A DNA stretch of 64,000 bases from a virus. Numbering within the stretch: the first letter of the stretch is position 1; the number at the start of each line of letters is the position of its first letter. Positions 1-64,000 of this stretch are shown here, piece by piece. The position numbers were made by a program, and so were the translations under genes. The notes below the pieces were generated by a model that saw only the letters and a program-made list of their open reading frames with translations, was not told the origin of the DNA and did not search any database. The stretch is from the UHGV virus genome UHGV-0305822; one strand, 5' to 3'.

Positions 1-31
1 AGTCAGTAATTTATGTCTTCAGCTTGAGAAA

Positions 32-829
32 GTGCCCTTTCACGGTGCGGACATTTTAACTAAACCGGAGCTCGCGTTATTAAGCGGGTTAATTGGTTTT
101 GAAGCAAAAACCATCAAAGTTGAGCAGGAACTTACACGAAACGATTTCGGCTCAACTTGGTACGAAAGTTTCTTCCGCTACGAAATGTTAAGTGATAAAG
201 CTATCAAACTCACTTACCGTTCTACCGACGACATCGTTTACCACATTTTAATTAGCGGCGAACCCCACCAGATTATTGAAGTCGAAGGAGAAAAATCCGT
301 GCGTACCTTAAAAGATGAATTAACTGATTTTGTTAACAAAATTGATAGCGTGGGTATCAGTGAATTATTATTCCCGATTCAACATCCAGAGTTGCTTGAC
401 GAGAAATGTGAAAACATGGTTATGGCGGTGCATTTACTTCCTGACCATCTTGCTATCTACCGTACACTTTCTAAGAACCAACTTAAAGTGTGGTGTCTGT
501 TAAAAGACCTTTTAACAGAGGCGGGGTGGTCGTGTAGTGTAGATGTTAACTGTGAAGGAGTTGCGTTCTTCATCACAATAGGCAATCGTAGTTTTTCTGT
601 CGATTTACCTACTCGCAGCTATTACGATTTCTTCCCGACCGCAGAAGGACGTACTGAAAAAGAACCCGCATTACTGCTCAGTGCTAAGTCGTCCAATGCG
701 CTAATGGCGCAACTAAAGGCAAAAGACGAGAAACTGGATGCTTTACATCTACCTATAATCGGAAAAGATTACGGTTGGGCTGACGTGCAAAAATACGGCA
801 GCCAACTGTTGTTTGTTGCTGACCTTTAA
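32..829 (+). CDS. hypothetical protein, paralog of 897..1670; frame is open to window start so may be 5' partial
   Basis: 265-aa ORF with GTG start; no in-frame stop between position 2 and 32; C-terminal ...QKYGSQLLFVADL matches ...QQHGKQLLFIADV of the next ORF. Confidence 0.6.
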   Translation: MPFHGADILTKPELALLSGLIGFEAKTIKVEQELTRNDFGSTWYESFFRYEMLSDKAIKLTYRSTDDIVYHILISGEPHQIIEVEGEKSVRTLKDELTDFVNKIDSVGISELLFPIQHPELLDEKCENMVMAVHLLPDHLAIYRTLSKNQLKVWCLLKDLLTEAGWSCSVDVNCEGVAFFITIGNRSFSVDLPTRSYYDFFPTAEGRTEKEPALLLSAKSSNALMAQLKAKDEKLDALHLPIIGKDYGWADVQKYGSQLLFVADL

Positions 830-855
830 TAAGTGAAAATACACTTTCTCTAACT

Positions 856-880
856 GCCGCGCTTTAGTCGCGGCTTTTGT
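856..880 (+). terminator. putative intrinsic terminator
   Basis: hairpin gccgcg-ctttagt-cgcggc followed by ttttgtt. Confidence 0.4.
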
Positions 881-896
881 TAAGAAGGAAATAGAA

Positions 897-1670
897 ATGA
901 AAGTCCATTTAGACGATATCTTTAAAACCGAACCGTATATGATCGAAGGTCCGCTAACATCACTACTACTCGCCGATAGATTAGATCGTACGCTGCAATT
1001 ACAATCGATCGAATCTGCACCCGTTGACGATGTAGAGCGTTACGAGCGCATCAACTATACGCGTGGTGAGTATCGTCGCTATAAGCCAAATTCACTAAGC
1101 GTTAAACTTTGGAAAGTAAGCACAGGTAAGGTATTAACTTATCGCACTGTCGGTAGTTATTACATTCAACAAGCCAAAGAATGGCTAGAGAAAGTTAAAG
1201 AACTGAACTTCGATCTACTGAGCAAAAAACTGCGCGATCATAACGCTAGTTTGCCGATACGTAATTATTTCTCCACGATTGAAAATAGCCGTTGTTTCGT
1301 TTCTCGCGAATCCATGATATTACCTGGGGATGATGTTCAGACAACACTAAAAGATGTGGTTGTGAAGAAAATCTTTCATGAATCTGAACACGTTGGGTTT
1401 CGTATCTATCTGACGCACAAGAGACCATTTACCGTGATTCACGTTGTTACCGCACCCGAAGGCTCAGCGGTTATTCGAGAACTTCCTGATGCTCGAGACC
1501 GTTGCCCTAATGAGCCGCTTTATTTAATGTCAGGAACAAAATCAACCGCGTTGATGTCCCGTTACAGCATGTTAGATGTTGTTGACGCTGCTATGAAACT
1601 AGGTTGGAAAGAAGTGCAGCAACATGGTAAACAATTGCTGTTTATTGCCGATGTAAAACTTAATCAATAG
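897..1670 (+). CDS. hypothetical protein, paralog of 32..829
   Basis: 257-aa ORF; SD aaggaaa upstream of ATG; shared C-terminal motif with previous ORF. Confidence 0.7.
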   Translation: MKVHLDDIFKTEPYMIEGPLTSLLLADRLDRTLQLQSIESAPVDDVERYERINYTRGEYRRYKPNSLSVKLWKVSTGKVLTYRTVGSYYIQQAKEWLEKVKELNFDLLSKKLRDHNASLPIRNYFSTIENSRCFVSRESMILPGDDVQTTLKDVVVKKIFHESEHVGFRIYLTHKRPFTVIHVVTAPEGSAVIRELPDARDRCPNEPLYLMSGTKSTALMSRYSMLDVVDAAMKLGWKEVQQHGKQLLFIADVKLNQ

Positions 1671-1682
1671 TGAGGTGGTACC

Positions 1683-2261
1683 GTGTACCGATTAATAGAA
1701 ATGCGAAAAGACGTTTGGTTGGAAAACCTCGTCGATGGGGAGCTTGAGGGAATAGAGCTTTCCTTACCAGAAAGAGCGGACACGGTATTGGTCTTTCTGA
1801 TAAAACAGGCAGCGAAGGAACCGGTAGGAATCTTCAGCGTGGACTATAAAGACCCACGAGGGATTCATTTACGGAACATTTGCAGTGGTTTAGAAAGCTT
1901 ACCGGCTAATCCGTTCTTAAACTACGCAAAACGTAAACTCCAGCCAGGGCAACATCTCTGGGTAGTTCTAGCGCCTGATACACGCATTATACGTGACGAC
2001 CTGACTGCGTTTGTCCAAGCAACGAAAGTCAGTTTGTACAATCCTAATGCGGATCGTACCGATATGCCGTTTACAATCACCTTAGAAGACGATGGAACGC
2101 AAGAGGGTATTGAGGCAATTACGGAATTAGTAAACTCTTATCCGGTAGCGTCTATTGAGTTAGAAAACCCAAACCGATTACCGTTGGGTGATTTACTCGA
2201 ATGGATTGAGCTGAATACCGAGTTCCTCATTAACTCCCGGCAGTACCGGTTCGATGTATAA
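1683..2261 (+). CDS. hypothetical protein
   Basis: 192-aa ORF, GTG start preceded by gaggtgg. Confidence 0.6.
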   Translation: MYRLIEMRKDVWLENLVDGELEGIELSLPERADTVLVFLIKQAAKEPVGIFSVDYKDPRGIHLRNICSGLESLPANPFLNYAKRKLQPGQHLWVVLAPDTRIIRDDLTAFVQATKVSLYNPNADRTDMPFTITLEDDGTQEGIEAITELVNSYPVASIELENPNRLPLGDLLEWIELNTEFLINSRQYRFDV

Positions 2262-2265
2262 CATC

Positions 2266-2299
2266 GGTGGGGGTAAACCCCCCACCTTTTATTTTTTTG
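2266..2299 (+). terminator. intrinsic terminator
   Basis: ggtgggggtaaaccccccacc hairpin followed by ttttattttttt. Confidence 0.65.
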
Positions 2300-2322
2300 T
2301 TCGTTAATATTAAAAATAATTT

Positions 2323-2345
2323 CAGATATATATTACCTAGGTGAG
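2323..2345 (+). promoter_or_regulatory. candidate phage promoter element, copy A (cAGATATATATTACCTAGGTGAG)
   Basis: AT-rich element containing TATATTAC, about 45 nt upstream of ATG 2392; related copies at 59801, 20449, 10961 and 29567. Confidence 0.4.
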
Positions 2346-2391
2346 AGTACAAAAGCTCTCACTTAATAAAACCATTTTAGGAGTATTAAAG

Positions 2392-2763
2392 ATGAAAAAC
2401 GAATTATTTAAAGACCCGTTTGTTGTATTAATGATCGTTACTCGCGCTGCCACTAACCCAGAAAACCTGAAACGTTTACTTACTAACGAAGCATACCTTA
2501 TCGAACAGCGTGACGCGCAGTTAGCCAAACCGCACGCTGAAGGCCAGGCGAAAGACCTTATCTCTATTTTCCGTAACGAAGAATGGCGTAAAAACAACGA
2601 GCTGTCCGACAACTTGACGGTTGCAATTGCAAAACTCTTGACACTGTTCAATCTTGACAAAGACATTAACCAAAGCCTTTCTACAGAAGAGCGTCTGGAA
2701 ATGATAAGAGGTATCGGAGATAGTTATACACAGATTAAAGCATTACCCAACACAGTTATTTAA
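2392..2763 (+). CDS. hypothetical protein, paralog of 59876..60265
   Basis: ORF track starts at 2341 but the ATG at 2392 has SD ttttaggagtattaaag and gives N-terminus MKNELFKDPFVVLMI, identical to the paralog at 59876. Confidence 0.7.
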   Translation: MKNELFKDPFVVLMIVTRAATNPENLKRLLTNEAYLIEQRDAQLAKPHAEGQAKDLISIFRNEEWRKNNELSDNLTVAIAKLLTLFNLDKDINQSLSTEERLEMIRGIGDSYTQIKALPNTVI

Positions 2764-2809
2764 TTTCATAATTTGTGGGAATTTCCCCATAACCCGAAGG
2801 AGCATTTCA

Positions 2810-3271
2810 ATGAAAACCTTTATCACATTCTTAATAACCATTTTAACTTTCGGCCTCAATAGCGCACACGCCGCTATCAACAGCTGGGAACAAATACAAA
2901 ACCCTGGCCAGGCAGTTTACGAAATTGAAGACACCGCCGGAAACGGACTGTCTATCAACTGTGACACAGAAACTGCGAATCGCAAATTTTACGGTCGCAT
3001 GGTTTGGTATTACGGTGAACCCGTAGGTGCAACTAACGCTGAAGATAACACGATGGATATTGTCGTAAACGGCAAAACCTATAACATCCCTACCGTGGAC
3101 GGTAGTGACAAAGCAGAACACGCTTGGGTTGCTTTCGTTAATGCTATCGGTAATGCCAAAACTTTCAGTGTGAGTATCAATGGTAACGATGCCGCTAACT
3201 TTACCGTAGAAGGCGAACGTCTGTCTGAAACTTTCTTCCAAAACTGTGGACACACCCGTCCTAACAAATAA
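2810..3271 (+). CDS. small secreted protein (predicted signal peptide)
   Basis: N-terminus MKTFITFLITILTFGLNSAHA-AIN looks like a Sec signal with AxA cleavage site; 2 Cys in mature part; SD gaaggag. Confidence 0.7.
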   Translation: MKTFITFLITILTFGLNSAHAAINSWEQIQNPGQAVYEIEDTAGNGLSINCDTETANRKFYGRMVWYYGEPVGATNAEDNTMDIVVNGKTYNIPTVDGSDKAEHAWVAFVNAIGNAKTFSVSINGNDAANFTVEGERLSETFFQNCGHTRPNK

Positions 3272-3293
3272 TTATTAGTCTTTTTTAGAGTGC

Positions 3294-3686
3294 GTGAAAA
3301 TGAATATCAGAACTATACTTTATACCATCATTATTTTCTGTGCGGTCGGAATTACTGGCACTTATGCTTTCGGTGATTCGGATGTCCGCTATTACGAACC
3401 GGCTCCTGACTCACCGATTATCAACCCGGATGAGACGCCTACGTTAATGCGCAGTTTCGGTAAACTACAAGTTTATCGTTTAGTGCGTGGTGAAACGTGT
3501 ACGGGATTACTCATTGCTGACACCCGTGCACAAGTCTACCAACGTCTGACGGATATCGCCTGCGAACAACCAAAGGTAATGTCGGTTAGCATCCATCCGC
3601 TATCAGTTGGTAACTATACCGCTGTGGACTTCTTTCACAACGCCGAATTAATCGGACGCGTTACCTTAAATCGTCCTGCCGAATAA
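3294..3686 (+). CDS. small secreted or membrane-anchored protein
   Basis: hydrophobic N-terminus ILYTIIIFCAVGITGTYAFG; start could be GTG 3294 or ATG 3300. Confidence 0.6.
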   Translation: MKMNIRTILYTIIIFCAVGITGTYAFGDSDVRYYEPAPDSPIINPDETPTLMRSFGKLQVYRLVRGETCTGLLIADTRAQVYQRLTDIACEQPKVMSVSIHPLSVGNYTAVDFFHNAELIGRVTLNRPAE

Positions 3687-3704
3687 TCTAAAGGAGTAGT
3701 TACA

Positions 3705-4190
3705 ATGAAACGTTTACACACTCTGATGTTCTTTCTGGTTTTCTTGTTTATCGGTGTCACACCAAGTGTAGATGCGGCCTCCGTAGACGAATTGCTTACC
3801 TGTGATGGAAACGCTTGGGAAGGTCAGCCAAATGCGTGCCCAAACATCAACGACTTGTACGATACCGATAAGTCGTTTAAAGCCGTTGTTGATAAAACAT
3901 TAGACCCTGTGGGACTGGATGGTATGTTCGGCTCTAAAGGTTACATGGATGGCCCTGGCGGTAACATGTATCCGGTAAACATCAACAACAAAATCTGGAT
4001 TGAAAGTGGCGGTTGTAAAGCTAACGCTTGTGGTTGGGAATACATCGTAACGCTATACAACCCACACACCAAGAAACTCGTCGGTTATTACTACAACATC
4101 GACCCCGGTTATCTGATCTGGTTCGGTGATATCGGTGTTGCCGAATTCGCTTACCTGGTTAAGAAATACGTAGAACAATCTAAATACTAA
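3705..4190 (+). CDS. small secreted Cys-containing protein
   Basis: signal-like N-terminus MKRLHTLMFFLVFLFIGVTPSVDA; 6 Cys; SD taaaggag. Confidence 0.7.
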   Translation: MKRLHTLMFFLVFLFIGVTPSVDAASVDELLTCDGNAWEGQPNACPNINDLYDTDKSFKAVVDKTLDPVGLDGMFGSKGYMDGPGGNMYPVNINNKIWIESGGCKANACGWEYIVTLYNPHTKKLVGYYYNIDPGYLIWFGDIGVAEFAYLVKKYVEQSKY

Positions 4191-4201
4191 GGACTTTTAT
4201 C

Positions 4202-4612
4202 ATGAAAACTATCATCAATACTCTTCTCATTGCAATGGCTGTTCTGTTCTCTGTCAACGCTACAGCAAAAACAATACAGTTGCCAGACAATATTAAGTAC
4301 GTCAATAGCACCGATGATTTCTATTGTACGGAAATTGACGGCTTGTACTGCCAGGCGAAGAGTCTGTTTAAATACAAAGGTAGCAGATACGTATTCATCG
4401 TTGAGCAGGGTGGTGCCTGGTGTTACGACAGCCCAATGTCCGTACTCAACCTCGAAACGTGGAAGGCCCAACGTCTCGAATACAACGACAAACGTCTGTG
4501 CTCTGGTAATAACAAACCATTCTTCGAAGTCGTAGATGGTGTGCCAATGGTAGGGATATTAGACACTTCGGAAAAACCTATCGTTGTAGCTATGGATAAA
4601 CTTAAAATTTAA
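4202..4612 (+). CDS. small secreted Cys-containing protein
   Basis: signal-like N-terminus MKTIINTLLIAMAVLFSVNATA; 4 Cys. Confidence 0.7.
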   Translation: MKTIINTLLIAMAVLFSVNATAKTIQLPDNIKYVNSTDDFYCTEIDGLYCQAKSLFKYKGSRYVFIVEQGGAWCYDSPMSVLNLETWKAQRLEYNDKRLCSGNNKPFFEVVDGVPMVGILDTSEKPIVVAMDKLKI

Positions 4613-4622
4613 GGAGTAACTC

Positions 4623-5012
4623 ATGCGTCTCGTCTGCGTTTTAGCATTCTTCTTCTCCCTGAGTGTAGCAGCATCTACTCAAGTTAACGATTTACTGCTA
4701 ACCCCAAACAACAATACCGATTACCAGTACAATCCTCCGGGGTTTGAAGTTTGTGAAGTCGGTGAAACAATCTGCCAAGAAGTCGGCGCAGACGGGCGCT
4801 ATATTCTGGTAAAAGCTGATGGTGGCACAATGTGTCCCGCAGGTTATTACTTTCTGCTCGATTCCGTCGCAAGAGAGGTTCTTCCTATCACCACGAAAAC
4901 GTGCGACCCTACCGTTGTCTTAACTCTCGCTAAAAGCAAATCTCGCGACCGTTACCTGATCGTTATCGAAGAACGGGGCAAGATGGCTGGTGCTATCGAA
5001 TTAGATCATTGA
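4623..5012 (+). CDS. small secreted Cys-containing protein
   Basis: signal-like N-terminus MRLVCVLAFFFSLSVAAS; SD taaggag. Confidence 0.7.
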   Translation: MRLVCVLAFFFSLSVAASTQVNDLLLTPNNNTDYQYNPPGFEVCEVGETICQEVGADGRYILVKADGGTMCPAGYYFLLDSVAREVLPITTKTCDPTVVLTLAKSKSRDRYLIVIEERGKMAGAIELDH

Positions 5013-5022
5013 GTGTAGTCTT

Positions 5023-5049
5023 GGCCCCGATACGTTCGGGGTCCTTTTT
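5023..5049 (+). terminator. intrinsic terminator
   Basis: ggccccgatacgttcggggtcc hairpin followed by ttttt. Confidence 0.65.
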
Positions 5050-5078
5050 ACGACATGTTTACCTAAAGGAGTATTAAA

Positions 5079-5555
5079 ATGCAATTATCTAACGTTTACC
5101 AAGCTGCGCAATTTCATCATGACCTGTCGGCTAAACCTGAACAAATTCGCCACAACTTAACGGTGGCCTGGAAACTGCTGCGTATCGCCGAAGCCTCGCG
5201 CCTTAACGATCAGTCGACGATTATCGAAACGGTGCGCACACTACATCCAGTCGACCTGGAAACAATCTGGACCTTTGATTTAACCCGAATTTATCACCGT
5301 CGTTTTAATGCGGCAGTTGATGCGATCCGTCCTTACTTTCACCACCTGCGAACAACACGCGAAAATGACACCGCACTTGAGTGGGTATTGGTACAAAGCG
5401 TATGGAGCGACTACATTTATCTCCTTTCTTTAGAGACGGGTGAATGTATCGTTGCTAACGAAGTTTTTTCAAGTAACGCAGAAATGTATCGTTCCTTCGC
5501 GACGATTAAAGGTGAAACACAACCTATTTTATCACTCACGCACTTAGGGCTGTAA
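5079..5555 (+). CDS. hypothetical protein
   Basis: 158-aa ORF with SD cctaaaggagtattaaaATG. Confidence 0.65.
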   Translation: MQLSNVYQAAQFHHDLSAKPEQIRHNLTVAWKLLRIAEASRLNDQSTIIETVRTLHPVDLETIWTFDLTRIYHRRFNAAVDAIRPYFHHLRTTRENDTALEWVLVQSVWSDYIYLLSLETGECIVANEVFSSNAEMYRSFATIKGETQPILSLTHLGL

Positions 5556-5557
5556 TT

Positions 5558-5591
5558 AGCCCGGCCCCGTTTACTCGGGGCTTCTTTTTTT
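5558..5591 (+). terminator. intrinsic terminator
   Basis: gccccgtttactcggggc hairpin followed by ttcttttttt. Confidence 0.6.
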
Positions 5592-5611
5592 GATCTAAAA
5601 GGAAAGACCAG

Positions 5612-6220
5612 ATGAACGAAATTACATTAGTTCGTTTTCTTGAAGCGATGCAAAATGCAGAGCGCTTTTCGCATACGCCTTTATTCATTGACTTAATGGA
5701 AGAAGAAGTAGAGGGCTTCCTGGCATACCCACGCTTACGGGAATATTTTAAACGCAAAACACCGACTGCTTACGAAAAGTTGGTTTACGCGCTTGAAAAC
5801 AGTACAACACTGTTAACGTCGCCTTTTAAGGCGTTGGAGGCTTTAGACCCGGCTGGTACCACAAGTATCCCACAACGTGTTGTGTTCTACTATATCGACC
5901 ACGATCGAATTAAAGCCGATGTTGTTAACTGGATCTCTGAAAACGCAGTTCCTGAAACACGCACTTTTAATCTCTGTCCCGTAGAAGAAGGGTGGAAGGT
6001 CGGTAGCCACTATTCTTACCCGTACCAATCCATTAAATCGCCGTTTTTATACCCGGTTTATCTGGATGATGTTACACCTGGAAATTGTATCCCGGTAACA
6101 AATCTGATCTGTACATTGACAATGGAAGTCTTAGCCACAAAGGCGGGACAGGTTTGGGTAGAAAACACGAAGAACGTCGATTATTGGACTTCAATGGGTT
6201 ATCACCTGTACACCAAATAA
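5612..6220 (+). CDS. hypothetical protein
   Basis: 202-aa ORF; SD aaaggaaag. Confidence 0.65.
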   Translation: MNEITLVRFLEAMQNAERFSHTPLFIDLMEEEVEGFLAYPRLREYFKRKTPTAYEKLVYALENSTTLLTSPFKALEALDPAGTTSIPQRVVFYYIDHDRIKADVVNWISENAVPETRTFNLCPVEEGWKVGSHYSYPYQSIKSPFLYPVYLDDVTPGNCIPVTNLICTLTMEVLATKAGQVWVENTKNVDYWTSMGYHLYTK

Positions 6221-6225
6221 CGTTT

Positions 6226-6268
6226 GGGAGAACCTTCGGGTTCTCCCTTTCTTTATTTTTTTCTTTTT
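6226..6268 (+). terminator. intrinsic terminator
   Basis: gggagaaccttcgggttctccc hairpin followed by a T-rich run. Confidence 0.65.
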
Positions 6269-6298
6269 ACACCACACTCCGTCTTTATGGAGGTGGGT

Positions 6299-8803
6299 AT
6301 GCTAAAAGTTGAACGCATTATACTCAAAGGTTTTACGGGGATGGGGTTACATGAAATTGAAACCTTCGATTTCACTATCCAGTCTCCAACAACAATTATC
6401 CTGGGTGGGAACGGCTGCGGGAAAACCAGTCTACTGTCTGTGTTCTTACCCTTAGCACCGGCTAAAACCGAATTTAGGGACGGCGGTTCTTACACAAACT
6501 ACTGTTTAGTTGGCGATCAACGCTATCGATTCAAAGTTGCCCGTAAAGGCAACTCTTTGGTTTGTGATATTGAGAACTTGACCACGGGGACAAAGATCGT
6601 CGAGCAAGGTAATGCGAAAGTCTACAACTCCCGTGTTGAAGAAATCACGGGTATTACGAAAGAGATTAAAGAACTATTAAATGGTGAGGTGTTGTTAACC
6701 GATGCGGGAACCGAATTACGCCGCAAATGGTTTTACCGTTTAAGTACCTCTGACCTCACTTACGCGTTAGGGTTTTATCAGCGTTTACGTAAAAACCTTA
6801 CTGCCTTAAATGGGGGTATTGAAATCACCAGCCGCAAGATCGCCGAATTACGGACGCGTGTTATTGAGAACGAGGAAGAACGGCAGCAGTTAGCGACGAG
6901 ATTAAAAGGTTTGGAATCGGATTTACGTGAACTGAACCGAGAAATCGAACAGTTGCCAGGATTAAATCGTGCCGTCACCATCGAAACAATCCAAGCGTTA
7001 TTAAACAGCTTGGGCCCAACCATCGACGCAATATTACAACATCGTGGTGGCCTGCCTACTGATGAACAGATACTGACCGCGCGACAAAACGAAGCTACGG
7101 CCCGCGAAGCTGTCGTGTCTACTGAAACAGAGGTATCGATGTTGAATAAAGACTTGTCGTTATTAATGGATGAGTCGACACGACAAGACTACCTGATGCG
7201 GAATCACGAAGGTCTCAAGAATACGCTGGCACGTTTACGTGAGTTACTTACCAAATGGGACACCGAACATCTCTTTCCGGGTCTATTTAACGACAACATC
7301 AATTTAGACCAACTTCGTGCGGCTACAGATGCGCGTGTTTGGGGGCAACGGTTGGGAACAACACTAGACGCAATTCATTCAACCGAAAAACTTAACGTTT
7401 TGGAAGAACGACTTCTGGTGATGGATCAAAAAACCGCAGGGATGCGGGATAGACTCCAGCGAGTGGAGAACGTTTTACAGAATTTAAATCACGAACGTAA
7501 TCACTACTTAGAAACAGCGGAAGTGGATTGCCCGCAGTGTCGGTTTAAGTTTCGGCCCGGTGTTACGCGTTCTTTACCTGAACTTGAGTCTTCGATTCGC
7601 GGACAACAACAGCAGCGCACGGAACTGCAAACACAGTTAGAGGCCCTATTACGCGATCGTGTTGAATTAGAATCTGATGTAACTTATATGCGGCAGGTTC
7701 GTGAGATTGTACTGACGTATTCAAAGGACCCGGTATTGAGCATGTTCTTTAAGCGTTTGCAAGAACGTAACGTTTTCACAGAATCACGCGAACAGTTCGG
7801 GAGTCTATGCGCAGCGTTTGACAGTGAGTTGTACTCTGCTATTGAGTACCATGAAACCCGACAACGGTTAGTGAAGGCGGAAAAAGAATGGCAGGATGCC
7901 GTAGCGGCCGTTGGTAACGTCGATGGTGCTTTACAACAGAAAATCGCCTTCCAACAGTCACGATTAGGTAAAGCCACAGAAATGCTCTCAATGCGTCGTA
8001 GAGAGCACGAACTGGCTAACACGACACTTACCTATCTGGTGAATGTTAAACGTGCTGTAGATGATTTCAGTGCGTTATTCGAACGGTTAGAGAGTGATGT
8101 TAAGGTTACGTTGACAAATACGGTCGTCGAGGAACTCTTACGTGCACGAGAAGGGAAGCTGGATGCTTTTACAACCGCACGCGAACGTTATCGTCAGATG
8201 GAAAATGAATTGAATCAGCTCAACAGTTTGGAACGCGAACTTGCTGACTTACAAGCCCAGCAGTTCAATAACAAACTGATGATTCAAGCCTTCTCGCCAG
8301 AAAAGGGTGTACTTAGAAAGTATTTTTACAACGCTATCGTTAGAATCACAGAGTTAATGACGCGTTATATCGAACAAGTCTGGACGTACCCCATGCGCGT
8401 TATGCCTTGTGACCTCACTGACGGCGATTTGGATTATACTTTTCCTGTCCAGCTAAAAACGCATCCTGAGCCTGTTCCTGACGTGCGTAAAGGGTCTAAG
8501 GCGCAGCGTGCGATATTTAATCTGATGTTCAGGCTGACCGCGTACAAAGCGCTGAAGTTGCATCAGTTTCCGTTGCTTTTGGATGAGCCTTCGGAAGGCA
8601 TGGATGAGGAGCACCGTAACAACCTGGTCGGCTTTATTAAAACGTTAGCAAACTCGGGAGAATTTTCTCAACTGTTGGTAGTCTCCCACGAAGCCGAGGT
8701 TCATTCTAAACTTAATGAAGCATCGTACTGTGTCATCGAACCGGAAGGGGTGACATTGCCTGCGGTGTATAACGAAGGAGTAAAAATTGTTTATGCAAAC
8801 TGA
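6299..8803 (+). CDS. SbcC/Rad50-like recombination ATPase (SMC-like)
   Basis: Walker A GGNGCGKTS at 6404..6430; long coiled-coil-like middle; CPQC zinc-hook-like motif at 7529..7540; Walker B LLLDEPSEGMD and VVSHEAE near C-terminus. Start moved to ATG 6299 (MLKVERI) after ggaggt, because the track start at 6224 sits inside the upstream terminator. Confidence 0.7.
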   Translation: MLKVERIILKGFTGMGLHEIETFDFTIQSPTTIILGGNGCGKTSLLSVFLPLAPAKTEFRDGGSYTNYCLVGDQRYRFKVARKGNSLVCDIENLTTGTKIVEQGNAKVYNSRVEEITGITKEIKELLNGEVLLTDAGTELRRKWFYRLSTSDLTYALGFYQRLRKNLTALNGGIEITSRKIAELRTRVIENEEERQQLATRLKGLESDLRELNREIEQLPGLNRAVTIETIQALLNSLGPTIDAILQHRGGLPTDEQILTARQNEATAREAVVSTETEVSMLNKDLSLLMDESTRQDYLMRNHEGLKNTLARLRELLTKWDTEHLFPGLFNDNINLDQLRAATDARVWGQRLGTTLDAIHSTEKLNVLEERLLVMDQKTAGMRDRLQRVENVLQNLNHERNHYLETAEVDCPQCRFKFRPGVTRSLPELESSIRGQQQQRTELQTQLEALLRDRVELESDVTYMRQVREIVLTYSKDPVLSMFFKRLQERNVFTESREQFGSLCAAFDSELYSAIEYHETRQRLVKAEKEWQDAVAAVGNVDGALQQKIAFQQSRLGKATEMLSMRRREHELANTTLTYLVNVKRAVDDFSALFERLESDVKVTLTNTVVEELLRAREGKLDAFTTARERYRQMENELNQLNSLERELADLQAQQFNNKLMIQAFSPEKGVLRKYFYNAIVRITELMTRYIEQVWTYPMRVMPCDLTDGDLDYTFPVQLKTHPEPVPDVRKGSKAQRAIFNLMFRLTAYKALKLHQFPLLLDEPSEGMDEEHRNNLVGFIKTLANSGEFSQLLVVSHEAEVHSKLNEASYCVIEPEGVTLPAVYNEGVKIVYAN

Positions 8804-8972
8804 TTGGTTCCGTCGTATTGTGGATGCGGCAGGGTTTGGCTTCATGTCCATTCTAGCGGTTCTTTATGTCATGTTTTGTGTGGTGATGATTTTATGGGTA
8901 GTTTCATCTTATCTGATTAAACTATCGTGGGGTTCAATTTGGCGTCAACGCGAATGCGAATGGCGGAATTAG
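8793..8972 (+). CDS. small membrane protein
   Basis: 59 aa, hydrophobic helix FGFMSILAVLYVMFCVVMILWVV; SD aaggag before ATG 8793. Confidence 0.45.
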   Translation: MQTDWFRRIVDAAGFGFMSILAVLYVMFCVVMILWVVSSYLIKLSWGSIWRQRECEWRN

Positions 8973-8982
8973 GAGAGGGAAT

Positions 8983-9081
8983 ATGGTTGTAGGGGTTCTG
9001 TTAACACTTGGCTCGTTGTGGTTAATTGGTAAAGGTTTAAACTGGCTGATTAAACGTCACCGTTGGGCGTTCGAAGATTAA
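8983..9081 (+). CDS. small membrane peptide (32 aa), putative
   Basis: SD aggagaggg then ATG; MVVGVLLTLGSLWLIGKGLNWLIKRHRWAFED; too short for the ORF track. Confidence 0.3.
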   Translation: MVVGVLLTLGSLWLIGKGLNWLIKRHRWAFED

Positions 9082-9138
9082 CCACCCAAATAATCCAGAA
9101 GATACCCTCCGGTGTGAGGGTATTGACAGGAGCAGAAA

Positions 9139-9267
9139 ATGACCACGATAAACGCTACGAATGTAGCGATATCCGCACTATACGACGCGGAACTTTCATG
9201 GGGTGGATTAATGATCACCACAGCCATATTAGCCGCTGCGGCTTTCGTCATCGCGCGTTGGTTTTAA
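9139..9267 (+). CDS. small membrane peptide (42 aa), putative
   Basis: SD caggagcag then ATG; C-terminal hydrophobic helix LMITTAILAAAAFVIARWF; preferred over the overlapping 9063..9317 track ORF. Confidence 0.3.
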   Translation: MTTINATNVAISALYDAELSWGGLMITTAILAAAAFVIARWF

Positions 9268-9298
9268 TTTTACTTTTTTGCGTCTCTAAGGTTTGCAA

Positions 9299-9742
9299 AT
9301 GGAAATTTATTTGTTGAACGCATCTTCTAAAGTCGGTGAACGACAAGCTGCCGATTTACTCAAACTACACTACCGTTACTTGGACCACCAGGCTACATTA
9401 CTGAAAATCAAAACGTCGGTGCCGAAGTTAAATGCGCGACAGCTGATCGAAGGTAACTGCATAGTTCTGGTGTATCAGGATGATGTCGCGGTAGGATACT
9501 GTAGTTATCGGAATCGTAACGGTTCACTTAAGATACGTTCGGTATACGTGCTCCCAGACTATCGTCAACGGGGTGTAATGAAAGAGATTTTCAAAGCAAT
9601 TGCAGCTGATGAAGTTTTCGGCGAGATTGTTACTGGCATGTATGCGAAATGTAAAGAAGCAAAAGAGTATTTCATCCGACGCGGCTATCAAGCGGTTTAC
9701 TCACACGATCGTGAGTGGGTCGATTTTAGCAAAACATTCTAA
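9299..9742 (+). CDS. GNAT-family N-acetyltransferase
   Basis: GNAT motif-A-like segment VYVLPDYRQRGVMKEIFKAI; typical size of about 147 aa. Confidence 0.55.
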   Translation: MEIYLLNASSKVGERQAADLLKLHYRYLDHQATLLKIKTSVPKLNARQLIEGNCIVLVYQDDVAVGYCSYRNRNGSLKIRSVYVLPDYRQRGVMKEIFKAIAADEVFGEIVTGMYAKCKEAKEYFIRRGYQAVYSHDREWVDFSKTF

Positions 9743-9808
9743 AAACAATAAAGCTCTCTTGGCGTACCTCACTATGAGTGTGAGAAATTTACGTCAGGAG
9801 AGCTAATT

Positions 9809-10054
9809 ATGTTAAAATCGTACGGAGTGGGTGGTTTGGATACGAGTATTTGTTGGAAAGAATACGAACGTGCGAAAGCGTTCTTACAGCATCCCAATGT
9901 GGGGACGATAGGTAAGGTCTGTTTCGGCAAACCTTCACTGACGGCTTGTATCCAAGGGGCTTTAGGGACGTTGCCACCCGAATCACATTTCGAGCCTGAG
10001 GAGAATATGAATGTTCACAGAGAACCCATCAATTTACGGCATACCGTTGAATGA
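9809..10054 (+). CDS. hypothetical protein
   Basis: 81-aa ORF; SD caggagagc. Confidence 0.45.
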   Translation: MLKSYGVGGLDTSICWKEYERAKAFLQHPNVGTIGKVCFGKPSLTACIQGALGTLPPESHFEPEENMNVHREPINLRHTVE

Positions 10055-10379
10055 AATTGATATTCTGCAAATTTGTTATCAATGTGGTGACTTCGGTAAG
10101 ACGCAGGTAACGCCGTTAGTTAAGCTTTTAGGTTACTTGCCTGAAATCGAGTTGCCTTTTGTTAAACCCAGTTTAGTTCGTCGCGCATCGTGTCGTGAAG
10201 CTTATTTGCTCTGGAAACACAATATTTCAGTAGAGAATGTCTGGGACCGTATGAACGATCATCAGTTCCGTGAGCAGGTCGTCCACACGCTTAACTTGTC
10301 ACTGACTATGCAGCGCCTGGGCTTACAACACGAAGGTTTAGAAGCGGCGGTCAAGCAATGGATTACGAAAAATCGATAA
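10011..10379 (+). CDS. hypothetical protein
   Basis: 122-aa ORF; SD gaggag; overlaps the 3' end of the previous ORF in another frame. Confidence 0.5.
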   Translation: MFTENPSIYGIPLNEIDILQICYQCGDFGKTQVTPLVKLLGYLPEIELPFVKPSLVRRASCREAYLLWKHNISVENVWDRMNDHQFREQVVHTLNLSLTMQRLGLQHEGLEAAVKQWITKNR

Positions 10380-10403
10380 TGGGTAAAACATATATCGCTA
10401 TAC

Positions 10404-10964
10404 TTGTCGAGCTATCAATCGGCGGTACACGTTTTAATACTACACATCAACTCCGGGCGTTTCGTTATGTTAACGGTACGTAAAGAATCTGAAATTGGTA
10501 ACGATCTTTTTAATGCGCCCGAAGACTATAAAGTCGTTACCATTAACTGCGTAGGAGCGATGGGTCGCGGTATTGCACTCGCGTGTCGTGAACGCTACCC
10601 CAACCTTTATCAGGATTATCGTAAGCGGTGTCGTGAAGACGAAATTAAGATTGGAAGCGTTTACGTTTACTCTGACGAAAAGTGTATCTTGCTCCCCACG
10701 AAAACACATTGGCGTTTAAAATCCCAGGTTTCTTATGTTACTGCGGGCATTACCGCATTAGCAGACTGTGTTGAGGATCTGGATACCAGCGTTGCTATCC
10801 CTCCGTTGGGAATGGCAAATGGGTGGTTAGATTCCTGGGAAAGACAAGAAATCTTTTTGTGGCTTTACAAAAAACTTGAACCGAGGAGGCAGCGCTACAC
10901 GTTATACTTACCTGATAAGCTGTACCAAGAAGCAGAGTCATTAATTCCAAACTCTTTTAAATAG
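10404..10964 (+). CDS. macro-domain-like protein (possible ADP-ribose binding or processing); start uncertain (TTG 10404 or ATG 10467)
   Basis: segment VVTINCVGAMGRGIALACRERYP resembles the macro-domain loop N-x(6)-GGGV-x(2)-AI; later VAIPPLGMANGW resembles the second macro Gly loop; by-eye comparison only. Confidence 0.35.
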   Translation: MSSYQSAVHVLILHINSGRFVMLTVRKESEIGNDLFNAPEDYKVVTINCVGAMGRGIALACRERYPNLYQDYRKRCREDEIKIGSVYVYSDEKCILLPTKTHWRLKSQVSYVTAGITALADCVEDLDTSVAIPPLGMANGWLDSWERQEIFLWLYKKLEPRRQRYTLYLPDKLYQEAESLIPNSFK

Positions 10965-10984
10965 ATATTATCATTAGGGCACAC
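10961..10984 (+). promoter_or_regulatory. candidate phage promoter element, copy D (ATAGATATTATCATTAGGGCACAC)
   Basis: related to the AGATAtATATTAcC element; upstream of the SLT gene. Confidence 0.3.
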
Positions 10985-11064
10985 AACAAAGGAGTATTAG
11001 CTGTCCGCGCCGTCATTTCGTCTTACGGAATACGGAAATGTATAAATCCAACTGGAGAAACAAA

Positions 11065-11763
11065 ATGTTTCGTATCTTCTTTCTTTTACTGGTAACACTT
11101 TTCGCGTTTAACGCACAGGCGTCAACGTCAACGCCACATTCTAAGCATCAGCGTGAGTTTGCACAAATCCAACATCGGTTCGAAAAAGTCAGCCCGTTAA
11201 TTGTGGAAATCTCACGAAAGCAGGGCGTTGATCCCAAGCTGATGATTACGCTGATTTATCGTGAATCGCGTTTTGATCCCAAGGCTTACAACAAAAGCTC
11301 ACGAGCGCACAGCCTGGTACAAATGCTTCCAAGTACCAAGCGTAATCTGCTAAAGCTTTATGGAAAAGAATTAGGTCTTAGTCAGAACGCCGATTTGTAT
11401 AATCCGCGTAACGCTGTTTTGCTGGCTACCGCGTATGTTAAACATCTTGAGAAGGGGTTAACCAAACGACTCAAACGCAAGCCCACCATGGCTGAAATTG
11501 CGTTAGCTTACCACTGGGGTGAAAGTGGCGCTCACACGCGAATCAAAAGCAAATCTCGAGCAGCACAACGAGAAATGGCAGGCTTTATGAAAGACGCCGC
11601 GTTCTATAGCGCGAAAATCGATGTGCCTGTTGTTGTGGGCTCGGCCCCACGTCAGCTTGCGTTTGCGAAGAAAACACCACGTCAGATTCAACTGGCGGAA
11701 GTTAGTAGAATTTGGGATACGATAAACATGAGTTTTCCAATCAATAGAGGAGTTACCCTTTGA
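11065..11763 (+). CDS. secreted soluble lytic transglycosylase (SLT domain)
   Basis: signal-like MFRIFFLLLVTLFAFNAQA; SLT motifs ...LIYRESRFDPKAYNKSSRAHSLVQMLPST...; ATG 11065 after ggagaaac (the track ORF starts at 11038). Confidence 0.7.
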   Translation: MFRIFFLLLVTLFAFNAQASTSTPHSKHQREFAQIQHRFEKVSPLIVEISRKQGVDPKLMITLIYRESRFDPKAYNKSSRAHSLVQMLPSTKRNLLKLYGKELGLSQNADLYNPRNAVLLATAYVKHLEKGLTKRLKRKPTMAEIALAYHWGESGAHTRIKSKSRAAQREMAGFMKDAAFYSAKIDVPVVVGSAPRQLAFAKKTPRQIQLAEVSRIWDTINMSFPINRGVTL

Positions 11764-12269
11764 GCATCGTAGTAACCGATTGGTATAAAGGCATTACAAA
11801 AGCCGCACAATTGACCGCGAAAGACGTTTACAGTATCGTCCGAAGCAGTATCGAAGACGAGATTAAGTCGGATGAAGAATTCGCAGAGAAACACGAATTT
11901 TACGATGCTTTACCCACAGCATTCGGTGACGACGAAGAAGAAGGTTTAGAGTTTGACTGGAACGTCAACCTTGCCTTGTTGTGGATTTGTGGTTTACGAC
12001 CAACGGTAAAAGAAACCGAAGAAGGGAAAGTCTTGCTTTGGAATTTTACCGGGCAGTATAACCGTAATTTAGTCTTTAAACAGGCGTATATGGACGCTAC
12101 TGTAGAACTTCAAAATCTACTGCTTGGCGAAAACACATACTGCCAACGCAGTTTCTTAACGATTCTGGAAAAACTTGTGTCGACACACAAAGTCTGGCGT
12201 AAAGAAGACGCCCCGGAACATATGTTCATTTTAGAGTACGCTGTCATTCCAAATCAGCCGTTCTTCTAA
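11760..12269 (+). CDS. hypothetical protein
   Basis: 169-aa ORF, TTG start overlapping the upstream stop; SD gaggag. Confidence 0.5.
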   Translation: MSIVVTDWYKGITKAAQLTAKDVYSIVRSSIEDEIKSDEEFAEKHEFYDALPTAFGDDEEEGLEFDWNVNLALLWICGLRPTVKETEEGKVLLWNFTGQYNRNLVFKQAYMDATVELQNLLLGENTYCQRSFLTILEKLVSTHKVWRKEDAPEHMFILEYAVIPNQPFF

Positions 12270-12273
12270 CCTC

Positions 12274-12314
12274 TACCCCTTACCCTATACGGAGTAAGGG
12301 GTACTTTTATTTTC
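12274..12314 (+). terminator. intrinsic terminator
   Basis: ccccttac...gtaagggg hairpin followed by tacttttatttt. Confidence 0.55.
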
Positions 12315-12335
12315 ATTCCCTAAAGGAGCAGAGTT

Positions 12336-12815
12336 ATGATAAAATTCATTTGGCGTTATCCAACGCGTTTTTGGTTTGTGGTACTTGAACTGTGTATGGT
12401 TCTTGTAGCGGTTACTTTTGTCGAAGCACCCGCCTCGCAGTTGGCCATTTTCTGCCTTTTCGTGACTGTCCCTGTATGGGTGATTGCGAAGGTTATTAAG
12501 TTCGTCATGGTGTGTTGGGCGAATTATACCTGTCCGTATAAGCCTAAACAAATCATGAAATGGCTGATGTATATTGAAGAACGTTTACCGGCGCAACATA
12601 AATTACTGGGCTGGTCGTCAATGTTGGATATTGCGCTAGAAACCAATGCAAAGTTCCCCGGTGCGAAAAACCCGTATTTGTTGATGGCGGTAATTGTTGC
12701 ACAACAAAAACTGGCAGGTGACCGTTGGTTGCCAGAAGAAGCGAAAGCGTATATCCGTAAACATCCAAAAGCTTTTTACTCGGTAGGACAATGGCGTAAC
12801 TTGCCTTTATTTTAA
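12336..12815 (+). CDS. integral membrane protein
   Basis: multiple hydrophobic segments (FWFVVLELCMVLVAVTF, LAIFCLFVTVPVWVIAKVI); SD taaaggagc. Confidence 0.65.
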   Translation: MIKFIWRYPTRFWFVVLELCMVLVAVTFVEAPASQLAIFCLFVTVPVWVIAKVIKFVMVCWANYTCPYKPKQIMKWLMYIEERLPAQHKLLGWSSMLDIALETNAKFPGAKNPYLLMAVIVAQQKLAGDRWLPEEAKAYIRKHPKAFYSVGQWRNLPLF

Positions 12816-12868
12816 CTTTTTACATAACCCTTAGTTGATTTGAACAAACCTAAAAGAGGACTATTAAA

Positions 12869-13804
12869 ATGACTTTTCCATCTGAAGTAATTTACGAACT
12901 GGCTAACACTCTACGTCGTCACTATAGCAGCAAAATGATGCAAACCCACGTGGGTGCGACTGCTGACTTTTTGCGCGGCCATTTCCTGGGCAATAACCCA
13001 CCGTCGATTACACAGGAAACGGTTTTCTCTATCGATCGTGCCTCCTTAATTCTTCCAATCGACCACGCCATTGCGGTTCAAGAAGGGAATACGTTCAACT
13101 TCTCTATGGGAATGCGACATTCGTCTAATGTCGTTAACTCAAGCATGGGAAATGACCCGTCTTTCGCACACAACACGCACTCTGTAGAACATGGTAACTG
13201 GTTCGTTGCTGTAGAACAAGGCGTGAATCAGTATGACGTTGTTGCAGCTCGCGATGAGTCTTTCTTTGAGCTGGGACAGATTTCTCGCCGTCGTGAAATT
13301 GCGCTTGACCTACGTCAAGGTAATATCGGATTAAGTGGGACCAGTGTTTATTTCATCCTGAGCAGTTGGGCACATGTAAGTTACGTGCTGAAAAATGCCA
13401 GCCCGACGTTCCACGCAACGATGGTAGAATTTCGTAGCCTTGATGTAGGAAATCATGACGAAGAAGAAACGGTACCTAGCACAGAAGTCGCCGTCTGTGA
13501 AGACTACGATGATCTGAAATCTGTACTCGTTAAGCGTGATGTTTTCGAATCGTTAAACCTGGATTTCCCCGGTGACGAAAATGAAATATCCGTAGCTGAT
13601 CTGGTAGAAGCGTTGTGTCAGAAAGACCAAGCTAATGAGATCAGTGACGAAGAAGCAGAACTCTTCCAAGTTCAACAACTCGTCAGCAAGGTTATCGGTG
13701 GACAGGGAATCGTTGACACTCTTATGGCTCTACCGCCGAAGAAACGTACTCAGAAGTACATTCGTGAACTGGTTCTTGAAAACCTTGGTCAAACCAAAAA
13801 GTAA
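12869..13804 (+). CDS. hypothetical protein
   Basis: 311-aa ORF; SD aaagagga. Confidence 0.65.
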   Translation: MTFPSEVIYELANTLRRHYSSKMMQTHVGATADFLRGHFLGNNPPSITQETVFSIDRASLILPIDHAIAVQEGNTFNFSMGMRHSSNVVNSSMGNDPSFAHNTHSVEHGNWFVAVEQGVNQYDVVAARDESFFELGQISRRREIALDLRQGNIGLSGTSVYFILSSWAHVSYVLKNASPTFHATMVEFRSLDVGNHDEEETVPSTEVAVCEDYDDLKSVLVKRDVFESLNLDFPGDENEISVADLVEALCQKDQANEISDEEAELFQVQQLVSKVIGGQGIVDTLMALPPKKRTQKYIRELVLENLGQTKK

Positions 13805-13810
13805 TTTAAA

Positions 13811-13846
13811 TCCCCTACTCCTCCGGGAGTAGGGTTAATTCTTTTT
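13811..13846 (+). terminator. intrinsic terminator
   Basis: cccctactcctccgggagtaggg hairpin followed by a T-run. Confidence 0.65.
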
Positions 13847-13865
13847 CCACCTTAGGAGTATTAAA

Positions 13866-14417
13866 ATGTTTCCATCGTCTGAATATTTAACTCATCTGGC
13901 TTACGGTATTCGCCGTGGTTCTGTTTTCCGCACACGTTTAAAGGATATAAATTTCCTGGCTAATTTCTTATTTGATCGTTTGTGGGATGGCGATAGTGTT
14001 TACAAAAAGATCACCGTAACACAACTTTATTCCCTTATAGCAGCATCTGAAATTGTGCCTACTGATATTCGTCGATTTAAACGACAGCATAACGGGGAGG
14101 TTACAATCAGCTTTCTTGATCGTTCTCCTATTACCGTTGAAATCGACGATCGTATTGACGCTAATAGTGAAATGTCTGGTTGGAAGATTCTGTTTGATTG
14201 TGGCAATCGTTATGCGGTACTTGGTTCCTCTGATGAGCGCGACTTCCCTTTCGACAAACCTTACTACTACCTCAGTGAAGATGATTTCCCGGATAAAGAA
14301 TCTAACATCTTTTTAAACGGAGACACAGTTTACTTCATTTTTCGTACCTGGAACGATGTTGCTGCTATGATTGCTCAAGGCGTCATCGATTACCGTAAAC
14401 TAGAAGTCGACATTTAA
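13866..14417 (+). CDS. hypothetical protein
   Basis: 183-aa ORF; SD ttaggagtattaaaATG. Confidence 0.65.
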   Translation: MFPSSEYLTHLAYGIRRGSVFRTRLKDINFLANFLFDRLWDGDSVYKKITVTQLYSLIAASEIVPTDIRRFKRQHNGEVTISFLDRSPITVEIDDRIDANSEMSGWKILFDCGNRYAVLGSSDERDFPFDKPYYYLSEDDFPDKESNIFLNGDTVYFIFRTWNDVAAMIAQGVIDYRKLEVDI

Positions 14418-14428
14418 AATAAAAGCTA

Positions 14429-14460
14429 CCCTACTCCTTCGGGAGTAGGGTAATCTTTTT
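14429..14460. terminator. bidirectional intrinsic terminator between convergent genes
   Basis: ccctactccttcgggagtaggg hairpin flanked by an A-run upstream and a T-run downstream. Confidence 0.6.
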
Positions 14461-15082
14461 AGTTAACTAACCCGTTAGCTTTAAGAATCTCTAACATTTG
14501 GTTGTTTAACTCTTTTAATTTTTTGTTCTCTTCTGTCAACGCAGCAACTTTCTCACCTAATGGAATAGATTCACGAATTTTATTTTTTCGTGCCGCTTCC
14601 ATCTGCAAGTGTTGTTCCTCCGTTACCTTCCCTTCATACTCGAGCGTTGTAATTTCAACTTTCGGCTCAATCCCTAGTGTATGCGTGAGAATATCTGAAA
14701 CGTCTTTTGTTATAGACGACACTTTCACGTAATCCGGTACCAGTGCCAAATCTACCACTAACACATTTCGTTGATACGTGATCCCGGATAAACCTGGGTA
14801 TGATTCCAGATAGGTGTCAGGTATGTATACAACTTGACCGTCCCGAGATTTAAATGTCAGAATAGACGCACTAACATTCGCATCTGCTAAATATTCTTCA
14901 CGTCCTAGCCCTACTGGCTGGTAATACGAGTTATAAACGTCAATATTCTGACGTACTAAATCTGGGAAGGTACGTGACGCTTCTACCGTATAAATGACCG
15001 TCTCGGCTAAAGTAAATGGTGTTTTTACTTTAAACAGTCCCGTGGTGTTGACCGGTACCTGGAGTGGTAAACGCGTAGCCAT
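14459..15082 (-). CDS. hypothetical protein (C-terminal coiled-coil-like segment)
   Basis: 207-aa minus-strand ORF separated by 3 nt from the upstream minus gene. Confidence 0.6.
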   Translation of the reverse strand: MATRLPLQVPVNTTGLFKVKTPFTLAETVIYTVEASRTFPDLVRQNIDVYNSYYQPVGLGREEYLADANVSASILTFKSRDGQVVYIPDTYLESYPGLSGITYQRNVLVVDLALVPDYVKVSSITKDVSDILTHTLGIEPKVEITTLEYEGKVTEEQHLQMEAARKNKIRESIPLGEKVAALTEENKKLKELNNQMLEILKANGLVN

Positions 15083-15085
15083 TCA

Positions 15086-16459
15086 TTACTCCTCGTCTAA
15101 CTCGGTGTACCATTTCGCTTTCCGAGACAGGATACGATATTCTACGTTGTCGTATTCAAACACCCAGAAGTAGTTATCAGGGTCGGCCTCATCGACCAGT
15201 TTTACAACATCTAAGCTGGTTTGATACGGGTGGTATTCTTCCGCAGCAATAAGTGCCTGGAAGAATAACGCCAACCATTCGGTCGTTGTTTTCGACATAC
15301 GCGCAATATCAGGGTTAGTCGTCGCAATTAACGCATAATCCGGGATAGTTTCGTGTAAGGTCGCTTTCCGTGTATCGTTTTCCGGCCCACTGATTACAAC
15401 ACAGTTTAATGATTTATAAACTGTTGGTAAGTCAGTTACGTCTGTTGTAGGTTTACTGATCGTTTTAGTATTTCTTTCTGCTACCGTCTGGTCTGCCCAT
15501 TCTCCAAACCGACTGATAGCTTTGACCCAGAAATCATATGGAAGGATGGGGGAATAAAGCGCCGCCACATCTTCCTCATTGGGTATCCCACGAATTTTCC
15601 ATCCAGGGACAATTGTAAATTTCGTGGTAGTGAAAATTTCGGGAAATACTTTTACCCCGATAGGGACAGTAAAGCTAGAATTAGCGAGAATATGTTCTCG
15701 CAACGCTTGCTTTATTTTCGTTGGGTTTTTTCCCGCACGTCCGTAGATAATAACCGACATTGGGACAACTAGGGTAGACTCGTAGTTTTCTTGATCGTGC
15801 CAAGTATAGTAGTTGGTTTGGATGGCGGTATAAGGAAACCCTGCCATTAACTCATTGATTTTCTTATGGTGTTCGGTAAGGTTAAACCCTTCCATCGCCT
15901 TTTCAACGACTGACTTGGTCGACAAAAATGTGTCGATTGGTGAAATCGGCATCTGTACTTCGATTTCGAACCCTGTGTAATCTTGATCGAAGTCTTCATC
16001 CGAGAACCAAACAATGATCTGATTATCTACATCAGTGTCATCTTGTACTTGATCTGCCGTTACTTCATATTTCCAGCTCACCCAACGTGGGAACCAGTTA
16101 CTGTTCGTCTGTATCATCGCACCAGACTGAACACCAGAAATGGTTGATTGGAATTGGCCTAATAACAGGCGCTGGAATTCGAGTTCGTCATTTCTCAGAT
16201 TCCCCAAGATGGCTTGCTGGTAAATCCATTGAGAAACGGTTAGAATATGATCAGAAAATTCGGCTGGTACAACAACCGTCTGTTTTTCTCGTTTAGACGT
16301 AAAAGTCACCAATTGAACTTGCAAATTGGTTTTAGTAAACGTCTGTTTACTCTTCGCGTACGAGAGTGTCAAATCCGACAGCTCGCCCACCGGAGCGGTG
16401 ACGCCGTCCTGATTGTCAAACAGTGCCGGTATCTGAATAAAACCTTGTAAGTCTAACAT
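15086..16459 (-). CDS. hypothetical protein
   Basis: 457-aa minus-strand ORF; SD ggagtattttt before ATG on the minus strand. Confidence 0.65.
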   Translation of the reverse strand: MLDLQGFIQIPALFDNQDGVTAPVGELSDLTLSYAKSKQTFTKTNLQVQLVTFTSKREKQTVVVPAEFSDHILTVSQWIYQQAILGNLRNDELEFQRLLLGQFQSTISGVQSGAMIQTNSNWFPRWVSWKYEVTADQVQDDTDVDNQIIVWFSDEDFDQDYTGFEIEVQMPISPIDTFLSTKSVVEKAMEGFNLTEHHKKINELMAGFPYTAIQTNYYTWHDQENYESTLVVPMSVIIYGRAGKNPTKIKQALREHILANSSFTVPIGVKVFPEIFTTTKFTIVPGWKIRGIPNEEDVAALYSPILPYDFWVKAISRFGEWADQTVAERNTKTISKPTTDVTDLPTVYKSLNCVVISGPENDTRKATLHETIPDYALIATTNPDIARMSKTTTEWLALFFQALIAAEEYHPYQTSLDVVKLVDEADPDNYFWVFEYDNVEYRILSRKAKWYTELDEE

Positions 16460-16484
16460 AATTAAAAATACTCCGAGGTGAGCA

Positions 16485-16988
16485 ATGGGTTCATTTTTTA
16501 AAGTGCTTCCGTTCTTCCTTCAGATGTTAATGGAAGCATTTAAACCAGGAGAAGGAGAAAACGTATCAAGAGCAAGCAAGATAATGACTTTAATCATCAC
16601 GATCTTGTTGTCGTATTCTGGCTTCGTCTCCTACGCCTATGTACAACAGTTTCACGCGCTCGTTGCAGTGCAGTCTCATGACACTTATATGTCGCAGTCT
16701 TACCAAGAGATGAAACAAGATCGAGATAAACTAAAAGAAGATAATGGGAAGTTATACGACAGGCTCTTCGTTTGCCTCGGCCAGAAACCGCCATATGAAA
16801 GCACGTTTAATTCATCGAAAGCGAGCGGTACGGCGAAGGATCTGTCTTCGACAAAACCAGAAACTCCTGTTAATCCAGCTTCAACACCAGAACAACGTAA
16901 AGAGGCTTCGGCGAGACCTGTTGGCAATTTAAATGCGAACAGCTTTCGACAGGAGATCATAAAGACGCTAACGTCTTCTAAGGAGTGA
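16485..16988 (+). CDS. membrane protein (N-terminal transmembrane helix)
   Basis: hydrophobic segment IMTLIITILLSYSGFVSYAYV; SD gaggtgagc. Confidence 0.55.
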   Translation: MGSFFKVLPFFLQMLMEAFKPGEGENVSRASKIMTLIITILLSYSGFVSYAYVQQFHALVAVQSHDTYMSQSYQEMKQDRDKLKEDNGKLYDRLFVCLGQKPPYESTFNSSKASGTAKDLSSTKPETPVNPASTPEQRKEASARPVGNLNANSFRQEIIKTLTSSKE

Positions 16989-17447
16989 TTGATGAAAATG
17001 CTGTTATTCATCATGATGGTGTTCGTGGGGTTGGTGAGTAATAGCTACGGCGACGAAGTTAAACGTCCAGCTTATAGGCCACTGGAACTTCCTCCTACAC
17101 CGCCAATAATGGTGAATTGGAAAATTGACAATAACGCAATGCGTGAGTATGTTGCGGACGTCAACACCTATGCTTACTACGTTTATGTCTACACCCGAAA
17201 TTTAAACCAACAAGCCGTTAAACGTGGCTGGAGCCCACCAATGCTGGCTCCACTTTGTGAGCGTTATGAGTTACCGAAGTTACATGTTGTACCCGAACGC
17301 TTATCTCTTGACGAAAGCTCTTTAACGCCCCAGGAGATTAGCCGTGACCTATCGCGTAAACTCAATAATTTGTTGTGGAATTACCGTTCCGACCGTCAGA
17401 CACTACTCGATTCGTACAACCAATACTTGACATCGTGTTTGTACTGA
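16989..17447 (+). CDS. secreted protein (signal peptide)
   Basis: N-terminus MMKMLLFIMMVFVGLVSNSYG; SD aaggag. Confidence 0.55.
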   Translation: MMKMLLFIMMVFVGLVSNSYGDEVKRPAYRPLELPPTPPIMVNWKIDNNAMREYVADVNTYAYYVYVYTRNLNQQAVKRGWSPPMLAPLCERYELPKLHVVPERLSLDESSLTPQEISRDLSRKLNNLLWNYRSDRQTLLDSYNQYLTSCLY

Positions 17448-17450
17448 CAC

Positions 17451-17493
17451 CCCCTCCTGTACCCATTCGTGGTACAGGAGGGTCTTTCTTTTT
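17451..17493 (+). terminator. intrinsic terminator
   Basis: ccctcctgtacc...ggtacaggaggg hairpin followed by tctttcttttt. Confidence 0.65.
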
Positions 17494-17537
17494 AACGTTT
17501 GTAACTATTTTAATGTAGACTAACAGGAGAATTCAAC

Positions 17538-18272
17538 ATGACCTACCCAAAAATTGTCACCCCGTACACCCCGACGCTGGTTATTGGCGCTGATGCTGAA
17601 ACCAAATCATTACGTCCCGATGCTTATCTGTTAAGTGCGGGTTTAGTGGCTTTTGACGTCCCTACATTGAAAATGGTAGGTTCCTCATACATCAGGATCG
17701 ATCCTAACGATCCTAAAGCAAAAGCCATTTTCCACGAAGACCCACAAACCGTTGGTTGGTGGGAAGGTAAAGGCGAACCCGAATACGCACCGTCTCGTGA
17801 AGCCTATGCGGAAGCGTGGGGTGGGACGACAGCATTGCCAGACGCGCTCTGGGCGATGCAAAAATGGCTCGGGGAGATCACCGCAAAACATGAGTTTGTG
17901 ATTACCATGCGTGGCCCTGACTTCGATGCGCCGATTTTCATGAACGCATTCGCACAATGTGATATTCCGCCAGGGAAGTTCCGTAAATTCAGTGCACTGG
18001 ATAGCGATCGTACCGCAGAACGTTTAGCCTTTGCATTTGGGTTCGAGCCTGACCTAACCGTAGAGCAAATTTACTGGACACGCGGTAAGCCCGCTTTTGA
18101 GCACCACGCAATGTGGGATGCAGCAAAAGAAGCCTACACCACGGCACGTATTTACCACCTCGCTTTGGTCACTCGCCAATACGGGTTTGAACGCGCCAAA
18201 GCCTGTCACGAAGAACTGAAAACGGGCGAGTATGTTGCGCCGCAGATTCGTGATCAATTAACCAGGGATTAA
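17538..18272 (+). CDS. putative DEDDh-type 3'-5' exonuclease (DnaQ-like fold)
   Basis: Exo I-like LVIGADAETKS (DxE) and Exo III-like HHAMWDAAKEAY (H-x3-D); SD acaggag. Confidence 0.45.
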   Translation: MTYPKIVTPYTPTLVIGADAETKSLRPDAYLLSAGLVAFDVPTLKMVGSSYIRIDPNDPKAKAIFHEDPQTVGWWEGKGEPEYAPSREAYAEAWGGTTALPDALWAMQKWLGEITAKHEFVITMRGPDFDAPIFMNAFAQCDIPPGKFRKFSALDSDRTAERLAFAFGFEPDLTVEQIYWTRGKPAFEHHAMWDAAKEAYTTARIYHLALVTRQYGFERAKACHEELKTGEYVAPQIRDQLTRD

Positions 18273-18274
18273 GA

Positions 18275-19795
18275 ATGAAGAACGTTGATGTTGCAGTAAT
18301 TTACACGGATGGTAGCCATTTGACCTCCCCGCTCGGTACAGGAGCGGGGATTCATGGATACTTATTTAATCGTGAAGCGATTGAGGATGGTCGGGTTTAC
18401 CGCCATCCCTCTATTCCCGAGGGGATTACGACGTCAGGATACCGCCAGATAAACAAGGATGAAAAACTTCCACCTTTACCAGAAACCGTGGAGTTTATTG
18501 ACGGCGTTGTGCCTGTACCAAAAATGTCACACTCCGACGTTGCAGAACTCGTGGCTTTCCTGACCGTCTTCGAACACGCACCTTTCGTTGCCAAAAACTA
18601 TGTTATCTATATCGATGCCTCTTACGTTGTCAACACGTATAACGATTGGATTGATGGTTGGGCTGCACGCGGCTGGCGTCGTGCAGACGGTACGCCTATT
18701 GCGAACTTGGAATTAATCCAACGGATGTGGGAAGTTAAACAGCGGTTAAAGAAAGAAGGGAAAGGTATCCGTGTCCTTAAAATTAAAGGGCATTCAGGAC
18801 GCTATGGAAACGAGCGTGCCGACGAGTTAGCACGGAAAGGTTCAAGTATTTCGGCTCGAGGTGATGGGTTAGACTATACACCGTATTGGTCAAAAGACGA
18901 GATGCCTGAGGAAGAACAGCAACCAGAAGTTGTTGGTGAAGGTGTCAATTTGTCTGCTTTTCCCGATATCTGTGTTACGAAGTTCTGTTACCCGATGGTG
19001 AACGAACCGCATCCCACTGTTACAGTTAACGGTAATAAACTTTATTACATGTTCGGTGGGAACCATGCAAAACAGAAGGACGATATCGTCTTCGTTGGTA
19101 AGTACATTCCAGATGCACAATTCTGCGTAATGTTTACCAAAGAACCATGGAACAACGTATACGAGTTGGTAAATACCCACTCTGCGAAAGCGTGGGAAGG
19201 GGTGCCCCGTTTACGTCAGTTTGATCCCATCGCCGTTGTTTTTAACTTATTCGTAAAACGTAAGAAGTTCGCAGAAGCCGCAGGTAACGGTATTCCTGTC
19301 GATCGGATGCATTTTAGCGAAGACAAAAACCTGTGGATGTTTGAAGATCTTTCGATTACACGAATTCTTCGTCCCGCGTTATTGTCTTATCGCTGCATTA
19401 CGATTCGTGATGAGCTTGCAGGTTGGTTACGCGATGCCATGGAGGGGAAAAACTCAGTCGTAATGAACGACATTACTGACCTGCTTTACGATGAGAAAGG
19501 TAAGCCGAAGAAAGACTTTTATCGTAACGTAGATAAAGGTTTTGACGTAACCATCCATATCCCTGGTAGCAAAAACAAGGTTAAAACCATCCTTACTCGA
19601 GGTATCGACATACCGACGCGTACGGAAATCAACCGTATGAAAGAACCAGAAGGACGATTCTACGTGGCGGTAAGGCGTCCAGAACGGCAGTATATCGAAT
19701 ATGCGTTGGTTTATATTGGGGAAAAATATCATGGGTTGTGGTGTGGCTATTATTCAAACAAACGAATATTGACGGATAAGGAGCTTGAATGCTGA
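18275..19795 (+). CDS. RNase HI-domain protein with a roughly 300-aa C-terminal extension
   Basis: N-terminal 190 aa carry RNase HI motifs IYTDGS, DASYV, WAARGWRRADGTPIANLEL and IKGHSGRYGNERADELA. Confidence 0.8.
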   Translation: MKNVDVAVIYTDGSHLTSPLGTGAGIHGYLFNREAIEDGRVYRHPSIPEGITTSGYRQINKDEKLPPLPETVEFIDGVVPVPKMSHSDVAELVAFLTVFEHAPFVAKNYVIYIDASYVVNTYNDWIDGWAARGWRRADGTPIANLELIQRMWEVKQRLKKEGKGIRVLKIKGHSGRYGNERADELARKGSSISARGDGLDYTPYWSKDEMPEEEQQPEVVGEGVNLSAFPDICVTKFCYPMVNEPHPTVTVNGNKLYYMFGGNHAKQKDDIVFVGKYIPDAQFCVMFTKEPWNNVYELVNTHSAKAWEGVPRLRQFDPIAVVFNLFVKRKKFAEAAGNGIPVDRMHFSEDKNLWMFEDLSITRILRPALLSYRCITIRDELAGWLRDAMEGKNSVVMNDITDLLYDEKGKPKKDFYRNVDKGFDVTIHIPGSKNKVKTILTRGIDIPTRTEINRMKEPEGRFYVAVRRPERQYIEYALVYIGEKYHGLWCGYYSNKRILTDKELEC

Positions 19796-20457
19796 TCGTT
19801 TATAGTGAGGTCTTGTCAAAAGCCCCTCGGTTTTTACAAACTCACTTTATGTATAACGCACGGCAGTATTGGGGCTTTAAAGCCCCTTACTCCGAAGATT
19901 GGGAAGTTGTGGAAAAGTTAGCATTTGTGTTTTCTCTTTCGTTGTTGTGGGAGATCATTGCACTATACAACGCAGGTTGTGATATCCCGGAGAACGGCTT
20001 TTTCCAACAACACCTATTCCAAAAATTCACAGCATCGGTAGAAAATCATGAAGTGCGCAAGGAGTGTATCGGCTACGCCGAGCATTCTGAAGAATTGAGA
20101 AAGATTTCCAAATTAGTTATCACGCGGACATGGGCTGAATTCGAAACTTACCCCGAAAAAATAATTTGGTTTAATCGTGAACAGTTTATTAAAGAGGCAG
20201 TCAGTCAACATCCCGTTCGATTAATCGTGTTAAAGCCGTCCGATCTCGCCTTACGCCACACCTATTCGTCTCCAGAGGAAATCGTTTTTTCCTCTGGAAC
20301 AACAGATTATGGTATTTTTAAACAAGGAGATTCTTGGATTCTTCCACACGATTTAGACGGGTATTTGCTCAGTAGCGATCAAATACATTCGGGTTATGAC
20401 TCACAGGTGAAGGAGTTTACAGTCGATCCTTTTTTCGCTAAAAATATTCTTAGATAG
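19789..20457 (+). CDS. hypothetical protein
   Basis: 222-aa ORF overlapping upstream stop by 7 nt; SD aaggag. Confidence 0.55.
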   Translation: MLIVYSEVLSKAPRFLQTHFMYNARQYWGFKAPYSEDWEVVEKLAFVFSLSLLWEIIALYNAGCDIPENGFFQQHLFQKFTASVENHEVRKECIGYAEHSEELRKISKLVITRTWAEFETYPEKIIWFNREQFIKEAVSQHPVRLIVLKPSDLALRHTYSSPEEIVFSSGTTDYGIFKQGDSWILPHDLDGYLLSSDQIHSGYDSQVKEFTVDPFFAKNILR

Positions 20458-20475
20458 ATATTATCCAGGTGTAAC
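20449..20475 (+). promoter_or_regulatory. candidate phage promoter element, copy C (CTTAGATAGATATTATCCAGGTGTAAC)
   Basis: overlaps the stop codon of the upstream gene; about 20 nt upstream of ATG 20494. Confidence 0.3.
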
Positions 20476-20493
20476 ACCATTGGAGTTATTAAA

Positions 20494-21231
20494 ATGCTAA
20501 AAGTTTATGTCCCTCAATTACAACGTATCAATCCCTCGTTGTTCGAGGGAATCTTTTATAAAATTTGGCCGCAATACTTCAATGAACATTTGAAGGACCC
20601 AAAGTGGTCAACCGTACAAGGAGAATTCTTTTATACCGCACAGACTGCCTGCACAAACGTCTTTACTCGTCTCATCGCTGAAGTTATTGAGGGCGTCAAT
20701 ACCAACCGAAACTTTGACCTTCGCGACGTCATAATAGATCTCTCAGGGGTCTTCGATAACTACGATTGTGATGACGCCGTATTCGAGCATTTCTCTTCTG
20801 AGGATGTCTGGGAAGCCGTTTATCAATGGCTAGAATACTACGTGAACTTTCTACTCTCTCCAGAGATGTTAGAAAGTTTCAATAAAGCACTCTACCCCAT
20901 TTATAACGACTTAATGAACGTTAAACGGACAAAGAACCTCGTCGGTTTCTGGTTTTCGATTTACGACGCCGAAAGCAGATTGTGGGAAAAAGAAATGATT
21001 GCTTTTGGTATCGAGCGCGGTGATTACGACGAATTGTATCGCGGTTATTGGCCCTTCGATCATCGTGAAAACAGTTGTCAAGGCAATCCGTACTTGTGGT
21101 CTTTTTATTTCTGTAATCAGACTGGTGTTATTTATCTTGAAGACGCTGGCGTACAAATCCCTAACGGTGCTGACGTAACATACTGCCAGTTACGTAAAGA
21201 CCGTGACGACATCATTTATCAGGGCTATTAA
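20494..21231 (+). CDS. hypothetical protein
   Basis: 245-aa ORF; SD ggagttattaaaATG. Confidence 0.6.
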   Translation: MLKVYVPQLQRINPSLFEGIFYKIWPQYFNEHLKDPKWSTVQGEFFYTAQTACTNVFTRLIAEVIEGVNTNRNFDLRDVIIDLSGVFDNYDCDDAVFEHFSSEDVWEAVYQWLEYYVNFLLSPEMLESFNKALYPIYNDLMNVKRTKNLVGFWFSIYDAESRLWEKEMIAFGIERGDYDELYRGYWPFDHRENSCQGNPYLWSFYFCNQTGVIYLEDAGVQIPNGADVTYCQLRKDRDDIIYQGY

Positions 21232-21232
21232 C

Positions 21233-21775
21233 ATGAAAATACTTATCGATTTCTCACTCAGTGAGTCACGGGGCAAATTAAACAAACTGTTAAGTGGGAT
21301 GCGTAGCCGCGTTGCGTTTGAACTGCACGACGCGATAGCAGTACATGAGAACAAGATTTCTGAAGAACACAGTGGGGTCGAAATTACTATCCTGGATTCA
21401 GAAGCGATGGTGAATAATCTCATTGAACAGTTAGAGCGAAAAATCCATTCGGCCATGACATACCCACATTTGGTGCGGGTAACTGATCCCGATACGGATA
21501 TTCACCTGATTCTTGAGAAAGCCTTTCTACATGCCGCGCATTACTTACAGAATAATGCTCCAGATACCCTCGATGAAGTGTATGTCGCCATATTGCAGCG
21601 ACAATCTTCAACGACGGATATAATAGACACAACGTGTTGGAGCGATATTCTTACCAACGAAACAATGTCCCGTATCCGGGATATTTTCCTTGAGACACTC
21701 GGGTTAGTTGAGAAAATCTGCCATGCCGAGCTCATCTACCTGTCATCAAAATACGGTCAACCTAAAGGAGTATAA
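21233..21775 (+). CDS. hypothetical protein
   Basis: ATG 21233 (MKILIDF) immediately after upstream stop; track ORF starts at 21203. Confidence 0.5.
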   Translation: MKILIDFSLSESRGKLNKLLSGMRSRVAFELHDAIAVHENKISEEHSGVEITILDSEAMVNNLIEQLERKIHSAMTYPHLVRVTDPDTDIHLILEKAFLHAAHYLQNNAPDTLDEVYVAILQRQSSTTDIIDTTCWSDILTNETMSRIRDIFLETLGLVEKICHAELIYLSSKYGQPKGV

Positions 21776-21777
21776 TC

Positions 21778-22302
21778 GTGGATATTTTAATTCAGCTTCG
21801 TAAGAAAACAACCATTGCCACACCGATAGCGCTAGAGGAGAAAATCTCTGGCGCAGTTGCACGCAAGCTCTGTGGTGCTCATGGCTTTAGCGACCATCAG
21901 GAGCGGGTCGTTACTGTCGCCACATTACACAACTTACGTCACACAGTGCATTACTGTTTAGTTGACAACGTCACCATCACTCTTGATGATAACGTAAATG
22001 TCGACCAACTGCGACGCGAAATTGTCCACAAGATCGAGGCTTACAATAGACGTTTCGATCGGGCGTGTACGCGTTTAACTAATGACGAGGCACTACGAAA
22101 ACGTTTGAAACTTGAAATCGAATATGCAGCGCAACGATACGGGATTGGCGGTACCGAACCGTGTCTGACTGAACAAGAAATCACGTTAGCAATTGAGGTT
22201 TATACCACTCTCTGTTGCGCCATCCTAAAAGAGACCAACCACGAAATTACAAAAGCGTTGTTAAACACCGCAGACAAACTCTCCCCAATTTTAGGACAAT
22301 AA
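21778..22302 (+). CDS. hypothetical protein
   Basis: 174-aa ORF, GTG start after cctaaaggagtataatc. Confidence 0.55.
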   Translation: MDILIQLRKKTTIATPIALEEKISGAVARKLCGAHGFSDHQERVVTVATLHNLRHTVHYCLVDNVTITLDDNVNVDQLRREIVHKIEAYNRRFDRACTRLTNDEALRKRLKLEIEYAAQRYGIGGTEPCLTEQEITLAIEVYTTLCCAILKETNHEITKALLNTADKLSPILGQ

Positions 22303-22303
22303 A

Positions 22304-22792
22304 ATGAACGTAAATGATATTATCAATCTTAGTAAAAGTGATATTGTGCACGAATTTCTCAATCACGGTGCGCGTGTAAGAAAAGAAATTGAAGAAAAGT
22401 TGACCCCAATGGTTGCTTCCACTCCTTGGATGGCAGGATACGCCGCTGCCTACTTCAGTTGCCAGAGCGGAAAAGCATACATAGCTAACCTGTTTGATTT
22501 CTTCAATCCATCAAACGACCACATAACAGAAACAGACGTTCGACAACGCCTTCGCGATTGCCGGTATCAGTTCTTAAGAAATGTTACTGATGCGTACAAT
22601 TTAGAGCAATTTCCTACACCGATTGTTCCCTATACAGAACCGGAATGGGAAAATTTTTATAGACGAATTTGGATTGGTGGGTCTTACGTGGCAGATATAA
22701 TGGAAATCATCGAACGTAGTGAAAACCAACTTGCTCTGCAACTATGGGAGTGGTTAAAAGCTAATTATCCTGATTACGTCAAAATCGACTAA
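22304..22792 (+). CDS. hypothetical protein
   Basis: 162-aa ORF directly following the upstream stop. Confidence 0.6.
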   Translation: MNVNDIINLSKSDIVHEFLNHGARVRKEIEEKLTPMVASTPWMAGYAAAYFSCQSGKAYIANLFDFFNPSNDHITETDVRQRLRDCRYQFLRNVTDAYNLEQFPTPIVPYTEPEWENFYRRIWIGGSYVADIMEIIERSENQLALQLWEWLKANYPDYVKID

Positions 22793-22796
22793 TACA

Positions 22797-22830
22797 CACC
22801 CTAGCTTCGGCTAGGGTTACTTTATTTTTA
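22797..22830 (+). terminator. intrinsic terminator
   Basis: ccctagcttcggctaggg hairpin followed by ttactttattttt. Confidence 0.65.
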
Positions 22831-22851
22831 ACCATTTTAGGAGAATAAACC

Positions 22852-23778
22852 ATGTATTTGTACAAAAGTAAAAAAGTAAAAGGTATTAAAGACTGCCTTA
22901 GACAAATGGGGTCTCAGCATCTTGAAAATGTCATGGAAGAAAACCGAATAAAGGAAAATCCTGTCTCGAAATGGATAAAAAAGAATCGTAACCATTTAAC
23001 CAATGCCTTTATACCTTACGACGCTGAGTTAGGTCTCAAAGATCCCCGTTCCCTTCACGCACAAACATTGGCAATTGGATGGCTATACGGTGGTGCTTCC
23101 TTAATATCCAACCAAGCACTTAGAGAACTTGTTTTCGAGACTGAGATGCCCAGTAAATTCCCTGAAGAATGGTTGGACTTTATACCTACTTGGACTGTGG
23201 CAATCGACGTAGGTAAAGAGGATGAGACTTTCTTTCTCGGCTATCGAAAAAACGGGAAGAGAAGGTTTATCATAATTGCCACAAATACTGATTACGGGTT
23301 AACAGAAGGCGTTACCACAATTGCCACTTGTTCGTTAGAGCTTCGTAGTGCAGGGAACGGGCTTGTGGAAATCGACTATGCCGACGGTGTGGAAAACGAA
23401 CAAGAAAAGATGTTGTGGTTATCTCTGGCCAAAGCCGCCACTTCGATGATATTTCTGTGCACGCTAATCCCGCCTAACTACAGGGAGACTTTTAATGATA
23501 TTAAGTTCAAGGAAATCAAAAAGAACGGTAGTATTAGTTACGACGTTAAACCTCGTGAACGCGATGTTAAGATAGATATCACGCCAGGACAAGTGAATTA
23601 TCTAAAAGGGTTTAACACTGACTTGAAAACCATGCAGGGTATCAAACATGCTAAGGCTGCCCACATCCGTCGCGCACACTGGCGCAGATATTGGGTCGGC
23701 CCTAGAAATGGTGAAAGAAAGAGAAAACTTTGTTGGATTCCACCTACCTTTGTCCGTGGCTACGTACCCCACAATTAA
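22852..23778 (+). CDS. hypothetical protein, tandem paralog family (C-terminal HIRRAHW motif)
   Basis: 308 aa; C-terminus AAHIRRAHWRRYWVGP...WIPPTFVRGY resembles the next ORF. Confidence 0.65.
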   Translation: MYLYKSKKVKGIKDCLRQMGSQHLENVMEENRIKENPVSKWIKKNRNHLTNAFIPYDAELGLKDPRSLHAQTLAIGWLYGGASLISNQALRELVFETEMPSKFPEEWLDFIPTWTVAIDVGKEDETFFLGYRKNGKRRFIIIATNTDYGLTEGVTTIATCSLELRSAGNGLVEIDYADGVENEQEKMLWLSLAKAATSMIFLCTLIPPNYRETFNDIKFKEIKKNGSISYDVKPRERDVKIDITPGQVNYLKGFNTDLKTMQGIKHAKAAHIRRAHWRRYWVGPRNGERKRKLCWIPPTFVRGYVPHN

Positions 23779-23802
23779 GCTAAAGTGTTTAGGAGTATTA
23801 AA

Positions 23803-24702
23803 ATGACAACGAATAATAGACTTTACGGGAAAGCGCTAAGACGCATGAGTGAACAAATAGAAAAGGCACACCAAACAATTCACGGATTAGATCAGTGTCG
23901 CTTTATTCGGTTCATTAACGAGCATAAACGTCAAATACCCGTAACGTTTATGCCAGTTAAAGATCCGACCTATCGTGAGTATGGCGTTACCGAACAGATT
24001 CCCAGACTGATTAAGCAGTCTCTGGGACTAGGATGGCAATACGCTGCTGTTGAAATCATCTCGGATGAAGAACTGATGGCGCTCTTAGCAAAAACTGAGA
24101 GACTAAAAAATATCCCGTACTTCTGGATAGAAACCATCCCTTCATTTACTTTCTCGGTTACTGTAAATCTCGACGAATGTCCAATCACGTTATTTATCGG
24201 AAGACGTCTTTACGAAGGTGAAGAAGTTCTCTTTGTGATGTCATGCGAAGAACATGACGAGTCGGTATACATGGAGTTTGAGATTTACACGATCGATAAA
24301 AGTAATGATGATTTCGTGGAGTTAAAGCCGCTCCTTACTTCGGTTAAGGAGAATCAACGACTACTCGACGCCGTCTATATCGGGCTATATCTTTCATCAC
24401 GAATTAAGCGAACCGAACGCGAGAAGAAAGAATTTCGCGGAAGGTCCATTCGTTATGTTCCTGATACAGAAATTCGCCCACGTAGTGAAGCAGTCGTTTT
24501 AGATGTAAGTCCGGTACAATGGGAAGATATAGAGCAGCAACGCAAGGAAGGACACGAGGTTTGTTTGGCGATTTATTGTGCCGCACATATCCGTCGTGCG
24601 CATTGGAAGCGTGTATGGTGTGGTAAAATGTCAGAAATGCGCTGGCGCGAATGGCGATGGATAGCGCCGAGTTACATTTCTGGATTTTATCGTGGGAAAT
24701 AA
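23803..24702 (+). CDS. hypothetical protein, tandem paralog of 22852..23778
   Basis: ATG 23803 after tttaggagtattaaa; C-terminus AAHIRRAHWKRVWCG...WIAPSYISGFY; shared LGWxY motif near N-terminus. Confidence 0.65.
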   Translation: MTTNNRLYGKALRRMSEQIEKAHQTIHGLDQCRFIRFINEHKRQIPVTFMPVKDPTYREYGVTEQIPRLIKQSLGLGWQYAAVEIISDEELMALLAKTERLKNIPYFWIETIPSFTFSVTVNLDECPITLFIGRRLYEGEEVLFVMSCEEHDESVYMEFEIYTIDKSNDDFVELKPLLTSVKENQRLLDAVYIGLYLSSRIKRTEREKKEFRGRSIRYVPDTEIRPRSEAVVLDVSPVQWEDIEQQRKEGHEVCLAIYCAAHIRRAHWKRVWCGKMSEMRWREWRWIAPSYISGFYRGK

Positions 24703-24705
24703 ATA

Positions 24706-24760
24706 GTTTACCCCTAGACCGTGTGGTCTAGGGGTAACTTTACTTTTTTTTATTTTTTGT
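24706..24760. terminator. bidirectional intrinsic terminator
   Basis: ttacccctagaccgtgtggtctaggggtaa hairpin followed by a long T-run; the minus gene ends at 24750. Confidence 0.6.
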
Positions 24761-25505
24761 TTGCCTTAAGCGCTTTTAAGCGTTCGGCAGTAACGTTCAG
24801 GCATTCGATTAACTCGTTAACCTGTTTCATGAACAGACCAAACAGCTCCACCCAATCGGACGCAAAATCTAACATCATCGTCAGTTCTTTTGCTACATTC
24901 GGATGAATGTTTTGTTCAGACAAGATTTCCGACGTAGTGCGAATGGACTCGATTGACTTGTCGATGTTCGTCCGTAAACGTTTCGTAATTTCAACGTTCA
25001 GGGCTTTAGCACGATTGAACGCAACGTCAATCTCAGACGCGCTGTGGTACGTCTTCTCAATTGGTCGCTGGTCAATAACGTTATTAGTGTACGATTTCGC
25101 TAATAAGTTAACCAGGTCTTTCGGGTTAACATTACGTAACGGCAAATTAACGTTTTTATAACGGAAACCAATCGGTAATGACAGTACCCCCACATCATGT
25201 GTAAGGGCCGAAAGTTGTTTATCGACCGGCAGCAGAATACCCGTATAGATGTTTTGTAGTGAACTCCATACGGATTCTAAGCGGTTCAAGTGATCCATCA
25301 CGTAGGTATTAAACCCAGGTGGGACGATAACCAACATTCCCGCAAAGTGTAGGAATTTTTCTTGTTGCATCCACTTGGAAACGTCCGACATCTCGTCATA
25401 AGTGGTTAATGCAATCTCTTGTTGAGGGCCGCTAAACCCTTTCGGTAAGATTGCAGACGCTTTAGCGGCGAAGCTAGATAACGCTGCAAGTGGATTTACA
25501 TTCAT
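24750..25505 (-). CDS. hypothetical protein
   Basis: 251-aa minus-strand ORF; SD gaggt upstream on the minus strand. Confidence 0.6.
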   Translation of the reverse strand: MNVNPLAALSSFAAKASAILPKGFSGPQQEIALTTYDEMSDVSKWMQQEKFLHFAGMLVIVPPGFNTYVMDHLNRLESVWSSLQNIYTGILLPVDKQLSALTHDVGVLSLPIGFRYKNVNLPLRNVNPKDLVNLLAKSYTNNVIDQRPIEKTYHSASEIDVAFNRAKALNVEITKRLRTNIDKSIESIRTTSEILSEQNIHPNVAKELTMMLDFASDWVELFGLFMKQVNELIECLNVTAERLKALKANKK

Positions 25506-25603
25506 TCTAAAACCTCGGATTATAAGTCAGGGTTACATAGTAAAGTCTTTTTACAGTTCACCCAAACCTTATGACCGAGACTCTTCCATAAAGGTAAAGC
25601 TCG

Positions 25604-25903
25604 ATGAAAATCAAATTACTGACTCGAAACACCACACCGCGTTTAGAACCGGAAATTTATCTGACGCCTGTTAAAAAAGGTCAGAACGGTAAACCTATTC
25701 AAGTTGGAAAAGTCTTGAGCGTAACGTCGTGCCCGAGCGGTAAACGTGTTATGGAACTGGAAATTGACGAGCGTAACAAACGCCGTTTCGAGTCTATTGA
25801 AAACCCTTATCCTGAAAATGCGGAAGAAGTTACTGAGTGGGTAGAGACCTACTTTGAATTCTGGCACAACCGCCGTCTTCTTCTTCCGACCAAGAATCGT
25901 TAA
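25604..25903 (+). CDS. hypothetical protein
   Basis: 99-aa ORF. Confidence 0.5.
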   Translation: MKIKLLTRNTTPRLEPEIYLTPVKKGQNGKPIQVGKVLSVTSCPSGKRVMELEIDERNKRRFESIENPYPENAEEVTEWVETYFEFWHNRRLLLPTKNR

Positions 25904-25918
25904 TTATCGGAGCGCTAA

Positions 25919-27415
25919 ATGGCAGGCCCAACTAAGCAAGTTATCGGTGAAGTAATTCGTCCACGTTTTAACGTTTACACCATCATGGATCATGCCTTAG
26001 GTAACTACGAAAAAGGTGAAGATGGTTTGTACTACCTTAACGGTGGTTTTGCCCACATCATGGGTTTCGCAGGTCGCGGTAACACCTTTAAATCCACCTT
26101 GTTAGATTTCTGTATTTTCCAAATCCTGCAACGTTATAAAGCAGAGTGGGGTTCTAAGTACGATACAGAAGTGTCCGCTGCCCTCGATCGTTTAGAAACT
26201 GGGTACATCTCTGCCATGAACGCCAACGGTATCGACGACGGAACATCCGTACTGGAGCTTATCCACGAAGGTCGTTATAACCTGGTCGGTTCTGACGTAA
26301 TGCCCGGGGAACAGTATTACAGTGATTATATTCGTGATGAAGTTGAAAAACGCTTCAAACAGTATATGTCTGGTAAGACCCGCGTAACACCGTTCCCCGA
26401 TCCGGTTCGTCGTAAGTTAAAAGAAATCCTGGACCCCTGGCTTTATTCTATCGACTCCCTGTCAGAGTGGCATTCCAGTTCGCTGGAAGACAAGCACGCA
26501 AAAACGGATATCGGGGATTCTGATCAGAACATCCTGAACGCCCACGATGCGCTGCAAAAATCGAATATGATGAGCCGCTGGCCGTCTGCGTTTGCACGCG
26601 GTGGTTTTTACATGGGCTTCGTGGCACAGATGGCCGATGACTCTGGGAAAGCGATGGCGGGTGGCCGACAGGCACAAAAAGCAAATGCGAAAATTCTCGA
26701 CGACGCCAACGACGATCTAAAATTCGCAGGTATTCCTCGCCGTCAGCTTAGCTTCTTAACAAACTCTTTTATCGTCGCGACGAAATCAGGGGAACTGAAG
26801 AAAGACCAGAGCTATAACGCACAGACCGGTGTTAACGAAGAACTTTATCCGACGTCACGTTCTAAAGCGATGAATGCGTCGGTAAACGACTTGAAGATTA
26901 TCACCTTTACCCAGTATCGTGCGAAGGGTGGTCACACCGGTGTGAAATTCCAGATGATCTTCTCTCAGGAAATGGGTCTGTTGTATCACCTGAGCCTGTG
27001 GCATTATTTAAGTGACACGCTGAAGAAGTCAGACTTTGGTTTCACATCAAGCGGTAGTGGAGGTTCCATCAAAGAACTTGACATTCTACCTGGTGTGAAA
27101 TTCCAACGCACGACAATCCGTGATATGATTTCTGATAACGCACGCTTACGTCGCGCTTTAGAAATCACTGCGGCAATTGCGTATATGCAAAACAACTACC
27201 ATCGTCTTGAAATGAAGTATCATCTCAGCATGGGTGAGATTTACAAACTGATTGACGAGAAGTGGGACTGGAATGAAATTCTGGATAACACGGTAGAATA
27301 CTGGATGTTTAAAGACCAGGAAACCAAAGGCGGTAAACGTACACTGACTGCACGTACCATTCTGGGTATGGCTGTTGATGGACTAGAACCGAAGTTCCTG
27401 ACGAAAAAGAAATAA
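25919..27415 (+). CDS. UvsX/RecA-like recombinase (tentative)
   Basis: segment MGFAGRGNTFKSTLL resembles the deviant T4 UvsX P-loop LAGPSKSFKSNF; LYSIDSLSEW resembles UvsX VVFIDSLGNL; by-eye comparison from memory. Confidence 0.5.
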   Translation: MAGPTKQVIGEVIRPRFNVYTIMDHALGNYEKGEDGLYYLNGGFAHIMGFAGRGNTFKSTLLDFCIFQILQRYKAEWGSKYDTEVSAALDRLETGYISAMNANGIDDGTSVLELIHEGRYNLVGSDVMPGEQYYSDYIRDEVEKRFKQYMSGKTRVTPFPDPVRRKLKEILDPWLYSIDSLSEWHSSSLEDKHAKTDIGDSDQNILNAHDALQKSNMMSRWPSAFARGGFYMGFVAQMADDSGKAMAGGRQAQKANAKILDDANDDLKFAGIPRRQLSFLTNSFIVATKSGELKKDQSYNAQTGVNEELYPTSRSKAMNASVNDLKIITFTQYRAKGGHTGVKFQMIFSQEMGLLYHLSLWHYLSDTLKKSDFGFTSSGSGGSIKELDILPGVKFQRTTIRDMISDNARLRRALEITAAIAYMQNNYHRLEMKYHLSMGEIYKLIDEKWDWNEILDNTVEYWMFKDQETKGGKRTLTARTILGMAVDGLEPKFLTKKK

Positions 27416-27422
27416 ATAGGCT

Positions 27423-27444
27423 CGGGTAGGGTAAACCCTACCCG
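27423..27444 (+). other. intergenic stem-loop without U-tract
   Basis: cgggtagggtaaaccctacccg perfect hairpin between stop 27415 and the SD of the next gene. Confidence 0.3.
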
Positions 27445-27459
27445 ACCTAAGGAGTCATC

Positions 27460-27759
27460 ATGCGTTATCAAACGGAGATTGTGGAACGCTTAAGTGAAGG
27501 ATTGGCAAGTGTTAATTTAGAAACAGCGGCCGAATTTCGTGAAGCCTTCACTCACCCGTTTCCCGATCTGGAATCCTTTTGTTTAAAGGTCGCTGAGTAT
27601 TACTCGAATCTATTAGTACGTTACGGGTATGCGCCAGTACGTTCCGAACTTCCTGAAAACACGGAAGCTATCAGCTACTGGATTGACCTGCTTGAAGCAG
27701 AAACGTTATCCAATTTACGTAAGGCGGTAGACAATGAAACTCGAACCAGCGCGGCGTAA
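27460..27759 (+). CDS. hypothetical protein
   Basis: 99-aa ORF; SD taaggag. Confidence 0.5.
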   Translation: MRYQTEIVERLSEGLASVNLETAAEFREAFTHPFPDLESFCLKVAEYYSNLLVRYGYAPVRSELPENTEAISYWIDLLEAETLSNLRKAVDNETRTSAA

Positions 27760-28402
27760 AAAGGCGGAAGCCTACGCCTTACAAATCTTAAAGTTGGTAG
27801 ACCCTTCTGGCATTAATGCCGAAGCCGCGAAGAAAGCCTTCGCACGAATGACCGACGAACAGTTTAACCGACTTCGTAACGGTTTGCCTATTTACAACCC
27901 GGTGGGAAGTAAAGTCGAAATTGACCACCTGCGCAATATCGAGGTGTGCAAAATTCTCGGGGTAAACCTGGAGCAACGACTCTGGTTAACAGAACCAAAA
28001 ACGGGTGTTTATCACCGTACTCGTTACCCTCACTTAGTCTTACGCTTGCCTGTCCGTCGTCAGACACAGATGCAAGAAAAGAAAATGGCGGTTGCGAAAA
28101 ACGACAAAGTTCGCGATAAGCTCTCCGGTCAAGTCGTCGGACCTTCCAAAGCATCCGGGGTGTCCTTCCCAGAGGCATACATCATGTACTCCGATGGTCA
28201 CGACTGGACACTGAAAGAGTTCTTGTGGGCGCGTGGTGGTAACGACGCACTACAACGTGCTTTCTATCAATCGCTGCGCCAAACCGGTAAAGGGCGTATT
28301 GATTTGCCTGGAGCGGAGCGAACAAGTTCTAAAGCAACGCGTACGTGGTCGGCGTACCTAAAAGCGATGCATATCGGTAACAACATAGGCCATCCGTCAT
28401 GA
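27734..28402 (+). CDS. hypothetical protein
   Basis: 222-aa ORF overlapping the upstream gene by 26 nt. Confidence 0.5.
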   Translation: MKLEPARRKKAEAYALQILKLVDPSGINAEAAKKAFARMTDEQFNRLRNGLPIYNPVGSKVEIDHLRNIEVCKILGVNLEQRLWLTEPKTGVYHRTRYPHLVLRLPVRRQTQMQEKKMAVAKNDKVRDKLSGQVVGPSKASGVSFPEAYIMYSDGHDWTLKEFLWARGGNDALQRAFYQSLRQTGKGRIDLPGAERTSSKATRTWSAYLKAMHIGNNIGHPS

Positions 28403-29121
28403 GATTATCTCGGCGTTTCTTAATCGATATTGATACGTTATTTGATACGCGTTTAGGTTGGGTAAAAGCCGTTAAGCCTGAAAGCTTAGCATTGCTAGAC
28501 TACGATGTTTATCGTCGTCGCTATACAGAAGCTTGGGCTGGCGTACTTGGATTTGAAAAATGGGATGAAGAGTGGCGGAAGCGGGATAAGCGCGCGTTGA
28601 TTAATGCGCAACCTACTGAATTATTGGCAACAATGAAAAACGAATTCGAGTGTATGTTGCTTGAAATCGAAATGCATTCGCCAATTGAAAAACCCACCCT
28701 GACCATCAATACGTGGCCTTATACGGATTTAACAGGCGAAGAACTTCAAGCCTTTTTGAATCTGTTTCGGATGTACTACAATAACGTACAAGTTGAATTG
28801 GTGTCTTGGTCGTTAGAAGATCTCACACCGGGGAGATTGTCGTTGGCGTGGGATTGCTGGATAATGTACGATTGGTTCGAGTGGATTAAGCTTAACGCTA
28901 CGCACTTGAAAAAACCAATTCCGAGCTTTACCATCACACACCCTGCCATGCTCACACCAGAACTGACCGGAGTGTTGGTTGAACAAATCAAACAAGACGG
29001 CGTTAACCCGTTTAAGGAACATATCCGGTTTATGGCAGAGTGGGTCGGTGTCGACCCACGAGATGCCGCTTTATTTAGTCTTGCTCGCCCTGCTCAGGAC
29101 GTGCAAACGCCGCCGTCATAA
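28399..29121 (+). CDS. hypothetical protein
   Basis: 240-aa ORF, ATGA overlap with upstream stop. Confidence 0.55.
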   Translation: MRLSRRFLIDIDTLFDTRLGWVKAVKPESLALLDYDVYRRRYTEAWAGVLGFEKWDEEWRKRDKRALINAQPTELLATMKNEFECMLLEIEMHSPIEKPTLTINTWPYTDLTGEELQAFLNLFRMYYNNVQVELVSWSLEDLTPGRLSLAWDCWIMYDWFEWIKLNATHLKKPIPSFTITHPAMLTPELTGVLVEQIKQDGVNPFKEHIRFMAEWVGVDPRDAALFSLARPAQDVQTPPS

Positions 29122-29539
29122 TGGACTTAACATCGATTTGTTCACCTACTGGTGCCAGCTCCCCTTCTGTTACTTCAACATCAGGAATAACAGGAACGGG
29201 GGGCTGGTAGCCCTGGGTTTCTTCGATTTCCTCATCGTGACGACGTATTTTGATATTACCACGTTGCATGAGGATGCTATTAAGTGCATTCGCCAAATCT
29301 TGGTTAGCTTCGCTGTTTTTCTGTGCAGCAGCGACGCGACGTTTGGAAATGATTTGTTTATCGACGTCGTTAAGCAAAGACCCCAGCCGGTCTACCGTTT
29401 TCAAGTCTTTGTGTGCTTGAGGATCGTCTAAGATGAGATTCACAATCCGTACACGGGCTTGTTGCGTTTGGCGGAGAAGCGATTCTTCGTCGTCCACATC
29501 TCCATCAAACGCCTGATATTTCACTTCTTCGTCAGCCAT
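29075..29539 (-). CDS. hypothetical acidic protein
   Basis: 154-aa minus ORF with SD gaggtag; 3' end overlaps the convergent plus gene by 47 nt. Confidence 0.5.
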   Translation of the reverse strand: MADEEVKYQAFDGDVDDEESLLRQTQQARVRIVNLILDDPQAHKDLKTVDRLGSLLNDVDKQIISKRRVAAAQKNSEANQDLANALNSILMQRGNIKIRRHDEEIEETQGYQPPVPVIPDVEVTEGELAPVGEQIDVKSIMTAAFARPEQGEQD

Positions 29540-29566
29540 TCTTACTACCTCAATTTCAAAAAGAAG

Positions 29567-29590
29567 TCAGACAGATATTATCTACGTGAG
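29567..29590 (+). promoter_or_regulatory. candidate phage promoter element, copy E (CAGACAGATATTATCTACGTGAGA)
   Basis: in the divergent gap between minus gene 29075..29539 and plus gene 29611. Confidence 0.3.
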
Positions 29591-29610
29591 ACATTCTTTA
29601 GGAGTGAATT

Positions 29611-30159
29611 ATGTTAACAGGAATAATAACTCGTTTTAAACAACGGTTAGAGAATAATCGTTTAAAAGCCCTCAGAGAGTCTCTGAAGCAGGAGTTCCAT
29701 AAGAACACCCACAACCCCTATGTCAGAGTCTTTACCGGCTTACAATTGCTTACGTTGCCTTTAAACATAAATGAAGAACCTTTTCGTCCCAGCCTTCGCG
29801 GTTTCCTCGAATTGCGTATTAATAACATTGACCTCGTTTATCAACGTTTGGCATTTCTCATTAATGAATACCAACGAGCAATTAACAGGAGTTCAATAGA
29901 ATGGCTACCATTACCTGATGCTTTAAATAAACGAAACGACTTGGCGGAATACCGATGGCTAGACACTTATTTTGGGACGTCCAGTCCTGAGGTTGCCGCT
30001 TATAAGCTGGGTAAATTACTCGCGCTAATTCAACCCTATGAATCGGCGTTCCTTAAACCGGAGTCCGACGAAGACAAAGCGCTGGTAAATCAAACAGCGC
30101 ATTTATTCCGGGAGTTGGAAACGTTGATTGAACACTACCTTTTAGAACGTCCTATTTAA
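29611..30159 (+). CDS. hypothetical protein
   Basis: 182-aa ORF; SD ttaggagtg. Confidence 0.6.
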   Translation: MLTGIITRFKQRLENNRLKALRESLKQEFHKNTHNPYVRVFTGLQLLTLPLNINEEPFRPSLRGFLELRINNIDLVYQRLAFLINEYQRAINRSSIEWLPLPDALNKRNDLAEYRWLDTYFGTSSPEVAAYKLGKLLALIQPYESAFLKPESDEDKALVNQTAHLFRELETLIEHYLLERPI

Positions 30160-30189
30160 TAAACCAGTAACCCCTTGTAACAAGGTGAT

Positions 30190-31035
30190 GTGATGGATAG
30201 CAAAAAAGTAAGTGTGGTCGTGGACGCTGAAGACGAACGTGCAGGCGGACCACTTCAAACACTATATTGGAATTATAAAGAATTGATCGGGTGGAAGCCT
30301 TCGGATTATAAACTCGCCGTCGCCAAACATATTCTGTCTCCAGAATTTAAAACACGTTCAAAAGCAACGATGGACGATCGAATACAACGTATCTCCACGA
30401 AGCTGAGTTCAGGTAACATCCCTGCACTACCTGTCGATCTTACCTGGCGAGGTTTTACAGAAGGGTTGGTGATTACCGGAGTGGAAACACTGCGGATTTG
30501 TGTAACCACTTACCGAGGACACTTCAAAACAAAAACCGTATCTGAAATTACCACACGCGTGCGTGAAGATCTCGCTCGGGATTTGTTCGAAGATAACGAC
30601 GAACGACCTAAAGAGTCTGCAACTGCGCAATTGAACCGTTATTTCCAGAACTGTGGTGAGACCGCAAAGATGATGGTACATCCGTTATCTCGGCTAACTT
30701 GGACTATCTTCGCAAACATGAAAATGAATGCGGACTGGTGGTACCGTCTTTCCACAAACTTCGTTAACGATCCTGCTAACTGTGAGCAGACGCCGTCGAA
30801 ACGAAATGATTTGCGGCACAACATGCAGCACAATCTAAGGTTAAAAAAGAAGTTTTCCTGGAAATGGTTTATGAGGGTACTCAAGGCAATTGATGTTCGT
30901 AGTTTCGAAATCCTTCTGACCTTAAGGCGTCAGAAAGACAATAAAATCTACGAAGTTCAGGTCACGGTAAACCTTGACGAATACCAAATTGGAGACCAGA
31001 ATGAAAATCGACCAAATAACCAGTCAGATAAATAA
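30190..31035 (+). CDS. hypothetical protein
   Basis: 281-aa ORF. Confidence 0.6.
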   Translation: MMDSKKVSVVVDAEDERAGGPLQTLYWNYKELIGWKPSDYKLAVAKHILSPEFKTRSKATMDDRIQRISTKLSSGNIPALPVDLTWRGFTEGLVITGVETLRICVTTYRGHFKTKTVSEITTRVREDLARDLFEDNDERPKESATAQLNRYFQNCGETAKMMVHPLSRLTWTIFANMKMNADWWYRLSTNFVNDPANCEQTPSKRNDLRHNMQHNLRLKKKFSWKWFMRVLKAIDVRSFEILLTLRRQKDNKIYEVQVTVNLDEYQIGDQNENRPNNQSDK

Positions 31036-32275
31036 AGGTCAGTCAGCAATCGATAATTCCGTTAATACGGCAAAGAACGCCGCAAACCGCGTACAATCGA
31101 CGGTGGAGAATGCGGAGCGTGGTATTAAAAGCACGGTCGATAGCGTCAACCGATTATCAGAACGTGCTGGTGAAACATTCAACAAACTGATTGGCGGTGG
31201 TAACGAACTGACCAGCAAAATTGGTAACCTTTTTGGCGGTAGCGATACCGCCAGTGTTGGGGGGAGTAAGACTGCGGGGAGTTCGGCTTCCGGTGTATCT
31301 CCAGGACAAAAGGTTCCCGGTTTTGCATCTAATACCAAAGAAACACTTCCTGTCCTCGATCCACAAAAGCGTGACGTTTCTGAACCTTTTAAGAAAAAGG
31401 ATGAAGATGGTCTAAAAGCGCTAGACTACCTAAGTCCGGGTGGGATGGGGAAACTGTTAAATAAAGGGTGGGACAGCATCGGCAGCTTAACCGACTCTGT
31501 TTTATCAGGTATCGGCACCGACTTTAACTCAGTGAAAAAACGTCTCGAAGGGACGATGAACATTGCTGGGCAACTGGCTAAACTCCCCTCGGAAGTTAGT
31601 CAAGAAGTCAACGGCTTTATGTCCGAAGTTAACAGTATGCGTTATCAAATCACCTCGATCGTTGATGACGTACAGCATACTTTCGACAGCTACAAAGACT
31701 TAGACGACTTCTTAGCCATCGATAACCTGATTAACAGCTTTAAAGGCAGCAACAGTTTCTCCACGTTAGACATTAATACCTCTTCAGCATTGATTTATGG
31801 CCTGTCTACCAAACTGAACAGTTATGGCTTACCGGCTAAAATCGAACCGATGCTTCAAGCGATTACTGATGCACAAGCGAAAGAGGTACTGTACGGCGAG
31901 CTGATGATTCAGGCGGCAGCGACAGGTAATCTGGATTCAACGGAATACTATCTAGATAAACTCCAACCGGGGCAAGGGACTCAGATCGCAACCACCGTTA
32001 TCCAGAACCTTATGGCTAACCTTCGGGTTGAACCCGGTGTCAGTTTCAAAACGTATGGCACTCGTCTATTAACGTTATTTAAAGGATTAGATGCAAAATG
32101 GGACAAAGCGAAAAACATCACGCCAGAAATGACTGAACTTAAACTTTACACCTATGCAGGCGTAAATGCGATTCAGGCGCTACTGACCACCGAGAAACGT
32201 AATTACGTGATTGCTGCAGGCAGTGTAAGTTACCAGTCTACCGATAAAATCGTGGAAGACTATTTTGCAATTTAA
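31001..32275 (+). CDS. hypothetical protein (Gly/Ser-rich N-terminal region)
   Basis: ATG 31001 (MKIDQITSQ) after ggagacc; the track ORF starts at 30974. Confidence 0.55.
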   Translation: MKIDQITSQINKGQSAIDNSVNTAKNAANRVQSTVENAERGIKSTVDSVNRLSERAGETFNKLIGGGNELTSKIGNLFGGSDTASVGGSKTAGSSASGVSPGQKVPGFASNTKETLPVLDPQKRDVSEPFKKKDEDGLKALDYLSPGGMGKLLNKGWDSIGSLTDSVLSGIGTDFNSVKKRLEGTMNIAGQLAKLPSEVSQEVNGFMSEVNSMRYQITSIVDDVQHTFDSYKDLDDFLAIDNLINSFKGSNSFSTLDINTSSALIYGLSTKLNSYGLPAKIEPMLQAITDAQAKEVLYGELMIQAAATGNLDSTEYYLDKLQPGQGTQIATTVIQNLMANLRVEPGVSFKTYGTRLLTLFKGLDAKWDKAKNITPEMTELKLYTYAGVNAIQALLTTEKRNYVIAAGSVSYQSTDKIVEDYFAI

Positions 32276-32285
32276 GAGGCCGGTT

Positions 32286-33107
32286 ATGTCCGAACCACAA
32301 TTACTGCGTTCCGTATTAAAGAAGATCAAAAGCCAGGGTGAAGACAATCAAGCTTTGGCATTAACGCTGGGTTATCAACCTGGGCGAAATAATCCTAATG
32401 GATACGTTAACGCGTCAAACATCGTGCTTACTCCTGATGAGCGCTTTGTTTATGTCCTATACCTTCGTCGTTTAGGCTACGTTTGTGCGTTACCCGAAAA
32501 ACTCCCTTTTACCGATGGTATCAACCATCTTAACCTTTACTCTAACGGTCGTACTACCGTAGGGAAAATGATCAGTAACTTCTACGCACAACCTAACGGT
32601 GCGAAATTCGACACAATTCACGGTCAGTTTTTAACGCTAGAAGGCTACTATCATTATTTAAGGATCGTAGACTATCTGTTCTACAAAGGCTACGGAATAA
32701 ACGCTTTGGGTCGTTTGGAAACTGAATATCCTGACATCCGTTTATTACGCACCCTGACTGGGGCTGAATGTATACAACGCGGTCGGCGGTTAAAGGCGAG
32801 TATTTACGGGGGCACGGATTATCGGCCTGGCGAGTTTAGCGATTACGCGAACGGTGCATTTCAAAACGCATTACTGCGTAAACTCCGACTCTTGAAGTTT
32901 GACGGAAGCTGCTTAGGTAATGTGTTATCGTACTGTCATTCGATGGGATTACCGTTCTTGCATTACTACGTTATGAACGGCCGGGTTATTACACCACCCC
33001 ATTCGGAATGGCTTCCTAATCTGGTGGTTTCTATTGTAGAAAACATCGACTTTAACGACACAACGTTCGACATTACGAGCGTCAGTGAAAGTATGGGATT
33101 AATCTAA
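32286..33107 (+). CDS. hypothetical protein
   Basis: ATG 32286 (MSEPQLL) after agaggccgg; the track ORF starts at 32265. Confidence 0.55.
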   Translation: MSEPQLLRSVLKKIKSQGEDNQALALTLGYQPGRNNPNGYVNASNIVLTPDERFVYVLYLRRLGYVCALPEKLPFTDGINHLNLYSNGRTTVGKMISNFYAQPNGAKFDTIHGQFLTLEGYYHYLRIVDYLFYKGYGINALGRLETEYPDIRLLRTLTGAECIQRGRRLKASIYGGTDYRPGEFSDYANGAFQNALLRKLRLLKFDGSCLGNVLSYCHSMGLPFLHYYVMNGRVITPPHSEWLPNLVVSIVENIDFNDTTFDITSVSESMGLI

Positions 33108-33766
33108 TGGGATTATTCGATACCCTTGCGCAATTGGAAAAAGCGCAGGAAGAAGAGGTTATTCGCGTTGCGGGCGAATCCATTAAACGTGAAGTGGAAA
33201 AGGAATATTGCGTCTGGGTTAAACCTACGCAAGCGGGATGGGATTGGCTGCACGCACAGTCCACCAAGATGTTCATGGACATTCTCATGCCGATAGAAGG
33301 TGGGCGTCGCCGTATCCGTATTAAAGAAGACGGCACAGCACAGCTAACGCTTAAGCGTAAATTCCTGGACGGAAAGGTTGAAGAGAATTCGGATATCGGT
33401 ATTAGTTCTGCACTCTCTTTTTACAAGGACGGTTATTTGGCACACCTGGTGAAACGTATTCACTTAGAACCGGGTGAATTAGCCGATAAAGGTGCTAAGC
33501 ATTGGGATATTGATATTTTCAGTATCACCACCGGACACCCCGCAATTGAAGTTTCGAGTGACTTTAACGATCTCCTCACTGAGATGCGTAGCAGTACCAG
33601 CGTCGGTGACTGGGTGAAAGTTGAACTGGAAGTCGAGCGTTACGAGATTGCGGATGTTCTGTCTGTGATTCCGTTTGAGTTTGACGGCCATATTCCGGCT
33701 ACGCCAAAAGATCCTGAAGACCAAGAATATCTTCGTGATTACTGGGATTCAGTTACCCGTATGTAA
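33107..33766 (+). CDS. hypothetical protein
   Basis: 219-aa ORF with ATG overlapping the upstream stop. Confidence 0.6.
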   Translation: MGLFDTLAQLEKAQEEEVIRVAGESIKREVEKEYCVWVKPTQAGWDWLHAQSTKMFMDILMPIEGGRRRIRIKEDGTAQLTLKRKFLDGKVEENSDIGISSALSFYKDGYLAHLVKRIHLEPGELADKGAKHWDIDIFSITTGHPAIEVSSDFNDLLTEMRSSTSVGDWVKVELEVERYEIADVLSVIPFEFDGHIPATPKDPEDQEYLRDYWDSVTRM

Positions 33767-33770
33767 CACC

Positions 33771-33810
33771 TACCCTACTCCTGACTAGGAGTAGGGTATT
33801 TTCATTTTTT
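33771..33810 (+). terminator. intrinsic terminator
   Basis: taccctactcctgactaggagtagggta hairpin followed by ttttcatttttt. Confidence 0.65.
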
Positions 33811-33829
33811 ACCCTAAAGGAGAATTACC

Positions 33830-34198
33830 ATGCAAGCTCAGTTTTTTAGTACACCCAAAGGTTTCGGTTTTAAATTCCCTGAATTTGTTTTACCAAAACA
33901 AGTTATTGAAGTACCCTTCCCCCGTTATGTGCAATTAGGACTGCGCACTGTACTTGCCAACTTTTCGGGAAAGACTGTGGAAATTCGTGTGTGGGAAGGT
34001 TCGGGAAGCCCTGGTGGTGTTATGTTTGTTGATTACAATTGGATTAAAAGAACAGGTTTTCCGCTTGTACGAACAGTTGAGGCTGCTCGTGGATTACCCT
34101 TCCACGCTCTACTGGAAGATATAACGTTACCTGTAACTGGCGATTATTCTTCTCCTGCGGATGACGAATACCAAATTCATCTTGTTTTGTTGAAATGA
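33830..34198 (+). CDS. hypothetical protein
   Basis: 122-aa ORF; SD ctaaaggag. Confidence 0.55.
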   Translation: MQAQFFSTPKGFGFKFPEFVLPKQVIEVPFPRYVQLGLRTVLANFSGKTVEIRVWEGSGSPGGVMFVDYNWIKRTGFPLVRTVEAARGLPFHALLEDITLPVTGDYSSPADDEYQIHLVLLK

Positions 34199-34258
34199 TT
34201 TTTACAGTTGGGAACAGACTTATGTCTCCCAAGACTGCGTTTAAGCGGAGAAACAATT

Positions 34259-34786
34259 ATGCGTGGATATATTCTCGATCTTGCAATTTCTGTAGAAGAA
34301 CTTGTGGAAAAACTCGGCGGTACTGGTCGCGGACTTCATGAGAAGACCGAAAGCATAGCTCATCTTCTCGAACCAAAATACGTACGGAAACTCCACATGA
34401 TTGCTTCCGTTCGCAACAAATCCAACCACAGGAGAATTCTTCCTGATCGCATAGACGTCTATGAACAAGCTGTGGAAGAAACCAGGCTCTATTTAGAAGA
34501 TCTGATTAGGAAAATTGAAGAACGGAAACGTCAAAAGGCTGCGGAGATAAACGCCAAATACCTAGACCGCGAAGCGTTGTTGAAACAGGTAGAAGACGAA
34601 ATCGAACGTAACAGTGTTGAAACAGAACGCATGAGAACGCAAACCTCCACATCGAATACAGGCCCGTCTACTACGGAAGAGAAGAAATGGTCTGATTTGA
34701 CTGTGATAGAAAAGATAGGTTGGGGTGCCGGTATTGCAATCATGGGAGCTGCGGTTGCGTACCTTAAAATAAAGTCTCGTGACTAA
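34259..34786 (+). CDS. hypothetical protein with C-terminal transmembrane helix
   Basis: ATG 34259 (MRGYILDL) after gcggagaaac; C-terminal IGWGAGIAIMGAAVAYL. Confidence 0.5.
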   Translation: MRGYILDLAISVEELVEKLGGTGRGLHEKTESIAHLLEPKYVRKLHMIASVRNKSNHRRILPDRIDVYEQAVEETRLYLEDLIRKIEERKRQKAAEINAKYLDREALLKQVEDEIERNSVETERMRTQTSTSNTGPSTTEEKKWSDLTVIEKIGWGAGIAIMGAAVAYLKIKSRD

Positions 34787-34800
34787 ATCGGGTATCGGAA

Positions 34801-35346
34801 ATGAAACAAATACAGTTAACTGATCACGTTAATGCGTTTAAACACTTTCTGGATAACGCGGGTATAAAACCTGGCGAACAGACAGACGCATGGACTGCAC
34901 GTGTTTATGGAAGTATTGGCAAAGTCTGTGAATCCACGACAACACACGATGGGTTGTTTGTTGCTAAAGCAGTAGGTATTGCCTTGTGGGATCTTGCTGC
35001 CTTGGTTTACGTGATGAATAACGGGGATTTACGCCCCCTTGAAAAATCGTTACACCGACTACTAGCCATTAAGAAATGGAAAAACGAACATCCTGAGACA
35101 ATCGCGGTGACGTTGATGCCGGAAGCGGTACTTGCTATCAAAGCGGTGCGCAGTTGTACCGCACGCGCACAAATGGAGCGTCGACTACACCTCACGACGC
35201 TCTTTTATCAGTTGGCTAGAATTGTAAAGATGAACGGCCTAATCTTCGACCGGGTTCTACAAAACGGACGTATAAGTTGGACAGAAGAACTAAGCAGTTC
35301 TCCGTTCTATACAAAACTAAAACTTAAAGACATTTTGAAGGATTAA
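34801..35346 (+). CDS. hypothetical protein
   Basis: 181-aa ORF. Confidence 0.55.
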   Translation: MKQIQLTDHVNAFKHFLDNAGIKPGEQTDAWTARVYGSIGKVCESTTTHDGLFVAKAVGIALWDLAALVYVMNNGDLRPLEKSLHRLLAIKKWKNEHPETIAVTLMPEAVLAIKAVRSCTARAQMERRLHLTTLFYQLARIVKMNGLIFDRVLQNGRISWTEELSSSPFYTKLKLKDILKD

Positions 35347-35347
35347 C

Positions 35348-35656
35348 ATGGAAAACTATTCGGGTTGGGCAATTTCGCAGTGCATTGGTTATTCTTTACG
35401 TTCTTTAGTGCGTACACTTTATAACAAAAACTCAGGCGAAGCTATTACACCACAGTTACTGGGCAAATTGGAAGTCGAAGTTAACCACAAATTAAAGCAG
35501 TTACTCGACAGCCACGTAAGAACAATGCGTTGGGAGTTCTTGCTACGTGGTAAGAAGCCAACAATTACCGTTGTAGCAGAAGGCAGTGAAATCGTACTGC
35601 AATCCAACGCAGACCTATTTGAAATTTTAACTGAACTCGAAAAGGACAAAATCTGA
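35348..35656 (+). CDS. hypothetical protein
   Basis: 102-aa ORF. Confidence 0.5.
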   Translation: MENYSGWAISQCIGYSLRSLVRTLYNKNSGEAITPQLLGKLEVEVNHKLKQLLDSHVRTMRWEFLLRGKKPTITVVAEGSEIVLQSNADLFEILTELEKDKI

Positions 35657-35976
35657 TGGTTACGAACGACAATATCAAGAAAAAGATTGACGAAATTATA
35701 AGCGTCAGTTTAGATAGAATCGAATTAATTCCCGAAACTAAGGAGATCAAATATTACGTTCCTGCGGACGAACTATTTCCAGGTCTTCTTAGAATCTCAC
35801 CAAAAAAGGTTGAAGAGGCTAAACGACAATTCGAAGTTCGTGGCCTTAAGGTTGACATTGTTAACAAAAAACATTTCCATGTAACGTATAGCCAGGAAAA
35901 CATTATATTTAGTCCTGAACAAGCGCAACGTAATTTAGATATTTTAACGAAACGAATGGGGAATAATAACAAATGA
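35656..35976 (+). CDS. hypothetical protein
   Basis: 106-aa ORF with ATGA-type overlaps on both sides. Confidence 0.5.
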
Positions 35977-37007
35977 AACAGTATTTAGCGTTAATGCAAG
36001 ACATTCTGGATAACGGTGTTGTCAAGAAAGACCGCACAGGTGTAGGGACACTATCTGTATTTGGTCGTCAACTACGTTTTGATCTGAAAGAAGGTTTCCC
36101 ATTAGTTACTACGAAGAAGGTTCACCTGAAAAGTATCATTCATGAACTGTTGTGGTTCTTAAACGGTGACACTAACGTGAAGTACCTGCAAGAGAACGGG
36201 GTAAAAATTTGGAATGCATGGAGTGATGAAGAGGGGAACTTAGGGCCAGTTTATGGTAAACAATGGCGCGAATGGCGCGACTGTAAAGTTGTGGAGTGTC
36301 ATGACGTAAGACGTACACAACAACTAATGCAACGGGGTTACAAGTATATTGGGAATATGAAGGAAGATGGTACGACGTATTTGGTTTATGAAAAAGCACA
36401 TGACCAGATCAGCAAAGTTATCCGACAGCTTCGTGAAGACCCTGACTCCCGCCGTATTATCGTTAGCGCCTGGAATGTAAGTGACCTGGACGATATGGCA
36501 CTTAATCCATGTCACAACTACTTCCAGTTCTACACAACGGAAATGACACTGCTTGAGCGACTGGATTGGTACGAAGCAAATGAACCGGAAAAATTTGCGA
36601 ACGCGCCACTTATTAATCACGAAGATATTGATGATGAAGAACGACTTCATGAAACTTTAGATCGTGAAGGTATCCCTCGTCGTAAGCTTTCATGTTTTTA
36701 CATGATGCGGAGCAACGATGTCGCATTAGGAAAACCGTTCAACATCGCGTCATACGCTCTGCTAACTCATGTGGTTGCCCAACAAGTGAATATGGTTCCC
36801 GATGAGTTAGTTTATAGTGGGGTCGATGTGCATTTATATCTGAACCACCTCGATCAAATAAAACTCCAGTTGACACGTGAGCCGTACCCGTTACCTAAAT
36901 TGGTTATTAAACGTAAACCCGAATCTATCTTCGACTACAAATACGAGGACTTTGAAGCAGTCGGTTACCAATCACACCCACACATCGCCATGCCTGTCGC
37001 GGTGTAA
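35973..37007 (+). CDS. thyA: thymidylate synthase (ThyA family) with two in-frame insertions
   Basis: by-eye comparison with E. coli ThyA from memory: MKQYL..DRTG.GTLS.FG...[34 protein letters not shown], catalytic Cys in [40 protein letters not shown]; 344 aa versus 264 aa in E. coli. Confidence 0.85.
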
Positions 37008-37036
37008 ACTACCACTTAACTAAAAGGAACGATAAA

Positions 37037-37483
37037 ATGTCTAAAACTCGTGTTAACTATAACATCGTAGTAGAAGAATTATCAAAAGGTTTAACTGATC
37101 TGGATTCCAAAGATAATCCGTTTACCGATCGTTATGGAGCCAAAGCTTTATCTGAGTTCCGTACTATCCGCTACGGTACAGGTAGACAGACAGGACTTAC
37201 AGACTTTGCTGTCGAGTTAGCTAAGAACCATAAAGGAAAGGTATTATTCGTTAATCCGAAAGGGTTCTTAGAGGACGATGTGCTATTCCGTTTGGGTCTC
37301 GAAGACTTGCCGGAGAATATCACGCAAATCATCGGTTACCAAATGGGTACAGAAAAAGAAAAATACAGTCTTGTTATTGTAGACAACGCTGGGGTTTTCT
37401 TTAGCATTTTCCGTTACATGAAGTTCTTTCGCTTACTGGCAAACTCAGTAACTAAAGACGTTGTAATACATTTAATGGGTTAG
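37037..37483 (+). CDS. hypothetical protein
   Basis: 148-aa ORF; SD aaaggaacg. Confidence 0.55.
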   Translation: MSKTRVNYNIVVEELSKGLTDLDSKDNPFTDRYGAKALSEFRTIRYGTGRQTGLTDFAVELAKNHKGKVLFVNPKGFLEDDVLFRLGLEDLPENITQIIGYQMGTEKEKYSLVIVDNAGVFFSIFRYMKFFRLLANSVTKDVVIHLMG

Positions 37484-37502
37484 TTGGTGATAAGGAAAAT
37501 TT

Positions 37503-37676
37503 ATGTTGGGTGATGTTCTTAATTTCACGATAACGTATTTCGAGCCGAAGAAGTTCCGTACCATTGTCACACGTTATTGTAAAGGGCCGAACAAAGGACG
37601 TAAACGTTTCCAAGTAATTCAACTTGATTATTCCAAGTTCCTTGAAACTAACCCGTTCGAAAAGGAAGTGCGATGA
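37503..37676 (+). CDS. small hypothetical protein (57 aa), putative
   Basis: SD gataaggaaaat then ATG; stop overlaps the next ATG (ATGA); not in the ORF track. Confidence 0.3.
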   Translation: MLGDVLNFTITYFEPKKFRTIVTRYCKGPNKGRKRFQVIQLDYSKFLETNPFEKEVR

Positions 37677-37897
37677 AGAAACCACGCTTTCACAGCCTTA
37701 GATACTTTACAGGTACTGTATATTTTATTGGCTACAACCGTGTACGTAAGGGTCCTGGTAGGTCGAAGGTGCGCGTTGTACAATATAAAGAGGCACCGCC
37801 AAGTCTACCACGGTTGGCAATGCTACTATCACCATTTGCCAATCTTAAAATCAAAACTGTTAACCCCTTTGTAAGAAATTTGGAAACTAAAAAATGA
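37673..37897 (+). CDS. small basic hypothetical protein
   Basis: 74-aa ORF rich in R and K. Confidence 0.4.
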   Translation: MKKPRFHSLRYFTGTVYFIGYNRVRKGPGRSKVRVVQYKEAPPSLPRLAMLLSPFANLKIKTVNPFVRNLETKK

Positions 37898-38037
37898 CTG
37901 AAGAAGTTAAAGTAGAAACCGTTAAAGAAACTGATGAATTTGCAATCCCTGGGTTAGACCCGGAAGCTACCGTAGAGAAGGGTGCTGACCCAACTACGGA
38001 AGACGATAACTGCTCAGGCGGGGCTTGCAAAATTTAA
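37894..38037 (+). CDS. small acidic peptide (47 aa) ending in CSGGACKI, putative
   Basis: ATGA overlap with upstream stop; SD ggaaactaaaaa; followed directly by a terminator. Confidence 0.3.
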   Translation: MTEEVKVETVKETDEFAIPGLDPEATVEKGADPTTEDDNCSGGACKI

Positions 38038-38045
38038 CAGTTCCT

Positions 38046-38084
38046 GGGGTGCTTATGTAGCACCCCTAATCCTTATTCTTTTTG
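38046..38084 (+). terminator. intrinsic terminator
   Basis: ggggtgcttatgtagcacccc hairpin followed by a T-rich run. Confidence 0.65.
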
Positions 38085-38106
38085 TTTAAACTAATGGAGT
38101 TTTAAA

Positions 38107-38940
38107 ATGGGCGAACGTTTTGACATCAACACTATTTACAACATCGTGGTTAATCCTGGTCAACACCTGGAAGAAGTTAACGCACAACTGCGCGCTCTGA
38201 ATGAGAATGCAGTACAGTTCGATGCCATTTACACAATTGGTGTAAACCCTGGTACCAACCGTATTCGTGTAGAAGGTAAACGCCACACCGGTAATCAAGA
38301 ACTGGATATTGAAACGATTGTAGCGCCTATTAAGCTTACCGATGCCGTTTATAACGGTACGGTAATGCATACAGAATCTGTTCTAGTTTGCACGATCGCA
38401 AAATGTGTAAAACTCGTTAAAGGTTGGTCTAAAGAACGTGGTATTCTCGATAACGGTAAACTGGAAACCCAAATCACGAAGTTCTTTGAAGAGTTAGGTG
38501 AAATTGCGGCGGGTATCAGTAAAAACAAACCTGAACTGATCATGGATGGCATTGGTGATGCGTTGGTGGTTCTGGTAAACATCATCGAATTAGGGGATGC
38601 GTATTCTGGTCACCTTACAGTGGCAGAAGACTGCATCGAGTCTGGTCTACGCTTAAACGTGGAAGATGTAGCTGAAGTTGAAGAAAATTTAAACAACGCT
38701 GGATACCCACATCAACAATACCTTCACGCTATTGAAAGTTTTGCCACAACCTTTATGGAAGGTAAAGATCATGGTTTCGATTTCGTTAGCCTGGGTTTAG
38801 CCCATCTTGCCCGCATCGCCTTGTATTACAAACTGGATATTCGCCATTGTTTCTCTTTGGCCTGGCACGAAATCAAAGACCGTAAAGGTTATCTGAACGC
38901 CGACGGTATCTTTGTAAAAGAAGCAGACCTGGCGAAATAA
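38107..38940 (+). CDS. protein with C-terminal MazG-like nucleotide pyrophosphohydrolase domain (tentative)
   Basis: C-terminal half has FEELGEIAAG and IGDALVVLVNIIELGD, reminiscent of MazG/all-alpha NTP-PPase EExxE and DxxGD motifs; N-terminal 100 aa unassigned. Confidence 0.5.
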   Translation: MGERFDINTIYNIVVNPGQHLEEVNAQLRALNENAVQFDAIYTIGVNPGTNRIRVEGKRHTGNQELDIETIVAPIKLTDAVYNGTVMHTESVLVCTIAKCVKLVKGWSKERGILDNGKLETQITKFFEELGEIAAGISKNKPELIMDGIGDALVVLVNIIELGDAYSGHLTVAEDCIESGLRLNVEDVAEVEENLNNAGYPHQQYLHAIESFATTFMEGKDHGFDFVSLGLAHLARIALYYKLDIRHCFSLAWHEIKDRKGYLNADGIFVKEADLAK

Positions 38941-38945
38941 ATAAA

Positions 38946-39000
38946 AGTACCTACCTCCTCTCGGAGGTAGGTAGACTTTCTTATTTTTTTTTCTTTTTTA
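38946..39000. terminator. bidirectional intrinsic terminator between convergent genes
   Basis: tacctacctcctctcggaggtaggtag hairpin followed by a long T-run on plus and A/T-rich flank on minus. Confidence 0.65.
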
Positions 39001-39561
39001 AGCGCCTGGAACAATCCCAGAAGAGATATACGTCAAACCGTCAAGTTCAGTGACTTTAATCAACTTCGAAATATCCTTACCGTCAGACGGCAGCTCTGTT
39101 AAGTACACCTCCAGCCGCCCTGTCCACGCCAAAGATGTCCCATTCATGGTAATGATGGTTTTATCTTTGCTGTCTGGTGCAGCTGTTGGATTCTCAACTT
39201 CGTCGTCAGTAATCTGTAAATTGTACTTATTGCGGAAAAGCTGTAGTACCTCAGATACCGTAGCCGCATTAACACCCGCAACAGAAACTACAAAGTCACC
39301 TAAGAGGTGCTCTAAATCCAAACGACGATAAATAACGTCAATTTTACCAAACGTTTTCTGTTCAATAATTCCCTGGACGCTAAGTTGGGTATTTAATCGC
39401 GTAAATTGGGTTTCTGGTGTTTCTACCGCAGGAATATGTGACGGTGTACCAAAATTCAACTTATCGATTGTAATACCTTTCTCTACCAAACCAGGATTCT
39501 TTTTTACTAATAACTCATAAACCAGTTGTTTTCCTGATTTACCTAATAGCGTATTAGCCAT
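38998..39561 (-). CDS. hypothetical protein (possibly virion-associated)
   Basis: 187-aa minus ORF in an operon with the large minus-strand genes. Confidence 0.6.
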   Translation of the reverse strand: MANTLLGKSGKQLVYELLVKKNPGLVEKGITIDKLNFGTPSHIPAVETPETQFTRLNTQLSVQGIIEQKTFGKIDVIYRRLDLEHLLGDFVVSVAGVNAATVSEVLQLFRNKYNLQITDDEVENPTAAPDSKDKTIITMNGTSLAWTGRLEVYLTELPSDGKDISKLIKVTELDGLTYISSGIVPGA

Positions 39562-39577
39562 TATTTCCTCTCAAACA

Positions 39578-41749
39578 TTAACGTGCTTGCGGCAAGAAGA
39601 TGTTCGCGATCTGGCGTGCTGGAAGCACATCAAACGCAGAGTTAATAAAACTGCCCTGTGACCACGCAGATGCCCAGTTCTGCGCCCAAATACTTCCTTG
39701 GATCTTGGCACGCTCTATACCGTTCGTACGTTCGTACAACGTCGCTGCGCCCAAACACGCCATAAACTCACTGAATTTATTATCGTCGTCCCAAACACCT
39801 GTGTCTGTAACGATGGGCATATACATCACACGGGACAAATCACGGATGGTAACATTGATATCACAAGACAGTGGAACAGAATCACCTGGTCGCCAACCTA
39901 AACCACCCACACCGAATTGTAAAGACAAAGACGTTACGATAGCGTTACGGAACGAGAATCGACCTTGTGAGTAACACTCCAGATAAAACGGATGAGTGAA
40001 CGATTGCTTACCCGTCGCAATTGGACATACTGCGGCGATCCAGAAGGACAGTGGGACTAGAATTTCCTGGAAGATATCCAGGTCACTTCCAGACCACGCA
40101 CGTAAAGGTATTGTCAAGTTAATATCATCGCCTGAAGCATCTGAACTGTCCCACACCTCTGGGAAGTCAATGACGGATGAATTATATAACGACATAATCC
40201 CCGTTAGATGCAACGTATCTGCTAACCCACGCATCACTGACTTAAAGCCCGTAATTAATGAATCGACCGCATTGAAGCCGGTTTGCCCGCCAGACAAGTT
40301 TACTTCAAGTTGACGAGCTTTCGCCGTCATTGAGTTAACTGTGCTAGAAATCTCCGGTTCTTTTGTAGAGTTAGAGAACGAACGAGAGACGGTGTCCTTC
40401 CCATCGATTCTCCAGGTTACCCACTGAGAACCGTTGTAGATTTCGGACAGCGCTTGTGCTTTAATCCCTTCAATCTGTTCGCCAACCACTTTAACAAAGT
40501 CGCCGAAGAACGTCTCCATAGTCGATTCTTTACCTTTATCCGCCCAGGACTGTATCGTATTCTGTTGTCCCTCGGTGAGGTTACTCGCATCGGCATTTTC
40601 CAAATCCTCGTTCATTTTGTTTTGGATTTCTGCCGCCTGCGCCTCTAGGTCGCTTGCTGTTCCCCCAGTTTGTAGCCCGGAACTAAACGCATCGAGAACC
40701 CCTTTTTCCAGTTCATCAACACTATTAATATCTTTGCCAGACGCGTCTTTCGCCGCATAGCCACCGCGCTCGGATGCAGCTAACCGCTCCATGTCTTGCA
40801 AAGAAACTTCGTAATTTCTCACATCGTCAGAATACGAAGCCGCACCATATGTGCTGTCTAAATAGAAATTTCGTATCCGCTCGGCGAGATCGTCGTCACT
40901 TGAGGACTGCTTACGAAGTTCTTTTAAACGTTGATTCTGATAGTTCGCCAGAGTTTGATAACGGTTGATCATCTTAAAGACATCGAATTCACCGTCTTTT
41001 TTCCAAACCTCCGGCAACGCTTCAAACGCATCATCGCGTGCTTTTTTGTTCCCTTTTCCATCGCCATCTTGACTAACCTGGAAAGTACCTAAGATACCCG
41101 TGGGAACCAAACGACGATAAACAAGTTGCGTATTCAAGATGTTCTGTACAGCACGTAAATACAGATGCATCGTCGGTTTAACGTAATAGTAACGCGACGT
41201 TTGTTTATTCAACGCTGCCGCGAGAATACGAGGGGTAATTAAAATTACCGCAAAAGCAACAGTGCCTACAGTGGCCCATATCGCTGCCGCGCCGATATAA
41301 CTTGCTATCGTGCGGATCATTCCCGGATAATCACCCGTACGCGCTAAATACGCTAAGTTGGAATCGTACATATTCGCAAAAAACGCGGCCATACCCAGAT
41401 ATTTCGGCTTGCCGAAACGACAATGTACGTAAAACGAATTTTGGTTAATACTTTCGTAATAATACGTCCCTAAGCGATAAGAAGCGGTTGGCATACCGTT
41501 AGCCAACGCCTTTTTCTCCGCCTCACGATTACCGGGTCGTGCAAACGCCCCTGTTGATGGGGGGTCTGCAAACCACGTAAACTGCGGAGGGCTATTAATC
41601 GCTTTGCTACCGCCCATGGTCGTATCTTCAAAAGACATCATACCGTTAGAGTAGCGTCGCAAGGCCAGAAAACGTTCATCTCGGCCTTCCAACTCTCCCT
41701 TAAATAGATTTCTGACCCAGCTTGAGTCGTTAGCTGATCTAGCGTCCAC
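39578..41749 (-). CDS. large hypothetical protein with internal hydrophobic segment (possibly virion-associated)
   Basis: 723-aa minus ORF, GTG start after agagg; hydrophobic stretch IASYIGAAAIWATVGTVAFAVILITP. Confidence 0.6.
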   Translation of the reverse strand: MDARSANDSSWVRNLFKGELEGRDERFLALRRYSNGMMSFEDTTMGGSKAINSPPQFTWFADPPSTGAFARPGNREAEKKALANGMPTASYRLGTYYYESINQNSFYVHCRFGKPKYLGMAAFFANMYDSNLAYLARTGDYPGMIRTIASYIGAAAIWATVGTVAFAVILITPRILAAALNKQTSRYYYVKPTMHLYLRAVQNILNTQLVYRRLVPTGILGTFQVSQDGDGKGNKKARDDAFEALPEVWKKDGEFDVFKMINRYQTLANYQNQRLKELRKQSSSDDDLAERIRNFYLDSTYGAASYSDDVRNYEVSLQDMERLAASERGGYAAKDASGKDINSVDELEKGVLDAFSSGLQTGGTASDLEAQAAEIQNKMNEDLENADASNLTEGQQNTIQSWADKGKESTMETFFGDFVKVVGEQIEGIKAQALSEIYNGSQWVTWRIDGKDTVSRSFSNSTKEPEISSTVNSMTAKARQLEVNLSGGQTGFNAVDSLITGFKSVMRGLADTLHLTGIMSLYNSSVIDFPEVWDSSDASGDDINLTIPLRAWSGSDLDIFQEILVPLSFWIAAVCPIATGKQSFTHPFYLECYSQGRFSFRNAIVTSLSLQFGVGGLGWRPGDSVPLSCDINVTIRDLSRVMYMPIVTDTGVWDDDNKFSEFMACLGAATLYERTNGIERAKIQGSIWAQNWASAWSQGSFINSAFDVLPARQIANIFLPQAR

Positions 41750-41765
41750 GTTATACCTCTAAAAA

Positions 41766-41790
41766 ACGGGGGTAGTTTCCTACCCCCCTG
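41766..41790 (-). terminator. minus-strand hairpin with U-tract between the giant gene and the downstream gene
   Basis: gggggtag...ctaccccc stem; on the minus strand it is followed by gtttttt. Confidence 0.4.
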
Positions 41791-41796
41791 TTGTTA

Positions 41797-44700
41797 TTAC
41801 GCTGATTTACGACTAACGTCGAGTTGCGGCACGGGTTGAGTTATTGACACGTTACGTGACGCCGAACCCGGAGCGGTTGACGCCGGGTTAGCCGGACCGT
41901 TTTGCATAGCCTGTGGCCGCTGACGAAGAATTGTTACAATCTCTTTCAGATAGCCTGCAGACTCTTTTGCAACCGCCAGCTGTTGTACACTGATCGGATC
42001 ACCACTGTTCACTGTGGAACCGGTCTGAGCATCGGAAGTCACCGTTGGTGCAGGACGGGCCGATTTCTCCATCTGCTGTCTAGCACCCTCTTTTACTTTA
42101 GCAACCTCTTCTTCGGCCAGGCCGTCAGCACGTGCATTTTGACCCACCGTCTCTACAACAACTGACGCATCACTCGGCGTGACATCGCCACCAGGACTCG
42201 GCACAGCCGGACCACCACCCGTTGCAGCTTTAATATCTTCAGCACCCATCGCGCCTTTGTCTGCTAAAGCGGAGTCACGATTCGCTTCGTTCGCGGCTGG
42301 CAGGTTATCTGCCGGGCCTGTGATAGACGGATCGTTAGCAGCGCCTGCAGCGATAGCCGGGGAAGACGGCATTGGCGTTACGCCTGTCGTCAAGTCTTTC
42401 AGCGATGCCTGGTTAGCCGCGATCGCGTTTGTTCCTACGGCACCAATCTTACCACCCATGATGTTGAGCACTTCATCCAAACTACGCAATTTTCCATTCT
42501 TGTAGAAAATTGTGCTGTTTGCCGCGATTTGATCGGCCGACGCACCACGCGACGATGGGCCGTTCGGATCACGCTTCCATTCTTGCAGGAATTTCTTACC
42601 GCCACCTTGTCCTAAGAAGTGGTAGAGGTAAACAGCTGCACCTGGAGGATCGATACCACCTAAATCCTTTCTGGCTTTCTCGATATTATCACGAATATGA
42701 CGGACGCCAAGCAGAGCATTCGCCCACGGGTCATACTGGTTAGTTTGCGGGATACCATAACGTCTCGCATAAGCTTTCATCTGCGCACCCCAGGTATCGT
42801 TGATGAACTGGAACAAGCCAGCCGCAGAACTTCCTTTAGCTTTGATACCGTATCTAAGCCCAGATTCTGCTTGTGCCATTCCCAGTGCTAACGCTGGAGG
42901 AACACCCATCATCTTCGCTACGTCTGTAATCAGTGCTGCAACCGCATTCAAGTTAGGCTTCAATCCGTCACCCAACGTTGAAATTGGATACTTAGCCGCT
43001 AACGTTTTATAGTCACCGTCTTGCATATCGCCAAGTTTCACGCCGAAGTTACCGGTAGTAAATGCAGCGTAATTCTTAGCTCCCATCTGACCGTAAGCAC
43101 CGGCCAAATCGTTTGGTGTGCCGTAATTCCCACCGTCGTTTGCCGCTGGTTGCAATAGGTCACGATAAGAGGAGGAGGTGTTCATCTGTGGTCGAGACGG
43201 TTGCTCCTTCTCATCGTCGGTCAAGAACATCTGAGTCGCGCGATCTTTTCGCTGCCAGTTCACACGGAAACCCGCAGAAGGCGTAGCACGCAGCGTTTTA
43301 CGTACTGCCAAATCAGCTTCCTTAGACAGTTCTTTCAGGTTCTCTAACTCCGTTGCAACTGAACCGGCGTCGGTGTTAGCGTCTCCCCCTAACGGGTTAA
43401 ACGGTACCTCCCACACTGACTGACGAATACCCCCTTTCAGGTTGTATGCACCACGCATCATCAGTGCGATTTCATACAAGAACCCACCCGTAACGCGTAG
43501 GTCCATCGGATCGGCAGCAGGGACATAACGTTTCACCCCAACCACGTACGTCATGAAGACAGGTAAGAAGCGGTTATAGAACCAGTTCTTGTACCGATCT
43601 TCTTTTGGCCCACCAATGGCGTCAGGCGCAATCACCGCAATCGCACGTTTCCAGTCGCCTTTATACGTACAGCTTTTCACATCGGTGTCTTGCAACACTT
43701 GACGTTCCAAGAGCGTATATAGGTTACGGGTTGTTTGAGTAATGCTCACCGCACCATAAGCTTTCAACCTTACGGACTCCAAATCACGGAGATCGGTTTC
43801 TTTAGGTAAACTTCTCCAGTCGACTTGAACCTGAACTTGTTCGGTGCCGTCTTCCCAACCTTCAACTTTCGCAACTTCTTTGTTGCGTTCCGCATCCGCT
43901 TGAGCCAACGCTTGGGTCGATTCTGCCACAGAAGCAACTTTGTGTCCTTCGGCCACACCGCCTGTAGCATTTACATCCTTACGTTTTTCATCACGACGCA
44001 TGTTAATCGAACGAAGCACGCGTTCTTGCGCTTCAACGACTTCTTCGCCTGACAAAAACTCGGCCGGGGTAAACGTTACGAAATCCCACGCTTTAGAGAA
44101 CCAACCTTGGTTAACCTTGCGGGGATCTTCTAATGCACGGAATGCAGGCGCATCTTTCGACATCTTCATTTTGTTGAAGATATTCAACATGTCTGCCTTC
44201 GACACTTTCGCAGGATTACCGACATCTGCTAACGCGATATCATTATCCATGGATTTCAGTGCTGTAATCCAACGTAAATAGATCGGCACAAAACGTTGTA
44301 GCATAAACGCACTAAACGCCAGCATTTCGCCTTTGTCTTCTACGTTAGTACCAAACCCTTCGGCCAGTTTCTTCACGTCGTCACCGGACAAACCACGCAA
44401 CTGTGCTTGACCATTCTCTGTATAAGAGATATACGGTTTCAAGTTGTCTTCTAAATAACGTGCTTTTGCGCCATCATCGGAAGACCATTCGTCGTGATCT
44501 CTAAATCCGTACTGTGCCAATCGCATGTTATCCAGATACTGGGCATTCACACGGGTTGCAGTTTTATACGCAAACCAAGACAACGCAGCGCCTGCAGCAA
44601 CCAAACCGATAATCGGCCAGCCAACCGCAGTTACCACTGCAGATGCTGCCGTCGCGACAGCACTCACCGCAGGAACAGCCAAACGGGTCACAGCAAACTT

Positions 44701-47700
44701 ACCAACGTTCCACAACGCTTTACCTGCAAACCCAACCGGCTTAAAGATTCCCCATTTTGCGACTTTACCTAAGATTGAACCCACTGTGCCTAAAATACTC
44801 ACAATCGGCCCTACCAACGGCAGTCCTTTAAGGAAATCCATTACCCCACGTTTACCGCCTTTCTTCTCAGCCTCTTTCTTAGCCTTTTCCTCTTCCTTAG
44901 AGCGACGACGGCGTCGGAAGAACTGGAAGTAATCGCGTTTTTCATCACTGGCAGGTGGCTTGTTACGTTGACCGAACTTACTGAACATGGTTCTTAACAA
45001 ACCATCCGAAGCACCTGCTTTTTCCGCAGAATCACGCATGGTATTAAACCACGACATTTCCTGAAGATTAACCATTCGGTTCAGGCGTTCCAGTAAAGCC
45101 GACCCAACGCTACGGGCTTTCTGTTTCCCTTTATTAATCACACGTCCAGCGCTATCCGTTACGGTGTCTAAGTCTTCTTTTGCCGCATCGATGATACGTG
45201 TTTTAGACACCTTGCCTCTTGCGTAGATGTGTTGACGATAAAACTCAGCAACGTCGTCATCGCGTCCTGCTAAACGACTCTCCATTCGATAACGTGTTCC
45301 AATGTCGTAACGCGGATCACGGAAGGTATCGACCATATCGCTTGCACGACCACGGAAACGGTCAAACCAATCACGTGCTGCACCACCCCAACGAGAAAGA
45401 CGACCACCTACCGCACTACGGTAACGGGACATTCTGTCACGCATCCGACCACGCCAATCCCGGAACCCTTGAAAATGTTCACGGAATCCTTCGCGTATGT
45501 CCTTAGCACGTTGGAATAATCCTTTAACTGAACTGGCCCCCGTATTCCGCTCCATCTGTTCTGTCCAGGTGTCATCTTCAGGTTCACCTGGCAATCTCCG
45601 GTTAAGGAGTTTGTAGATACGGATTAGGATGTGGTTAGTTTTACGGCCATTCGACCACGAGAACACACTAAACCCACCACCAGAGCCCCCTTCCTTACGG
45701 TTCTGCCACCAACGTGTCAACGGATTATCAGAAGCCAACTCTTTGAGCTTCTCAAACCCACGTTTTGCATTGTTCCACAGACGAGCTGGCATTCCCGTTA
45801 CACGGGAAATCATGCTTTGTAAACGGGTTTTCTCTGCGCCCTCTGGAACCTCATTTAACCACTCGCGTGCTTTCTCGAACAACGAAGCCGCTTTAGGCGA
45901 AATGAAACCCAGAAGTTTCTTCGGTAAAGTCACAGCTTTGTTTACCGCCGTTCCTGCCTTCCCAGAAATGTACTGGAAAAGCGCTTGAACTTTACCGCCT
46001 TTGTAGAAACGCAGTTTACCTGCGGCAGCCAAATCAGCAGCAGCTAAGATTAAATTACCCGCCTCGTCGACGATGTCACGTCCCAGTTTAATATCGTCGA
46101 GAGTTTTAAGTTGAATCAGCTTCTCAGTTTTCGGGTCAGCCTGGTAATATTCCCCAGCTTCTAAACGACTTCCTTGTAATACGACGTTACCACGTTCATC
46201 GTAGATGTCGCGAACACCTAAAACGCCTTTACCGAAAGCTACAGCAGAATTCCAACCGGTCGATAATGTACCGGTTACTAACCCTTTCAGTCGGCTAAAT
46301 ACGCCGGGACCTTCGGAGGAACCGCCTGAGAATTTCCCACGAATAAAACCACCTAATGCTTGTAGGCGATCTTTCCCACGTAGGAACAGATTCTTACCAA
46401 ACCGTCCTACACCTGAACCGGTATCCCAAAGCACCCCAGCCCAGCGACGTAACAAACCTGTCTCGCCTAGTACAATACGTTTGCGCTTACGACGACGTTT
46501 ACGACCCGATTCACTCGAACTTTCAGGTTCGTCACCGTCATCACGGCTACCGCCTAAACTGGCCAGAAGAATACCTTCCTCATCCATGTTCTTAACGTGT
46601 TTGAGGATATCTTGCACTGTGCTAGATTCAGGCTGTTTACGTACCGCATCAATCAAACGATCGAATTGCTGCTCCAGTCCAGCGTTCGTATCTGGACGGC
46701 TGCTTAAGAGCTCAACAAAGTTGGTGGATTTCTCTCCATAAAGTACAGCAGCGAGTTGACGGGCGCTTAAACCGCGACCGCGACCACCTTTTCCACCACC
46801 ACGTACGTTAGACAGTTCTTTGTCTTCAAAGCTCGGCTCTGCACCTGCACCCATCCGACGCAAGTAATCACCCAACGCAGAACCATTTTGCAGCTTACGT
46901 TGAATCTCTTGCTCACGGGTTAACGAACGACCAGAGCGGGTCTTACCCATCGACAGGTCGTTAAATAGCGTATAGGGATCGTTAATGTCCTTATCGACTT
47001 CGAAAATGTCGTTCTTCGCATCGTATTTAAAAATGCCGGAGTCGCGAAGTGCGTTCTCGCCGTAAATCACAGACGCAGCATCAACCGTGTCTTGACGTGC
47101 ACGAATCGTTGACTGGATAGCGGCGATTTTGTTTGAAATCGCGTTGCTCAGTTCATGGTGACCGCCAACCAGTTCCGCAGAACGGGCTTCTAAAACACCC
47201 TGAATCGCTTCCACAGCGTTTGCGTTCATGTACCGATACATGTGCATCGGGTCTTTCAATAAAGACCCTACATCGAACGCTTTCCCTTCTGAGGCACGAG
47301 ACTCGATGTAGTCCGCTAACGCTTGACGTGTTTTCCTATCGAGCGTTTTATCTTTATCGATAAAGTCGACAGTGTCGTTGATGTACGTCTGTAAACGTTT
47401 GCGCTGATCGTCATTAGCAACGGCCTTACGTACACGATTACCAATGACTTTACGATCCACCATACCGCGCGTGGTCAGGTCATAAACCTGATCGTGGTGT
47501 TCGCCATACCCACGACGAATAGATTTGTTAATCTCGGACAGTAACGTCGGAATAACTTCGGTGATACTAAGGTAAGCTTTACGATCGAATTTCGCCGCGG
47601 CAGAAAGAGATTCCGCAGAACGATCGTCTAATGCTAAGGTTTCGCGACGTAGCGGGTTAACTAGCCCCAATTCGTGCATTAGTCGAAACAGATCAGCTAA

Positions 47701-48921
47701 CGGACCGCTTGTTTCTCCCGCTATTGCCGAGTTAGAAATAGACGACAGATTTCCAAAGCCATACTTCGCCAACTGTAGGCGTTTCATGACTTCTGGGTTT
47801 TTCTCTAACTCGCCACGGGTCCAGTTCTGAAGACGTTCGATCTGTGGTTGTAAGAGACGTTTTGCTAACCAACCACCTGCAAAACCTGCCGCTTTATTAC
47901 GCGAGTTTGTGTTACGACGGTCAGGAGACAACGATGAGCTGTCCGACATGTCAAAGTCATCTTCCTGAGCCATCCCTAGAACTTGTTCTAGAATCCCACG
48001 ACCATCACTAAAGATGTTCGAGATTTTCTTCTTCGCGTTTTCGCGAATCTGACCAATGAAATTGTCTGCGTAGTGTAAGGGGTTCATCCACTCCGCAGCT
48101 TTACGTTTTACATTAGCCCAACGAATTTCAGAAAACTCTTCCTTCGCGTAGTCCGGTAGTGCTGTGTTCTTAACGATGGCTTCTAATGCCGGGGTGTTGC
48201 GTGCAAACTCGTCTTGTTTGAGTTTCGCAATATCCTGCAAAGCGAACAATGTCCGATATTGCAGCTCTAACTGCTTACGCTGAACATTCAACAACACGCC
48301 ACGACTTAAGCTAGTCGTTAAGTTGACGTCTTTCGCAATACCGATTACGGTCTGGAACAGCGCGTCGGACTTCATGTCCTTAATCGTGTCGCGCAAGCGG
48401 TCTTCAACCATCCCCTCTTGCATCTCACGTTGCTGGTCCGCTGTTTGCGGTGCACCTGAGAACACGCTGTCCAGCTCACGATCCATCATCGCCTGTTTAG
48501 GATCGTAATTCCCATAGTCGATTTGATCGTTACGTGCCCACTTGTCGATTTTCCGTGTTACGGATTCCGGTAAATACCGTTTCAGTGTTGGGCCTAACTG
48601 TCTCGCTTGCATCTTAACGACGCGAGACGTCTTTTCAATCTCGTCTTTCGTATGGGCCAGAATGTCTTGACCTGCGGCTTTAACGTTTTGATAGCCTTCG
48701 TAGGCTTCTGCCGCAGGTTTAGGCATCCCTTTTAAAATAACCTGATCACGTTTGTTTTCGGGCCAGATAGTCGACAACGCCGACTTACGGGCAGCACGAA
48801 ATGTGTCCATGACCGGGTTACGCGATTGGTCTTGTTGACGAGGGGGCTCATCAAAATCGTCCCAGTCGTCCATGTTATCAAGATCGATTTCATCGAAATC
48901 ATCTTTACCTTTTTTAGCCAT
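41797..48921 (-). CDS. giant virion-type protein (2374 aa) with C-terminal-region SLT lytic transglycosylase domain
   Basis: SLT motifs ...LGMAQAESGLRYG...AAGLFQFINDTWG... encoded at about 42560..42930; internal hydrophobic cluster; poly-basic tracts (SGRKRRRKRKR, FRRRRRSKEEEKAKKEAEKKGGKRG); size and domain order as I recall for phiKZ gp181-type proteins. Confidence 0.8.
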   Translation of the reverse strand: MAKKGKDDFDEIDLDNMDDWDDFDEPPRQQDQSRNPVMDTFRAARKSALSTIWPENKRDQVILKGMPKPAAEAYEGYQNVKAAGQDILAHTKDEIEKTSRVVKMQARQLGPTLKRYLPESVTRKIDKWARNDQIDYGNYDPKQAMMDRELDSVFSGAPQTADQQREMQEGMVEDRLRDTIKDMKSDALFQTVIGIAKDVNLTTSLSRGVLLNVQRKQLELQYRTLFALQDIAKLKQDEFARNTPALEAIVKNTALPDYAKEEFSEIRWANVKRKAAEWMNPLHYADNFIGQIRENAKKKISNIFSDGRGILEQVLGMAQEDDFDMSDSSSLSPDRRNTNSRNKAAGFAGGWLAKRLLQPQIERLQNWTRGELEKNPEVMKRLQLAKYGFGNLSSISNSAIAGETSGPLADLFRLMHELGLVNPLRRETLALDDRSAESLSAAAKFDRKAYLSITEVIPTLLSEINKSIRRGYGEHHDQVYDLTTRGMVDRKVIGNRVRKAVANDDQRKRLQTYINDTVDFIDKDKTLDRKTRQALADYIESRASEGKAFDVGSLLKDPMHMYRYMNANAVEAIQGVLEARSAELVGGHHELSNAISNKIAAIQSTIRARQDTVDAASVIYGENALRDSGIFKYDAKNDIFEVDKDINDPYTLFNDLSMGKTRSGRSLTREQEIQRKLQNGSALGDYLRRMGAGAEPSFEDKELSNVRGGGKGGRGRGLSARQLAAVLYGEKSTNFVELLSSRPDTNAGLEQQFDRLIDAVRKQPESSTVQDILKHVKNMDEEGILLASLGGSRDDGDEPESSSESGRKRRRKRKRIVLGETGLLRRWAGVLWDTGSGVGRFGKNLFLRGKDRLQALGGFIRGKFSGGSSEGPGVFSRLKGLVTGTLSTGWNSAVAFGKGVLGVRDIYDERGNVVLQGSRLEAGEYYQADPKTEKLIQLKTLDDIKLGRDIVDEAGNLILAAADLAAAGKLRFYKGGKVQALFQYISGKAGTAVNKAVTLPKKLLGFISPKAASLFEKAREWLNEVPEGAEKTRLQSMISRVTGMPARLWNNAKRGFEKLKELASDNPLTRWWQNRKEGGSGGGFSVFSWSNGRKTNHILIRIYKLLNRRLPGEPEDDTWTEQMERNTGASSVKGLFQRAKDIREGFREHFQGFRDWRGRMRDRMSRYRSAVGGRLSRWGGAARDWFDRFRGRASDMVDTFRDPRYDIGTRYRMESRLAGRDDDVAEFYRQHIYARGKVSKTRIIDAAKEDLDTVTDSAGRVINKGKQKARSVGSALLERLNRMVNLQEMSWFNTMRDSAEKAGASDGLLRTMFSKFGQRNKPPASDEKRDYFQFFRRRRRSKEEEKAKKEAEKKGGKRGVMDFLKGLPLVGPIVSILGTVGSILGKVAKWGIFKPVGFAGKALWNVGKFAVTRLAVPAVSAVATAASAVVTAVGWPIIGLVAAGAALSWFAYKTATRVNAQYLDNMRLAQYGFRDHDEWSSDDGAKARYLEDNLKPYISYTENGQAQLRGLSGDDVKKLAEGFGTNVEDKGEMLAFSAFMLQRFVPIYLRWITALKSMDNDIALADVGNPAKVSKADMLNIFNKMKMSKDAPAFRALEDPRKVNQGWFSKAWDFVTFTPAEFLSGEEVVEAQERVLRSINMRRDEKRKDVNATGGVAEGHKVASVAESTQALAQADAERNKEVAKVEGWEDGTEQVQVQVDWRSLPKETDLRDLESVRLKAYGAVSITQTTRNLYTLLERQVLQDTDVKSCTYKGDWKRAIAVIAPDAIGGPKEDRYKNWFYNRFLPVFMTYVVGVKRYVPAADPMDLRVTGGFLYEIALMMRGAYNLKGGIRQSVWEVPFNPLGGDANTDAGSVATELENLKELSKEADLAVRKTLRATPSAGFRVNWQRKDRATQMFLTDDEKEQPSRPQMNTSSSYRDLLQPAANDGGNYGTPNDLAGAYGQMGAKNYAAFTTGNFGVKLGDMQDGDYKTLAAKYPISTLGDGLKPNLNAVAALITDVAKMMGVPPALALGMAQAESGLRYGIKAKGSSAAGLFQFINDTWGAQMKAYARRYGIPQTNQYDPWANALLGVRHIRDNIEKARKDLGGIDPPGAAVYLYHFLGQGGGKKFLQEWKRDPNGPSSRGASADQIAANSTIFYKNGKLRSLDEVLNIMGGKIGAVGTNAIAANQASLKDLTTGVTPMPSSPAIAAGAANDPSITGPADNLPAANEANRDSALADKGAMGAEDIKAATGGGPAVPSPGGDVTPSDASVVVETVGQNARADGLAEEEVAKVKEGARQQMEKSARPAPTVTSDAQTGSTVNSGDPISVQQLAVAKESAGYLKEIVTILRQRPQAMQNGPANPASTAPGSASRNVSITQPVPQLDVSRKSA

Positions 48922-48950
48922 AACGTTTAATCCGTATCAGGAGATTTAGC

Positions 48951-50570
48951 GTGAATAAACTTAATTGGGTTGACTTTTATCTGCTCAATGTAAACAAGTC
49001 TCTTGTGTCGCGATTACGACCCGTCACGACCACGGATACTTTCCAGGGGTTAACAAAAAACTTTCACCCCGAAGGTCTTTACTCTACAGAGATATTTGGA
49101 CTCACGGGGAGTGAAGCGCGAGACTCTACTTTCTCTTATATCGATATTAAACTCGATATCATTTCGCCGACGGTGTGTTTGGCGTTATTCCAACTCAAAC
49201 AACTCTACGAAGAAATTTGTTCTGGAAAACGCTACGCAACGTGGAGCGAAAAAGAAAAAGATTTCGAACCGGCCTTGCCGGGAGACCCAGGCGCAGATAC
49301 CGGTTTTAACTTCTTCCTCAGTCACTATAACGATTTAAAACCTAAGCGTAACGAGTCCCTACAACGTGACGAAACCGTGGATTTCTTTTTGAAATTCCGT
49401 CCCGTTAGTCTTAGTCGATACGTTCTCGTGTTACCCGCGGGTTTACGCGATTTAGTAATTCGACAAGATGGTAGAGAACAGGAAGAAGAAATCGGCGGGA
49501 TGTATCGTCGGTTGGTATCACTCGCCAGGGCGATCCCTGACCGAGCAACCCGTGTTGAATTAACTAACCCCGTACGCTGGAAGCTGCAACAAACCTTCAA
49601 CGATATCTGGATGTATTTCTTTAACATCCAAGACGGTAAAGGGGGTTTCCAACGTCGTAAAGTGACGTCTCGTAAATTAATGAACGGGACACGTAACGTA
49701 CTGTCCTCGTTCTCGACGGGGTCTAAGTGCATGGGTCGTGAAGACGCTATTCGTCCCACCGACACCAAAATTGGTTTATACCAGGGTTTAAAAGCATTAC
49801 TCCCCGTTGCGCAATACCAGATACGTGAACGTTACCTCGGTAACATCCGTGCTGGTGACGGCAACCTTTACGGCGTAAACACCAAAACCCTTAAACGTGA
49901 ATTCTTGGAAGTAGGTGGTCGTGTATACGACACCTTTACCACCGACGATGGGATTGAATCCTTAATCAACCGAATGGAAGCTCGCGAGCTTCGCCATCAG
50001 CCGATTATGTTGGACGACACCCACTACGTTGCGTTGGTTTACCAAGACACCAAACATTTTAAGGTGTTCTACGATATTGAAGAACTTCCTAAAACGTTTG
50101 ACCGAAAATTCGTTCACGGTATGACGCTCGTCGAATTGCTTTATTTGTCGGGCTACGAACTTTGGAACGATTATTTCGGTTTCGTTACACGTTATCCCGT
50201 TACAGGCCGAGGCTCGACGTATTCATCGACCATAAGATTGGAGACCACCACATCATCTTTATACTTAAAAGAACTGGAAGATGACTGGGAAACTGAAAAA
50301 CCCCGAGGGGCTATCAGCTACCCTGACCGGTCGGTTCCTACCTTCGTTGAGTCTATGGCACCACACCCCTCACGTCTAGGTGGCTTAGGGGGTGACTACG
50401 ACGGCGATACCGGGTCGTTTAACGCGCCCATGTCCCAGGAAGCGCTCGAGGAAAACCGGAATTGGATACACTCGAAAAACTACTGGTTCGATTCTGATGG
50501 GAACTTTAAAATCAATCCTATCAACAACGTGATTAAACGTGCAACGCAAGCGTTATTAAAGAACCCATAA
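48951..50570 (+). CDS. multisubunit RNA polymerase beta-prime-like subunit, N-terminal half including catalytic site (phage split RNAP)
   Basis: FHPEGLYSTEIFG resembles beta-prime KPERDGLFCARIFGP; VLVLPAGLRDLV resembles LPVLPPDLRPLV; GKGGFQRRKV resembles GKQGRFRQNL; DYDGD at 50394..50408 resembles NADFDGD; GTG start after aggag. Confidence 0.7.
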   Translation: MNKLNWVDFYLLNVNKSLVSRLRPVTTTDTFQGLTKNFHPEGLYSTEIFGLTGSEARDSTFSYIDIKLDIISPTVCLALFQLKQLYEEICSGKRYATWSEKEKDFEPALPGDPGADTGFNFFLSHYNDLKPKRNESLQRDETVDFFLKFRPVSLSRYVLVLPAGLRDLVIRQDGREQEEEIGGMYRRLVSLARAIPDRATRVELTNPVRWKLQQTFNDIWMYFFNIQDGKGGFQRRKVTSRKLMNGTRNVLSSFSTGSKCMGREDAIRPTDTKIGLYQGLKALLPVAQYQIRERYLGNIRAGDGNLYGVNTKTLKREFLEVGGRVYDTFTTDDGIESLINRMEARELRHQPIMLDDTHYVALVYQDTKHFKVFYDIEELPKTFDRKFVHGMTLVELLYLSGYELWNDYFGFVTRYPVTGRGSTYSSTIRLETTTSSLYLKELEDDWETEKPRGAISYPDRSVPTFVESMAPHPSRLGGLGGDYDGDTGSFNAPMSQEALEENRNWIHSKNYWFDSDGNFKINPINNVIKRATQALLKNP

Positions 50571-50579
50571 GGCTAAGCA

Positions 50580-53500
50580 ATGCTGCTCATTAAACAGTTT
50601 AACCAACGCTTCTCGGTGCGTAAAACTGACGAGTTTGGTAATCCGAGGATTATCCCGCTCGAGAAGCTACAGATACCACGTGGTTCTGTACTCCATGTCA
50701 TTGATCTCGACCAGGTGGTATTAGCGCCACCTGCAACACTCGAGATTATTCAACCGTTAGAAAAACCTGCACAGGTTCGTCACCACTTTAAATTACCGGA
50801 AGACGGTATTAGCGGCCATCCGCGCAACAAACCTGTTCAGGGCCAAGAACGTGCTATCTTTGCCTACCACCGTGCAAACCGCCCGATGCGTCGTCTTACC
50901 TCAGACGATCTGGTTCGCAAAGACTTAAAAGTTCTCCTGGTCGAGAACTACACACCAATGCTATCGCACTACTACTATCCTGACACCCAGTTAGCCTGGT
51001 ACGATAGACTGCGTAACATCCAACTGTTGATGATTAACCAGTTCAAATACGACACGCAAGAATACATGCGTCAGAACTATTTCGTTATTGAACTGGGTTC
51101 GACTCTACCTTCGTTCCAGAAGTTTCAAACAACCTATAACGACCGCGTTAAGAGCAAGATTGAGAAGTTCCAGGACTTCAACTTGCTGTGGCTATTGGAG
51201 TTGTTTGCTTGGGCTTATGGAAAACAATCCGATTCCTTATTCTCGGGAATGGATTTAACTCAGCTGTCACGAATGAACTTTATCTTCACCCACAACACGG
51301 GCTTTACGTCCATGAACATGGGTGTTGTAGAGAAAATGCGTAAGTCGTCCGGCGGTCGTTTAAGTGACGACCAAATGGCCAGGATGTTCTACCGTACGCT
51401 GGTGCGTGTAATGACACAAGCACCGTCTAACGCGTACGAAGCGGAATTCCTAACGCCTGAAGGTGACGAGCGTGTTTTCCTTAAAGACGTCGAAGAAGAA
51501 ACCGTTGATGTTGTCGACGATGACGATGTTGTTAATGACGCTGTGGTGGAATCCGATAACACCTTCGATGAAAAAGAAGACGTTGTTATTGAAGAACCGA
51601 AGGAAGACGTCAAACCGACGACCATCGTCGTCGAGAAAGTCATTCCGCACGACGAGATTATTAAACAGGAAGCACAACGCTTAGCTGAAGCGGGCCGCTT
51701 AAGTTCTAAAGCATATCAGTTCCTGTCAGAATCGTCTAAACGTTTCGTTCAGCTGCCTAACCCGTATAACCCGAAAGAAACCTACGGGGAAGCACTGACT
51801 GTTCACGAGAAAGATATCGTCGTTAAGGCCGAACCGAAAAAAGTTCAGCGGCTTGTTACCGATGAAGGGTGGGCAGAGAACGTCACCGACCAAATGGTGA
51901 AACAATACAACCAGACCATGATGACCAAAGACGTACTGGCGGCGGTCGCCAGTTCACAACGTTTGGGTCTGGCGGTTCACAACCACACGGTGGAAAAAGA
52001 AGTTTCTGTTACAGGAACTATCGAGCACCACACTTTACGTGTTCAGCCAGTCGGTGGTGAGCCAACAACAGTTCGCTTCTCTATCCCGGGCTTGACCGAG
52101 GACGGTACTTGGGTCGCTAATGGTGTCGAATACACCATGCGTCGCCAACGTGTGGACTTACCGATTCGTAAGGTTGCACCGGATACTGTCGCACTGACTA
52201 CCGCCTACGGTAAAAACTTTGTCCGTCGTAGTGATAAGGTCGCGAACGATTACGGTCGTTGGTTAACCAACGCGATTATCACACGCGCCGTTGACCCGAC
52301 AAACACCGAAGTCACCGATGCACGTTTAGCAAATGTGTTCGATCCTACGCAACATCTGCCTCGTCAGTATACGGAGATTGCACGTCGTATTGCCAGCTTT
52401 AATGCGAACGGCTATATGTGGAACTTCGACTACAAAGAAACCGTTAACTTCTTTAACGACGAGCAACTCAGAGACGCCGATGCTGCCAAACTTCTGCCAG
52501 TGGCGAAACGTCCGCGTAGTGAAACAATCCTGGCAATGGATGACAAATCCATGCTTTACGGTGTAAAAGGAAACAAAGTTGAACCGGTGGGGACTATCGC
52601 AGAGGTACTGGGCTTTAATAACCAGAAAGTGCCTCGCGAAATGACCGAGCTGTCTTTGATGGGTAAATCTTTGTCGCTTGGTTTTATCTTCTCGTTCTAT
52701 CTTGGACTCCAGGGAATGTTGAAACATTTCGGTATCCAGTACGAGTTGGTTCCTACAGGACAGCGTGTTGATAAGAATGCCTACGACAGTATTATTCGAC
52801 TACAAGACTGTAAACTTTTAGTTACTTGCGATAACGATCAGCAGAGGATGATTCTGCATGGTTTGGATCGCTATCTCAAACACCTGGTTGCTTATACCGA
52901 ATCAGAAGCAGACCGAGAAGACATTTACCTGAACTTATTACGTGAAGCAGATGGCCTAACACCACGGTACATCAACGAGCTGAAACAGATGCGGTCCGCG
53001 TTTGTTGACGACATGCACGCACGTATCCTCAGGAAAATGGGTGAGCCGGAAACCTTTATTGGCTTGCTGGAACGTTCTAACGAACTGTTACAAACCGACC
53101 ACTCTTTACCAGAGATTAACGGCGATGAAATGATGTTCTTAGGAAATCAGAGGATTGCCTACCACATCTATACTGCGATGGTCAGAGCGATGCGTAACTA
53201 CAATAACGCACCGGGCAGTAACCGTAAGTTCGAACTGACGCAAGACATGGTTTGGGGTGCTATTAACTCCGACCCGTCGGTACTTTTGGCACCAGGCGCT
53301 AACCCTATCCAGTCAATTAAAGAAAAAGACGTTATTACGATGGGGGGTACAGGTGGTCGTAATCGTAAAACGATGGTCTACCACACGCGTGAGTTCCAAC
53401 CCAGTGATATCGGGATAGTCTCGGGTAACACCGTAGATAACGGCGACGTAGGGATTACTGCTTTCGTCACCAATAACCCACGTTTTGACACCGTTGACGG

Positions 53501-54746
53501 TACTACGTTTAAGCGTGAAGAGAAAACCCCGAAACCGAGCGATACCCTTTCGTTTATTGACGGGTTAGTACCCGATACGTTAATGGACGATGCAAAACGT
53601 CAAAACTTCGTTGGGATTCAGTTAGGTTCTGCCACCAGTTGTAATGGGGCAACCACAACCCCGTATCGTACTGAACAGGAGAAATTCGTCGCTCACCGTA
53701 CTTCGGTGAAACATGCACGCGTTATTGATAAAGCAGGTAAGATTACTGGTCTGTCGAAAGACCACATTGAAATTACGTACGAAGATGGAAGTAAAGAAGC
53801 CTTTCCTCTAGGGCGCTGGTTCGGCCCCCACGAAGGTACCTTCTATCCGCACACCTTGGTAACACGCTGGAAAGCCGGTGACAAGCTCCCGGCCGGAGCA
53901 GTGATTACGTACAACGAGCAACACTTTGAACCTGATATTTACGATCCTACTCAGGTTTCCTGGAAAAACGGGGTGCTGGCCACCGTTGCTTTATTAGAAG
54001 CTGAAGAAGTTATCGAAGACTCCAACGCAATTTCTGAACGGTTCGCGAAGAAAATGGTGGGGCAGGTAACAAAGCTGAAAGAAGTGACGATTAACAGCAA
54101 CCAGATGCTTTTGGAAATCGTGAATGAGGGCGACCACGTAGACGTCGATACAATCCTATGCACGTTTACTGACGACTTGACGGGCGATATGAGTGCCTTT
54201 AGTCAGGAAGCAGCCGCAACGTTGCAAAGTTTAAGTTCGTACGCACCTCGTGCAGGGGTACGTGGTATCGTGGATAAAATCGAAGTGGTGTATCACGGTG
54301 AAACCGAAGACATGACGCCAAGCCTTGCTGAACTGGTGCGTAAATACGACAGAATTCGTCGTAAAGCCGCACTGGCAGTCGGACGCGGTGATCCGGTTTC
54401 AGGCAGTGTAAACGGCGACTACCGTGTCGAAGGTGTACCCTTGGCCTTTAACTCACTTTGTGTTCGATTCTTTATTACACACGACGTTGAGATGGCCGCT
54501 GCGGATAAGATGGTTATTGCTAACCAGCTAAAAACCACCGTACAAGAAGTCATGTACGGGGATAACAAAACAGAGGATGGTGATGACCTGGACGTGTTGT
54601 TCGGTCGTGATTCCGTCGATGCGCGTATCGTAGGTTCAATCCAACGTATCGGTACCGCGAATGCTGTAGGTGAACAAGCCGGGATTCTCATCGGGCGTAT
54701 ACTCGATGGGGAGGCTGTGCCTGATTTACCCGCGACACTTAAATAA
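50580..54746 (+). CDS. large protein, probable second RNAP subunit (beta-prime C-terminal-like or beta-like; unassigned)
   Basis: 1388-aa ORF immediately downstream of the beta-prime-N-like gene; DIGIVSGNTVDNGDVGITAF weakly resembles the beta-prime segment [22 protein letters not shown]; acidic insertion at about 51490..51630. Confidence 0.45.
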   Translation: MLLIKQFNQRFSVRKTDEFGNPRIIPLEKLQIPRGSVLHVIDLDQVVLAPPATLEIIQPLEKPAQVRHHFKLPEDGISGHPRNKPVQGQERAIFAYHRANRPMRRLTSDDLVRKDLKVLLVENYTPMLSHYYYPDTQLAWYDRLRNIQLLMINQFKYDTQEYMRQNYFVIELGSTLPSFQKFQTTYNDRVKSKIEKFQDFNLLWLLELFAWAYGKQSDSLFSGMDLTQLSRMNFIFTHNTGFTSMNMGVVEKMRKSSGGRLSDDQMARMFYRTLVRVMTQAPSNAYEAEFLTPEGDERVFLKDVEEETVDVVDDDDVVNDAVVESDNTFDEKEDVVIEEPKEDVKPTTIVVEKVIPHDEIIKQEAQRLAEAGRLSSKAYQFLSESSKRFVQLPNPYNPKETYGEALTVHEKDIVVKAEPKKVQRLVTDEGWAENVTDQMVKQYNQTMMTKDVLAAVASSQRLGLAVHNHTVEKEVSVTGTIEHHTLRVQPVGGEPTTVRFSIPGLTEDGTWVANGVEYTMRRQRVDLPIRKVAPDTVALTTAYGKNFVRRSDKVANDYGRWLTNAIITRAVDPTNTEVTDARLANVFDPTQHLPRQYTEIARRIASFNANGYMWNFDYKETVNFFNDEQLRDADAAKLLPVAKRPRSETILAMDDKSMLYGVKGNKVEPVGTIAEVLGFNNQKVPREMTELSLMGKSLSLGFIFSFYLGLQGMLKHFGIQYELVPTGQRVDKNAYDSIIRLQDCKLLVTCDNDQQRMILHGLDRYLKHLVAYTESEADREDIYLNLLREADGLTPRYINELKQMRSAFVDDMHARILRKMGEPETFIGLLERSNELLQTDHSLPEINGDEMMFLGNQRIAYHIYTAMVRAMRNYNNAPGSNRKFELTQDMVWGAINSDPSVLLAPGANPIQSIKEKDVITMGGTGGRNRKTMVYHTREFQPSDIGIVSGNTVDNGDVGITAFVTNNPRFDTVDGTTFKREEKTPKPSDTLSFIDGLVPDTLMDDAKRQNFVGIQLGSATSCNGATTTPYRTEQEKFVAHRTSVKHARVIDKAGKITGLSKDHIEITYEDGSKEAFPLGRWFGPHEGTFYPHTLVTRWKAGDKLPAGAVITYNEQHFEPDIYDPTQVSWKNGVLATVALLEAEEVIEDSNAISERFAKKMVGQVTKLKEVTINSNQMLLEIVNEGDHVDVDTILCTFTDDLTGDMSAFSQEAAATLQSLSSYAPRAGVRGIVDKIEVVYHGETEDMTPSLAELVRKYDRIRRKAALAVGRGDPVSGSVNGDYRVEGVPLAFNSLCVRFFITHDVEMAAADKMVIANQLKTTVQEVMYGDNKTEDGDDLDVLFGRDSVDARIVGSIQRIGTANAVGEQAGILIGRILDGEAVPDLPATLK

Positions 54747-54753
54747 TCTCGAG

Positions 54754-54772
54754 GGGTGGGTCGCTCCCACCC
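54754..54772 (+). other. intergenic stem-loop
   Basis: gggtgggtcgctcccaccc hairpin after stop 54746; weak U-tract. Confidence 0.3.
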
Positions 54773-54793
54773 TTGTAAACTCCGGAGAAGAGA

Positions 54794-55087
54794 ATGTCTA
54801 TTCTAGATAAAATCAAACAGCGGCACGGTATTCCGACTGGGAAAAATATTACCCAGCAAAACGTGGAGGGATACAGTCCCATTCAACGTACCAACTACGT
54901 GTCTTTAGGTAATACTGTCGAATTAGCAACGGAGATTGTGCATGGTCTGATTCGCGGTAACTCAGGAATGTCTGACCGTATCGGTGATCAGAAACTGCTG
55001 AAACGTGATATCGCAGATCTGGTGGGCGCGCGTTTGTACGCGATGCTTCAGGCGAACATCAGCACGAATAAAGAGGTTAAACAATGA
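54794..55087 (+). CDS. hypothetical protein
   Basis: 97-aa ORF; SD ccggagaagag. Confidence 0.5.
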   Translation: MSILDKIKQRHGIPTGKNITQQNVEGYSPIQRTNYVSLGNTVELATEIVHGLIRGNSGMSDRIGDQKLLKRDIADLVGARLYAMLQANISTNKEVKQ

Positions 55088-56544
55088 TCAGTTTATACTC
55101 GCTGAATGCGGTTACTAACGCCATGAAACTGTGCAAACAGCATAATGTTCAGCTTGGCACAGACGTTGACTCTCCGGTTGATTTGCTCAACCGTGCGGTC
55201 GACCCTACCCGCGTTTTCGATACCACAATCACCGACGAACAGTTCTTCCAGGAACTGCCCGCGATTACGCAGCTTAAACGTCCGGTAGACGGTACGGCAG
55301 AAGCTTCGATTATTCGTGACGGCGCTGTTGAAGTTGAAGCACTGCGTGTTGACGATCATGAAACCACGTTATTCGAACTGAAGAACATGGCCATTCAGCG
55401 TTGCAACGGGATGCTGGATTTTGCCCGTAACGTTGTTCAACCGTTTGTGCAGCTGGTTATCCAAAATAACACGATTGAAGATGTCAAACCGTTGGTTGAA
55501 GACTGGAACCTGATTCCGGTAGGTATCGATCCGTGTGTGGATTCCCCAGTTGTCCAGGCGCTGATTCAAGAAATCGCCAACCCGATGGGCAACGGTACGA
55601 CTTACGACCCGATCAAGTTCGATGTACCGACCGACATCGAGATTCCGGAAACAGGTGTAAAAGCGTATGATGAACTGGTACGTAAATTACTGAACGACCT
55701 GAATCTCAGCATGTACGATGCAGCAAAACTTCTGCTGGCAGGTAACTACACCGTACCTGTTGCAGATAAAGCACCGGAGATGGTAAAAGAACGTGTTCTG
55801 GTACTGCTGTTGTCTTCGTTCTTCATTGAACGTCCGTGGCCTGACTCAGGTGTTGACGCCCTGAAATGGAAAGCGGAAATGGGTCGTGCCTATTACACGT
55901 CTATCGGTTGGGTATACGGTTTCGAAAAAGCGGTGGCTAACCGTGTCGCCACAGGTAACATCGTTTACTCTTACGATACCAACGAGAAAAACGTCTATAT
56001 CTGTCAGGAAACGATGGATGACTACCTGGAAAAAGGTGGTATCGTTGAAGCCCTGTTGGGTGCCATTTACCTGATGGACGAAGGCGACTATAACGTTTCC
56101 GCACGCGTGGCGTCTCTGCTGGAAAACCAGAAAGCCTACGTTGAAGCTTACAATCGTCGTGCAATTATCGTTCAGAAACGAAATGAACTCGACTGGGTAA
56201 GTCGTAACCGTCAGGCACTGAAAACAGCGTTCTCGATTGCAATCGACCAGCTCGACCAGGGCTACCTGACTGTTGGCGAGCTGACGCGCACTCGCGAAGA
56301 AGTCAAACAGGTTGTTATGGGGATTTGTGATGATTTCTTCGTCAACGCAGACGAAGACATTACGTTGTTTATCATCCGGACTGCATGTAACGCCGTATTC
56401 TGCGCCTACGAAATTGATCCGCTGATGCGTGCGATTCATACCGCGATGATTGAGAACACCGATCCGGCAGAAGCCGCAACCAGTTGGATGATTGACTATG
56501 TACTGAACTGGATTGCAGGTTCAGTATTCGTCGATAAACTTTAA
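55084..56544 (+). CDS. hypothetical protein
   Basis: 486-aa ORF with ATGA overlap. Confidence 0.6.
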   Translation: MISLYSLNAVTNAMKLCKQHNVQLGTDVDSPVDLLNRAVDPTRVFDTTITDEQFFQELPAITQLKRPVDGTAEASIIRDGAVEVEALRVDDHETTLFELKNMAIQRCNGMLDFARNVVQPFVQLVIQNNTIEDVKPLVEDWNLIPVGIDPCVDSPVVQALIQEIANPMGNGTTYDPIKFDVPTDIEIPETGVKAYDELVRKLLNDLNLSMYDAAKLLLAGNYTVPVADKAPEMVKERVLVLLLSSFFIERPWPDSGVDALKWKAEMGRAYYTSIGWVYGFEKAVANRVATGNIVYSYDTNEKNVYICQETMDDYLEKGGIVEALLGAIYLMDEGDYNVSARVASLLENQKAYVEAYNRRAIIVQKRNELDWVSRNRQALKTAFSIAIDQLDQGYLTVGELTRTREEVKQVVMGICDDFFVNADEDITLFIIRTACNAVFCAYEIDPLMRAIHTAMIENTDPAEAATSWMIDYVLNWIAGSVFVDKL

Positions 56545-56562
56545 CGCGCTTAGGAGGTGATC

Positions 56563-57291
56563 GTGAGTGCGATTGAAACAGCCCGTCGTGACCCTACTAA
56601 GGTTCATGCGGACTTGGTAAATAACGGCACGGTCACCACTACCAAAGGGGGATGTTACATTTACATCCCCGTTGGGTTTGTGGCGAAAGAGTTGGCGGTT
56701 ATTTCTTCTACGGTAACAATTGTAGGGATCTTTGCGATTTCTACCGACCGTAAAACATATGGGGTGTCCAGCGTTACAACGCTTATGGAGATTACCCCAA
56801 CGGCGTTTGAAGAGATCGACGTCTTTGGTGTTCCTTATTACGAATTTCGTTTTGATCCCGGTACAGTGGTTTTCCCCAACCGCAATTTACAGGTGTTGTC
56901 TCACCCTATTTACAACATTGCGTCGTATATTTACGACTTTGGTAATCGTCCTTTCTGGTTTACTGCAGCGGATGATGCTGAACTCTTGGCACCTGATAAA
57001 GTCAAGAAATGGAACGGTTTTACTGTATTTGCCGATCAGATTACCGCTGACGTTTACGCAGCACACACGCAGCGTAAAGTAGGTGATCCGAGAACGTTCT
57101 TCCGTTACACGCTGAAGAAAGATAGCGATCTTAACAACCCTGTGCAGTTTATTCCATTGCGCAGTGGTTCACTTAACAAAACGTCGAGACTGGCGAAACT
57201 TGCAGACGTAGAACTTAAACGTGGTATTCGTTCTGCGCTACAGGTTGACCCAGTGCGTGCCGAACCGCTCGAAGATTTGTTTATGAGGTAA
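56563..57291 (+). CDS. hypothetical protein
   Basis: GTG 56563 after taggaggtgatc; the track start at 56557 is too close to the SD. Confidence 0.55.
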   Translation: MSAIETARRDPTKVHADLVNNGTVTTTKGGCYIYIPVGFVAKELAVISSTVTIVGIFAISTDRKTYGVSSVTTLMEITPTAFEEIDVFGVPYYEFRFDPGTVVFPNRNLQVLSHPIYNIASYIYDFGNRPFWFTAADDAELLAPDKVKKWNGFTVFADQITADVYAAHTQRKVGDPRTFFRYTLKKDSDLNNPVQFIPLRSGSLNKTSRLAKLADVELKRGIRSALQVDPVRAEPLEDLFMR

Positions 57292-57322
57292 CCTTACCTT
57301 TTACTTTTACTCGGGGAAAACA

Positions 57323-58126
57323 ATGGACAATTTAACACTGCGTTACAACTGCGTAGCGTTAGCCGGTGTTAACGCTCCAGCCACACTGGAGAAAGACGCG
57401 GATGGCTATTACCGCGTACTATTGGGTGCTTTGAATATCTTTAACTCGGAAGGGATTTTTTACGCCTATAACGAGTCTAAGCACGTATTCGAACGCTCGA
57501 ATATCTTTATGCGTAAAGTGAAAGCAGGGAATCTGTTCGGGGAAGAAGATCACCCGGCACCAGAACCCGGTATGACCGAAGCGCAATGGATTGATCGCAA
57601 CGAATGGATTGAGACGAAAAACGTCTGTATGCACATTCGTGAAGTTGAAGTGATTCCAACCGACCAAACCTGTAACGGGTTGCCGGTTATGGAAATCTGG
57701 GGCTGGATTAAGCCGAACCGCGAACGTGGCCCGTACTTGGCAGAAGCGCTCGAAAACCCACACCAGAATGTATGTTTCTCTCTGCGTGCAATCGTACGTG
57801 AAGGTTATGTAGGTGGTGTGAAAACACGTCGCCTGGATCGCCTGGTAACGTTTGACTGGGTTATCGAGGACGGGTTGCAGATTTGTAACAAATACTCTGC
57901 GATTCAACGCGGTAGTAAGGTGGCTCAAGAATCCACACGCGTTCTGCTGGACCGTCGCGTCTCCCTCCAGGCGCTGGAGGACATTCTGCGAAATCCTAAC
58001 ACTACGTCTACCATCGCGACAGAATCTCGTCGTGGTGAAGTTCGTGCGTTAGCGCAGGAGTACCTGGCCATCGCTAATAAGAAAACTAACCTGCGTGTTA
58101 TGGGTTTAGGTAACGGGAAGTGGTAA
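57323..58126 (+). CDS. hypothetical protein
   Basis: 267-aa ORF; SD ggggaaaacaATG. Confidence 0.6.
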   Translation: MDNLTLRYNCVALAGVNAPATLEKDADGYYRVLLGALNIFNSEGIFYAYNESKHVFERSNIFMRKVKAGNLFGEEDHPAPEPGMTEAQWIDRNEWIETKNVCMHIREVEVIPTDQTCNGLPVMEIWGWIKPNRERGPYLAEALENPHQNVCFSLRAIVREGYVGGVKTRRLDRLVTFDWVIEDGLQICNKYSAIQRGSKVAQESTRVLLDRRVSLQALEDILRNPNTTSTIATESRRGEVRALAQEYLAIANKKTNLRVMGLGNGKW

Positions 58127-58765
58127 ATGGCTGATACTATTGAACCTTCGTTGGTGAAGTGGTTAGAGCAACAACTGCCGCGCACCGCAAAGAAAGTTTC
58201 TTTGAAAAAGTTAGATAGCGCCCCGTTGCATATCAGCGATCGAAAGATTTCGGTTTTCACACCTCGGATTCCTTATAGCGTTTACAGAGACGAAGACAAA
58301 ACGGTACCCCGTATTTGCTGCTCTGTCGATTTAGAACGTTGCCTGCGTGGTGTCCGTCGCTACTTTACACCTGCGGAAACCGCAACCGCTGTGCCACGTT
58401 TTTATCTGTATGGGTTCGACGAACGTGATGTTGTCCAGCCCTCGATAGAACTGTCGGCTGAGCCTTACCGCGCTAATGAAGTGTGGATTGTTCCTCACCG
58501 CTTATCGAACTGGGAAATTAAACCCAGTATGGTCGGTGAACTGCGTTTAGTTCGACTGGCAAACAACGGATACACTCACACGTTAGCAGTAGCGCTTAAC
58601 CAAGACGTTCGTTTGAATGCTAACCAGCTATTAAAGGGTGGTTCATTCTACGAGCTTACTGTAGCGTGTAGTGAACGGGAACCTCAGATTACGATTTCTG
58701 ATGCAAAGGAAATCTCTCGGGGTATTTTTGACGCTGCGTTAAACGAATACACTGTAACTCCATAA
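58127..58765 (+). CDS. hypothetical protein
   Basis: 212-aa ORF adjacent to upstream stop. Confidence 0.6.
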   Translation: MADTIEPSLVKWLEQQLPRTAKKVSLKKLDSAPLHISDRKISVFTPRIPYSVYRDEDKTVPRICCSVDLERCLRGVRRYFTPAETATAVPRFYLYGFDERDVVQPSIELSAEPYRANEVWIVPHRLSNWEIKPSMVGELRLVRLANNGYTHTLAVALNQDVRLNANQLLKGGSFYELTVACSEREPQITISDAKEISRGIFDAALNEYTVTP

Positions 58766-58814
58766 TCGCCCAGTTCATGGTCTGCAACCCGAATTTGTCG
58801 ATTGTGAGGGAAGC

Positions 58815-59114
58815 ATGAAAGTGGTTAACATTGCCATACCTCCGACTTTGCAAACTTTAACGCCTGAGGAATTGAAAGCACTAACAATCTATGCCGTTCA
58901 AGAACGTGCTGGAAAGGAAGTGCTTTCTTCGATACTCGCTGAACGTTTTGACACCAAACGTAAAGTCAACAACATTGTCGCAGGTATTTCACAACAAGAT
59001 ATCGCGAAATTTTATTGCGATGTGCGTCAAGCCGGTACCGAAATCGACTTTACACGTACTTACCTCTTGTTAACTGAACCGTTTCGGTTCATTCTTTCGA
59101 TTAAGCAGTCCTAA
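58815..59114 (+). CDS. hypothetical protein
   Basis: 99-aa ORF; SD gagggaagc. Confidence 0.5.
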   Translation: MKVVNIAIPPTLQTLTPEELKALTIYAVQERAGKEVLSSILAERFDTKRKVNNIVAGISQQDIAKFYCDVRQAGTEIDFTRTYLLLTEPFRFILSIKQS

Positions 59115-59180
59115 TTTTTTTATTTTACAATTTCTACCGTTATTGTGTCGGAGGAACTTCTACAAAAAGGATAATCAAAA

Positions 59181-59732
59181 ATGTTCAATTTAGATAGTGA
59201 CGGCGTGTTCGCGAGTTGGCGTAAATACGTGCTGACCCACCACTTTCAAGGAATGTCCATACAAGAATTTCATGGAATGCCGGAATTGCACCGCCGTGCA
59301 CTGGTCCGGGAAATGTATTTAAAGGACCCGGATCTTTTCTATAAACTAGACCCTATACCCGAGGCCGCAAAAATCCTCGAAACGGTAGAAAGTCTGGGGG
59401 AATGCTGGGCGATATTAACGTCGGGTTCGGAAGACCATTTCGATCACGACCGTGTTGTTGAGTGTAAAAAATTATTCTTCGAGAAACACTTTGGTGTGCC
59501 TGGTCACAAAGTTATCGTAACCACAAACTCTGCAGAAAAGGCGACTTACGCTGATAAGGGGAGATTGTTAGTGGATGACTATGGCCGGAATTGCCGTGAG
59601 TGGGTGTTAAAGAACGGGACCGCGATCTATACGCGGACGGATGAGCCTGACGTTGACGCCATTTGCCGACAACTCAGAACATTCGCAGAAAATCCCTTCG
59701 AATACTCAGGTCAGATTTTGTGCGTGCAGTAA
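59181..59732 (+). CDS. HAD-superfamily hydrolase, 5'(3')-deoxyribonucleotidase-like (tentative)
   Basis: N-terminal FNLDSDGVFASW resembles HAD motif I (DxDGV); LLVDDYGRN resembles the motif with paired Asp; SD aaaggataatc. Confidence 0.45.
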   Translation: MFNLDSDGVFASWRKYVLTHHFQGMSIQEFHGMPELHRRALVREMYLKDPDLFYKLDPIPEAAKILETVESLGECWAILTSGSEDHFDHDRVVECKKLFFEKHFGVPGHKVIVTTNSAEKATYADKGRLLVDDYGRNCREWVLKNGTAIYTRTDEPDVDAICRQLRTFAENPFEYSGQILCVQ

Positions 59733-59740
59733 AACCATTC

Positions 59741-59783
59741 GGCTAGTCTATTCATCGAATAGACTAGCCCACCTTTATTTTAA
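59741..59783 (+). terminator. intrinsic terminator
   Basis: ggctagtctattcatcgaatagactagcc hairpin followed by cacctttatttt. Confidence 0.65.
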
Positions 59784-59800
59784 CCCTATTGAAAATTATC

Positions 59801-59824
59801 TTAGATATATTTTACTTAGGTGAG
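59801..59824 (+). promoter_or_regulatory. candidate phage promoter element, copy B (TTAGATATATTTTACTTAGGTGAG)
   Basis: about 50 nt upstream of ATG 59876; near-identical to copy A upstream of the paralog at 2392. Confidence 0.4.
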
Positions 59825-59875
59825 CGTTGTAGAATTACACGCTATTCGACTGTTTAACCTAAAGGAGTATTAAGA

Positions 59876-60265
59876 ATGAAAAACGAATTATTTAAAGACC
59901 CGTTTGTTGTATTAATGATTTCTACTCGTGCTATCGTGCGTCCAGATGACCTGGAACGATTAATTACAGATGAAACTTATCTGTGCGAACAACGTGACAA
60001 ACTACTGAACAAAGAATGTCCTTGTGAAGATATCGGTCCTCTAGTGACTATCGTCCGTAACCCAGAGTGGCGTAGAAACAACGAATTGTCTGATATCTTG
60101 AGTGTTTCGCTTGCAAAACTGGCAATGTTGTTCTCTCTCGATAAAGACCTTAAACAATGTCTTACTACGCCAGAGCGCATCAAAATGTTTGAAGGCATTC
60201 GGGAATCAGTTAAACAAATTAACGCTATCAAAAGCAATTGGATACTCTCTAGCGTAGGTAGCTAA
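59876..60265 (+). CDS. hypothetical protein, paralog of 2392..2763
   Basis: N-terminus MKNELFKDPFVVLMI identical to 2392 ORF; shared NPEWR(R/K)NNELSD and LFxLDKD motifs; SD cctaaaggagtattaag. Confidence 0.7.
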   Translation: MKNELFKDPFVVLMISTRAIVRPDDLERLITDETYLCEQRDKLLNKECPCEDIGPLVTIVRNPEWRRNNELSDILSVSLAKLAMLFSLDKDLKQCLTTPERIKMFEGIRESVKQINAIKSNWILSSVGS

Positions 60266-60266
60266 G

Positions 60267-60656
60267 ATGGAATGGCCAAAAGAACTTATCAAAGTCTGTC
60301 GTGACCCCTTTACATTATGGATTCTGTGTAGCTTACGCCGCGATGACAGATTCTATACTTTCGTAACAGACCCACAAGCACTTGAGCTCCACGTAAAACA
60401 CGTTGAGGCGCATTTAGAGACGTTAAAAGAGGAAAGCAATACCATCGTACCTAAAGATGCGTTTCTGTGCCGTATGGCGTCTCCTAAGTGGCGTGAAGCG
60501 CATCGGCTAAAAGCACCTACGCTCCCGGATATGGTGCAAGAGCTTGCAGGGGTAGTAAGCGCTGACCATATTCTTTATCGAAACATTATCCAAGAACCTG
60601 ACGATTGGAAAAACCATCGTATTCTGTTGGCACGCTGTCAGTTCACATTCTCTTAA
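60267..60656 (+). CDS. hypothetical protein
   Basis: 129-aa ORF directly after upstream stop. Confidence 0.55.
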   Translation: MEWPKELIKVCRDPFTLWILCSLRRDDRFYTFVTDPQALELHVKHVEAHLETLKEESNTIVPKDAFLCRMASPKWREAHRLKAPTLPDMVQELAGVVSADHILYRNIIQEPDDWKNHRILLARCQFTFS

Positions 60657-60677
60657 TCGACTTGTAAGGTATTATCA

Positions 60678-61349
60678 ATGGAAGCTACTGAAATTAATAA
60701 ATTCTGGGAACGTGTACTTAGCCACTTCCGCGATTTCTATCGCTATACCGATAGTGCACATCGACTAGACCACATTCTTTCTGTGAAGTCGAACGCTGTT
60801 CGTATCGCTTACCTGTTGAACGAAACTCAACACTTAAAGAATGTTCTGGTTGCTGTGGCAGCGCACGATATTTTCTCCACACCTGCTGACCGTGCCTCCC
60901 ACCACATCAAAGCATTCAATTACGTGCTTGATTCTGCACCTATTCTCAGACGTCGCTTTAAACTCACCTCCGACGATGTAACCGAGGTAGCGTATGCAGT
61001 ATTAGAGCATCGGAGTTCCCACAAAGGTGGTTATAATTCCATTGTTTCTGAAATTGTCGCTGCCGCCGATCGCGGTATCCCTACCGTCGAAGAAGTTAAA
61101 AATTACATGCACCGCTCTTACTTATACGCACGTGACCATGGAAAATCCGTGACCGATTCAAAATTCCATGCAATCAGCCACGTGCAAAATAAGTTCGGTC
61201 GTAATGGTAAATCTCGTGTTCCTGATTGGTATAACGCATTGTTTGCGAAAGAAATCTTGGAACGCCAAGAGTACGTTGAAATGCTCGACTTAGCGTATTT
61301 CACCGACGAAATCATCACTGGCTTAGAAAGCCGTCTTCAACAACAGTAA
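60678..61349 (+). CDS. possible HD-domain phosphohydrolase (tentative)
   Basis: AHRLDHIL...VAVAAHDIFSTPADRASHH...AAADRG is compatible with an H...HD...D metal-binding pattern. Confidence 0.35.
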   Translation: MEATEINKFWERVLSHFRDFYRYTDSAHRLDHILSVKSNAVRIAYLLNETQHLKNVLVAVAAHDIFSTPADRASHHIKAFNYVLDSAPILRRRFKLTSDDVTEVAYAVLEHRSSHKGGYNSIVSEIVAAADRGIPTVEEVKNYMHRSYLYARDHGKSVTDSKFHAISHVQNKFGRNGKSRVPDWYNALFAKEILERQEYVEMLDLAYFTDEIITGLESRLQQQ

Positions 61350-61368
61350 ACCTTAAGGAATAAATCAA

Positions 61369-61851
61369 ATGGCACAAGTAATGTCTACTAAAGAACTGGC
61401 TGCAATGATCGATGCGCTGGAAACTCCGGCAATGACTCTGGACGAAAGCGCGGTACTTAACGCAGACCCGTTAATCAAAATCTACGAAGAATCACTTCCG
61501 GTCATCAAAGTGAACGACACCGATTATCGTCTGACGCTACAGGATGCGGATGCGGTTCGCCAACACGATGCAAACTTCCTGGAAGTCTACGGTAAGGTTG
61601 CATCAGAACTTATCGTTGAGAAAGCGAAAGCAGACGACGAACTGGTCGCACTGGACCTTACCACGAATATTGGTAATGCGTCGTTCTCTACGGTGTTCTC
61701 ACGTCCAACTGGGGAAACAGTAGGGGCGTCTGAATGGGCAGCTTCTATCGGCTTTGGTTACGGTGTACCTAAGTCAAAAGAGCTGGAAGGGAAAATGCGC
61801 AAAGCGTTTGCTGATGCGATGATGGCGAGCGATGACGAAGACGACGAATAA
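61369..61851 (+). CDS. hypothetical protein with acidic C-terminus
   Basis: 160-aa ORF; SD aaggaataaatcaaATG; C-terminal SDDEDDE. Confidence 0.55.
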   Translation: MAQVMSTKELAAMIDALETPAMTLDESAVLNADPLIKIYEESLPVIKVNDTDYRLTLQDADAVRQHDANFLEVYGKVASELIVEKAKADDELVALDLTTNIGNASFSTVFSRPTGETVGASEWAASIGFGYGVPKSKELEGKMRKAFADAMMASDDEDDE

Positions 61852-61869
61852 GATCGCCATTATTTCAGG

Positions 61870-61895
61870 AGCCCGACTATATCGGGCTTTTGTTC
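61870..61895 (+). terminator. putative intrinsic terminator
   Basis: agcccgactatatcgggct hairpin followed by tttgtt. Confidence 0.4.
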
Positions 61896-62002
61896 CTGAA
61901 GAGAAAATCAATCCTACGAAATGGCAACAACCTCTTTCTCGGAAGCCAGGGCCACCTAGACCGATTGATGGTCTGGTTTACCTGAGCCATCGACGGAGAA
62001 AA

Positions 62003-62043
62003 TAAAATCTAGGGCGGTCTTATGACCGCCTTATTTTTTTTTT
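62003..62043 (+). terminator. intrinsic terminator
   Basis: ggcggtcttatgaccgcc hairpin followed by a long T-run. Confidence 0.6.
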
Positions 62044-62062
62044 GATTTCAGGAGATAAAACA

Positions 62063-62620
62063 ATGCAAAACTTATTCGATGGTTATCCCGTAGCTCAAGA
62101 AAAGCCGAATACAGAACGGGCCGTCGCGCTTCCTAACGTCATGAACCGTACCGAAGTCATTAGCCATCTTAACCAGATCGGTGAAATCTTTACGTTGTCT
62201 ATGCAAGCCACTTTAGGTGATGCGTTTCCACACATCGCGGGCTGGCCTGCTGAAACGATCCCACACACTATCAACGGCTACCAGCGTTTCTTAACCGAGA
62301 TACGTAGCAGTTCAGTCGGTAATGTCGTCGCCGGTTACGTTATCCGTTTCAAACAACTCTTACGAATTGAGTTCGGTGAAGATGTATTAGAAGCGTTGGA
62401 ATCAGAATTGGTTAGCTTGCACAACAACGAAATTATACGTAACGAAAAAGGAAATGGCGACACAGAACTAACACTGTGGCGTGTTGCTTATCCCAGCGAC
62501 ACCACCAACACACCACCCACCACGTTCGATCTACTCTCTACGTTCCTGCTGTTAATGCAGATGAAAAACTTAATTATTCGTTCTTCTGCCCGTAAACAAC
62601 TGGCGCAAGAAGAAAAATAA
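62063..62620 (+). CDS. hypothetical protein
   Basis: ATG 62063 (MQNLFDGYP) after ttcaggagataaaac; the track ORF starts at 62042 inside the T-run. Confidence 0.55.
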   Translation: MQNLFDGYPVAQEKPNTERAVALPNVMNRTEVISHLNQIGEIFTLSMQATLGDAFPHIAGWPAETIPHTINGYQRFLTEIRSSSVGNVVAGYVIRFKQLLRIEFGEDVLEALESELVSLHNNEIIRNEKGNGDTELTLWRVAYPSDTTNTPPTTFDLLSTFLLLMQMKNLIIRSSARKQLAQEEK

Positions 62621-62621
62621 A

Positions 62622-62666
62622 AGCTACCTACCTCCTTGACGGAGGTAGGTAAACTTATTTTTTTTG
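62622..62666. terminator. bidirectional intrinsic terminator between convergent genes
   Basis: ctacctacctccttgacggaggtaggta hairpin followed by a T-run; the minus gene ends at 62668. Confidence 0.65.
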
Positions 62667-62667
62667 C

Positions 62668-63543
62668 TTAACGAAGCTGATTTGCCATCTGCTCGTCGGA
62701 CACAGAACGATAACCGCCAGCCGTAGCATCGACGTCTGGGTTGATACCGTTGGTCTGTTGAGACGGAGTAAGCCACAGTTTGCGTTCGTAAGGACGCAGG
62801 CCGTAAAGCTTCATGCGCTCCAGTTCTTTCTGAGCTGCCTGCATCGGACCCCAACCTGTCCATTGCTGGGAGGTGAAGGTGATAGACAGTTCGTTGGTCT
62901 GAGGACCGGTGTTCGGGTCACGTTCACCGATATCCTGACCGTTAGACTCAGGAGCCATGTTCGTCAGCCACCACGCGTTCTGCGGTTTACGCTGATACGC
63001 ATCCGGTTCGAAATACAGCACGGTCATGCTGTACATATCCGGCAGGTGATCTGGCACGTTCGGGTTGATTGCCGCCAGACCAGGGTGGCCAGTGTGCGGG
63101 TCACAAACACCGTATACCAGCCACGCCCAGAGCATGTTCTGATACACTTTACCCAGTTTATCCGGGGTCGTGTGCGTAACCGAAGACAGTGCTTCGGTTA
63201 CCAGACCAGCTTCGTACTGAACGCGGTTGTTACGTCCCTGCTGAGTCTGTACGTACTCAGCACTCAGGGATTTGTCCAGGCCGGTAATCGTGGTGTGAAC
63301 TTCGATGAAGGATTTGATTGCCTGACGCCACAGTTGTGGGTTCGGCATGTAATCAACCCAACGAGGGAATTCCATCACACGTGCGATTACGTTACGACGC
63401 AGACGGTGGGCGTTGGTAACGAACTTACCAACCTGACCGACCGGACCGTTTTGACCAGACGAGAAGGGGTTAACCATATCGTACTGGCCGCCATCGACGT
63501 GGAGGCCCTGGTCAGGTAAAATCATGCGTTCTTTAATAGACAT
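62668..63543 (-). CDS. hypothetical protein
   Basis: 291-aa minus ORF; SD ggagagc on the minus strand. Confidence 0.6.
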   Translation of the reverse strand: MSIKERMILPDQGLHVDGGQYDMVNPFSSGQNGPVGQVGKFVTNAHRLRRNVIARVMEFPRWVDYMPNPQLWRQAIKSFIEVHTTITGLDKSLSAEYVQTQQGRNNRVQYEAGLVTEALSSVTHTTPDKLGKVYQNMLWAWLVYGVCDPHTGHPGLAAINPNVPDHLPDMYSMTVLYFEPDAYQRKPQNAWWLTNMAPESNGQDIGERDPNTGPQTNELSITFTSQQWTGWGPMQAAQKELERMKLYGLRPYERKLWLTPSQQTNGINPDVDATAGGYRSVSDEQMANQLR

Positions 63544-63546
63544 CTA

Positions 63547-63987
63547 TTAGCTCTCCGTACTGTCGCGACGATAAACTTTGATCGTCGTGTTGAACTGCGA
63601 CAACAGTACACCGCCTTCAGCTTTAATGTCCAGCGTGATAGAGTAGCCATTGGCTTTATCGTCCGCTGTCATATACGCACTCGGAGTAATGTCGGCAATA
63701 TTATCCAGGCGACCTTCCAAACGCTCGGTGATTTTGTTTTCAATCATTTTCGCGCGTTCGTCGTCCGTCATACGGCTTTCACCGGACATATCTGCCCAAA
63801 CCTGATCGCTGACACGATAAACGTAAGTCAGGATGAAGTTAAACAGTGCGTTGTTCAGCACTGAACGTTCTTCGCTATAGATGGACTGGATAGCTGGGAT
63901 GAACAAACGATAGTAGTCGCGGGAACGTGCAGTAACCAGAGACACATCCCAGTCGGACGCGTAAATCTCGTTACCTTTCCACGGCAT
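63547..63987 (-). CDS. hypothetical protein; frame is open to window end so start may lie beyond 64000
   Basis: 146-aa minus ORF; no in-frame stop between 63988 and 64000. Confidence 0.5.
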   Translation of the reverse strand: MPWKGNEIYASDWDVSLVTARSRDYYRLFIPAIQSIYSEERSVLNNALFNFILTYVYRVSDQVWADMSGESRMTDDERAKMIENKITERLEGRLDNIADITPSAYMTADDKANGYSITLDIKAEGGVLLSQFNTTIKVYRRDSTES

Positions 63988-64000
63988 ACTCAGATCGTAC

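Follow-up and report, generated by a model that had tools for sequence, protein, structure and literature searches.

Jumbo phages that encode their own RNA polymerases all carry a conserved AT-rich motif upstream of their early operons, which is centred near -10 and has been assigned to the virion polymerase; in the cases in which transcripts were profiled, such a motif has always been an early promoter (PMC7598289). The phiKZ early promoter has been described as having an extended -10 element and, upstream of -19, a block rich in T (PMC8244752), and the early promoters of 201phi2-1 are conserved at -10, -20 and -30 (PMC11512511). In AR9, a phage with uracil-containing DNA and a Gram-positive host, the 41 early promoter sites conform to AAATATATATTAT-(6N)-G, with starts that were mapped by dRNA-seq and primer extension (PMC5312081). 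The early consensus of phiKZ, TATATTAC, has likewise been mapped by primer extension and dRNA-seq. The promoter family is already well described, and the locus analysed here, a 64,000-nucleotide stretch of the viral genome UHGV-0305822 (the window), is a further case of it. What may be added to existing knowledge is a covarying hairpin that begins at the +1 position of the consensus-type promoters.

The jumbo phage from which the window derives belongs to the SPN3US group, and all of its relatives nearer than the named phages are metagenomic contigs; IMG/VR 3300029126_000001 is 97% identical to the window over 12 kb and IMG/VR 3300045988_113438 is about 94% identical. In SPN3US the polymerase packaged in the head comprises gp240, gp241, gp218, gp42 and gp244 (PMC5105663). 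Homologues of gp240 (the virion RNA polymerase beta'-N subunit; 48951..50570, plus strand; phrog_2986, E = 7e-234) and gp241 (the beta-N subunit; 50580..54746, plus strand; phrog_3148) are encoded in the window, and both genes fall into PHROG families of phage RNA polymerase beta-like subunits. The amino-acid identity of the protein encoded at 50580..54746 is 82% to its Stratton counterpart, 76% to that of SPN3US and about 32-35% to those of phiKZ-type Pseudomonas phages. A probable beta-C subunit is encoded at 27734..28402 (plus strand; phrog_3233, ‘RNA polymerase beta subunit', E = 6e-93), the product of which, at 222 aa, is equal in length to SPN3US gp218 (PMC5105663 Table 5). A probable beta'-C subunit, the homologue of gp244, was assigned by synteny to 56563..57291 (plus strand; phrog_2926, virion structural protein); the gene is directly upstream of that for the head maturation protease, in a region with 76% nucleotide identity to the SPN3US segment. 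By extension from SPN3US, the polymerase of the window is presumably packaged in the virion.

Five AT-rich elements on the plus strand had been singled out in a sequence-only reading of the window as candidate phage-specific promoters, namely A (2323-2345, cagatatatattacctaggtgag), B (59801-59824, ttagatatattttacttaggtgag), C (20449-20475, cttagatagatattatccaggtgtaac), D (10961-10984, atagatattatcattagggcacac) and E (29567-29590, tcagacagatattatctacgtgag). Each reads as described at the time and, as was also proposed, the element is distinct from the ribosome-binding site, the SD sequences being separate and downstream. The extent of the element, however, needed revision, as the conserved part is longer, at about 32 nt, beginning with an AAA block at -29 and ending at +3. 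The GTGAG that had been given as part of the element is absent from D, in which the downstream part must be shifted by one base to align with the TAGGTGAG of A.

When the core-6N-G rule of AR9 is applied to the five elements, the +1 positions are predicted to be G2343, G59822, G20471, G10978 and G29588 for A, B, C, D and E, respectively. Promoter A (2314..2345, plus strand) has its AAA block at 2314-2316, the core ATATATTAC at 2328-2336 and the spacer CTAGGT; promoter B (59793..59824, plus strand) has the core ATATTTTAC at 59807-59815 and the spacer TTAGGT. These two sites form class I. The class II promoters C (20442..20473), D (10949..10980) and E (29559..29590), again on the plus strand, share the core AGATATTAT, which occupies 20456-20464, 10963-10971 and 29573-29581, respectively. 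The common layout consists of AAA at about -29, a T-rich block at about -22, (C)AGAT from -20 to -16, the core (A/T)(T/G)AT(A/T)TTA(C/T) from -15 to -7, a six-base spacer and G, with peaks of information content at AAA (-29 to -27), T (-23 to -21) and AGAT (-19 to -16). The G at core+7 is a feature of the sequence of all five window sites and of 18 of 18 sites in Erwinia phage Stratton. The predicted leaders are 49 nt (A), 54 nt (B), 23 nt (C), 87 nt (D) and 23 nt (E) in length.

The genomic settings of the five sites differ. The elements had been said to lie usually downstream of a terminator, which holds for A and B but not for C, D and E (two of the five). Upstream of A the terminator scan identified an intrinsic terminator at 2266..2296 (plus strand; stem 2266-2286, GGTGGGGGTAAACCCCCCACC plus a T-run), with eight pairs of which seven are G-C, and upstream of B one with a 13-pair stem at 59741..59769 (plus strand). 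E is located in a divergent intergenic region. The genes downstream of A and B are paralogues, the first 44 coding nucleotides of which are identical. The gene that follows D encodes an SLT transglycosylase, for which an early function is not obvious, and the genes after the other four sites belong to PHROG families of unknown function. The gene upstream of C terminates within the motif, its stop codon being the TAG at 20455-20457, and the macro-domain gene upstream of D terminates with the TAG at 10962-10964.

The statistical support for the five sites was assessed with a weight matrix of 34 positions that was built from 18 sites of Stratton only; because the five window sites have homologues among these training sites, the matrix shares ancestry with the window although it is independent of its sequence. 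On the window the matrix returned A (48.6 bits), B (41.5 bits), E (37.3 bits), C (36.5 bits) and D (28.0 bits), all on the plus strand, and the sole further match above 8 bits was on the reverse strand of E (18.2 bits). Thus, the five copies initially recognized constitute the complete set in the window. In 200 first-order Markov simulations the maximum score had a mean of 8.9 bits and a 95th percentile of 15.4 bits, and the largest single score was 28.7 bits, against which D, the weakest copy, is a marginal member of the set. The proposal that the copies are upstream of plus-strand genes was borne out, as all five predicted starts are 23-87 nt before a plus-strand start codon. About 5.9% of position/strand pairs share that distance to a start codon, so that five out of five corresponds to P of about 7e-7, more than chance would give. 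An earlier estimate of chance occurrence from a degenerate pattern (four matches against 0.01 expected) was dropped because the pattern had been derived from the same sites, and the circular pattern was replaced by the published N1M2 consensus and the Stratton-trained matrix. With up to three mismatches the consensus of Klebsiella phage N1M2, TTTCARRYAKATATTATYWAAGTGWA (PMC7058600), matched only copy A in the window, where none was expected by chance. The octamer TATATTAC is present in copy A, as had been noted, and occurs once in the whole window.

The proposed identity of TATATTAC with an early promoter of phiKZ proved correct, the octamer being listed as such in PMC7058600 Table 2. Over the first 50 kb of phiKZ, TATATTAC-6N-G is found upstream of genes and is preceded by AAA and TTT blocks, such that copy A and the phiKZ promoters have in common the octamer, the 6N-G spacing and the upstream AAA/TTT blocks; both phages, in addition, encode a split multisubunit virion polymerase. 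In contrast with phiKZ, the CAGAT and YTAGGTGAG flanks are specific to the SPN3US-like lineage, and three of the five window copies carry the AGATATTAT variant of the core. The AR9 promoters resemble those of the window in their near-identical core, six-base spacer and G start; CAGAT/GTGAG flanks and a 5' hairpin, however, are not described for that phage. The N1M2/OBP consensus spans TTTCA, the core and GTG, as does copy A, which differs from it at three positions over 26 nt. That consensus, however, is a bioinformatic prediction from another lineage, and copies B, C, D and E are not within three mismatches of it. A search of the literature with the SPN3US-type motif string found no relevant paper.

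The elements of the window thus display the AT-rich core, the six-base spacer to G, the -20/-30 blocks, the co-oriented genes and the encoded polymerase of virion-polymerase early promoters. We consider it very probable that all five are early promoters read by the virion-packaged multisubunit RNA polymerase of an SPN3US-like jumbo phage. The polymerase would be injected with the phage DNA and would then read the five promoters; its identity as the reading enzyme, the exact start sites and the early timing are here extrapolated from the described systems. That the promoters are specific to the phage, as the sequence-only reading had it, is supported by the shared layout, synteny, strand specificity and the encoded virion polymerase. 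It could be argued that the elements are instead host sigma-70 promoters, with the core as the -10 box and host polymerase transcribing the early genes as in T4. Indeed the TATATT or GATATT within the core resembles TATAAT, and one sigma-70-like match (20416-20445) is positioned just upstream of C. It should be emphasized, however, that the sigma-70 scan (-35 TTGACA/-10 TATAAT, 16-18 nt apart) called none of the five cores, and that the CAGAT and YTAGGTGAG flanks and the invariant G seven bases past the core have no sigma-70 counterpart. In three segments sigma-70-like matches were fewer than in shuffled sequence (20 vs 33.8, 25 vs 34.0 and 11 vs 23.2). Furthermore, the motif is common to phages of Salmonella, Erwinia, Pseudomonas, Klebsiella and Bacillus, all of which have a virion polymerase, and early transcription in phiKZ and AR9 is independent of host polymerase (PMC7598289). 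Recognition by the host enzyme is consequently regarded as very improbable.

We also compared the window with the whole genome of Stratton (244 kb) and with one 50-kb segment of SPN3US, outside of which the region of B falls. Every window site has a syntenic counterpart in Stratton; in the SPN3US segment there is one for each of A, C, D and E, and the surrounding intergenic DNA differs. The site syntenic with B is at Stratton L019 15833; those syntenic with C are at Stratton L018 25523 and SPN3US L066 34048, those with D, the leader of which is also conserved, at Stratton L018 16642 and SPN3US L066 24958, and those with E at Stratton L018 34218 and SPN3US L066 41606. The core regular expression has 22 matches in Stratton, all 22 on the plus strand, 18 of which were used for the matrix. 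When positions 1-20000 of the window were compared by megablast with 50,697 phage records, similarity was confined to 2284-2359, that is the A element, and the matches were to Salmonella SPFM and SPLA phages and to Erwinia Machinavirus phages. The 26-mer TTTCAGATATATATTACCTAGGTGAG is identical in the window, SPFM4 and Huxley, and in IMG/VR it occurs at 14 loci on eight jumbo-phage contigs (152-245 kb), with no more than three per contig; the flanks of these copies do not align. A slightly degenerate 20-mer has 49 copies on 15 contigs and is restricted to one strand within each contig. Such strand bias and synteny amid diverged flanks would be expected of a functional signal that is specific to one strand. 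The class II 14-mer AGATAGATATTATC recovered mostly unrelated contigs among the IMG/VR matches listed, and relatives sought by single downstream proteins were near-identical loci only.

These data also bear on the proposal that the element is not in itself a promoter but serves in recombination or in the binding of a phage regulator to DNA. E is nearly palindromic, and homology to related phages breaks at promoter A, both of which would suit such a site. The strand specificity (22/22 in Stratton and 5/5 in the window), the fixed spacing to an invariant G, the fixed place upstream of genes and the match to promoters with experimentally mapped starts all argue against it, and recombination at repeated promoters would follow from their repetition and does not require an alternative function. 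We thus view a binding or recombination site as extremely improbable.

The putative early promoters of the window fall into the two subclasses introduced above. In A and B the class I consensus, AGATATAT(A/T)TTACYTAGGTGAG, that is ...TTACYTAGGT-G-AG, follows a strong terminator and precedes an inverted repeat. Class II sites have the core AGATATTAT, a leader that is short or different, and no hairpin; the mean folding z score was -0.33 (n=18) for class II and -3.9 (n=10) for class I. The classes differ consistently in three respects, the core (ATAT(A/T)TTAC vs AGATATTAT), the length of the leader and whether a hairpin is present, which may indicate that the injected polymerase reads class I only and that the class II copies are middle promoters, used by a non-virion or modified polymerase. 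In line with this proposal, D is upstream of a lysis-type transglycosylase gene, and in phiKZ early and middle promoters occur together on some genes (PMC8244752). The class II core, however, does not differ from the AR9 early core (ATATATTAT-6N-G) or from the OBP/N1M2 early consensus KATATTATY, whereas the phiKZ middle motif is different, with TACT near -22 (PMC8244752). In addition, a class II site in Stratton precedes two annotated RNA polymerase beta subunit genes (29939-34284). As this pair is far from the gp240/gp241 homologues (214957-220752), we tentatively take the two genes to encode subunits of the non-virion polymerase, which would have to be produced early. A middle-promoter role for class II is accordingly judged improbable, and our preferred reading of both classes as early promoters is retained.

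Immediately downstream of the class I promoters, the predicted transcripts can fold. Transcript A is predicted to begin with a 5'-terminal stem-loop at 2343..2360 (plus strand; GAGAGU-acaaaa-GCUCUC), with an MFE of -8.3 kcal/mol and z = -7.8 against dinucleotide shuffles, and transcript B to contain a 5'-proximal stem-loop at 59823..59843 (plus strand; AGCGU..ACGCU, inner helix), with an MFE of -7.4 kcal/mol and z = -1.5. The generality of the structure was examined by folding 44 distinct class I copies, drawn from the window and from phages related to it, over 33 nt from the GTG. The mean MFE was -7.4 kcal/mol compared with -3.1 kcal/mol for dinucleotide shuffles, the mean z was -2.4, and 84% of the copies had z < -1. 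Of the 44 copies, 31 had a helix of 5 bp or more that was anchored exactly at the predicted +1, against a mean of 10.3 and a maximum of 17 in shuffles. The arms vary while pairing is kept, as in GAGATTGC/GTAATCTT, GAGCATTGA/TCAATGCTT, GAGGAT/ATCCTC and GAGAGT/GCTCTC, and there are compensatory pair changes, the fifth pair, for example, being G-C, U-A or A-U. The control in which arms were compared across copies was only moderately discriminating (61% vs 24% with a helix of 7 bp or more), many 5' arms sharing GAGAGTT or GAGATT. Column-wise covariation on a MAFFT alignment was abandoned, as the gapless alignment left the hairpin arms out of register, and was replaced by the helix search anchored at +1. 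The helix was extended by a G-U wobble in 22 copies and by A-C in 2; this excess of G-U over A-C suggests a structure in the sense strand, the asymmetry deriving in part from the T-rich sequence after the stem. Scans of the window with Rfam and tRNA models yielded no match.

Stem-loops at the 5' terminus are known to stabilize mRNA in Escherichia coli, the leaders of ompA and T7 gene 10 being examples. In the class I transcripts the stem-loop would start at or within 1-2 nt of the 5' end, which is itself predicted from the position of the core. We propose that the class I stem-loop shields the 5' end of the earliest mRNAs of the phage, most likely against 5'-end-dependent decay.

It could also be proposed that the inverted repeat acts in DNA, where a hairpin in the non-template strand would aid promoter opening or escape in the manner of N4, or that it is an attenuator, pause site or terminator. 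The helix starts at the predicted +1, two to four T residues follow many of the copies, and the SPN3US homologue of A has in its leader a second terminator-like hairpin with a T-run, all of which could be accommodated by these proposals. Efficient terminators, however, have a long U-tract, which most of the copies lack, and the stems are weak (about -7 kcal/mol) and rich in A and U; on account of these stems, the hairpin was judged unlikely to be a terminator. A role in promoter function is at odds with the absence of the hairpin from class II sites and from phiKZ promoters with the same core. Indeed, in seven phiKZ TATATTAC promoters a hairpin at +1 was not a systematic feature (mean z = -0.15), indicating that the hairpin is dispensable for recognition, and the tolerance of G-U pairs fits RNA. 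The virion polymerase of N4 is known to use hairpin promoters. In such promoters the conserved hairpin lies in the DNA before the start and the polymerase has a single subunit, in contrast with the window, in which the hairpin is downstream of the predicted +1, its arms are variable and the polymerase is multisubunit. A function in DNA or in attenuation is thus possible but rather unlikely, and protection of the 5' end of the mRNA remains our favoured role for the stem-loop. In the literature searched, no description was found of a start-anchored hairpin for phiKZ-type early promoters.

The arrangement of class I sites suggests a broader interpretation, which we advance tentatively. The strongest early promoters of SPN3US-like phages may be a mobile cassette consisting of a terminator, a promoter and, from +1, a stem-loop that is free in sequence; the stem-loop would be a functional RNA signal of the first transcripts and the copies would recombine with one another. 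In four related contigs the homologue of the gene at 2810 comes immediately after promoter A, while the window contains, at about 2349-2790, an extra hairpin, leader and gene that are absent from those contigs, which places the break in homology at promoter A. The PeSL cassettes of T4-like phages are composite repeats of a terminator and an early promoter that mediate gene shuffling (PMC4122927). Similar to PeSLs, A and B are terminator-plus-promoter units located before small genes of unknown function, with a junction at A. The PeSL promoters, however, are host sigma-70 early promoters, which those of the window are not, only A and B combine a terminator with a promoter, and the single junction seen here makes the comparison an analogy only. 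If the cassette interpretation is correct, the stem-loop could protect 5' ends, or could mark the first transcripts for handling in, or export from, the early infection compartment, and leader-plus-gene modules would be relocated within the genome by recombination between cassettes, as at promoter A.

The analysis provides a predicted early transcription map, comprising five promoters, their predicted starts and the associated terminators, for an uncultured SPN3US-like jumbo phage, and shows that the promoter layout of the virion polymerase, core-six bases-G, is conserved in Bacillus phage AR9, phiKZ and phages of Salmonella and Erwinia. The 26-mer TTTCAGATATATATTACCTAGGTGAG can serve as a marker of this phage group in metagenomes and is a candidate orthogonal promoter for work with virion polymerases. 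The divergent region at E may contain a second promoter, on the minus strand (29566..29597), with the core AGATAATAT at 29583-29575 and a predicted +1 G opposite C29568. The score of this reverse-strand match, given above for the window, is higher at the equivalent site of SPN3US (24.3 bits) and, together with the G at the corresponding +1, makes it possible that E also drives the minus-strand gene at 29075-29539.

The class I promoters, copies A and B, which are consensus-type and follow terminators, lead into a stem-loop that varies in sequence and whose first base is exactly the predicted +1 (window 2343-2360 for A and 59823-59843 for B). This arrangement, and covariation of the two arms, emerge from a comparison of 44 copies (loci L001-L055). 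The stem-loop is absent from the class II copies (C, D and E), nor was it seen as a systematic feature at the seven phiKZ promoters examined. Of these seven TATATTAC promoters, only the one that precedes the nuclear shell gene PHIKZ054 displays a strong hairpin from the predicted +1 (-8.8 kcal/mol, z = -2.2; phiKZ locus L187, 45568-45648). In the SPN3US homologue of promoter A the +1 hairpin is followed, still within the leader, by a second hairpin that is GC-rich and carries a T-run (GGCTACCttcgGGTAGCC tattctttttt; about 15705-15765 of L066, which is SPN3US 150001-200000). This second structure could be an attenuator or the boundary of a short RNA.

Promoter A is also the point at which homology between the window and four related contigs (L043, L033, L025 and L042) ends. 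In these contigs the promoter leads directly into a homologue of the gene at window 2810, whereas the window, in the stretch compared (2349-2790), contains an additional hairpin, leader and 123-aa gene. The break in homology and the extra segment suggest that modules may be exchanged at promoter copies, by analogy with the PeSL cassettes (terminator plus early promoter) of T4-like phages. Promoters A and B are each followed first by a member of phrog_27024 (2392-2763 and 59876-60265, respectively), and these two genes are paralogues. Their SD regions match exactly, as do their first 44 coding nucleotides, but the remainder is far more diverged, a pattern that could reflect gene conversion or, alternatively, a constraint acting where the mRNA begins.

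At promoters C and D the upstream gene ends at the TAG inside the core ATAGATATT, which is its stop codon (20455-20457 and 10962-10964, respectively), and thus both promoters overlap the end of a coding sequence; at neither is there a terminator between the upstream gene and the promoter. The leader that runs from promoter D towards the transglycosylase gene at 11065 (window 10986-11041) is kept in Erwinia phage Stratton and in SPN3US as GGGCAC..ACAAAGGAG..GTCCGCGCCGT. In the window and SPN3US it includes, downstream of an SD sequence, a reading frame of around 14 codons, which starts with CTG in the former and ATG in the latter and ends with GTATAA in both. The leader may specify a leader peptide or may be an RNA element that regulates the lysis-type gene. 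Element E, sited between divergent genes, is nearly palindromic (29559-29597, both strands), and its reverse strand also fits the promoter matrix built from 18 Stratton sites (18.2 bits in the window and 24.3 bits in SPN3US), with a G at the expected start. E may be active as a promoter in both directions, serving the minus-strand gene at 29075-29539 as well.

Matches to sigma-70-like promoters, counted in window 1-40000 and 44001-64000, were rarer than in dinucleotide-preserving shuffles (20 versus 33.8, 25 versus 34.0 and 11 versus 23.2), a depletion that would fit a phage which is not dependent on promoters of the host polymerase or which avoids them. Where a terminator is sited between convergent genes, it was scored in both orientations. 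PMC10914365 reports a conserved terminator motif in phiKZ, and in the window terminator stem sequences recur, with TACCTACCTCC..GGAGGTAGGTA present twice (38948-38973 and 62625-62651) and CCCTACTCC..GGAGTAGGG three times (13813-13834, 14427-14452 and 33771-33798), the latter type being found in Erwinia phage Huxley as well.

Follow-up and report, generated by a model that had tools for sequence, protein, structure and literature searches.

The two genes that begin at positions 2392 and 59876 of the window, the 64,000-nucleotide stretch of virus genome UHGV-0305822 analysed here, are true diverging paralogs as judged by sequence comparison, and are referred to below as copy A (at locus A) and copy B (at locus B). 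We consider it likely that they are old paralogs placed behind standard early promoter cassettes with which they were not co-duplicated, and that they exchange segments; they may also have an early role in host interaction. Most of this picture is accounted for by already-known kinds, namely early genes that form a paralogous family and, in an SPN3US-like jumbo phage, its standard cassette of the predicted early type. Modestly new are the constant head and variable body with conversion between the loci, the covarying leader hairpin, and a family link between gp249 and gp250 of SPN3US.

Genomic context

The window comes from a jumbo phage of the SPN3US type, related to phiKZ, that carries genes for a virion RNA polymerase. 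The order of its proteins follows that of the Salmonella jumbo phage SPN3US: the block at 1683..6220, which holds locus A, corresponds to gp177–gp185, the ORFs at 48951..58126 to gp240, gp241, gp243, gp244 and gp245 (56–86% amino acid identity), and the block at 58127..62620 to gp246–gp254. SPN3US gp240 and gp241 are annotated as beta subunits of RNA polymerase (RNAP), and gp244 is a C-terminal piece of beta′ that is present in virions (PMC7598289). With homologs of gp240, gp241 and gp244 in the window (Table 1), the genome encodes a virion multisubunit RNAP; a Pfam search with these RNAP-type ORFs gave no match.

Searches with the stretches 1..25000 (high stringency) and 1600..3400 (lower stringency) returned, among the matches listed, no close DNA relative of the window in 50,697 sequenced phages, and a 225-kb IMG/VR contig is ~97–98% identical to it. 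Megablast with 1..25000 gave short matches that were at least 99% identical in 16 records and 95–99% identical in 5 more. Close relatives are found as contigs of 223–228 kb in NCBI isolate assemblies (P0007, P0016, P0020, P0033, P0042 and P0053), whose host labels are Salmonella enterica (several serovars), Escherichia coli and Enterobacter ludwigii, and contigs of this size in isolate assemblies suggest carriage of the jumbo phage in the sequenced cultures.

Other repeated features are present in the window. The adjacent ORFs at 32..829 and 897..1670 form a local paralog pair with a common C-terminal domain of ~65 residues, the end of which, G(S/K)QLLF(V/I)AD(L/V), is also the C-terminus of SPN3US gp175. 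An all-against-all comparison returned two tandem pairs of distant paralogs, 22852..23778 and 23785..24702 (24% identity, E 1e-18) and 12869..13804 and 13866..14417 (23% identity, E 2e-5). Long perfect palindromes with stems of 11–13 bp and T-rich tails on both strands, resembling bidirectional terminators, are located at 59741..59769 and 62625..62651, the latter at the meeting point of the plus-strand unit and the minus-strand structural genes.

The two paralogous genes

Copies A and B align without gaps over 118 residues, of which 68 are identical (58%; BLASTP, E 7e-48), and the similarity therefore extends well beyond the first 15 residues. The identical N-terminus pointed out in an earlier note on this DNA holds at the nucleotide level, the first 44 coding nucleotides being the same in both genes, and a synonymous difference first appears in codon 15. 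The same note had described a diverged protein middle, which is evident as a segment at residues ~47–58 where the copies cannot be aligned, and a Cys-rich segment in copy B. The latter description does not stand as given: the segment contains only C-P-C, two other cysteines are located elsewhere in the protein, the C-P-C stretch varies among copy-B alleles (CSC, CPY and CPD also occur), and the four cysteines are not conserved among alleles.

In the mechanical ORF list, copy A starts at GTG 2341. This codon lies within the promoter core, and all homologs (45/45) begin MKNELF, so the start was assigned to ATG 2392. An antisense ORF pair, 2337..2666 and 59977..60237, was discarded as a mere mirror of the sense-strand homology. 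The earlier suggestion that additional copies should be sought was followed within the window by all-against-all BLASTP and with the N-terminal DNA pattern; neither returned a copy beyond A and B, and the gene next to copy B emerged as a distant third paralog at the profile level (see below).

Between copies A and B, dS is 1.15–1.4, which is near saturation, and dN is 0.37–0.45. The resulting dN/dS, for which the earlier note had proposed an estimate, is about 0.3. These coding-sequence distances indicate that the duplication is old and that the copies are under purifying selection.

Table 1. Features of the two loci and RNAP-type ORFs, in window coordinates
Feature	Position	Strand	Description
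Terminator-like hairpin, locus A	2266..2296 (hairpin 2266..2286)	+	GGTGGGGG-TAAAC-CCCCCACC plus T run; ends upstream unit (gp177-like gene 1683..2261)
Promoter cassette, locus A (predicted early, virion RNAP)	2300..2345	+	AT-rich upstream part TTAATATTAAAAATAATTTC; 22-nt core AGATATATATTACCTAGGTGAG at 2324..2345
Leader hairpin, copy A	2338..2365	+	TAGGTGAGAG / CTCTCACTTA, loop 6–8 nt; begins inside promoter core
SD AGGAG, copy A	2379..2383	+	8 nt before ATG
Copy A	2392..2763	+	123 aa, predicted all-helical; paralog of the gp249 type that heads its unit; presence varies among relatives
Identical 44-nt tract (head)	2392..2435 = 59876..59919	+	Codons 1–14 plus two bases of codon 15
RNAP-type ORF	48951..50570		86% identical to SPN3US gp240
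RNAP-type ORF	50580..54746		76% identical to SPN3US gp241
RNAP-type ORF	56557..57291		86% identical to SPN3US gp244
Terminator-like hairpin, locus B	59741..59769	.	13-bp stem; T-rich tails on both strands; ends gp248-like gene 59181..59732
Promoter cassette, locus B (predicted)	59779..59824	+	AT-rich upstream part; core AGATATATTTTACTTAGGTGAG at 59803..59824; orthologous to SPN3US 223277 cassette
Leader hairpin, copy B	59819..59847	+	AGCGTTGTA / TACACGCT, one bulge; same position relative to core, sequence unlike that of copy A
ATTCGACTGT box	59844..59853	+	Variant of AATCGACTAT box between hairpin and SD
SD AGGAG, copy B	59863..59867	+	8 nt before ATG
Copy B	59876..60265	+	129 aa; syntenic ortholog of SPN3US gp249
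gp250-like gene	60267..60656	+	129 aa; tandem to copy B; distant third paralog; CRDPF...WR motifs

Constant head and exchange of gene bodies

The genome L020 is a 223.6-kb contig in the assembly of an E. coli isolate. Its identity to the window is 96.7% up to position 59917, which lies in codon 14 of copy B, and 96.9% from 60297 onward. Between these two positions L020 and the window have no detectable nucleotide similarity, and the L020 allele encodes a 141-aa protein that is ~40% identical. In the alignment this is a replaced gene body whose borders are sharp, one at the constant head and the other where the next gene starts. The gp250-like gene is unreplaced in L020 except for its first ~10 codons. 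The possibility that allele type follows host genus was considered and rejected: the 141-aa allele is found in both E. coli and Salmonella assemblies, and there is thus no simple allele–host link.

Exchange between the two loci is seen in L029. The locus-A gene of this genome is A-like upstream, 100% identical to a locus-B allele (that of L008) over codons ~12–43 (~100 nt), and 83–93% identical to the locus-A allele of L017 after codon ~43, a pattern that indicates ectopic gene conversion from B into A, as far as can be read from the sequences. Mosaic alleles are found in L011 and P0029; the B allele of L011 has a B-type 5′ half and is of a different type in its 3′ half.

The gene bodies have diverged and been exchanged as described, and the head is constant. 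Between A and B, codons 1–15 contain 1 synonymous difference over 7.3 sites, compared with a pS of 0.63 elsewhere (p about 0.01, a weak binomial estimate from few sites). One explanation would be that purifying selection alone, on the N-terminal helix and/or the translation-initiation region, has kept the identical 5′ tract and N-terminus and that conversion is incidental. The N-terminus MKNELFKDPFVV is nearly invariant across the allele classes of the clade, even in alleles that are ~40% identical overall, and the N-terminal 20 residues are packed as helices in the structure model with pLDDT values of 90–93. Moreover, the synonymous sites of codons 1–12 are also conserved between orthologous alleles of different genomes, and the tract is A/T-rich, as expected of an unstructured initiation region. 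Selection as the only cause is nevertheless difficult to reconcile with the N-terminus of SPN3US gp249, MTNQLRQDPFVAMML, which differs and implies that most of the residues are dispensable, with the stretch of ~100 nt transferred from B to A at 100% identity in L029, and with the border of the replaced body in L020, which coincides exactly with the end of the tract, the position predicted if the tract acts as a recombination arm. We regard selection alone as possible, if rather unlikely. On the other hand, the near invariance of the N-terminal helix at the protein level across the clade, with a modelled pLDDT >90, counts against conversion as the sole cause, and the comparison of A with B is a weak test with its ~7 synonymous sites; the constant head could be kept by selection. 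The two causes are compatible, and selection on the N-terminal helix and recombinational homogenisation probably both contribute to the constant N-terminus.

The promoter cassette

As the earlier note had described, both genes are preceded by a terminator, a shared element and an SD, in the same order. The 22-mer AGATATATWTTACYTAGGTGAG within the shared element occurs exactly twice in the window, at the two positions given in Table 1 and on the plus strand in both cases, and none is expected from 100 shuffles. The AT-rich cassette core can be written as ATATATTAC, and both window sites, as well as every cassette of SPN3US, of phiEaH2 and of the near-identical contig, have a core ATATATWTTAC following AAAATWATYTY. 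In the DNA searches with 1..25000 and 1600..3400, the ~60 nt around the 22-mer are, among the matches listed, the sole stretch that matches sequenced phages. They match 74 records, several times per genome, in jumbo phages of Salmonella, Escherichia, Erwinia, Proteus and Cronobacter. Conservation of the cassette is 82–88% across the Salmonella, Escherichia, Erwinia and Proteus phages and weaker, ~76%, in Cronobacter CR5.

SPN3US has 7 strong cassettes, all on the plus strand, intergenic and mostly behind terminator-like hairpins, which precede gp5, gp55, gp66, gp101, gp135, gp180 and gp249, as well as four weaker variants. The near-identical 225-kb contig has 6, before genes for proteins of 213 aa, 164 aa, 119 aa (HTH-like) and 47 aa and before copies A and B, and phiEaH2 has 5, before unrelated genes. 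All of the cassettes in the window (2), the near-identical contig (6) and the strong set of SPN3US (7) are on the strand of the gene. The cassette before gp180 in SPN3US (165687) is syntenic with that of locus A, and it is located 57.6 kb from the cassette before gp249 (223277), the same spacing as in the window; both promoter positions are hence probably older than copy A.

A generic element of this kind, standing before unrelated genes in several phage genera, fits the predicted class of phiKZ-like early promoters that are read by the virion RNAP, by analogy with better-characterized phages. A conserved AT-rich motif centred near −10 is described upstream of early operons for every RNAP-encoding jumbo phage (PMC7598289). 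Phage 201phi2-1 has 6–8 such early promoters, all ahead of hypothetical genes (PMC11512511), and in those of phiKZ an extended −10 box is combined with a T-rich part upstream, the 5′ UTRs measuring 31–40 nt (PMC8244752). Like the early promoters of phiKZ, 201phi2-1 and AR9, the cassettes have a conserved AT-rich core (ATATATATTAC) and a T/A-rich upstream part, they are few per genome, they head units of small hypothetical genes, usually after a terminator, and they reside in a genome with split multisubunit RNAP genes. They differ in being longer, with ~33 nt conserved and reaching TAGGTGAG, and in running into a covarying leader hairpin, often with a AATCGACTAT box. A literature search found no promoter mapping or transcriptome for phages of the SPN3US group, and the early timing, the dependence on the virion RNAP and the position of the transcription start are inferences from these analogies.

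Another repeated signal in place of an early promoter, be it a promoter used at the middle or late stage or by host sigma-70, or a binding site of a phage regulator or partition protein, appears improbable. The cassette has a greater length, and a stronger conservation between genera, than would be required of a minimal promoter, and one SPN3US copy has a terminator-like hairpin before the gene, both of which would suit such a signal. But every copy lies between genes in the orientation of the gene that follows, in most cases behind a terminator-like hairpin, and the AT-rich core, low copy number and small hypothetical genes downstream match the described early class. Sigma-70-type promoter matches were not enriched and none coincided with a cassette, and upstream sequence is hardly conserved at the late promoters of phiKZ-like phages (PMC7598289).

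The SPN3US copy with the additional hairpin is that before gp180, at 165687..165790 (L005 15687..15790), where the leader hairpin is followed by a terminator-like hairpin and T run (GGCTACCTTCGGGTAGCC TATTCTTTTTT). This second hairpin does not exist in the window cassette at locus A. In SPN3US, it could give rise to a short early RNA or act as an attenuator.

Leader sequences and the origin of copy A

Every cassette can form a hairpin that directly follows the core and overlaps it, and the stem sequences differ. The copy A hairpin has a dG of −15.2 kcal/mol (z −7.0), that of copy B −7.6 kcal/mol (z −1.1, which alone is not significantly stable), and those of the 7 strong SPN3US cassettes have z values from −1.7 to −5.8. 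The arms covary: over 12 cassettes, pairing of each cassette's own arms gave a mean of −8.2 kcal/mol, compared with −5.0 kcal/mol for swapped arms, and 0/5000 permutations were as low. The inferred structure is probably a stem-loop at the mRNA 5′ end with a stabilising function, and it may also have a role in promoter recognition at the DNA level. Rfam 15 gave 0 matches in the window or in the two leaders, the best sub-threshold hit scoring 23.8 bits against a cut-off of 65. The AATCGACTAT box is present in most cassettes across genera, in SPN3US and its relatives, and is absent from the copy A leader. Both copies have AGGAGTATTAA 8 nt ahead of the ATG.

From the core to the SD, the copy A leader shares only 56% identity with that of copy B, with many gaps. 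With the leader of the unrelated 164-aa early gene, at another place in the genome, it shares 83%, the first 21 nt being identical. From AGGAG onward, copy A resembles copy B and is unlike the leader of the 164-aa gene. Copy A thus has the appearance of a gp249-type coding region that was attached, at the SD, to the leader of another cassette. The more distant genomes L017 and L019 have positional orthologs of copy A with the same leader type. Between the window and the near-identical IMG/VR contig, the copy A leader has 7 differences per 100 nt against a background of ~2–3, a contrast that is too weak to interpret.

Among relatives, the gene content of locus A varies. SPN3US has the cassette there without either a gp249-like gene or a gene for a 153-aa protein. 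Four IMG/VR relatives, in which the flanking gene is 91% identical, have the cassette directly before the 153-aa signal-peptide gene and lack copy A. In L017 and L029 a copy A allele is present and the 153-aa gene is absent, and L023 and the window have both. Going by these gene arrangements, the slot behind the locus A promoter gains and loses small genes.

The earlier note had proposed that gene and promoter-like region were duplicated together. Of this, the diverging paralogs are confirmed; the joint duplication of promoter, SD and gene as one segment to a site 57 kb away, with copies that are now diverging, is very improbable. The equal order of elements at both loci, the shared 22-mer, and the near identity from the SD through codon 15 are what such an event would leave. 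The cassette, however, is generic, with 6–7 per genome before unrelated genes, and it occupies locus A without the gene in SPN3US and the four close relatives; the regions upstream of A and B look alike because both carry this genome-wide element. Furthermore, the copy A leader from core to SD is unrelated to that of copy B and matches that of another early gene, and a young duplication that still left 44 nucleotides identical cannot be reconciled with a dS >1 in the gene body.

The protein family and a third paralog

Copy B has the gp248-like (NT5C-like) gene on one side and the gp250-like and HD-domain genes on the other, in a region where gp245–gp252 are collinear, and has the same promoter, hairpin and SD order as SPN3US gp249, of which it is the positional ortholog. 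Copy A lies in the gp177–gp185 block and not at the position of gp249. Both match PHROG 27024, the family of gp249, with E values of 6.5e-11 (copy A) and 2.3e-10 (copy B), and tblastn to SPN3US gp249 gave an E value of 9e-7. SPN3US gp249 differs from the copies in having 35–37% identity over the first ~70 residues, another N-terminus, and no second copy at the gp180 locus. Copy B is the most diverged gene of its block, with 35% amino acid identity to SPN3US compared with 43–86% for its neighbours.

The model of copy A consists entirely of helices (pLDDT 87.6, pTM 0.83), and the protein is thus predicted with confidence to adopt an all-helical fold. Its sole structural neighbour is a 131-aa protein of Erwinia phage Stratton (TM 0.75, 14% identity), which we take to be the product of the single gene between early cassette and HD-domain gene. 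An exhaustive HMM search of 1.84 billion representative proteins returned 9 clusters (at 50% identity), of which ~8 belong to the family; P0050, a 973-aa repeat protein, was judged spurious. Searches of Pfam, PHROG and the literature for a function gave only "unknown function".

The gp250-like protein is related to the family at the profile level. Profile–profile comparison with hhalign gave a probability of 92.3% and an E value of 5.4e-7 over 93 columns, whereas pairwise BLASTP against copies A and B and single-sequence hhalign against the family were not significant; the match to PHROG 27024 is weak (E 0.007). SPN3US gp250 (PHROG 23206) is likewise predicted to belong to the same family at the profile level, has the same length and the DPF and WR motifs, and neighbours the copy B position, but its pairwise similarity to A and B is not significant. 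The gp250-like gene evolves more slowly than copy B (43% compared with 35% identity to SPN3US). In phiEaH2 and in L062, a 246-kb IMG/VR contig, the place between early cassette and HD-domain gene is taken by a single gene for 131–134 aa. The product of the L062 gene matches copy A (2e-10), copy B (4e-11) and the gp250-like protein (2e-8), and the single gene of phiEaH2 matches the gp250-like subfamily only.

Proposed history and function

Both genes would be first cistrons of units that start at standard cassettes, each an AT-rich stretch with AGATATATWTTACYTAGGTGAG, and by analogy with phiKZ-like phages the virion-packaged RNAP would read these cassettes immediately after infection. Transcription would start in or just after GTGAG, and the mRNA would begin with the covarying hairpin, which probably stabilises its 5′ end, followed by the strong AGGAG SD. 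The family appears to be confined to this phage lineage and to consist of all-helical proteins of 123–141 aa with an N-terminal K/RDPFV helix and a central WR motif. Its history probably started from one copy between an early promoter and the HD-domain gene, as in phiEaH2 and L062. An old tandem duplication would then have given the gp249-like and gp250-like genes of SPN3US and the window, and an extra gp249-like copy would have been placed behind another early cassette 57 kb upstream, only in this clade and not in all of its members. The gp249-like copies would keep a constant head, composed of the SD and the first ~14 codons, and swap segments by ectopic gene conversion, and whole bodies would be swapped between near-identical phages with the constant head and the downstream gene as homology arms.

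Similarities are noted with promoter-proximal "moron"-like slots and the mosaic early regions of large virulent phages, where the exact interval between a promoter and the first conserved gene is the place at which a small gene comes or goes, and close relatives trade alleles, the borders being sharp and placed at conserved sequence. Here, in contrast, the inserted gene is a paralog from the same genome, and the two copies keep exchanging sequence. Behind copy A, at 2810..5012, five consecutive small ORFs (153, 130, 161, 136 and 129 aa) have hydrophobic starts that resemble signal peptides. Three of them match SPN3US gp180, gp182 and gp183, and the counterpart of the first ORF in one relative has a Pfam YfjT match. 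This stretch looks like an early unit for small exported proteins, perhaps with roles in modifying the envelope or in superinfection exclusion.

With respect to function, we propose an early protein that would interact with the host or counter its defences, with a target that varies among hosts; this role is inferred only from the early position, the rapid divergence and the allele swapping. Going further, the constant early promoter, leader and first 14 codons, together with an exchangeable body at two mutually converting sites, might constitute a selected architecture with which SPN3US-like jumbo phages quickly re-assort variants of an immediate-early effector that neutralises a variable host factor or defence, an extension that we consider unlikely. 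On this extended reading, the DPF/WR helical protein would represent a new class of jumbo-phage counter-defence or takeover protein. A dedicated diversification device, in which the two loci with their constant head serve as expression sites for variant bodies as in cassette-based antigenic variation, would fit the constant promoter, leader and head, the variable bodies with sharp borders, the inter-locus transfer and the mosaic alleles (L011 and P0029), but it is highly improbable, since neither silent cassettes nor a recombinase nor specific recombination sites were seen, each genome has only two or three copies, and ordinary homologous recombination among co-infecting relatives plus selection explains all of the patterns.

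The cassette analysis provides a testable map of the probable immediate-early transcription units in the SPN3US group, and the first gene of two such units is the fastest-evolving and most recombining one of its neighbourhood, which is the signature expected of a host-range or anti-defence determinant. SPN3US-type phages are considered for biocontrol of Salmonella and Erwinia, and many clinical assemblies of Salmonella, E. coli and Enterobacter contain relatives in the form of contigs of ~225 kb; genetics could therefore sensibly begin with a small early gene whose alleles can be swapped.

Follow-up and report, generated by a model that had tools for sequence, protein, structure and literature searches.

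Five adjacent genes for putative periplasmic proteins, one with a predicted Ivy-like fold, in an E. coli-associated jumbo phage

Very little is known of the action of nucleus-forming-type jumbo phages outside the cytoplasm. The window, the whole 64 000 nt stretch of viral DNA analysed here (UHGV-0305822), represents a new E. coli-associated jumbo phage that is kin of SPN3US and phiEaH2, and its positions 2810–5012 hold five consecutive plus-strand ORFs (W1 to W5) whose small products begin with signal-peptide-like N-termini. This locus raises the question of what such a phage would do with a run of exported proteins. The answer favoured here, with a probability of roughly 50 %, is that the genes form one early-expressed unit of five periplasmic proteins protecting or re-tuning the wall and envelope; the same overall reading takes the phage to be of the nucleus-forming type, with E. 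coli as its host or carrier.

The unit lies between two plus-strand terminators, one closing the upstream unit (2266..2299; stem 2266–2286 of 8 pairs, 7 of them G-C, then a T-run; TTTTATTTTT) and one closing the exported unit (5023..5049; stem 5023–5043 of 8 pairs, 6 of them G-C, then a T-run). Between them follow, all on the plus strand, an AT-rich promoter-like motif (2306..2349, core TCAGATATATATTACCTAGGTGAGAG at 2322–2347), a gene for a 123 aa protein without a signal peptide (Gene 0, 2392..2763, ribosome-binding site tAGGAG, ATG at 2392), W1 (2810..3271, 153 aa), W2 (3294..3686), W3 (3705..4190, 161 aa), W4 (4202..4612, 136 aa) and W5 (4623..5012, 129 aa). W2 has 130 aa from a GTG, or 128 aa from an ATG at 3300 that is favoured by its homologs. 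The gaps between W1 and W5 are 10–28 nt, and a GGAG-type ribosome-binding site precedes W1, W3, W4 and W5, but not W2. The initial annotation had described the five adjacent ORFs as one terminator-bounded unit; the ORFs and both terminators were found where it placed them, but a sixth gene, Gene 0, also falls inside. Gene 0, which matches phrog_27024 (1e-10), was found only in the window and in the related sequence L009. It was ruled out as an ancestral member of the unit, being missing from the closest relatives (L010–L012) and unrelated to the unit's first genes in other clades.

The promoter-like motif heads the same unit in the window, in L009–L012, in SPN3US, in phiEaH2/Asesino, in Huxley and in L018, so that the upstream copy noted initially is confirmed and proves syntenic across clades. 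Related genomes carry 4–7 copies each; a second copy in the window lies at 59785–59826. Matches to the motif were obtained in 175 jumbo-phage records, 57 of them from Pseudomonas phages. Motifs of this kind have been reviewed as early promoters of the virion RNA polymerase (vRNAP) (PMC7598289), and the copy at 2306..2349 is probably such an early promoter, which would probably place the expression of W1 to W5 early in infection. A literature search with the promoter consensus string was uninformative.

By heuristic scoring, each of the five N-termini comprises a K/R n-region, a hydrophobic core of 13–19 residues and an A-x-A-type site, with predicted cleavage (↓) at AHA↓A in W1 (signal peptide 1–21), TYA↓F in W2, VDA↓A in W3 (signal peptide 1–24), ATA↓K in W4 and VAA↓S in W5 (signal peptide 1–17). 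The sites are conserved across all W1–W5 families, and signal-peptide character and cysteines are kept in orthologs from 11 related contigs, in agreement with the Sec-type signal peptides first assigned to all five. About 8 of the 77 ORFs in the window are signal-peptide-like by this heuristic, and the expected number of runs of five in a row is therefore only 9e-4 to 9e-6. The mature proteins contain 2, 2, 4, 4 and 4 conserved cysteines from W1 to W5, which corrects an earlier count of 2 to 6; W2 and W5 each have one additional, non-conserved cysteine within the signal peptide. A lipoprotein identity was rejected because no lipobox is present; no [LVI][ASTVI][GAS]C motif closes the hydrophobic stretch of W4, W5 or their orthologs, which have signal peptidase I type sites. 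From these sequence features, all five proteins are predicted to be exported.

Detection in virions by mass spectrometry had been named in the initial annotation as a finding that would speak against export. Table S4 of the SPN3US virion proteome lists 83 proteins and passes from gp173 to gp193 (PMC5105663 supplement); gp180–gp183, which include the orthologs of W2, W4 and W5, are therefore absent from the virion, an observation that concerns SPN3US and not the window phage's own particles. Database searches gave little for most of the proteins. A PADLOC profile scan of the five for known anti-phage defence proteins produced no matches, Pfam and NCBIfam scans of 32 family members gave no consistent matches for W1, W2, W4 or W5, whether to further families of lysozyme inhibitors or to others, and these four matched only PHROGs of unknown function. 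Profile searches of PDB sequences with the W1, W2, W4/gp181 and W5 families were uninformative, and a literature search for SPN3US signal peptides returned nothing relevant.

A pointer to function comes from W3. Its N-terminus, MKRLHTLMFFLVFLFIGVTPSVDA↓AS, has a positive n-region, a hydrophobic core and an A-x-A-type site that are conserved in all homologs by the same heuristic, and its predicted fold is that of Ivy, an antiparallel sheet flanked by helices. Matches to the Ivy families were judged against the gathering score of Pfam PF08816 and the 180-bit cut-off of NCBIfam NF007443. W3 itself reached 18.6 bits against NF007443 (E=1.3e-3), below that cut-off, and the best member of its family reached 2.2e-4 for NCBIfam and 7.7e-3 for Pfam, likewise sub-threshold; such matches were nevertheless consistent across the family (14 of 16 and 11 of 16 members). 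The cysteines form a predicted disulfide loop, C104-KANA-C109, and a second pair, C33/C45. In Ivy the corresponding loop is reportedly closed by a disulfide and protruding, with the consensus CKPHDC and an inhibitory histidine. The C-K-x-x-x-C-G loop of W3 is in register with it, although its sequence, CKANAC, departs from the consensus; relatives of W3 have CKSNAC, CKAHAC, CKSDAC or CKANTC. The identification of W3 with YfjT or YfjS was tested and rejected. In the favoured reading, the likeliest role of W3 is to bind and inhibit an enzyme that cleaves peptidoglycan (a lysozyme or a lytic transglycosylase), and the set would then hold at least one probable muramidase inhibitor. Foldseek retrieved no viral structure matching the W3 model, and a literature search for phage-encoded Ivy found nothing relevant.

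By sequence, W1 is homologous to YfjT and YkfB, two E. coli prophage proteins that are uncharacterized. It matched K-12 YfjT by BLASTP over 133 residues (E=6e-15) and by hhalign (97.2 %, E=4.3e-11), and an HMM of the W1 family retrieved YkfB at 2.3e-16 and YfjT at 3.6e-15. Homologs of W1 bear the precomputed Pfam domain PF27224, whilst tblastn of W1 against GenBank phages gave no match.

The remaining three proteins belong to families of the SPN3US-like phages. W2 is 49 and 44 % identical to its orthologs SPN3US gp180 and Asesino gp201, respectively, and matches phrog_9424 (1.4e-40); C67 and C88 are invariant, and its long hydrophobic region of about 19 residues would be sufficient for a membrane anchor, so that it may be exported or signal-anchored. 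W4 is about 31 % identical to SPN3US gp182 and Asesino gp203 and matches phrog_8968 (2.8e-33). W5, the ortholog of SPN3US gp183, is 47–51 % identical to its orthologs; C44, C51, C71 and C94 are invariant, as are the motifs YNPPxFxVC and CPAGYYF, and its family is present in 53 GenBank jumbo phages. In hhalign comparisons the W4 family scored 93.8 % with the W5 family and 96 % with the gp181 family; W4, W5 and gp181 are paralogs. No hhalign support was obtained for W1, W2 or W3 as further paralogs; PHROG cross-hits, such as that of W2 to phrog_5248 (2e-3), may point to a remote link of W2 to W4/W5. Exhaustive HMMER searching with a joint W4+W5 profile yielded just 18 relatives in 1.84e9 representative proteins, and hence no bridge to a known family. 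The initial annotation recognised no family among the five; W3 now appears Ivy-like and W1 YfjT/YkfB-like, and W2, W4 and W5 correspond to SPN3US gp180, gp182 and gp183.

The cluster is conserved in all SPN3US-like phages examined (53 GenBank genomes), where it is annotated only as ‘hypothetical’. Within SPN3US gp180–gp183 and Asesino/phiEaH2 gp201–gp204, the direct orthologs of W2, W4 and W5 keep the gene order of the window, with the same promoter-like motif ahead and the same SbcC/SMC-like gene downstream. In these phages, however, the slot of the Ivy-like W3 is filled by the unrelated 4-Cys paralog gp181, and W1 is lacking. The favoured reading accordingly treats W2, W4 and W5 as an ancestral core, found in every SPN3US-like phage, and W1 and W3 as additions specific to the window's clade.

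Relatives of W3 also occur outside phages. W3-like DNA was found in 2319 of 5426 complete E. coli genomes (about 43 %), and in CP4-type islands a decayed W2 pseudogene lies upstream of an intact W3 homolog. W3 has been copied from the phage into E. coli, and the decayed W2 beside the intact W3 is a clear example of gene transfer from a lytic jumbo phage to its host.

Taken as a mechanism, the favoured reading starts from a unit in which the conserved AT-rich promoter-like motif is followed by an optional cytoplasmic gene, then by the five Sec-exported genes and finally by a terminator. The five products would be cut by signal peptidase and would acquire one or two disulfides apiece from DsbA as they fold in the periplasm. 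W3 would adopt the Ivy fold, with its characteristic disulfide-closed loop between two strands, and would bind and inhibit a lysozyme or lytic transglycosylase, and, early in infection, the set as a whole would protect or re-tune the infected cell's wall and envelope. In the leading scenario, the wall-degrading entry devices of superinfecting phages would be blocked, as by Spackle of phage T4. The disulfide-bonded periplasmic set proposed initially is thus supported by the sequence features, their conservation and the Ivy-like fold of W3, Ivy being a periplasmic family. Among the functions then suggested, the Ivy fold and the keeping of W3 in E. coli islands speak indirectly for an inhibition of periplasmic enzymes or for superinfection exclusion, whereas receptor blocking is unsupported. 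A bolder version, possible but unlikely, is that each protein neutralises a different envelope-breaching or wall-degrading device of rival phages, that W3 is an Ivy scaffold with a loop diversifying after its targets, and that E. coli, having taken W3 from a jumbo phage, keeps it in about 43 % of complete genomes as an anti-phage defence of the periplasm that had gone unrecognised; YfjT/YkfB, and perhaps YfjS/YafY, would then fall in the same functional class.

Several other explanations were weighed against protection or re-tuning of the envelope. The proteins could control the timing of lysis, as antiholin-like sensors (cf. T4 RI) or as inhibitors silencing the phage's exported SLT endolysin until lysis, and periplasmic antiholins are indeed known in T4 (PMC12894885). 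The endolysin (11038–11763), a transglycosylase with an SLT domain, carries an N-terminal signal or SAR-like segment of its own and would therefore sit in the periplasm before lysis; there, given the in vitro inhibition of lytic transglycosylases by Ivy proteins, an inhibitor with the Ivy fold could plausibly act as a brake. Canonical Ivy, however, is specific for C-type lysozyme, whilst SLT belongs to the goose-type (GH23) class; moreover, 6 kb separate the endolysin gene from the cluster, whose unit is distinct, bounded by terminators and headed by an early-type motif, and E. coli islands that retain W3 have no such endolysin to regulate. We consider this explanation improbable on balance. 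Still less probable is that the genes are envelope ‘moron’ cargo, drawn from a pool shared with CP4-type islands (YfjT/YkfB, YfjS/YafY-like proteins and the W3 family) that would act on the physiology of the host envelope or on stress signalling (Cpx, for example) instead of inhibiting muramidases. The homology of W1 to YfjT/YkfB and the occurrence of W3 homologs in the same kind of island suit it, as does the scoring of mature YfjS/YafY by the W5-family HMM at 13–15 bits, reached by none of 3000 shuffles (hhalign 56–59 %); overproduction of YafY activates Cpx (PMC6538781). Yet the W5–YafY link is weak and in one direction only, with no W5-family member matching Pfam PF20494 and the W4 and gp181 profiles not significant against YfjS/YafY; W4 and W5 lack a lipobox, no island protein has a known function, and the Ivy fold of W3 would be left unexplained.

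Two further possibilities are very unlikely. The conserved A-x-A-type sites of all families, the SPN3US virion proteome, from which the orthologs are missing, and the match of W3 to a family with periplasmic members all argue against W1–W5 being other than soluble periplasmic proteins, whether signal-anchored in the inner membrane, as the hydrophobic region of W2 might allow, or virion components, or equipped with N-termini that do not function in export. The least probable explanation is the classical role of Ivy, in which W3 and its partners would protect gut E. coli, whether infected or carrying the island, against the C-type lysozyme of animals. The predicted fold, the animal- and human-associated sources and the CKAHAC alleles of some E. 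coli, in which a histidine takes the place that the loop histidine has in Ivy, are consistent with it; the window's own W3 allele lacks that histidine, a lytic phage would gain little within one infection cycle, and E. coli already possesses Ivy and MliC.

If the favoured reading is right, this is a defined and probably early exported module for testing superinfection exclusion and wall protection, and W3 is the first phage-borne Ivy-fold protein found, neither GenBank phages nor the viral structure library having yielded a match. Two groups of E. coli genes would gain a concrete hypothesis as well: a family of hypothetical proteins with members in about 43 % of complete genomes, and yfjT and ykfB of K-12, which are unexplained.

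Comparison with known systems places the unit between several of them. W1 resembles YfjT (CP4-57) and YkfB (CP4-6), members of the uncharacterized ‘y-ome’, in length, signal peptide, two-Cys pattern and sequence, but identity is only about 24 %, and W1 lies in a jumbo-phage operon whereas YfjT and YkfB adjoin the gene of the YfjS/YafY lipoprotein. To that lipoprotein domain (PF20494) W5 can be tentatively linked, its profile aligning over PPxF, C-x-x-G-YY-[FY]-L-[LV]-D and a second Cys; YfjS/YafY is an inner-membrane lipoprotein domain, whereas W4 and W5 have a signal peptidase I site. W3 scores far under the curated cut-offs of the Ivy family (PDB 1GPQ, 1XS0, 1UUZ) and differs from it in the extra C33/C45 pair and a longer insert before the sheet; its gene is found in a lytic jumbo phage and in CP4-type islands, whereas that of Ivy occupies the ivy locus of the chromosome. 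In function, the nearest analogue of W3, and possibly of the whole cluster, is T4 Spackle, the small periplasmic product of an early gene, made with a signal peptide, that inhibits a peptidoglycan-cleaving enzyme (PMC7677548), namely the gp5 tail lysozyme, and acts in superinfection exclusion. Spackle and W1–W5 share no sequence family (none of the significant Pfam, PHROG or PADLOC matches of the five ORFs pointed to Spackle), and Spackle is a single protein, whereas the operon described here encodes five.

Five consecutive ORFs on the + strand, W1 (2810–3271, 153 aa), W2 (3294–3686, 130 aa, or 128 aa if translation begins at the ATG at 3300, the start preferred by homologues), W3 (3705–4190, 161 aa), W4 (4202–4612, 136 aa) and W5 (4623–5012, 129 aa), were all found where the initial annotation had placed them. 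The intergenic gaps are just 10–28 nt, and a GGAG-type ribosome-binding site precedes every gene except W2. Each N-terminus consists of a K/R n-region, a hydrophobic core of 13–19 residues and a small-x-small cleavage site (predicted as AHA↓A, TYA↓F, VDA↓A, ATA↓K and VAA↓S for W1 to W5, respectively). Signal peptides were called with a simple heuristic (hydrophobicity, charge and the residues at −3 and −1), by which about eight of the 77 window ORFs were signal-peptide-like, five of them adjacent; 9e-4 to 9e-6 such runs of five would be expected. This bears out the adjacent Sec-type N-termini noted initially, from which we infer that W1–W5 are exported. The mature parts contain 2, 2, 4, 4 and 4 cysteines, slightly different from the 2 to 6 per protein first counted; each number is even and every cysteine is kept in the orthologues. 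Both terminators bounding the unit are present. Besides the five genes, the unit encloses a gene without a signal peptide (2392–2763, 123 aa) between the promoter-like motif and W1. This sixth gene, which matches the uncharacterized family phrog_27024, was found only in the window phage and the related contig L009, and is missing from the closest relatives (L010–L012).

The promoter-like motif TCAGATATATATTACyTAGGTGAGAG (2322–2347, + strand) was recovered at the head of the transcription unit in every clade, in agreement with the upstream copy described initially. It lies directly 5′ of gp180 in SPN3US and of the W1 homologue in L010–L012, and in the remaining clades 5′ of one or two additional genes ahead of the cluster. 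Related genomes carry four to seven copies, and 175 jumbo-phage records were matched, including 57 Pseudomonas phages. Conserved AT-rich motifs 5′ of early operons have been described as early promoters for the virion RNA polymerase (review, PMC7598289), and because the motif resembles these, the W1–W5 operon is likely to be expressed early. A second copy in the window (AGATATATTTTACTTAGGTGAG, 59785–59826) presumably heads a further unit with the same timing of expression.

At the DNA level, the region matched GenBank phages only in a 40-nt intergenic motif. The adjacent SbcC/SMC-like protein shares 69 % identity with Erwinia phage Asesino and 57 % with Salmonella phage SPN3US, on which basis the window is assigned to a new lineage within the SPN3US/phiEaH2 group of ~240-kb jumbo phages. 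W5 is 100 % identical in L009, a 225-kb IMG/VR contig. NZ_CP173450.1 (221,873 bp), listed as a circular plasmid from E. coli isolated from human urine, belongs to the window's jumbo-phage clade and carries all five genes (79.5 % nucleotide identity across the cluster region); the record suggests a carrier state or a co-sequenced phage, and its source makes E. coli the likely host.

The cluster occupies the same genomic position as gp180–183 in SPN3US and gp201–204 in Asesino/phiEaH2, with W2, W4 and W5 orthologous to SPN3US gp180 (49 % identity), gp182 (~30 %) and gp183 (48 %), respectively. Across eleven related contigs it comprises five genes (the window's clade), four (SPN3US, Erskinevirus) or three (the Huxley/Caitlin/ChrisDB clade), the constant features being the signal-peptide-like N-termini and a 2-Cys, 4-Cys, 4-Cys core. 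Profile–profile comparison shows W4, W5 and gp181 as paralogues (hhalign probabilities: W4–W5, 93.8 %; W4–gp181, 96 %; W5–gp181, 67.5 %), and gave no link between these and W1, W2 or W3. In GenBank, 53 phages carry the W5 family; every one of them is SPN3US-like and labels the protein ‘hypothetical protein’, and an exhaustive HMMER scan of 1.84 billion representatives found just 18 relatives. The SPN3US virion mass-spectrometry table passes from gp173 to gp193 (PMC5105663 supplement); gp180–183 are therefore not virion components, which for these orthologues speaks against the structural role that the initial annotation had named as a refutation.

W1 is, by sequence comparison, a homologue of two uncharacterized K-12 proteins, YfjT (CP4-57) and YkfB (CP4-6) (BLASTP 6e-15; hhalign 97.2 %; family HMM 2.3e-16 and 3.6e-15), and its homologues P0022–P0033 bear the precomputed Pfam domain PF27224.1, probably a YfjT/YkfB-like family. 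The genes for YfjT and YkfB adjoin those for the lipoproteins YfjS and YafY, whose mature domain scored 13–15 bits with the W5-family HMM (none of 3,000 shuffles as high; hhalign 56–59 %). No W5-family member matched PF20494 and W5 has no lipobox, and the relation is a tentative lead only; the W5 structure model was of too low quality for use.

W3 gave no tblastn match among 50,697 phage records, and its model resembled none of the viral predicted structures. Its residues 86–133 weakly matched the NCBIfam model ‘Ivy family C-type lysozyme inhibitor’ (E=1.3e-3), and of 16 family members 14 matched this model and 11 the Pfam Ivy model, every score being sub-threshold. Among the hits of the family profile were the Ivy chains 1GPQ and 1XS0, aligned so that the C-K-x-x-x-C-G loops coincide, and hhalign aligned 75 columns with E. 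coli Ivy, including the N-terminal helix (E=3.6e-4); the centre of the Ivy sequence used agreed with the profile-search alignment. The loop reads CKPHDC in Ivy and CKANAC in W3, with CKSNAC, CKAHAC, CKSDAC and CKANTC among relatives and invariant flanks. On this evidence W3 is Ivy-like, so that the earlier statement that no family was recognizable no longer holds for W3 or for W1, and W2, W4 and W5 have their SPN3US orthologues. Ivy is an inhibitor of C-type lysozyme; the Ivy proteins of Pseudomonas are active against MltB in vitro, and that of E. coli inhibits lytic transglycosylases weakly (PMC10139938).

Homologues of W3 (59–67 % identity) occur in CP4-type integrative islands beside DUF932, antirestriction, RadC and CbtA/CbeA genes, with a dynamin/YjcZ/patatin cluster upstream. 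W3-like DNA was detected in 2,319 of 5,426 complete E. coli genomes, annotated as hypothetical in every case, and chromosomal copies share 96–97 % DNA identity with the W3 allele found in the sister phage L011. Directly 5′ of intact island W3 lies a decayed W2 (nt 5657–5982 in island loci L004–L008, 4930–5370 in L022) at differing stages, with a frameshifted signal-peptide region and intact mature domain in one strain and an additional internal deletion in others; the remnant was found in just 41 of the 5,426 genomes. All SPN3US-like phages have W2 among their core genes, so the most parsimonious account would be that a W2–W3 fragment passed from a phage of the window's clade to an island, where W2 then decayed and W3 persisted. 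Between two phage sub-clades W3 is the least conserved gene of the cluster (66 % identity; the others 76–95 %). That W3 alone was kept and spread in E. coli would fit a phage-protective gene. RefSeq (PGAP) tags the W3-like ORFs at 3483–3983 of NZ_CP173450.1 and 5376–5864 of L022 as ‘partial, missing N-terminus’, although an intact ORF with start codon and signal peptide exists at these loci; the tag is probably an artefact of longer, mis-started references of 223–227 aa (P0007, P0009, P0011, P0012). Two predicted proteins from single Logan contigs (P0013, P0014) are chimaeras in which a W3-like C-terminus follows an N-terminus of Dynamin_N or YjcZ, and could be island rearrangements or assembly artefacts.

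On the best-supported reading, the operon is expressed early and its products are exported by Sec to the periplasm and disulfide-bonded, at least one of them probably inhibiting an enzyme that cleaves peptidoglycan. The initial interpretation is upheld in part, the exported disulfide-bonded battery agreeing with the N-termini, the conserved even cysteines and the absence of the orthologues from the SPN3US virion. A serious rival is lysis control, in which a cluster protein would act as a periplasmic brake on the phage's own endolysin; this is plausible because that enzyme (11038–11763), an SLT-domain lytic transglycosylase (PF01464, 8.8e-15), has an N-terminal signal or SAR-like segment (MYKSNWRNKMFRIFFLLLVTLFAFNAQA), by which it may be exported independently of holin. 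A Macro-domain protein is encoded just 5′ of it (10404–10964), and two further ORFs with signal-peptide-like or transmembrane-like N-termini (12336–12815, 16989–17447) might be lysis or envelope proteins. Other rivals are modulation of envelope stress (overproduction of YafY switches on the Cpx response; PMC6538781), shielding from animal lysozyme, and membrane anchoring of the cluster proteins rather than release.

For the proposed periplasmic inhibitor operon, the functional precedent is T4 Spackle, which is made early, acts in the periplasm as an inhibitor of the gp5 tail lysozyme and brings about superinfection exclusion (PMC7677548). The W1–W5 cluster would be akin to the early periplasmic proteins of phages and to inhibitors of the Ivy type, and the evolutionary trace it has left in E. 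coli is unusual.

Follow-up and report, generated by a model that had tools for sequence, protein, structure and literature searches.

Background

No class of phage genes escapes annotation as often as that of small membrane proteins. The T4 superinfection-exclusion proteins Imm and Sp, together with the bacterial regulatory proteins AcrZ, MgrB, MgtS and CydX and the type I toxins TisB and Hok, are 30-90 aa long and have one or two helices; T4 Imm and Sp, the AcrZ-type proteins and TisB and Hok bind larger membrane proteins or perturb the membrane, evolve fast, and are themselves often missed in annotation. Small membrane proteins also serve lysis, and exported endolysins depend on depolarisation of the membrane by a small holin, as in phage 21 (S21 with a SAR endolysin) and fOg44 (Lys44). 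In phiKZ, the genes for the holin, a regulator and the spanins directly adjoin that for the endolysin, and the holin function of phiKZ gp142 was established by inducible expression, triggering with an uncoupler, and complementation of a lambda S-amber mutant (PMC12894885). A tether to the membrane has also been considered for SPN3US gp187, an idea raised by Thomas et al. (2016), who cited the membrane association of T4 gp46/47 (PMC5105663). Here we describe three small genes, P1, P2 and P3, in a 64,000-nt stretch of the virus genome UHGV-0305822, from an SPN3US-like jumbo phage (hereafter the window), and compare them with these systems.

Gene models and translation signals

The three genes lie on one strand (+), between a gene for an 834-aa SbcC/Rad50-like SMC_N ATPase (6299..8803, +), which is a homologue of SPN3US gp186 (58% aa identity) and phiKZ gp165, and a gene for a GNAT acetyltransferase (9299..9742, +), whose place downstream of the peptide module is conserved. 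A preliminary description had reported three ORFs of 59, 32 and 42 aa, each with its own SD and a single hydrophobic helix, and both coordinates and lengths are confirmed. It had also placed them right after the SbcC-like gene, which is correct as to place but not as to 'after' in the case of P1, whose start falls within the final 17 nt of that gene (stop codon TGA, 8801-8803).

The SD of P1, AAGGAG (8775..8780, +), falls within the codons for the conserved ...NEGV... stretch of the SbcC-like protein, and the reading frame (+), which encodes one long hydrophobic helix, opens either at a TTG (8787..8972, 61 aa) or at an ATG (8793..8972, 59 aa). The TTG, 6 nt past the SD, is the more likely start, because the ATG at 8793 is an ACG in L004 and L005, two relatives with 87% SbcC identity, whereas the TTG is kept in both and is the annotated start in phiEaH2. 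P2 (8983..9081, +; 32 aa) has an N-terminal hydrophobic segment followed by an amphipathic basic tail, GKGLNWLIKRHRWAFED, and its SD (AGGAG, 8971-8975), 7 nt before the ATG at 8983, overlaps the P1 stop codon (TAG, 8970-8972). P3 (9139..9267, +; 42 aa) consists of 18-20 acidic or polar N-terminal residues and a C-terminal helix ending in RWF, with an SD (AGGAG, 9128-9132) 6 nt 5' of the ATG at 9139. Because the SbcC stop codon falls within P1, and the stop codon of P1 shares nucleotides with the P2 SD, translation of the peptides is probably coupled to that of SbcC and P1. A scan of both strands of the whole 64 kb, in which an ORF had to encode 28-70 aa, to be preceded at a distance of 5-17 nt by a 5-nt match to the SD, and to reach at least 2.2 in a hydrophobic window, returned P1, P2 and P3 and nothing else. 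On public contigs with the same DNA, gene finders did not call P2 or P3.

The best 15-aa Kyte-Doolittle windows have means of 3.1 for P1, 2.3 for P2 and 2.5 for P3. P1 has an uncharged core (residues 14-44) and a basic and aromatic C-tail ending in ...RQRECEWRN, and is modelled by AlphaFold2 as a single continuous helix spanning residues 3-58 with a mean pLDDT of 82. In all family members, Lys and Arg are clustered C-terminal to the hydrophobic core: members of the P1 family carry 4-7 such residues on the C-flank versus 0-4 on the N-flank, and those of the P2 family 3-5 versus 0-1, while in P3 the N-flank is acidic and the C-flank consists only of RWF. The positive-inside rule, taken by itself, would predict an N-out/C-in orientation. 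P2 may sit at the membrane interface instead of spanning the bilayer, because its uncharged stretch is only 15-17 residues long.

Conservation and the five-gene module

All three frames are intact in seven near-identical genomes, where the variable sites within them fall at third (18), first (10) and second (3) codon positions. Compared with L004, dN/dS is 0.33 for P1, 0.38 for P2 and 0.18 for P3, and amino acid identity to the L004 relatives is 53-64% for the peptides versus 87% for SbcC. Syntenic homologues were found in SPN3US, SPLA3, Asesino, phiEaH2, Huxley and IMG/VR relatives. Conservation and synteny had been proposed as a check on these genes, and the outcome is favourable, in that the frames are kept in place and in sequence both among close relatives and across three other genera, under purifying selection. 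P1, P2 and P3 are thus very probably genuine membrane-peptide genes.

Each peptide can be assigned to relatives by a different route. P1 matches phrog_16515 over its full length (hmmscan E = 1.2e-4), a family that also includes SPN3US gp187 and gp208 of Erwinia phage Asesino, and the same two proteins are found by blastp (3e-6 and 6e-7, respectively); profile searches with the P1 family recovered only the SPN3US-like clade. As in the relatives, the P1-type gene of the window combines a start that overlaps the 3' end of SbcC, here by 17 nt, with one hydrophobic helix. P2 matches phrog_13448 over residues 1-31 (hmmscan E = 6.6e-14) and, by tblastn, Stratton and phiEaH2 (6e-5), and its family profile search returned 17 clusters. 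P3 has no match in PHROGs at E <= 0.1, and tblastn of P3 against phage records gave none either, a 2.3-Gb database being too large for so short a peptide; syntenic loci were therefore retrieved and aligned locally. In that small search space P3 shows 42% identity over 43 aa to SPN3US gp189 (blastp E = 9e-6), which has the same position and the same architecture and itself matches phrog_29196 at 8e-33. Given the pairwise match together with the synteny, we accept the two as putative homologues. Pairwise E-values between the peptides and their SPN3US and Huxley counterparts range from 1e-6 to 1e-9.

In the relatives, the locus encodes a module of five genes: P1, P2, a 2-TM protein (C), P3 (the D type), and a 35-aa peptide with a C-terminal ...GWF (E). 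All five overlap one another and the SbcC stop codon in SPN3US, where P1 has its counterpart in gp187, P3 in gp189, and P2 in an ORF between gp187 and gp188 that is not annotated; two of the five are absent from the annotation of the SPN3US reference record. Genes C, D and E are gained or lost from genus to genus, and the window, judged by its gene content, holds a reduced form with three of the five. Searches elsewhere in the window for remnants of gene C, gene E or SPN3US gp200 gave only chance-level matches. The possibility that P3 and the 35-aa E peptides are paralogues was ruled out (hhalign probability 1%). The module is confined to one branch of the phiKZ-like jumbo phages, that of SPN3US/Seoulvirus, Erskinevirus, Machinavirus and related phages, and no peptide module follows SbcC in phiKZ, RAY, PCH45 or Vibrio phage pVp-JHP1101.

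The families are small: a set of 5.8 billion proteins yielded 10, 17 and 32 clusters, and one of 1.84 billion yielded nine representatives, all on contigs of up to about 250 kb and all named 'hypothetical'. Megablast of 8700-9400 against phage records found no match, the closest deposited phages having only about 68% DNA identity, nor was one found among complete E. coli genomes or PLSDB plasmids. Related phages already have the peptides on record under the name 'hypothetical', and the P1 counterpart, SPN3US gp187, has been noted in print (PMC5105663). All of these PHROG families are without an assigned function, and membership therefore gives no mechanism. Pfam and NCBIfam gave no informative match for P1-P3 (Pfam, no match at E <= 0.1; NCBIfam, none relevant at E <= 1), for genes C and E of the relatives, or for a 159-aa 2-TM protein encoded downstream in the window.

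RNA and promoter signals

The 57-nt spacer between P2 and P3 contains a hairpin (9101..9124, +) with a 9-bp stem (9101-9109 paired with 9116-9124), a 6-nt loop and no T-tract, so that the hairpin originally proposed at about 9102..9123 is borne out. The spacer folds at -16.7 kcal/mol (z = -3.0), and L004 and L005 have a hairpin of another sequence at the equivalent spot, followed there by TGTTTTAC. A search of 8600-9500 against Rfam returned no match, and the hairpin is therefore not a described RNA family. It may act as a T-less, terminator-like or RNA-stabilising element that would separate expression of P3 from that of SbcC, P1 and P2. Matches to sigma-70-like promoters were no more numerous than expected from shuffled sequence, and the single occurrence of the phiKZ-early-like TATATATTAC, at 2328, is away from the peptide genes. 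Recurrent 8-mers of the form ACGTTTA[AC] were considered as a promoter motif and rejected, being codon-driven and within genes.

Genomic neighbourhood

A hairpin with a T-run that resembles an intrinsic terminator (6226..6247, +) lies just 5' of the SbcC-like gene, and the next canonical hairpin-and-T terminator on the + strand is at 13813..13834. With no canonical + strand terminator between SbcC, P1-P3 and a downstream gene for an SLT lytic transglycosylase (11038..11763, +), these genes form part of one block bounded by the two terminators. The SLT protein, named 'putative endolysin' in SPN3US, has a Sec signal peptide (…FNAQA|S), and the enzyme carries a signal peptide in all other clade members too; its gene starts 1.8 kb downstream of the peptide genes, with the GNAT, macro-domain and other genes intervening. 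The 159-aa 2-TM protein (12336..12815, +) is encoded by the second gene past SLT and is a candidate holin by position. Its positional equivalent in SPN3US is gp200 (86 aa, 2 TM, basic tail), to which no sequence similarity was detected. The surroundings are directed towards the envelope, with five secreted proteins upstream and the Sec-exported SLT and the 2-TM protein downstream, within one terminator-bounded block. The secreted SLT was also considered as a marker of the peptide module and rejected, since the SLT of the Vibrio phage carries a signal peptide although the module is missing there.

Possible functions

The best explanation, which we hold tentatively and at somewhat less than an even chance, is that P1-P3 act as accessory modulators of the host membrane. 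As the remains of the five-gene module, they would be single-pass micro-proteins of the host cytoplasmic membrane, made at a low level through translational coupling, with the level set by SbcC, whose own SD is predicted to lie within a hairpin. The peptides would insert N-out/C-in and could bind host membrane proteins or each other, or alter membrane function, with exclusion of superinfecting phage and inhibition or retuning of the host envelope machinery as possible roles; they would be neither core parts of DNA repair nor the principal holin of the phage. Fast divergence, patchy gene content, tiny clade-limited families, and the lack of the module in phiKZ, RAY, PCH45 and pVp-JHP1101 all point to an accessory character, and the envelope-directed neighbourhood also counts in favour of this reading. 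However, rapid evolution and patchy gene content would fit holins and antiholins as well, and coupling to SbcC over several genera could reflect a functional link and not mere gene packing. 'Accessory membrane modulator' is moreover a broad class, reached partly by exclusion, and as a class assignment it falls a little short of probable.

A role in lysis is the strongest alternative, in which P1-P3 would be a holin, an antiholin or pinholin-type partners that collapse or time the membrane potential and so activate the Sec-exported SLT. Every clade member encodes an SLT with a signal peptide, which by the precedent of S21 and Lys44 would need a small holin, and SbcC, P1-P3 and SLT are not split by a canonical + strand terminator. 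P1, at about 60 aa with one TM and a charged C-tail, is within the size range of holins, and the module of the relatives includes gene C, whose 65-75 aa product, with 2 TM, a basic N-terminus and a charged C-terminus, has the architecture of a class II holin. Yet gene C is not found in this phage and has no remnant within the window, and P2 (32 aa) and P3 (42 aa) are, to our knowledge, smaller than characterised holins. With respect to a TM segment and a charged cytoplasmic tail, as in holins, the peptides have one hydrophobic core each, with basic C-flanks in P1 and P2 and only RWF in P3, and none matches a holin family in Pfam or NCBIfam. Their position is also against a holin, as the peptide genes are 1.8 kb and several genes from SLT and form no endolysin/spanin cassette, unlike the characterised phiKZ cassette, which is contiguous with its endolysin (PMC12894885). 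The 2-TM protein at 12336..12815 is better placed, with gp200 in the equivalent position in SPN3US, and pVp-JHP1101 has a secreted SLT and no module after SbcC. Finally, coupling to a DNA-metabolism gene would be unusual timing for a holin. The holin or antiholin reading of the preliminary description is therefore weakened, and we regard a lysis role as unlikely; that description was right to see separate genes for single-helix membrane peptides, but nothing selects among the options on its generic list of functions, and it did not include the probable coupling to SbcC, the five-gene module or the earlier mention of gp187. Spanins, which are marked by a long periplasmic coiled coil (i-spanin) or a lipobox (o-spanin), were considered as well and rejected for P1-P3: the peptides, of 32-61 aa, have no lipobox motif and leave about 20 residues at most outside the membrane. 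No lipobox or spanin-like neighbour was found.

Less likely still, and improbable in our estimate, is that one or more of P1-P3, P1 above all, use their short cytoplasmic tails to anchor or regulate the phage SbcC/SbcD (Rad50/Mre11-like) nuclease at the cytoplasmic membrane, which is the idea put forward, as a suggestion only, for SPN3US gp187 (PMC5105663). In Seoulvirus, Erskinevirus, Machinavirus and IMG/VR relatives the SbcC stop codon lies within a P1-type gene, a different small TM ORF takes this position in Phobos, a Derbicusvirus, and T4 has an analogous layout in which the start of gene 47, the homologue of SbcD in the gp46/gp47 SbcCD-like nuclease operon, is overlapped by gene 47.1, for a predicted membrane protein of 46 aa. 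However, the whole region is tightly syntenic, so that adjacency alone is weak evidence, and the SbcC homologues of phiKZ, RAY, PCH45 and the Vibrio phage are without an adjacent small TM gene, so that such a gene is not a general requirement of the nuclease. SbcC evolves far more slowly than the peptides, which have no sequence similarity to T4 gp47.1; the best blastp match covers 17 hydrophobic residues (E = 0.1, with 11 subjects searched). Nucleus-forming phages are expected to carry out their DNA transactions in a protein-shelled compartment away from the membrane, which also counts against a tether. In one version of the idea, the peptide operon would serve as a membrane platform, with P1, P2 and P3 holding SbcCD at the cytoplasmic membrane and outside the phage nucleus, for instance for degradation of host DNA or for processing of phage DNA at entry or exit. 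This version is just as improbable; if true, the platform would have arisen by convergence with T4 gp47.1 and gp46/47, and small membrane proteins of a nucleus-forming phage would have been assigned a role for the first time.

That the ORFs arose by chance in an intergenic spacer or leader, with the hairpin alone functional, might be argued from their very short length and from the failure of gene finders to call P2 and P3, but this reading is effectively refuted by the comparative data, as the frames are kept over large divergence with dN/dS below 0.4 and a third-position bias, each start has an SD, synteny is clade-wide, and a competing 84-aa frame (9063..9317) is broken in both L004 and L005.

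Comparison with known systems

On present evidence, P1-P3 would be an ordinary accessory module and not a new kind of system. The analysis fixes the gene models, including the start of P1, and defines a clade-specific five-gene module that is under selection and probably coupled to the essential SbcC-like gene, thus providing a compact set of testable targets in the tractable phage SPN3US, through amber mutants and antisense or Cas13a knock-down. The module could also inform questions about nucleus-forming phages, among them the timing of lysis with a secreted transglycosylase, superinfection exclusion, and membrane-bound DNA repair.

The likeness of P1-P3 to T4 Imm and Sp, to AcrZ, MgrB, MgtS and CydX, and to TisB and Hok is one of size and architecture alone, without homology. 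T4 gp47.1 and P1 share a setting, a parallel drawn before (PMC5105663), both being encoded by tiny genes for hydrophobic proteins that are coupled to a phage gene for a Rad50/Mre11-type nuclease, but 47.1 precedes the SbcD homologue in T4 whereas the peptides follow SbcC in the window, and gp47.1 has two hydrophobic segments whereas P1-P3 have one each. With the class II holin or pinholin S21 68, T7 gp17.5 and phiKZ gp142, the peptides have in common that they are small inner-membrane proteins with charged tails, and the phage of the window, as in the holin systems, also encodes a lytic transglycosylase, exported or soluble. P1-P3 differ from all three in lacking a family match, in having one TM each within 32-61 aa, and in not being adjacent to the lytic enzyme. 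The class III holin gp142 of phiKZ also has a large cytoplasmic domain and a contiguous spanin/endolysin cassette, and nothing alike is found in the window (PMC12894885). The closest likeness in sequence is to the loci of SPN3US, Asesino (gp208) and Huxley (gp198 and gp199), which share with the window homologous sequence, gene order, strand, position relative to SbcC and the single helix. Compared with SPN3US, the window lineage has lost two genes, the one for a 2-TM protein (gp188 type) and the one for the 35-aa peptide ...LTQGWF, and carries the 57-nt hairpin-bearing spacer in their place.

Three small membrane protein genes behind an SbcC-like gene

Between the SbcC/SMC-like gene (6299..8803) and a GNAT acetyltransferase gene (9299..9742), the plus strand carries three small ORFs, P1 (8787 or 8793..8972, 61 or 59 aa), P2 (8983..9081, 32 aa) and P3 (9139..9267, 42 aa). 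Each has its own Shine-Dalgarno (SD) sequence (AAGGAG at 8775-8780, AGGAG at 8971-8975 and AGGAG at 9128-9132, respectively) and a hydrophobic segment (best 15-aa windows of 3.1, 2.3 and 2.5), and the coordinates, lengths and SD sites agree with a preliminary description of three tandem genes for single-helix membrane peptides. The complete 64 kb was screened on both strands for ORFs of 28-70 aa that have a 5-nt match to the SD and one strongly hydrophobic window; exactly P1, P2 and P3 emerged, and the cluster is therefore not due to chance. The 5' end of P1 overlaps the SbcC-like gene by 17 nt and the SD of P2 overlaps the stop codon of P1, a layout classically associated with translational coupling. 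P1 is probably 61 aa long and starts at the TTG at 8787, 6 nt past AAGGAG, because two IMG/VR relatives (L004 and L005) have ACG in place of the ATG at 8793, whereas the TTG is conserved and is the start in use for phiEaH2 gp111.

The reading frames are conserved in close relatives, contrary to the lack of conservation by which the preliminary description was to be refuted. All three are intact among eight near-identical genomes, where the 31 variable sites within them are distributed over codon positions 1, 2 and 3 as 10, 3 and 18, a bias to position 3, and dN/dS relative to L004 (Nei-Gojobori) is 0.33 for P1, 0.38 for P2 and 0.18 for P3. Amino acid identity to L004 is 53-64% for the peptides versus 87% for SbcC. 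An alternative 84-aa frame across P3 was rejected, as it is broken in L004 and L005. Homologous small ORFs occupy the same position in every relative of the branch examined (SPN3US, SPLA3, Asesino, phiEaH2, Huxley and four further IMG/VR genomes). The observation of three small membrane peptide genes is correct and clearly non-random; the preliminary description holds as to what they encode, and on what they do (holins or antiholins, membrane depolarisers or inhibitors of host membrane proteins) it was non-committal.

A module of the SPN3US branch

In distant blastn searches with positions 6000-11000, the best DNA identity was only ~68%, to Erskinevirus (Erwinia phages Asesino, Stratton and phiEaH2) and Seoulvirus (Salmonella SPN3US-like phages). 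Because of the SPN3US-like matches, and because the window also encodes split multisubunit RNA polymerase beta genes, a UvsX-like recombinase and a tail protein of 2374 aa that includes a transglycosylase domain, the phage is assigned to the SPN3US branch of phiKZ-like jumbo phages. Near-identical genomes (L003 and L009, SbcC 99% aa) are present in IMG/VR, as are the more distant L004 and L005 (SbcC 87% aa). Phages of this type are frequent in public data: the identical P1 protein is recorded on 188 contigs, the largest of 226 kb, in assemblies that include some labelled Shigella flexneri, E. coli or Salmonella (for example the 222,715-bp contig of GCA_015624795.1). No match was found among complete E. 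coli genomes and PLSDB plasmids.

SbcC in relatives is followed by up to five closely packed small genes, A to E. A (P1 type, 49-66 aa; SPN3US gp187, phrog_16515) has one helix, B (P2 type, 32-46 aa; phrog_13448) an N-terminal hydrophobic segment and a basic tail, C (65-75 aa; gp188, phrog_18173) two transmembrane segments, and D (P3 type, 42-43 aa; gp189, phrog_29196) a C-terminal helix, while E (34-35 aa) ends in LTQGWF; B and E are unannotated in SPN3US, where all five genes overlap each other and the SbcC stop codon. Remnants of C or E were sought throughout the window and none was found; judged by sequence comparison, both are lost in this lineage, and a 57-nt hairpin-bearing spacer stands where C sits in relatives. 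P3 and E have no detectable relationship. By homology P1-P3 join phage families that are already catalogued but uncharacterised, as new members. Gene callers call P1, and neither P2 nor P3, on public contigs with near-identical DNA (L021-L025), the SPN3US record (JN641803, 171400-172100) omits the P2-like and the 35-aa E-like ORF, and in the SPLA3 record the ORFs of P1, P3 and E type are absent. Useful by-products of the analysis are the P1 start and, in reference genomes, the P2-like and E-like genes that had gone unannotated.

Profile searches of 5.8 billion proteins yielded only 10 (P3), 17 (P2) and 32 (P1) clusters, while 1.84 billion representatives, scanned exhaustively with HMMER, gave 9 for P1; all matches lie on contigs of up to ~250 kb and all the proteins are unnamed. 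Since the families are clade-limited, small genes of this kind are absent after the SbcC homologue of phiKZ, RAY, PCH45 and Vibrio phage pVp-JHP1101, and the small TM ORFs that follow SbcC in Phobos (Derbicusvirus) are unrelated, the comparison identifies the module as an invention of the SPN3US branch, outside the conserved SbcC function.

Lys and Arg cluster C-terminal of the uncharged core in all family members, with 4-7 on the C-flank and 0-4 on the N-flank for P1, 3-5 and 0-1 for P2, and 0-1 and 0 (an acidic flank) for P3, so that by the positive-inside rule the N-terminus should lie outside and the C-terminus inside (N-out/C-in). In an AlphaFold2 model built with the family alignment, P1 is a single continuous helix (residues 3-58, mean pLDDT 82), and a helical hairpin fold was rejected on this basis.

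RNA structure and transcriptional context

The hairpin reported at about 9102..9123 was recovered, pairing 9101-9109 with 9116-9124. The 57-nt P2-P3 spacer folds at -16.7 kcal/mol (z = -3.0), and its hairpin matched no Rfam family and lacks a U-tract in the window phage; at this position L004 and L005 also carry a hairpin, with another sequence and with TGTTTTAC after it. The hairpin of the window phage may act as a weak terminator or stabilise the transcript, and would set P3 apart from SbcC-P1-P2.

The three genes upstream of SbcC each close with a canonical hairpin and T-run terminator (5023-5043, 5563-5582 and 6226-6247), the last of which is strong and is followed by a second hairpin at 6272-6296; the 78-nt region with the two hairpins folds at -31.1 kcal/mol (z = -5.3). 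The second hairpin is predicted to pair the SbcC SD (GGAGGTGG with CCACACTCC), which would hold expression of the whole SbcC-peptide string low, a possible translational throttle on SbcC and, via coupling, on P1 and P2. The next canonical plus-strand terminator is at 13813-13834, with none on that strand between 6247 and 13813, and SbcC, P1-P3, the GNAT acetyltransferase, a macro-domain protein, the SLT transglycosylase and proteins of 169, 159 (two transmembrane segments, 2-TM) and 311 aa therefore form one terminator-bounded block, in which internal promoters for phage polymerases are possible. Further intergenic terminators of this type lie at 14427-14452, ~2262-2300, ~22795-22830, ~24705-24750 and ~62000-62040, and the tails of these and the preceding terminators often carry a TTAC/TTTAC motif. 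Bacterial-type intrinsic terminators thus appear to serve the phage RNA polymerases. The sequence TATATATTAC, which resembles the AT-rich early-promoter core reported for phiKZ, occurs once in the window (2328..2337), just past a terminator and ahead of five consecutive plus-strand genes (2810..5012; 153, 130, 161, 136 and 129 aa), and no such motif was found near the peptide genes. Each of the five products begins with a Sec-type signal peptide in which an AxA-like cleavage site is plausible; several fall in related PHROGs (phrog_9424, 8968 and 5248), and together they resemble a battery of small periplasmic proteins.

Within the block, a 34- or 41-aa ORF (…MGKTYIAILVELSIGGTRF…) at 10358..10483 separates a 122-aa gene from the macro-domain gene. 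Several public contigs have it annotated as a gene, and L004 and L005 contain a counterpart. The SLT lytic transglycosylase (11038..11763, plus strand, 241 aa), annotated "putative endolysin" in SPN3US, starts with what looks like a cleavable signal peptide (MFRIFFLLLVTLFAFNAQA, then S), of typical Sec type in every relative and also present in pVp-JHP1101. The 2374-aa tail protein (41797..48921, minus strand) is related, through its transglycosylase domain (residues ~1992-2246), to the PHROG of the SLT protein, and may be a virion-borne cell-wall-piercing enzyme; phiKZ gp181 is such an enzyme.

Possible functions

P1-P3 matched no family of known function in PHROG, Pfam or NCBIfam. Our best guess, a tentative one, is that they modulate the host inner membrane in an accessory role, for example as exclusion factors or by inhibiting membrane proteins of the host, because fast evolution, gene gain and loss, clade limits, size class and coupling to a non-structural gene all fit. 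More than modest significance would follow only if a link to SbcCD or a new lysis mechanism were shown experimentally.

Lysis control by P1-P3 for the exported SLT enzyme is unlikely. The transcription block that they share with SLT and the holin-like architecture of gene C in relatives speak for it, but gene C is absent from the window phage, and other genes lie between P1-P3 and the SLT gene. Here and in SPN3US the better candidate is the 2-TM protein two genes 3' of SLT (12336..12815, plus strand, 159 aa; positional counterpart gp200 of SPN3US, 86 aa). SLT and this protein form a candidate lysis cassette unlike phiKZ gp141-144, the sole characterised cassette of the family, whose contiguity with its endolysin (PMC12894885) also counts against P1-P3. 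Less probable still than lysis control is a membrane tether for SbcCD, an idea raised for SPN3US gp187 with T4 gp47.1 and the gp46/47 nuclease, which is membrane-associated, as the parallel (Thomas et al. 2016, PMC5105663), since the peptides are missing from other phiKZ-like phages and, although the gene layout of T4 gp47.1 was confirmed, P1-P3 resemble it in layout and not in sequence.
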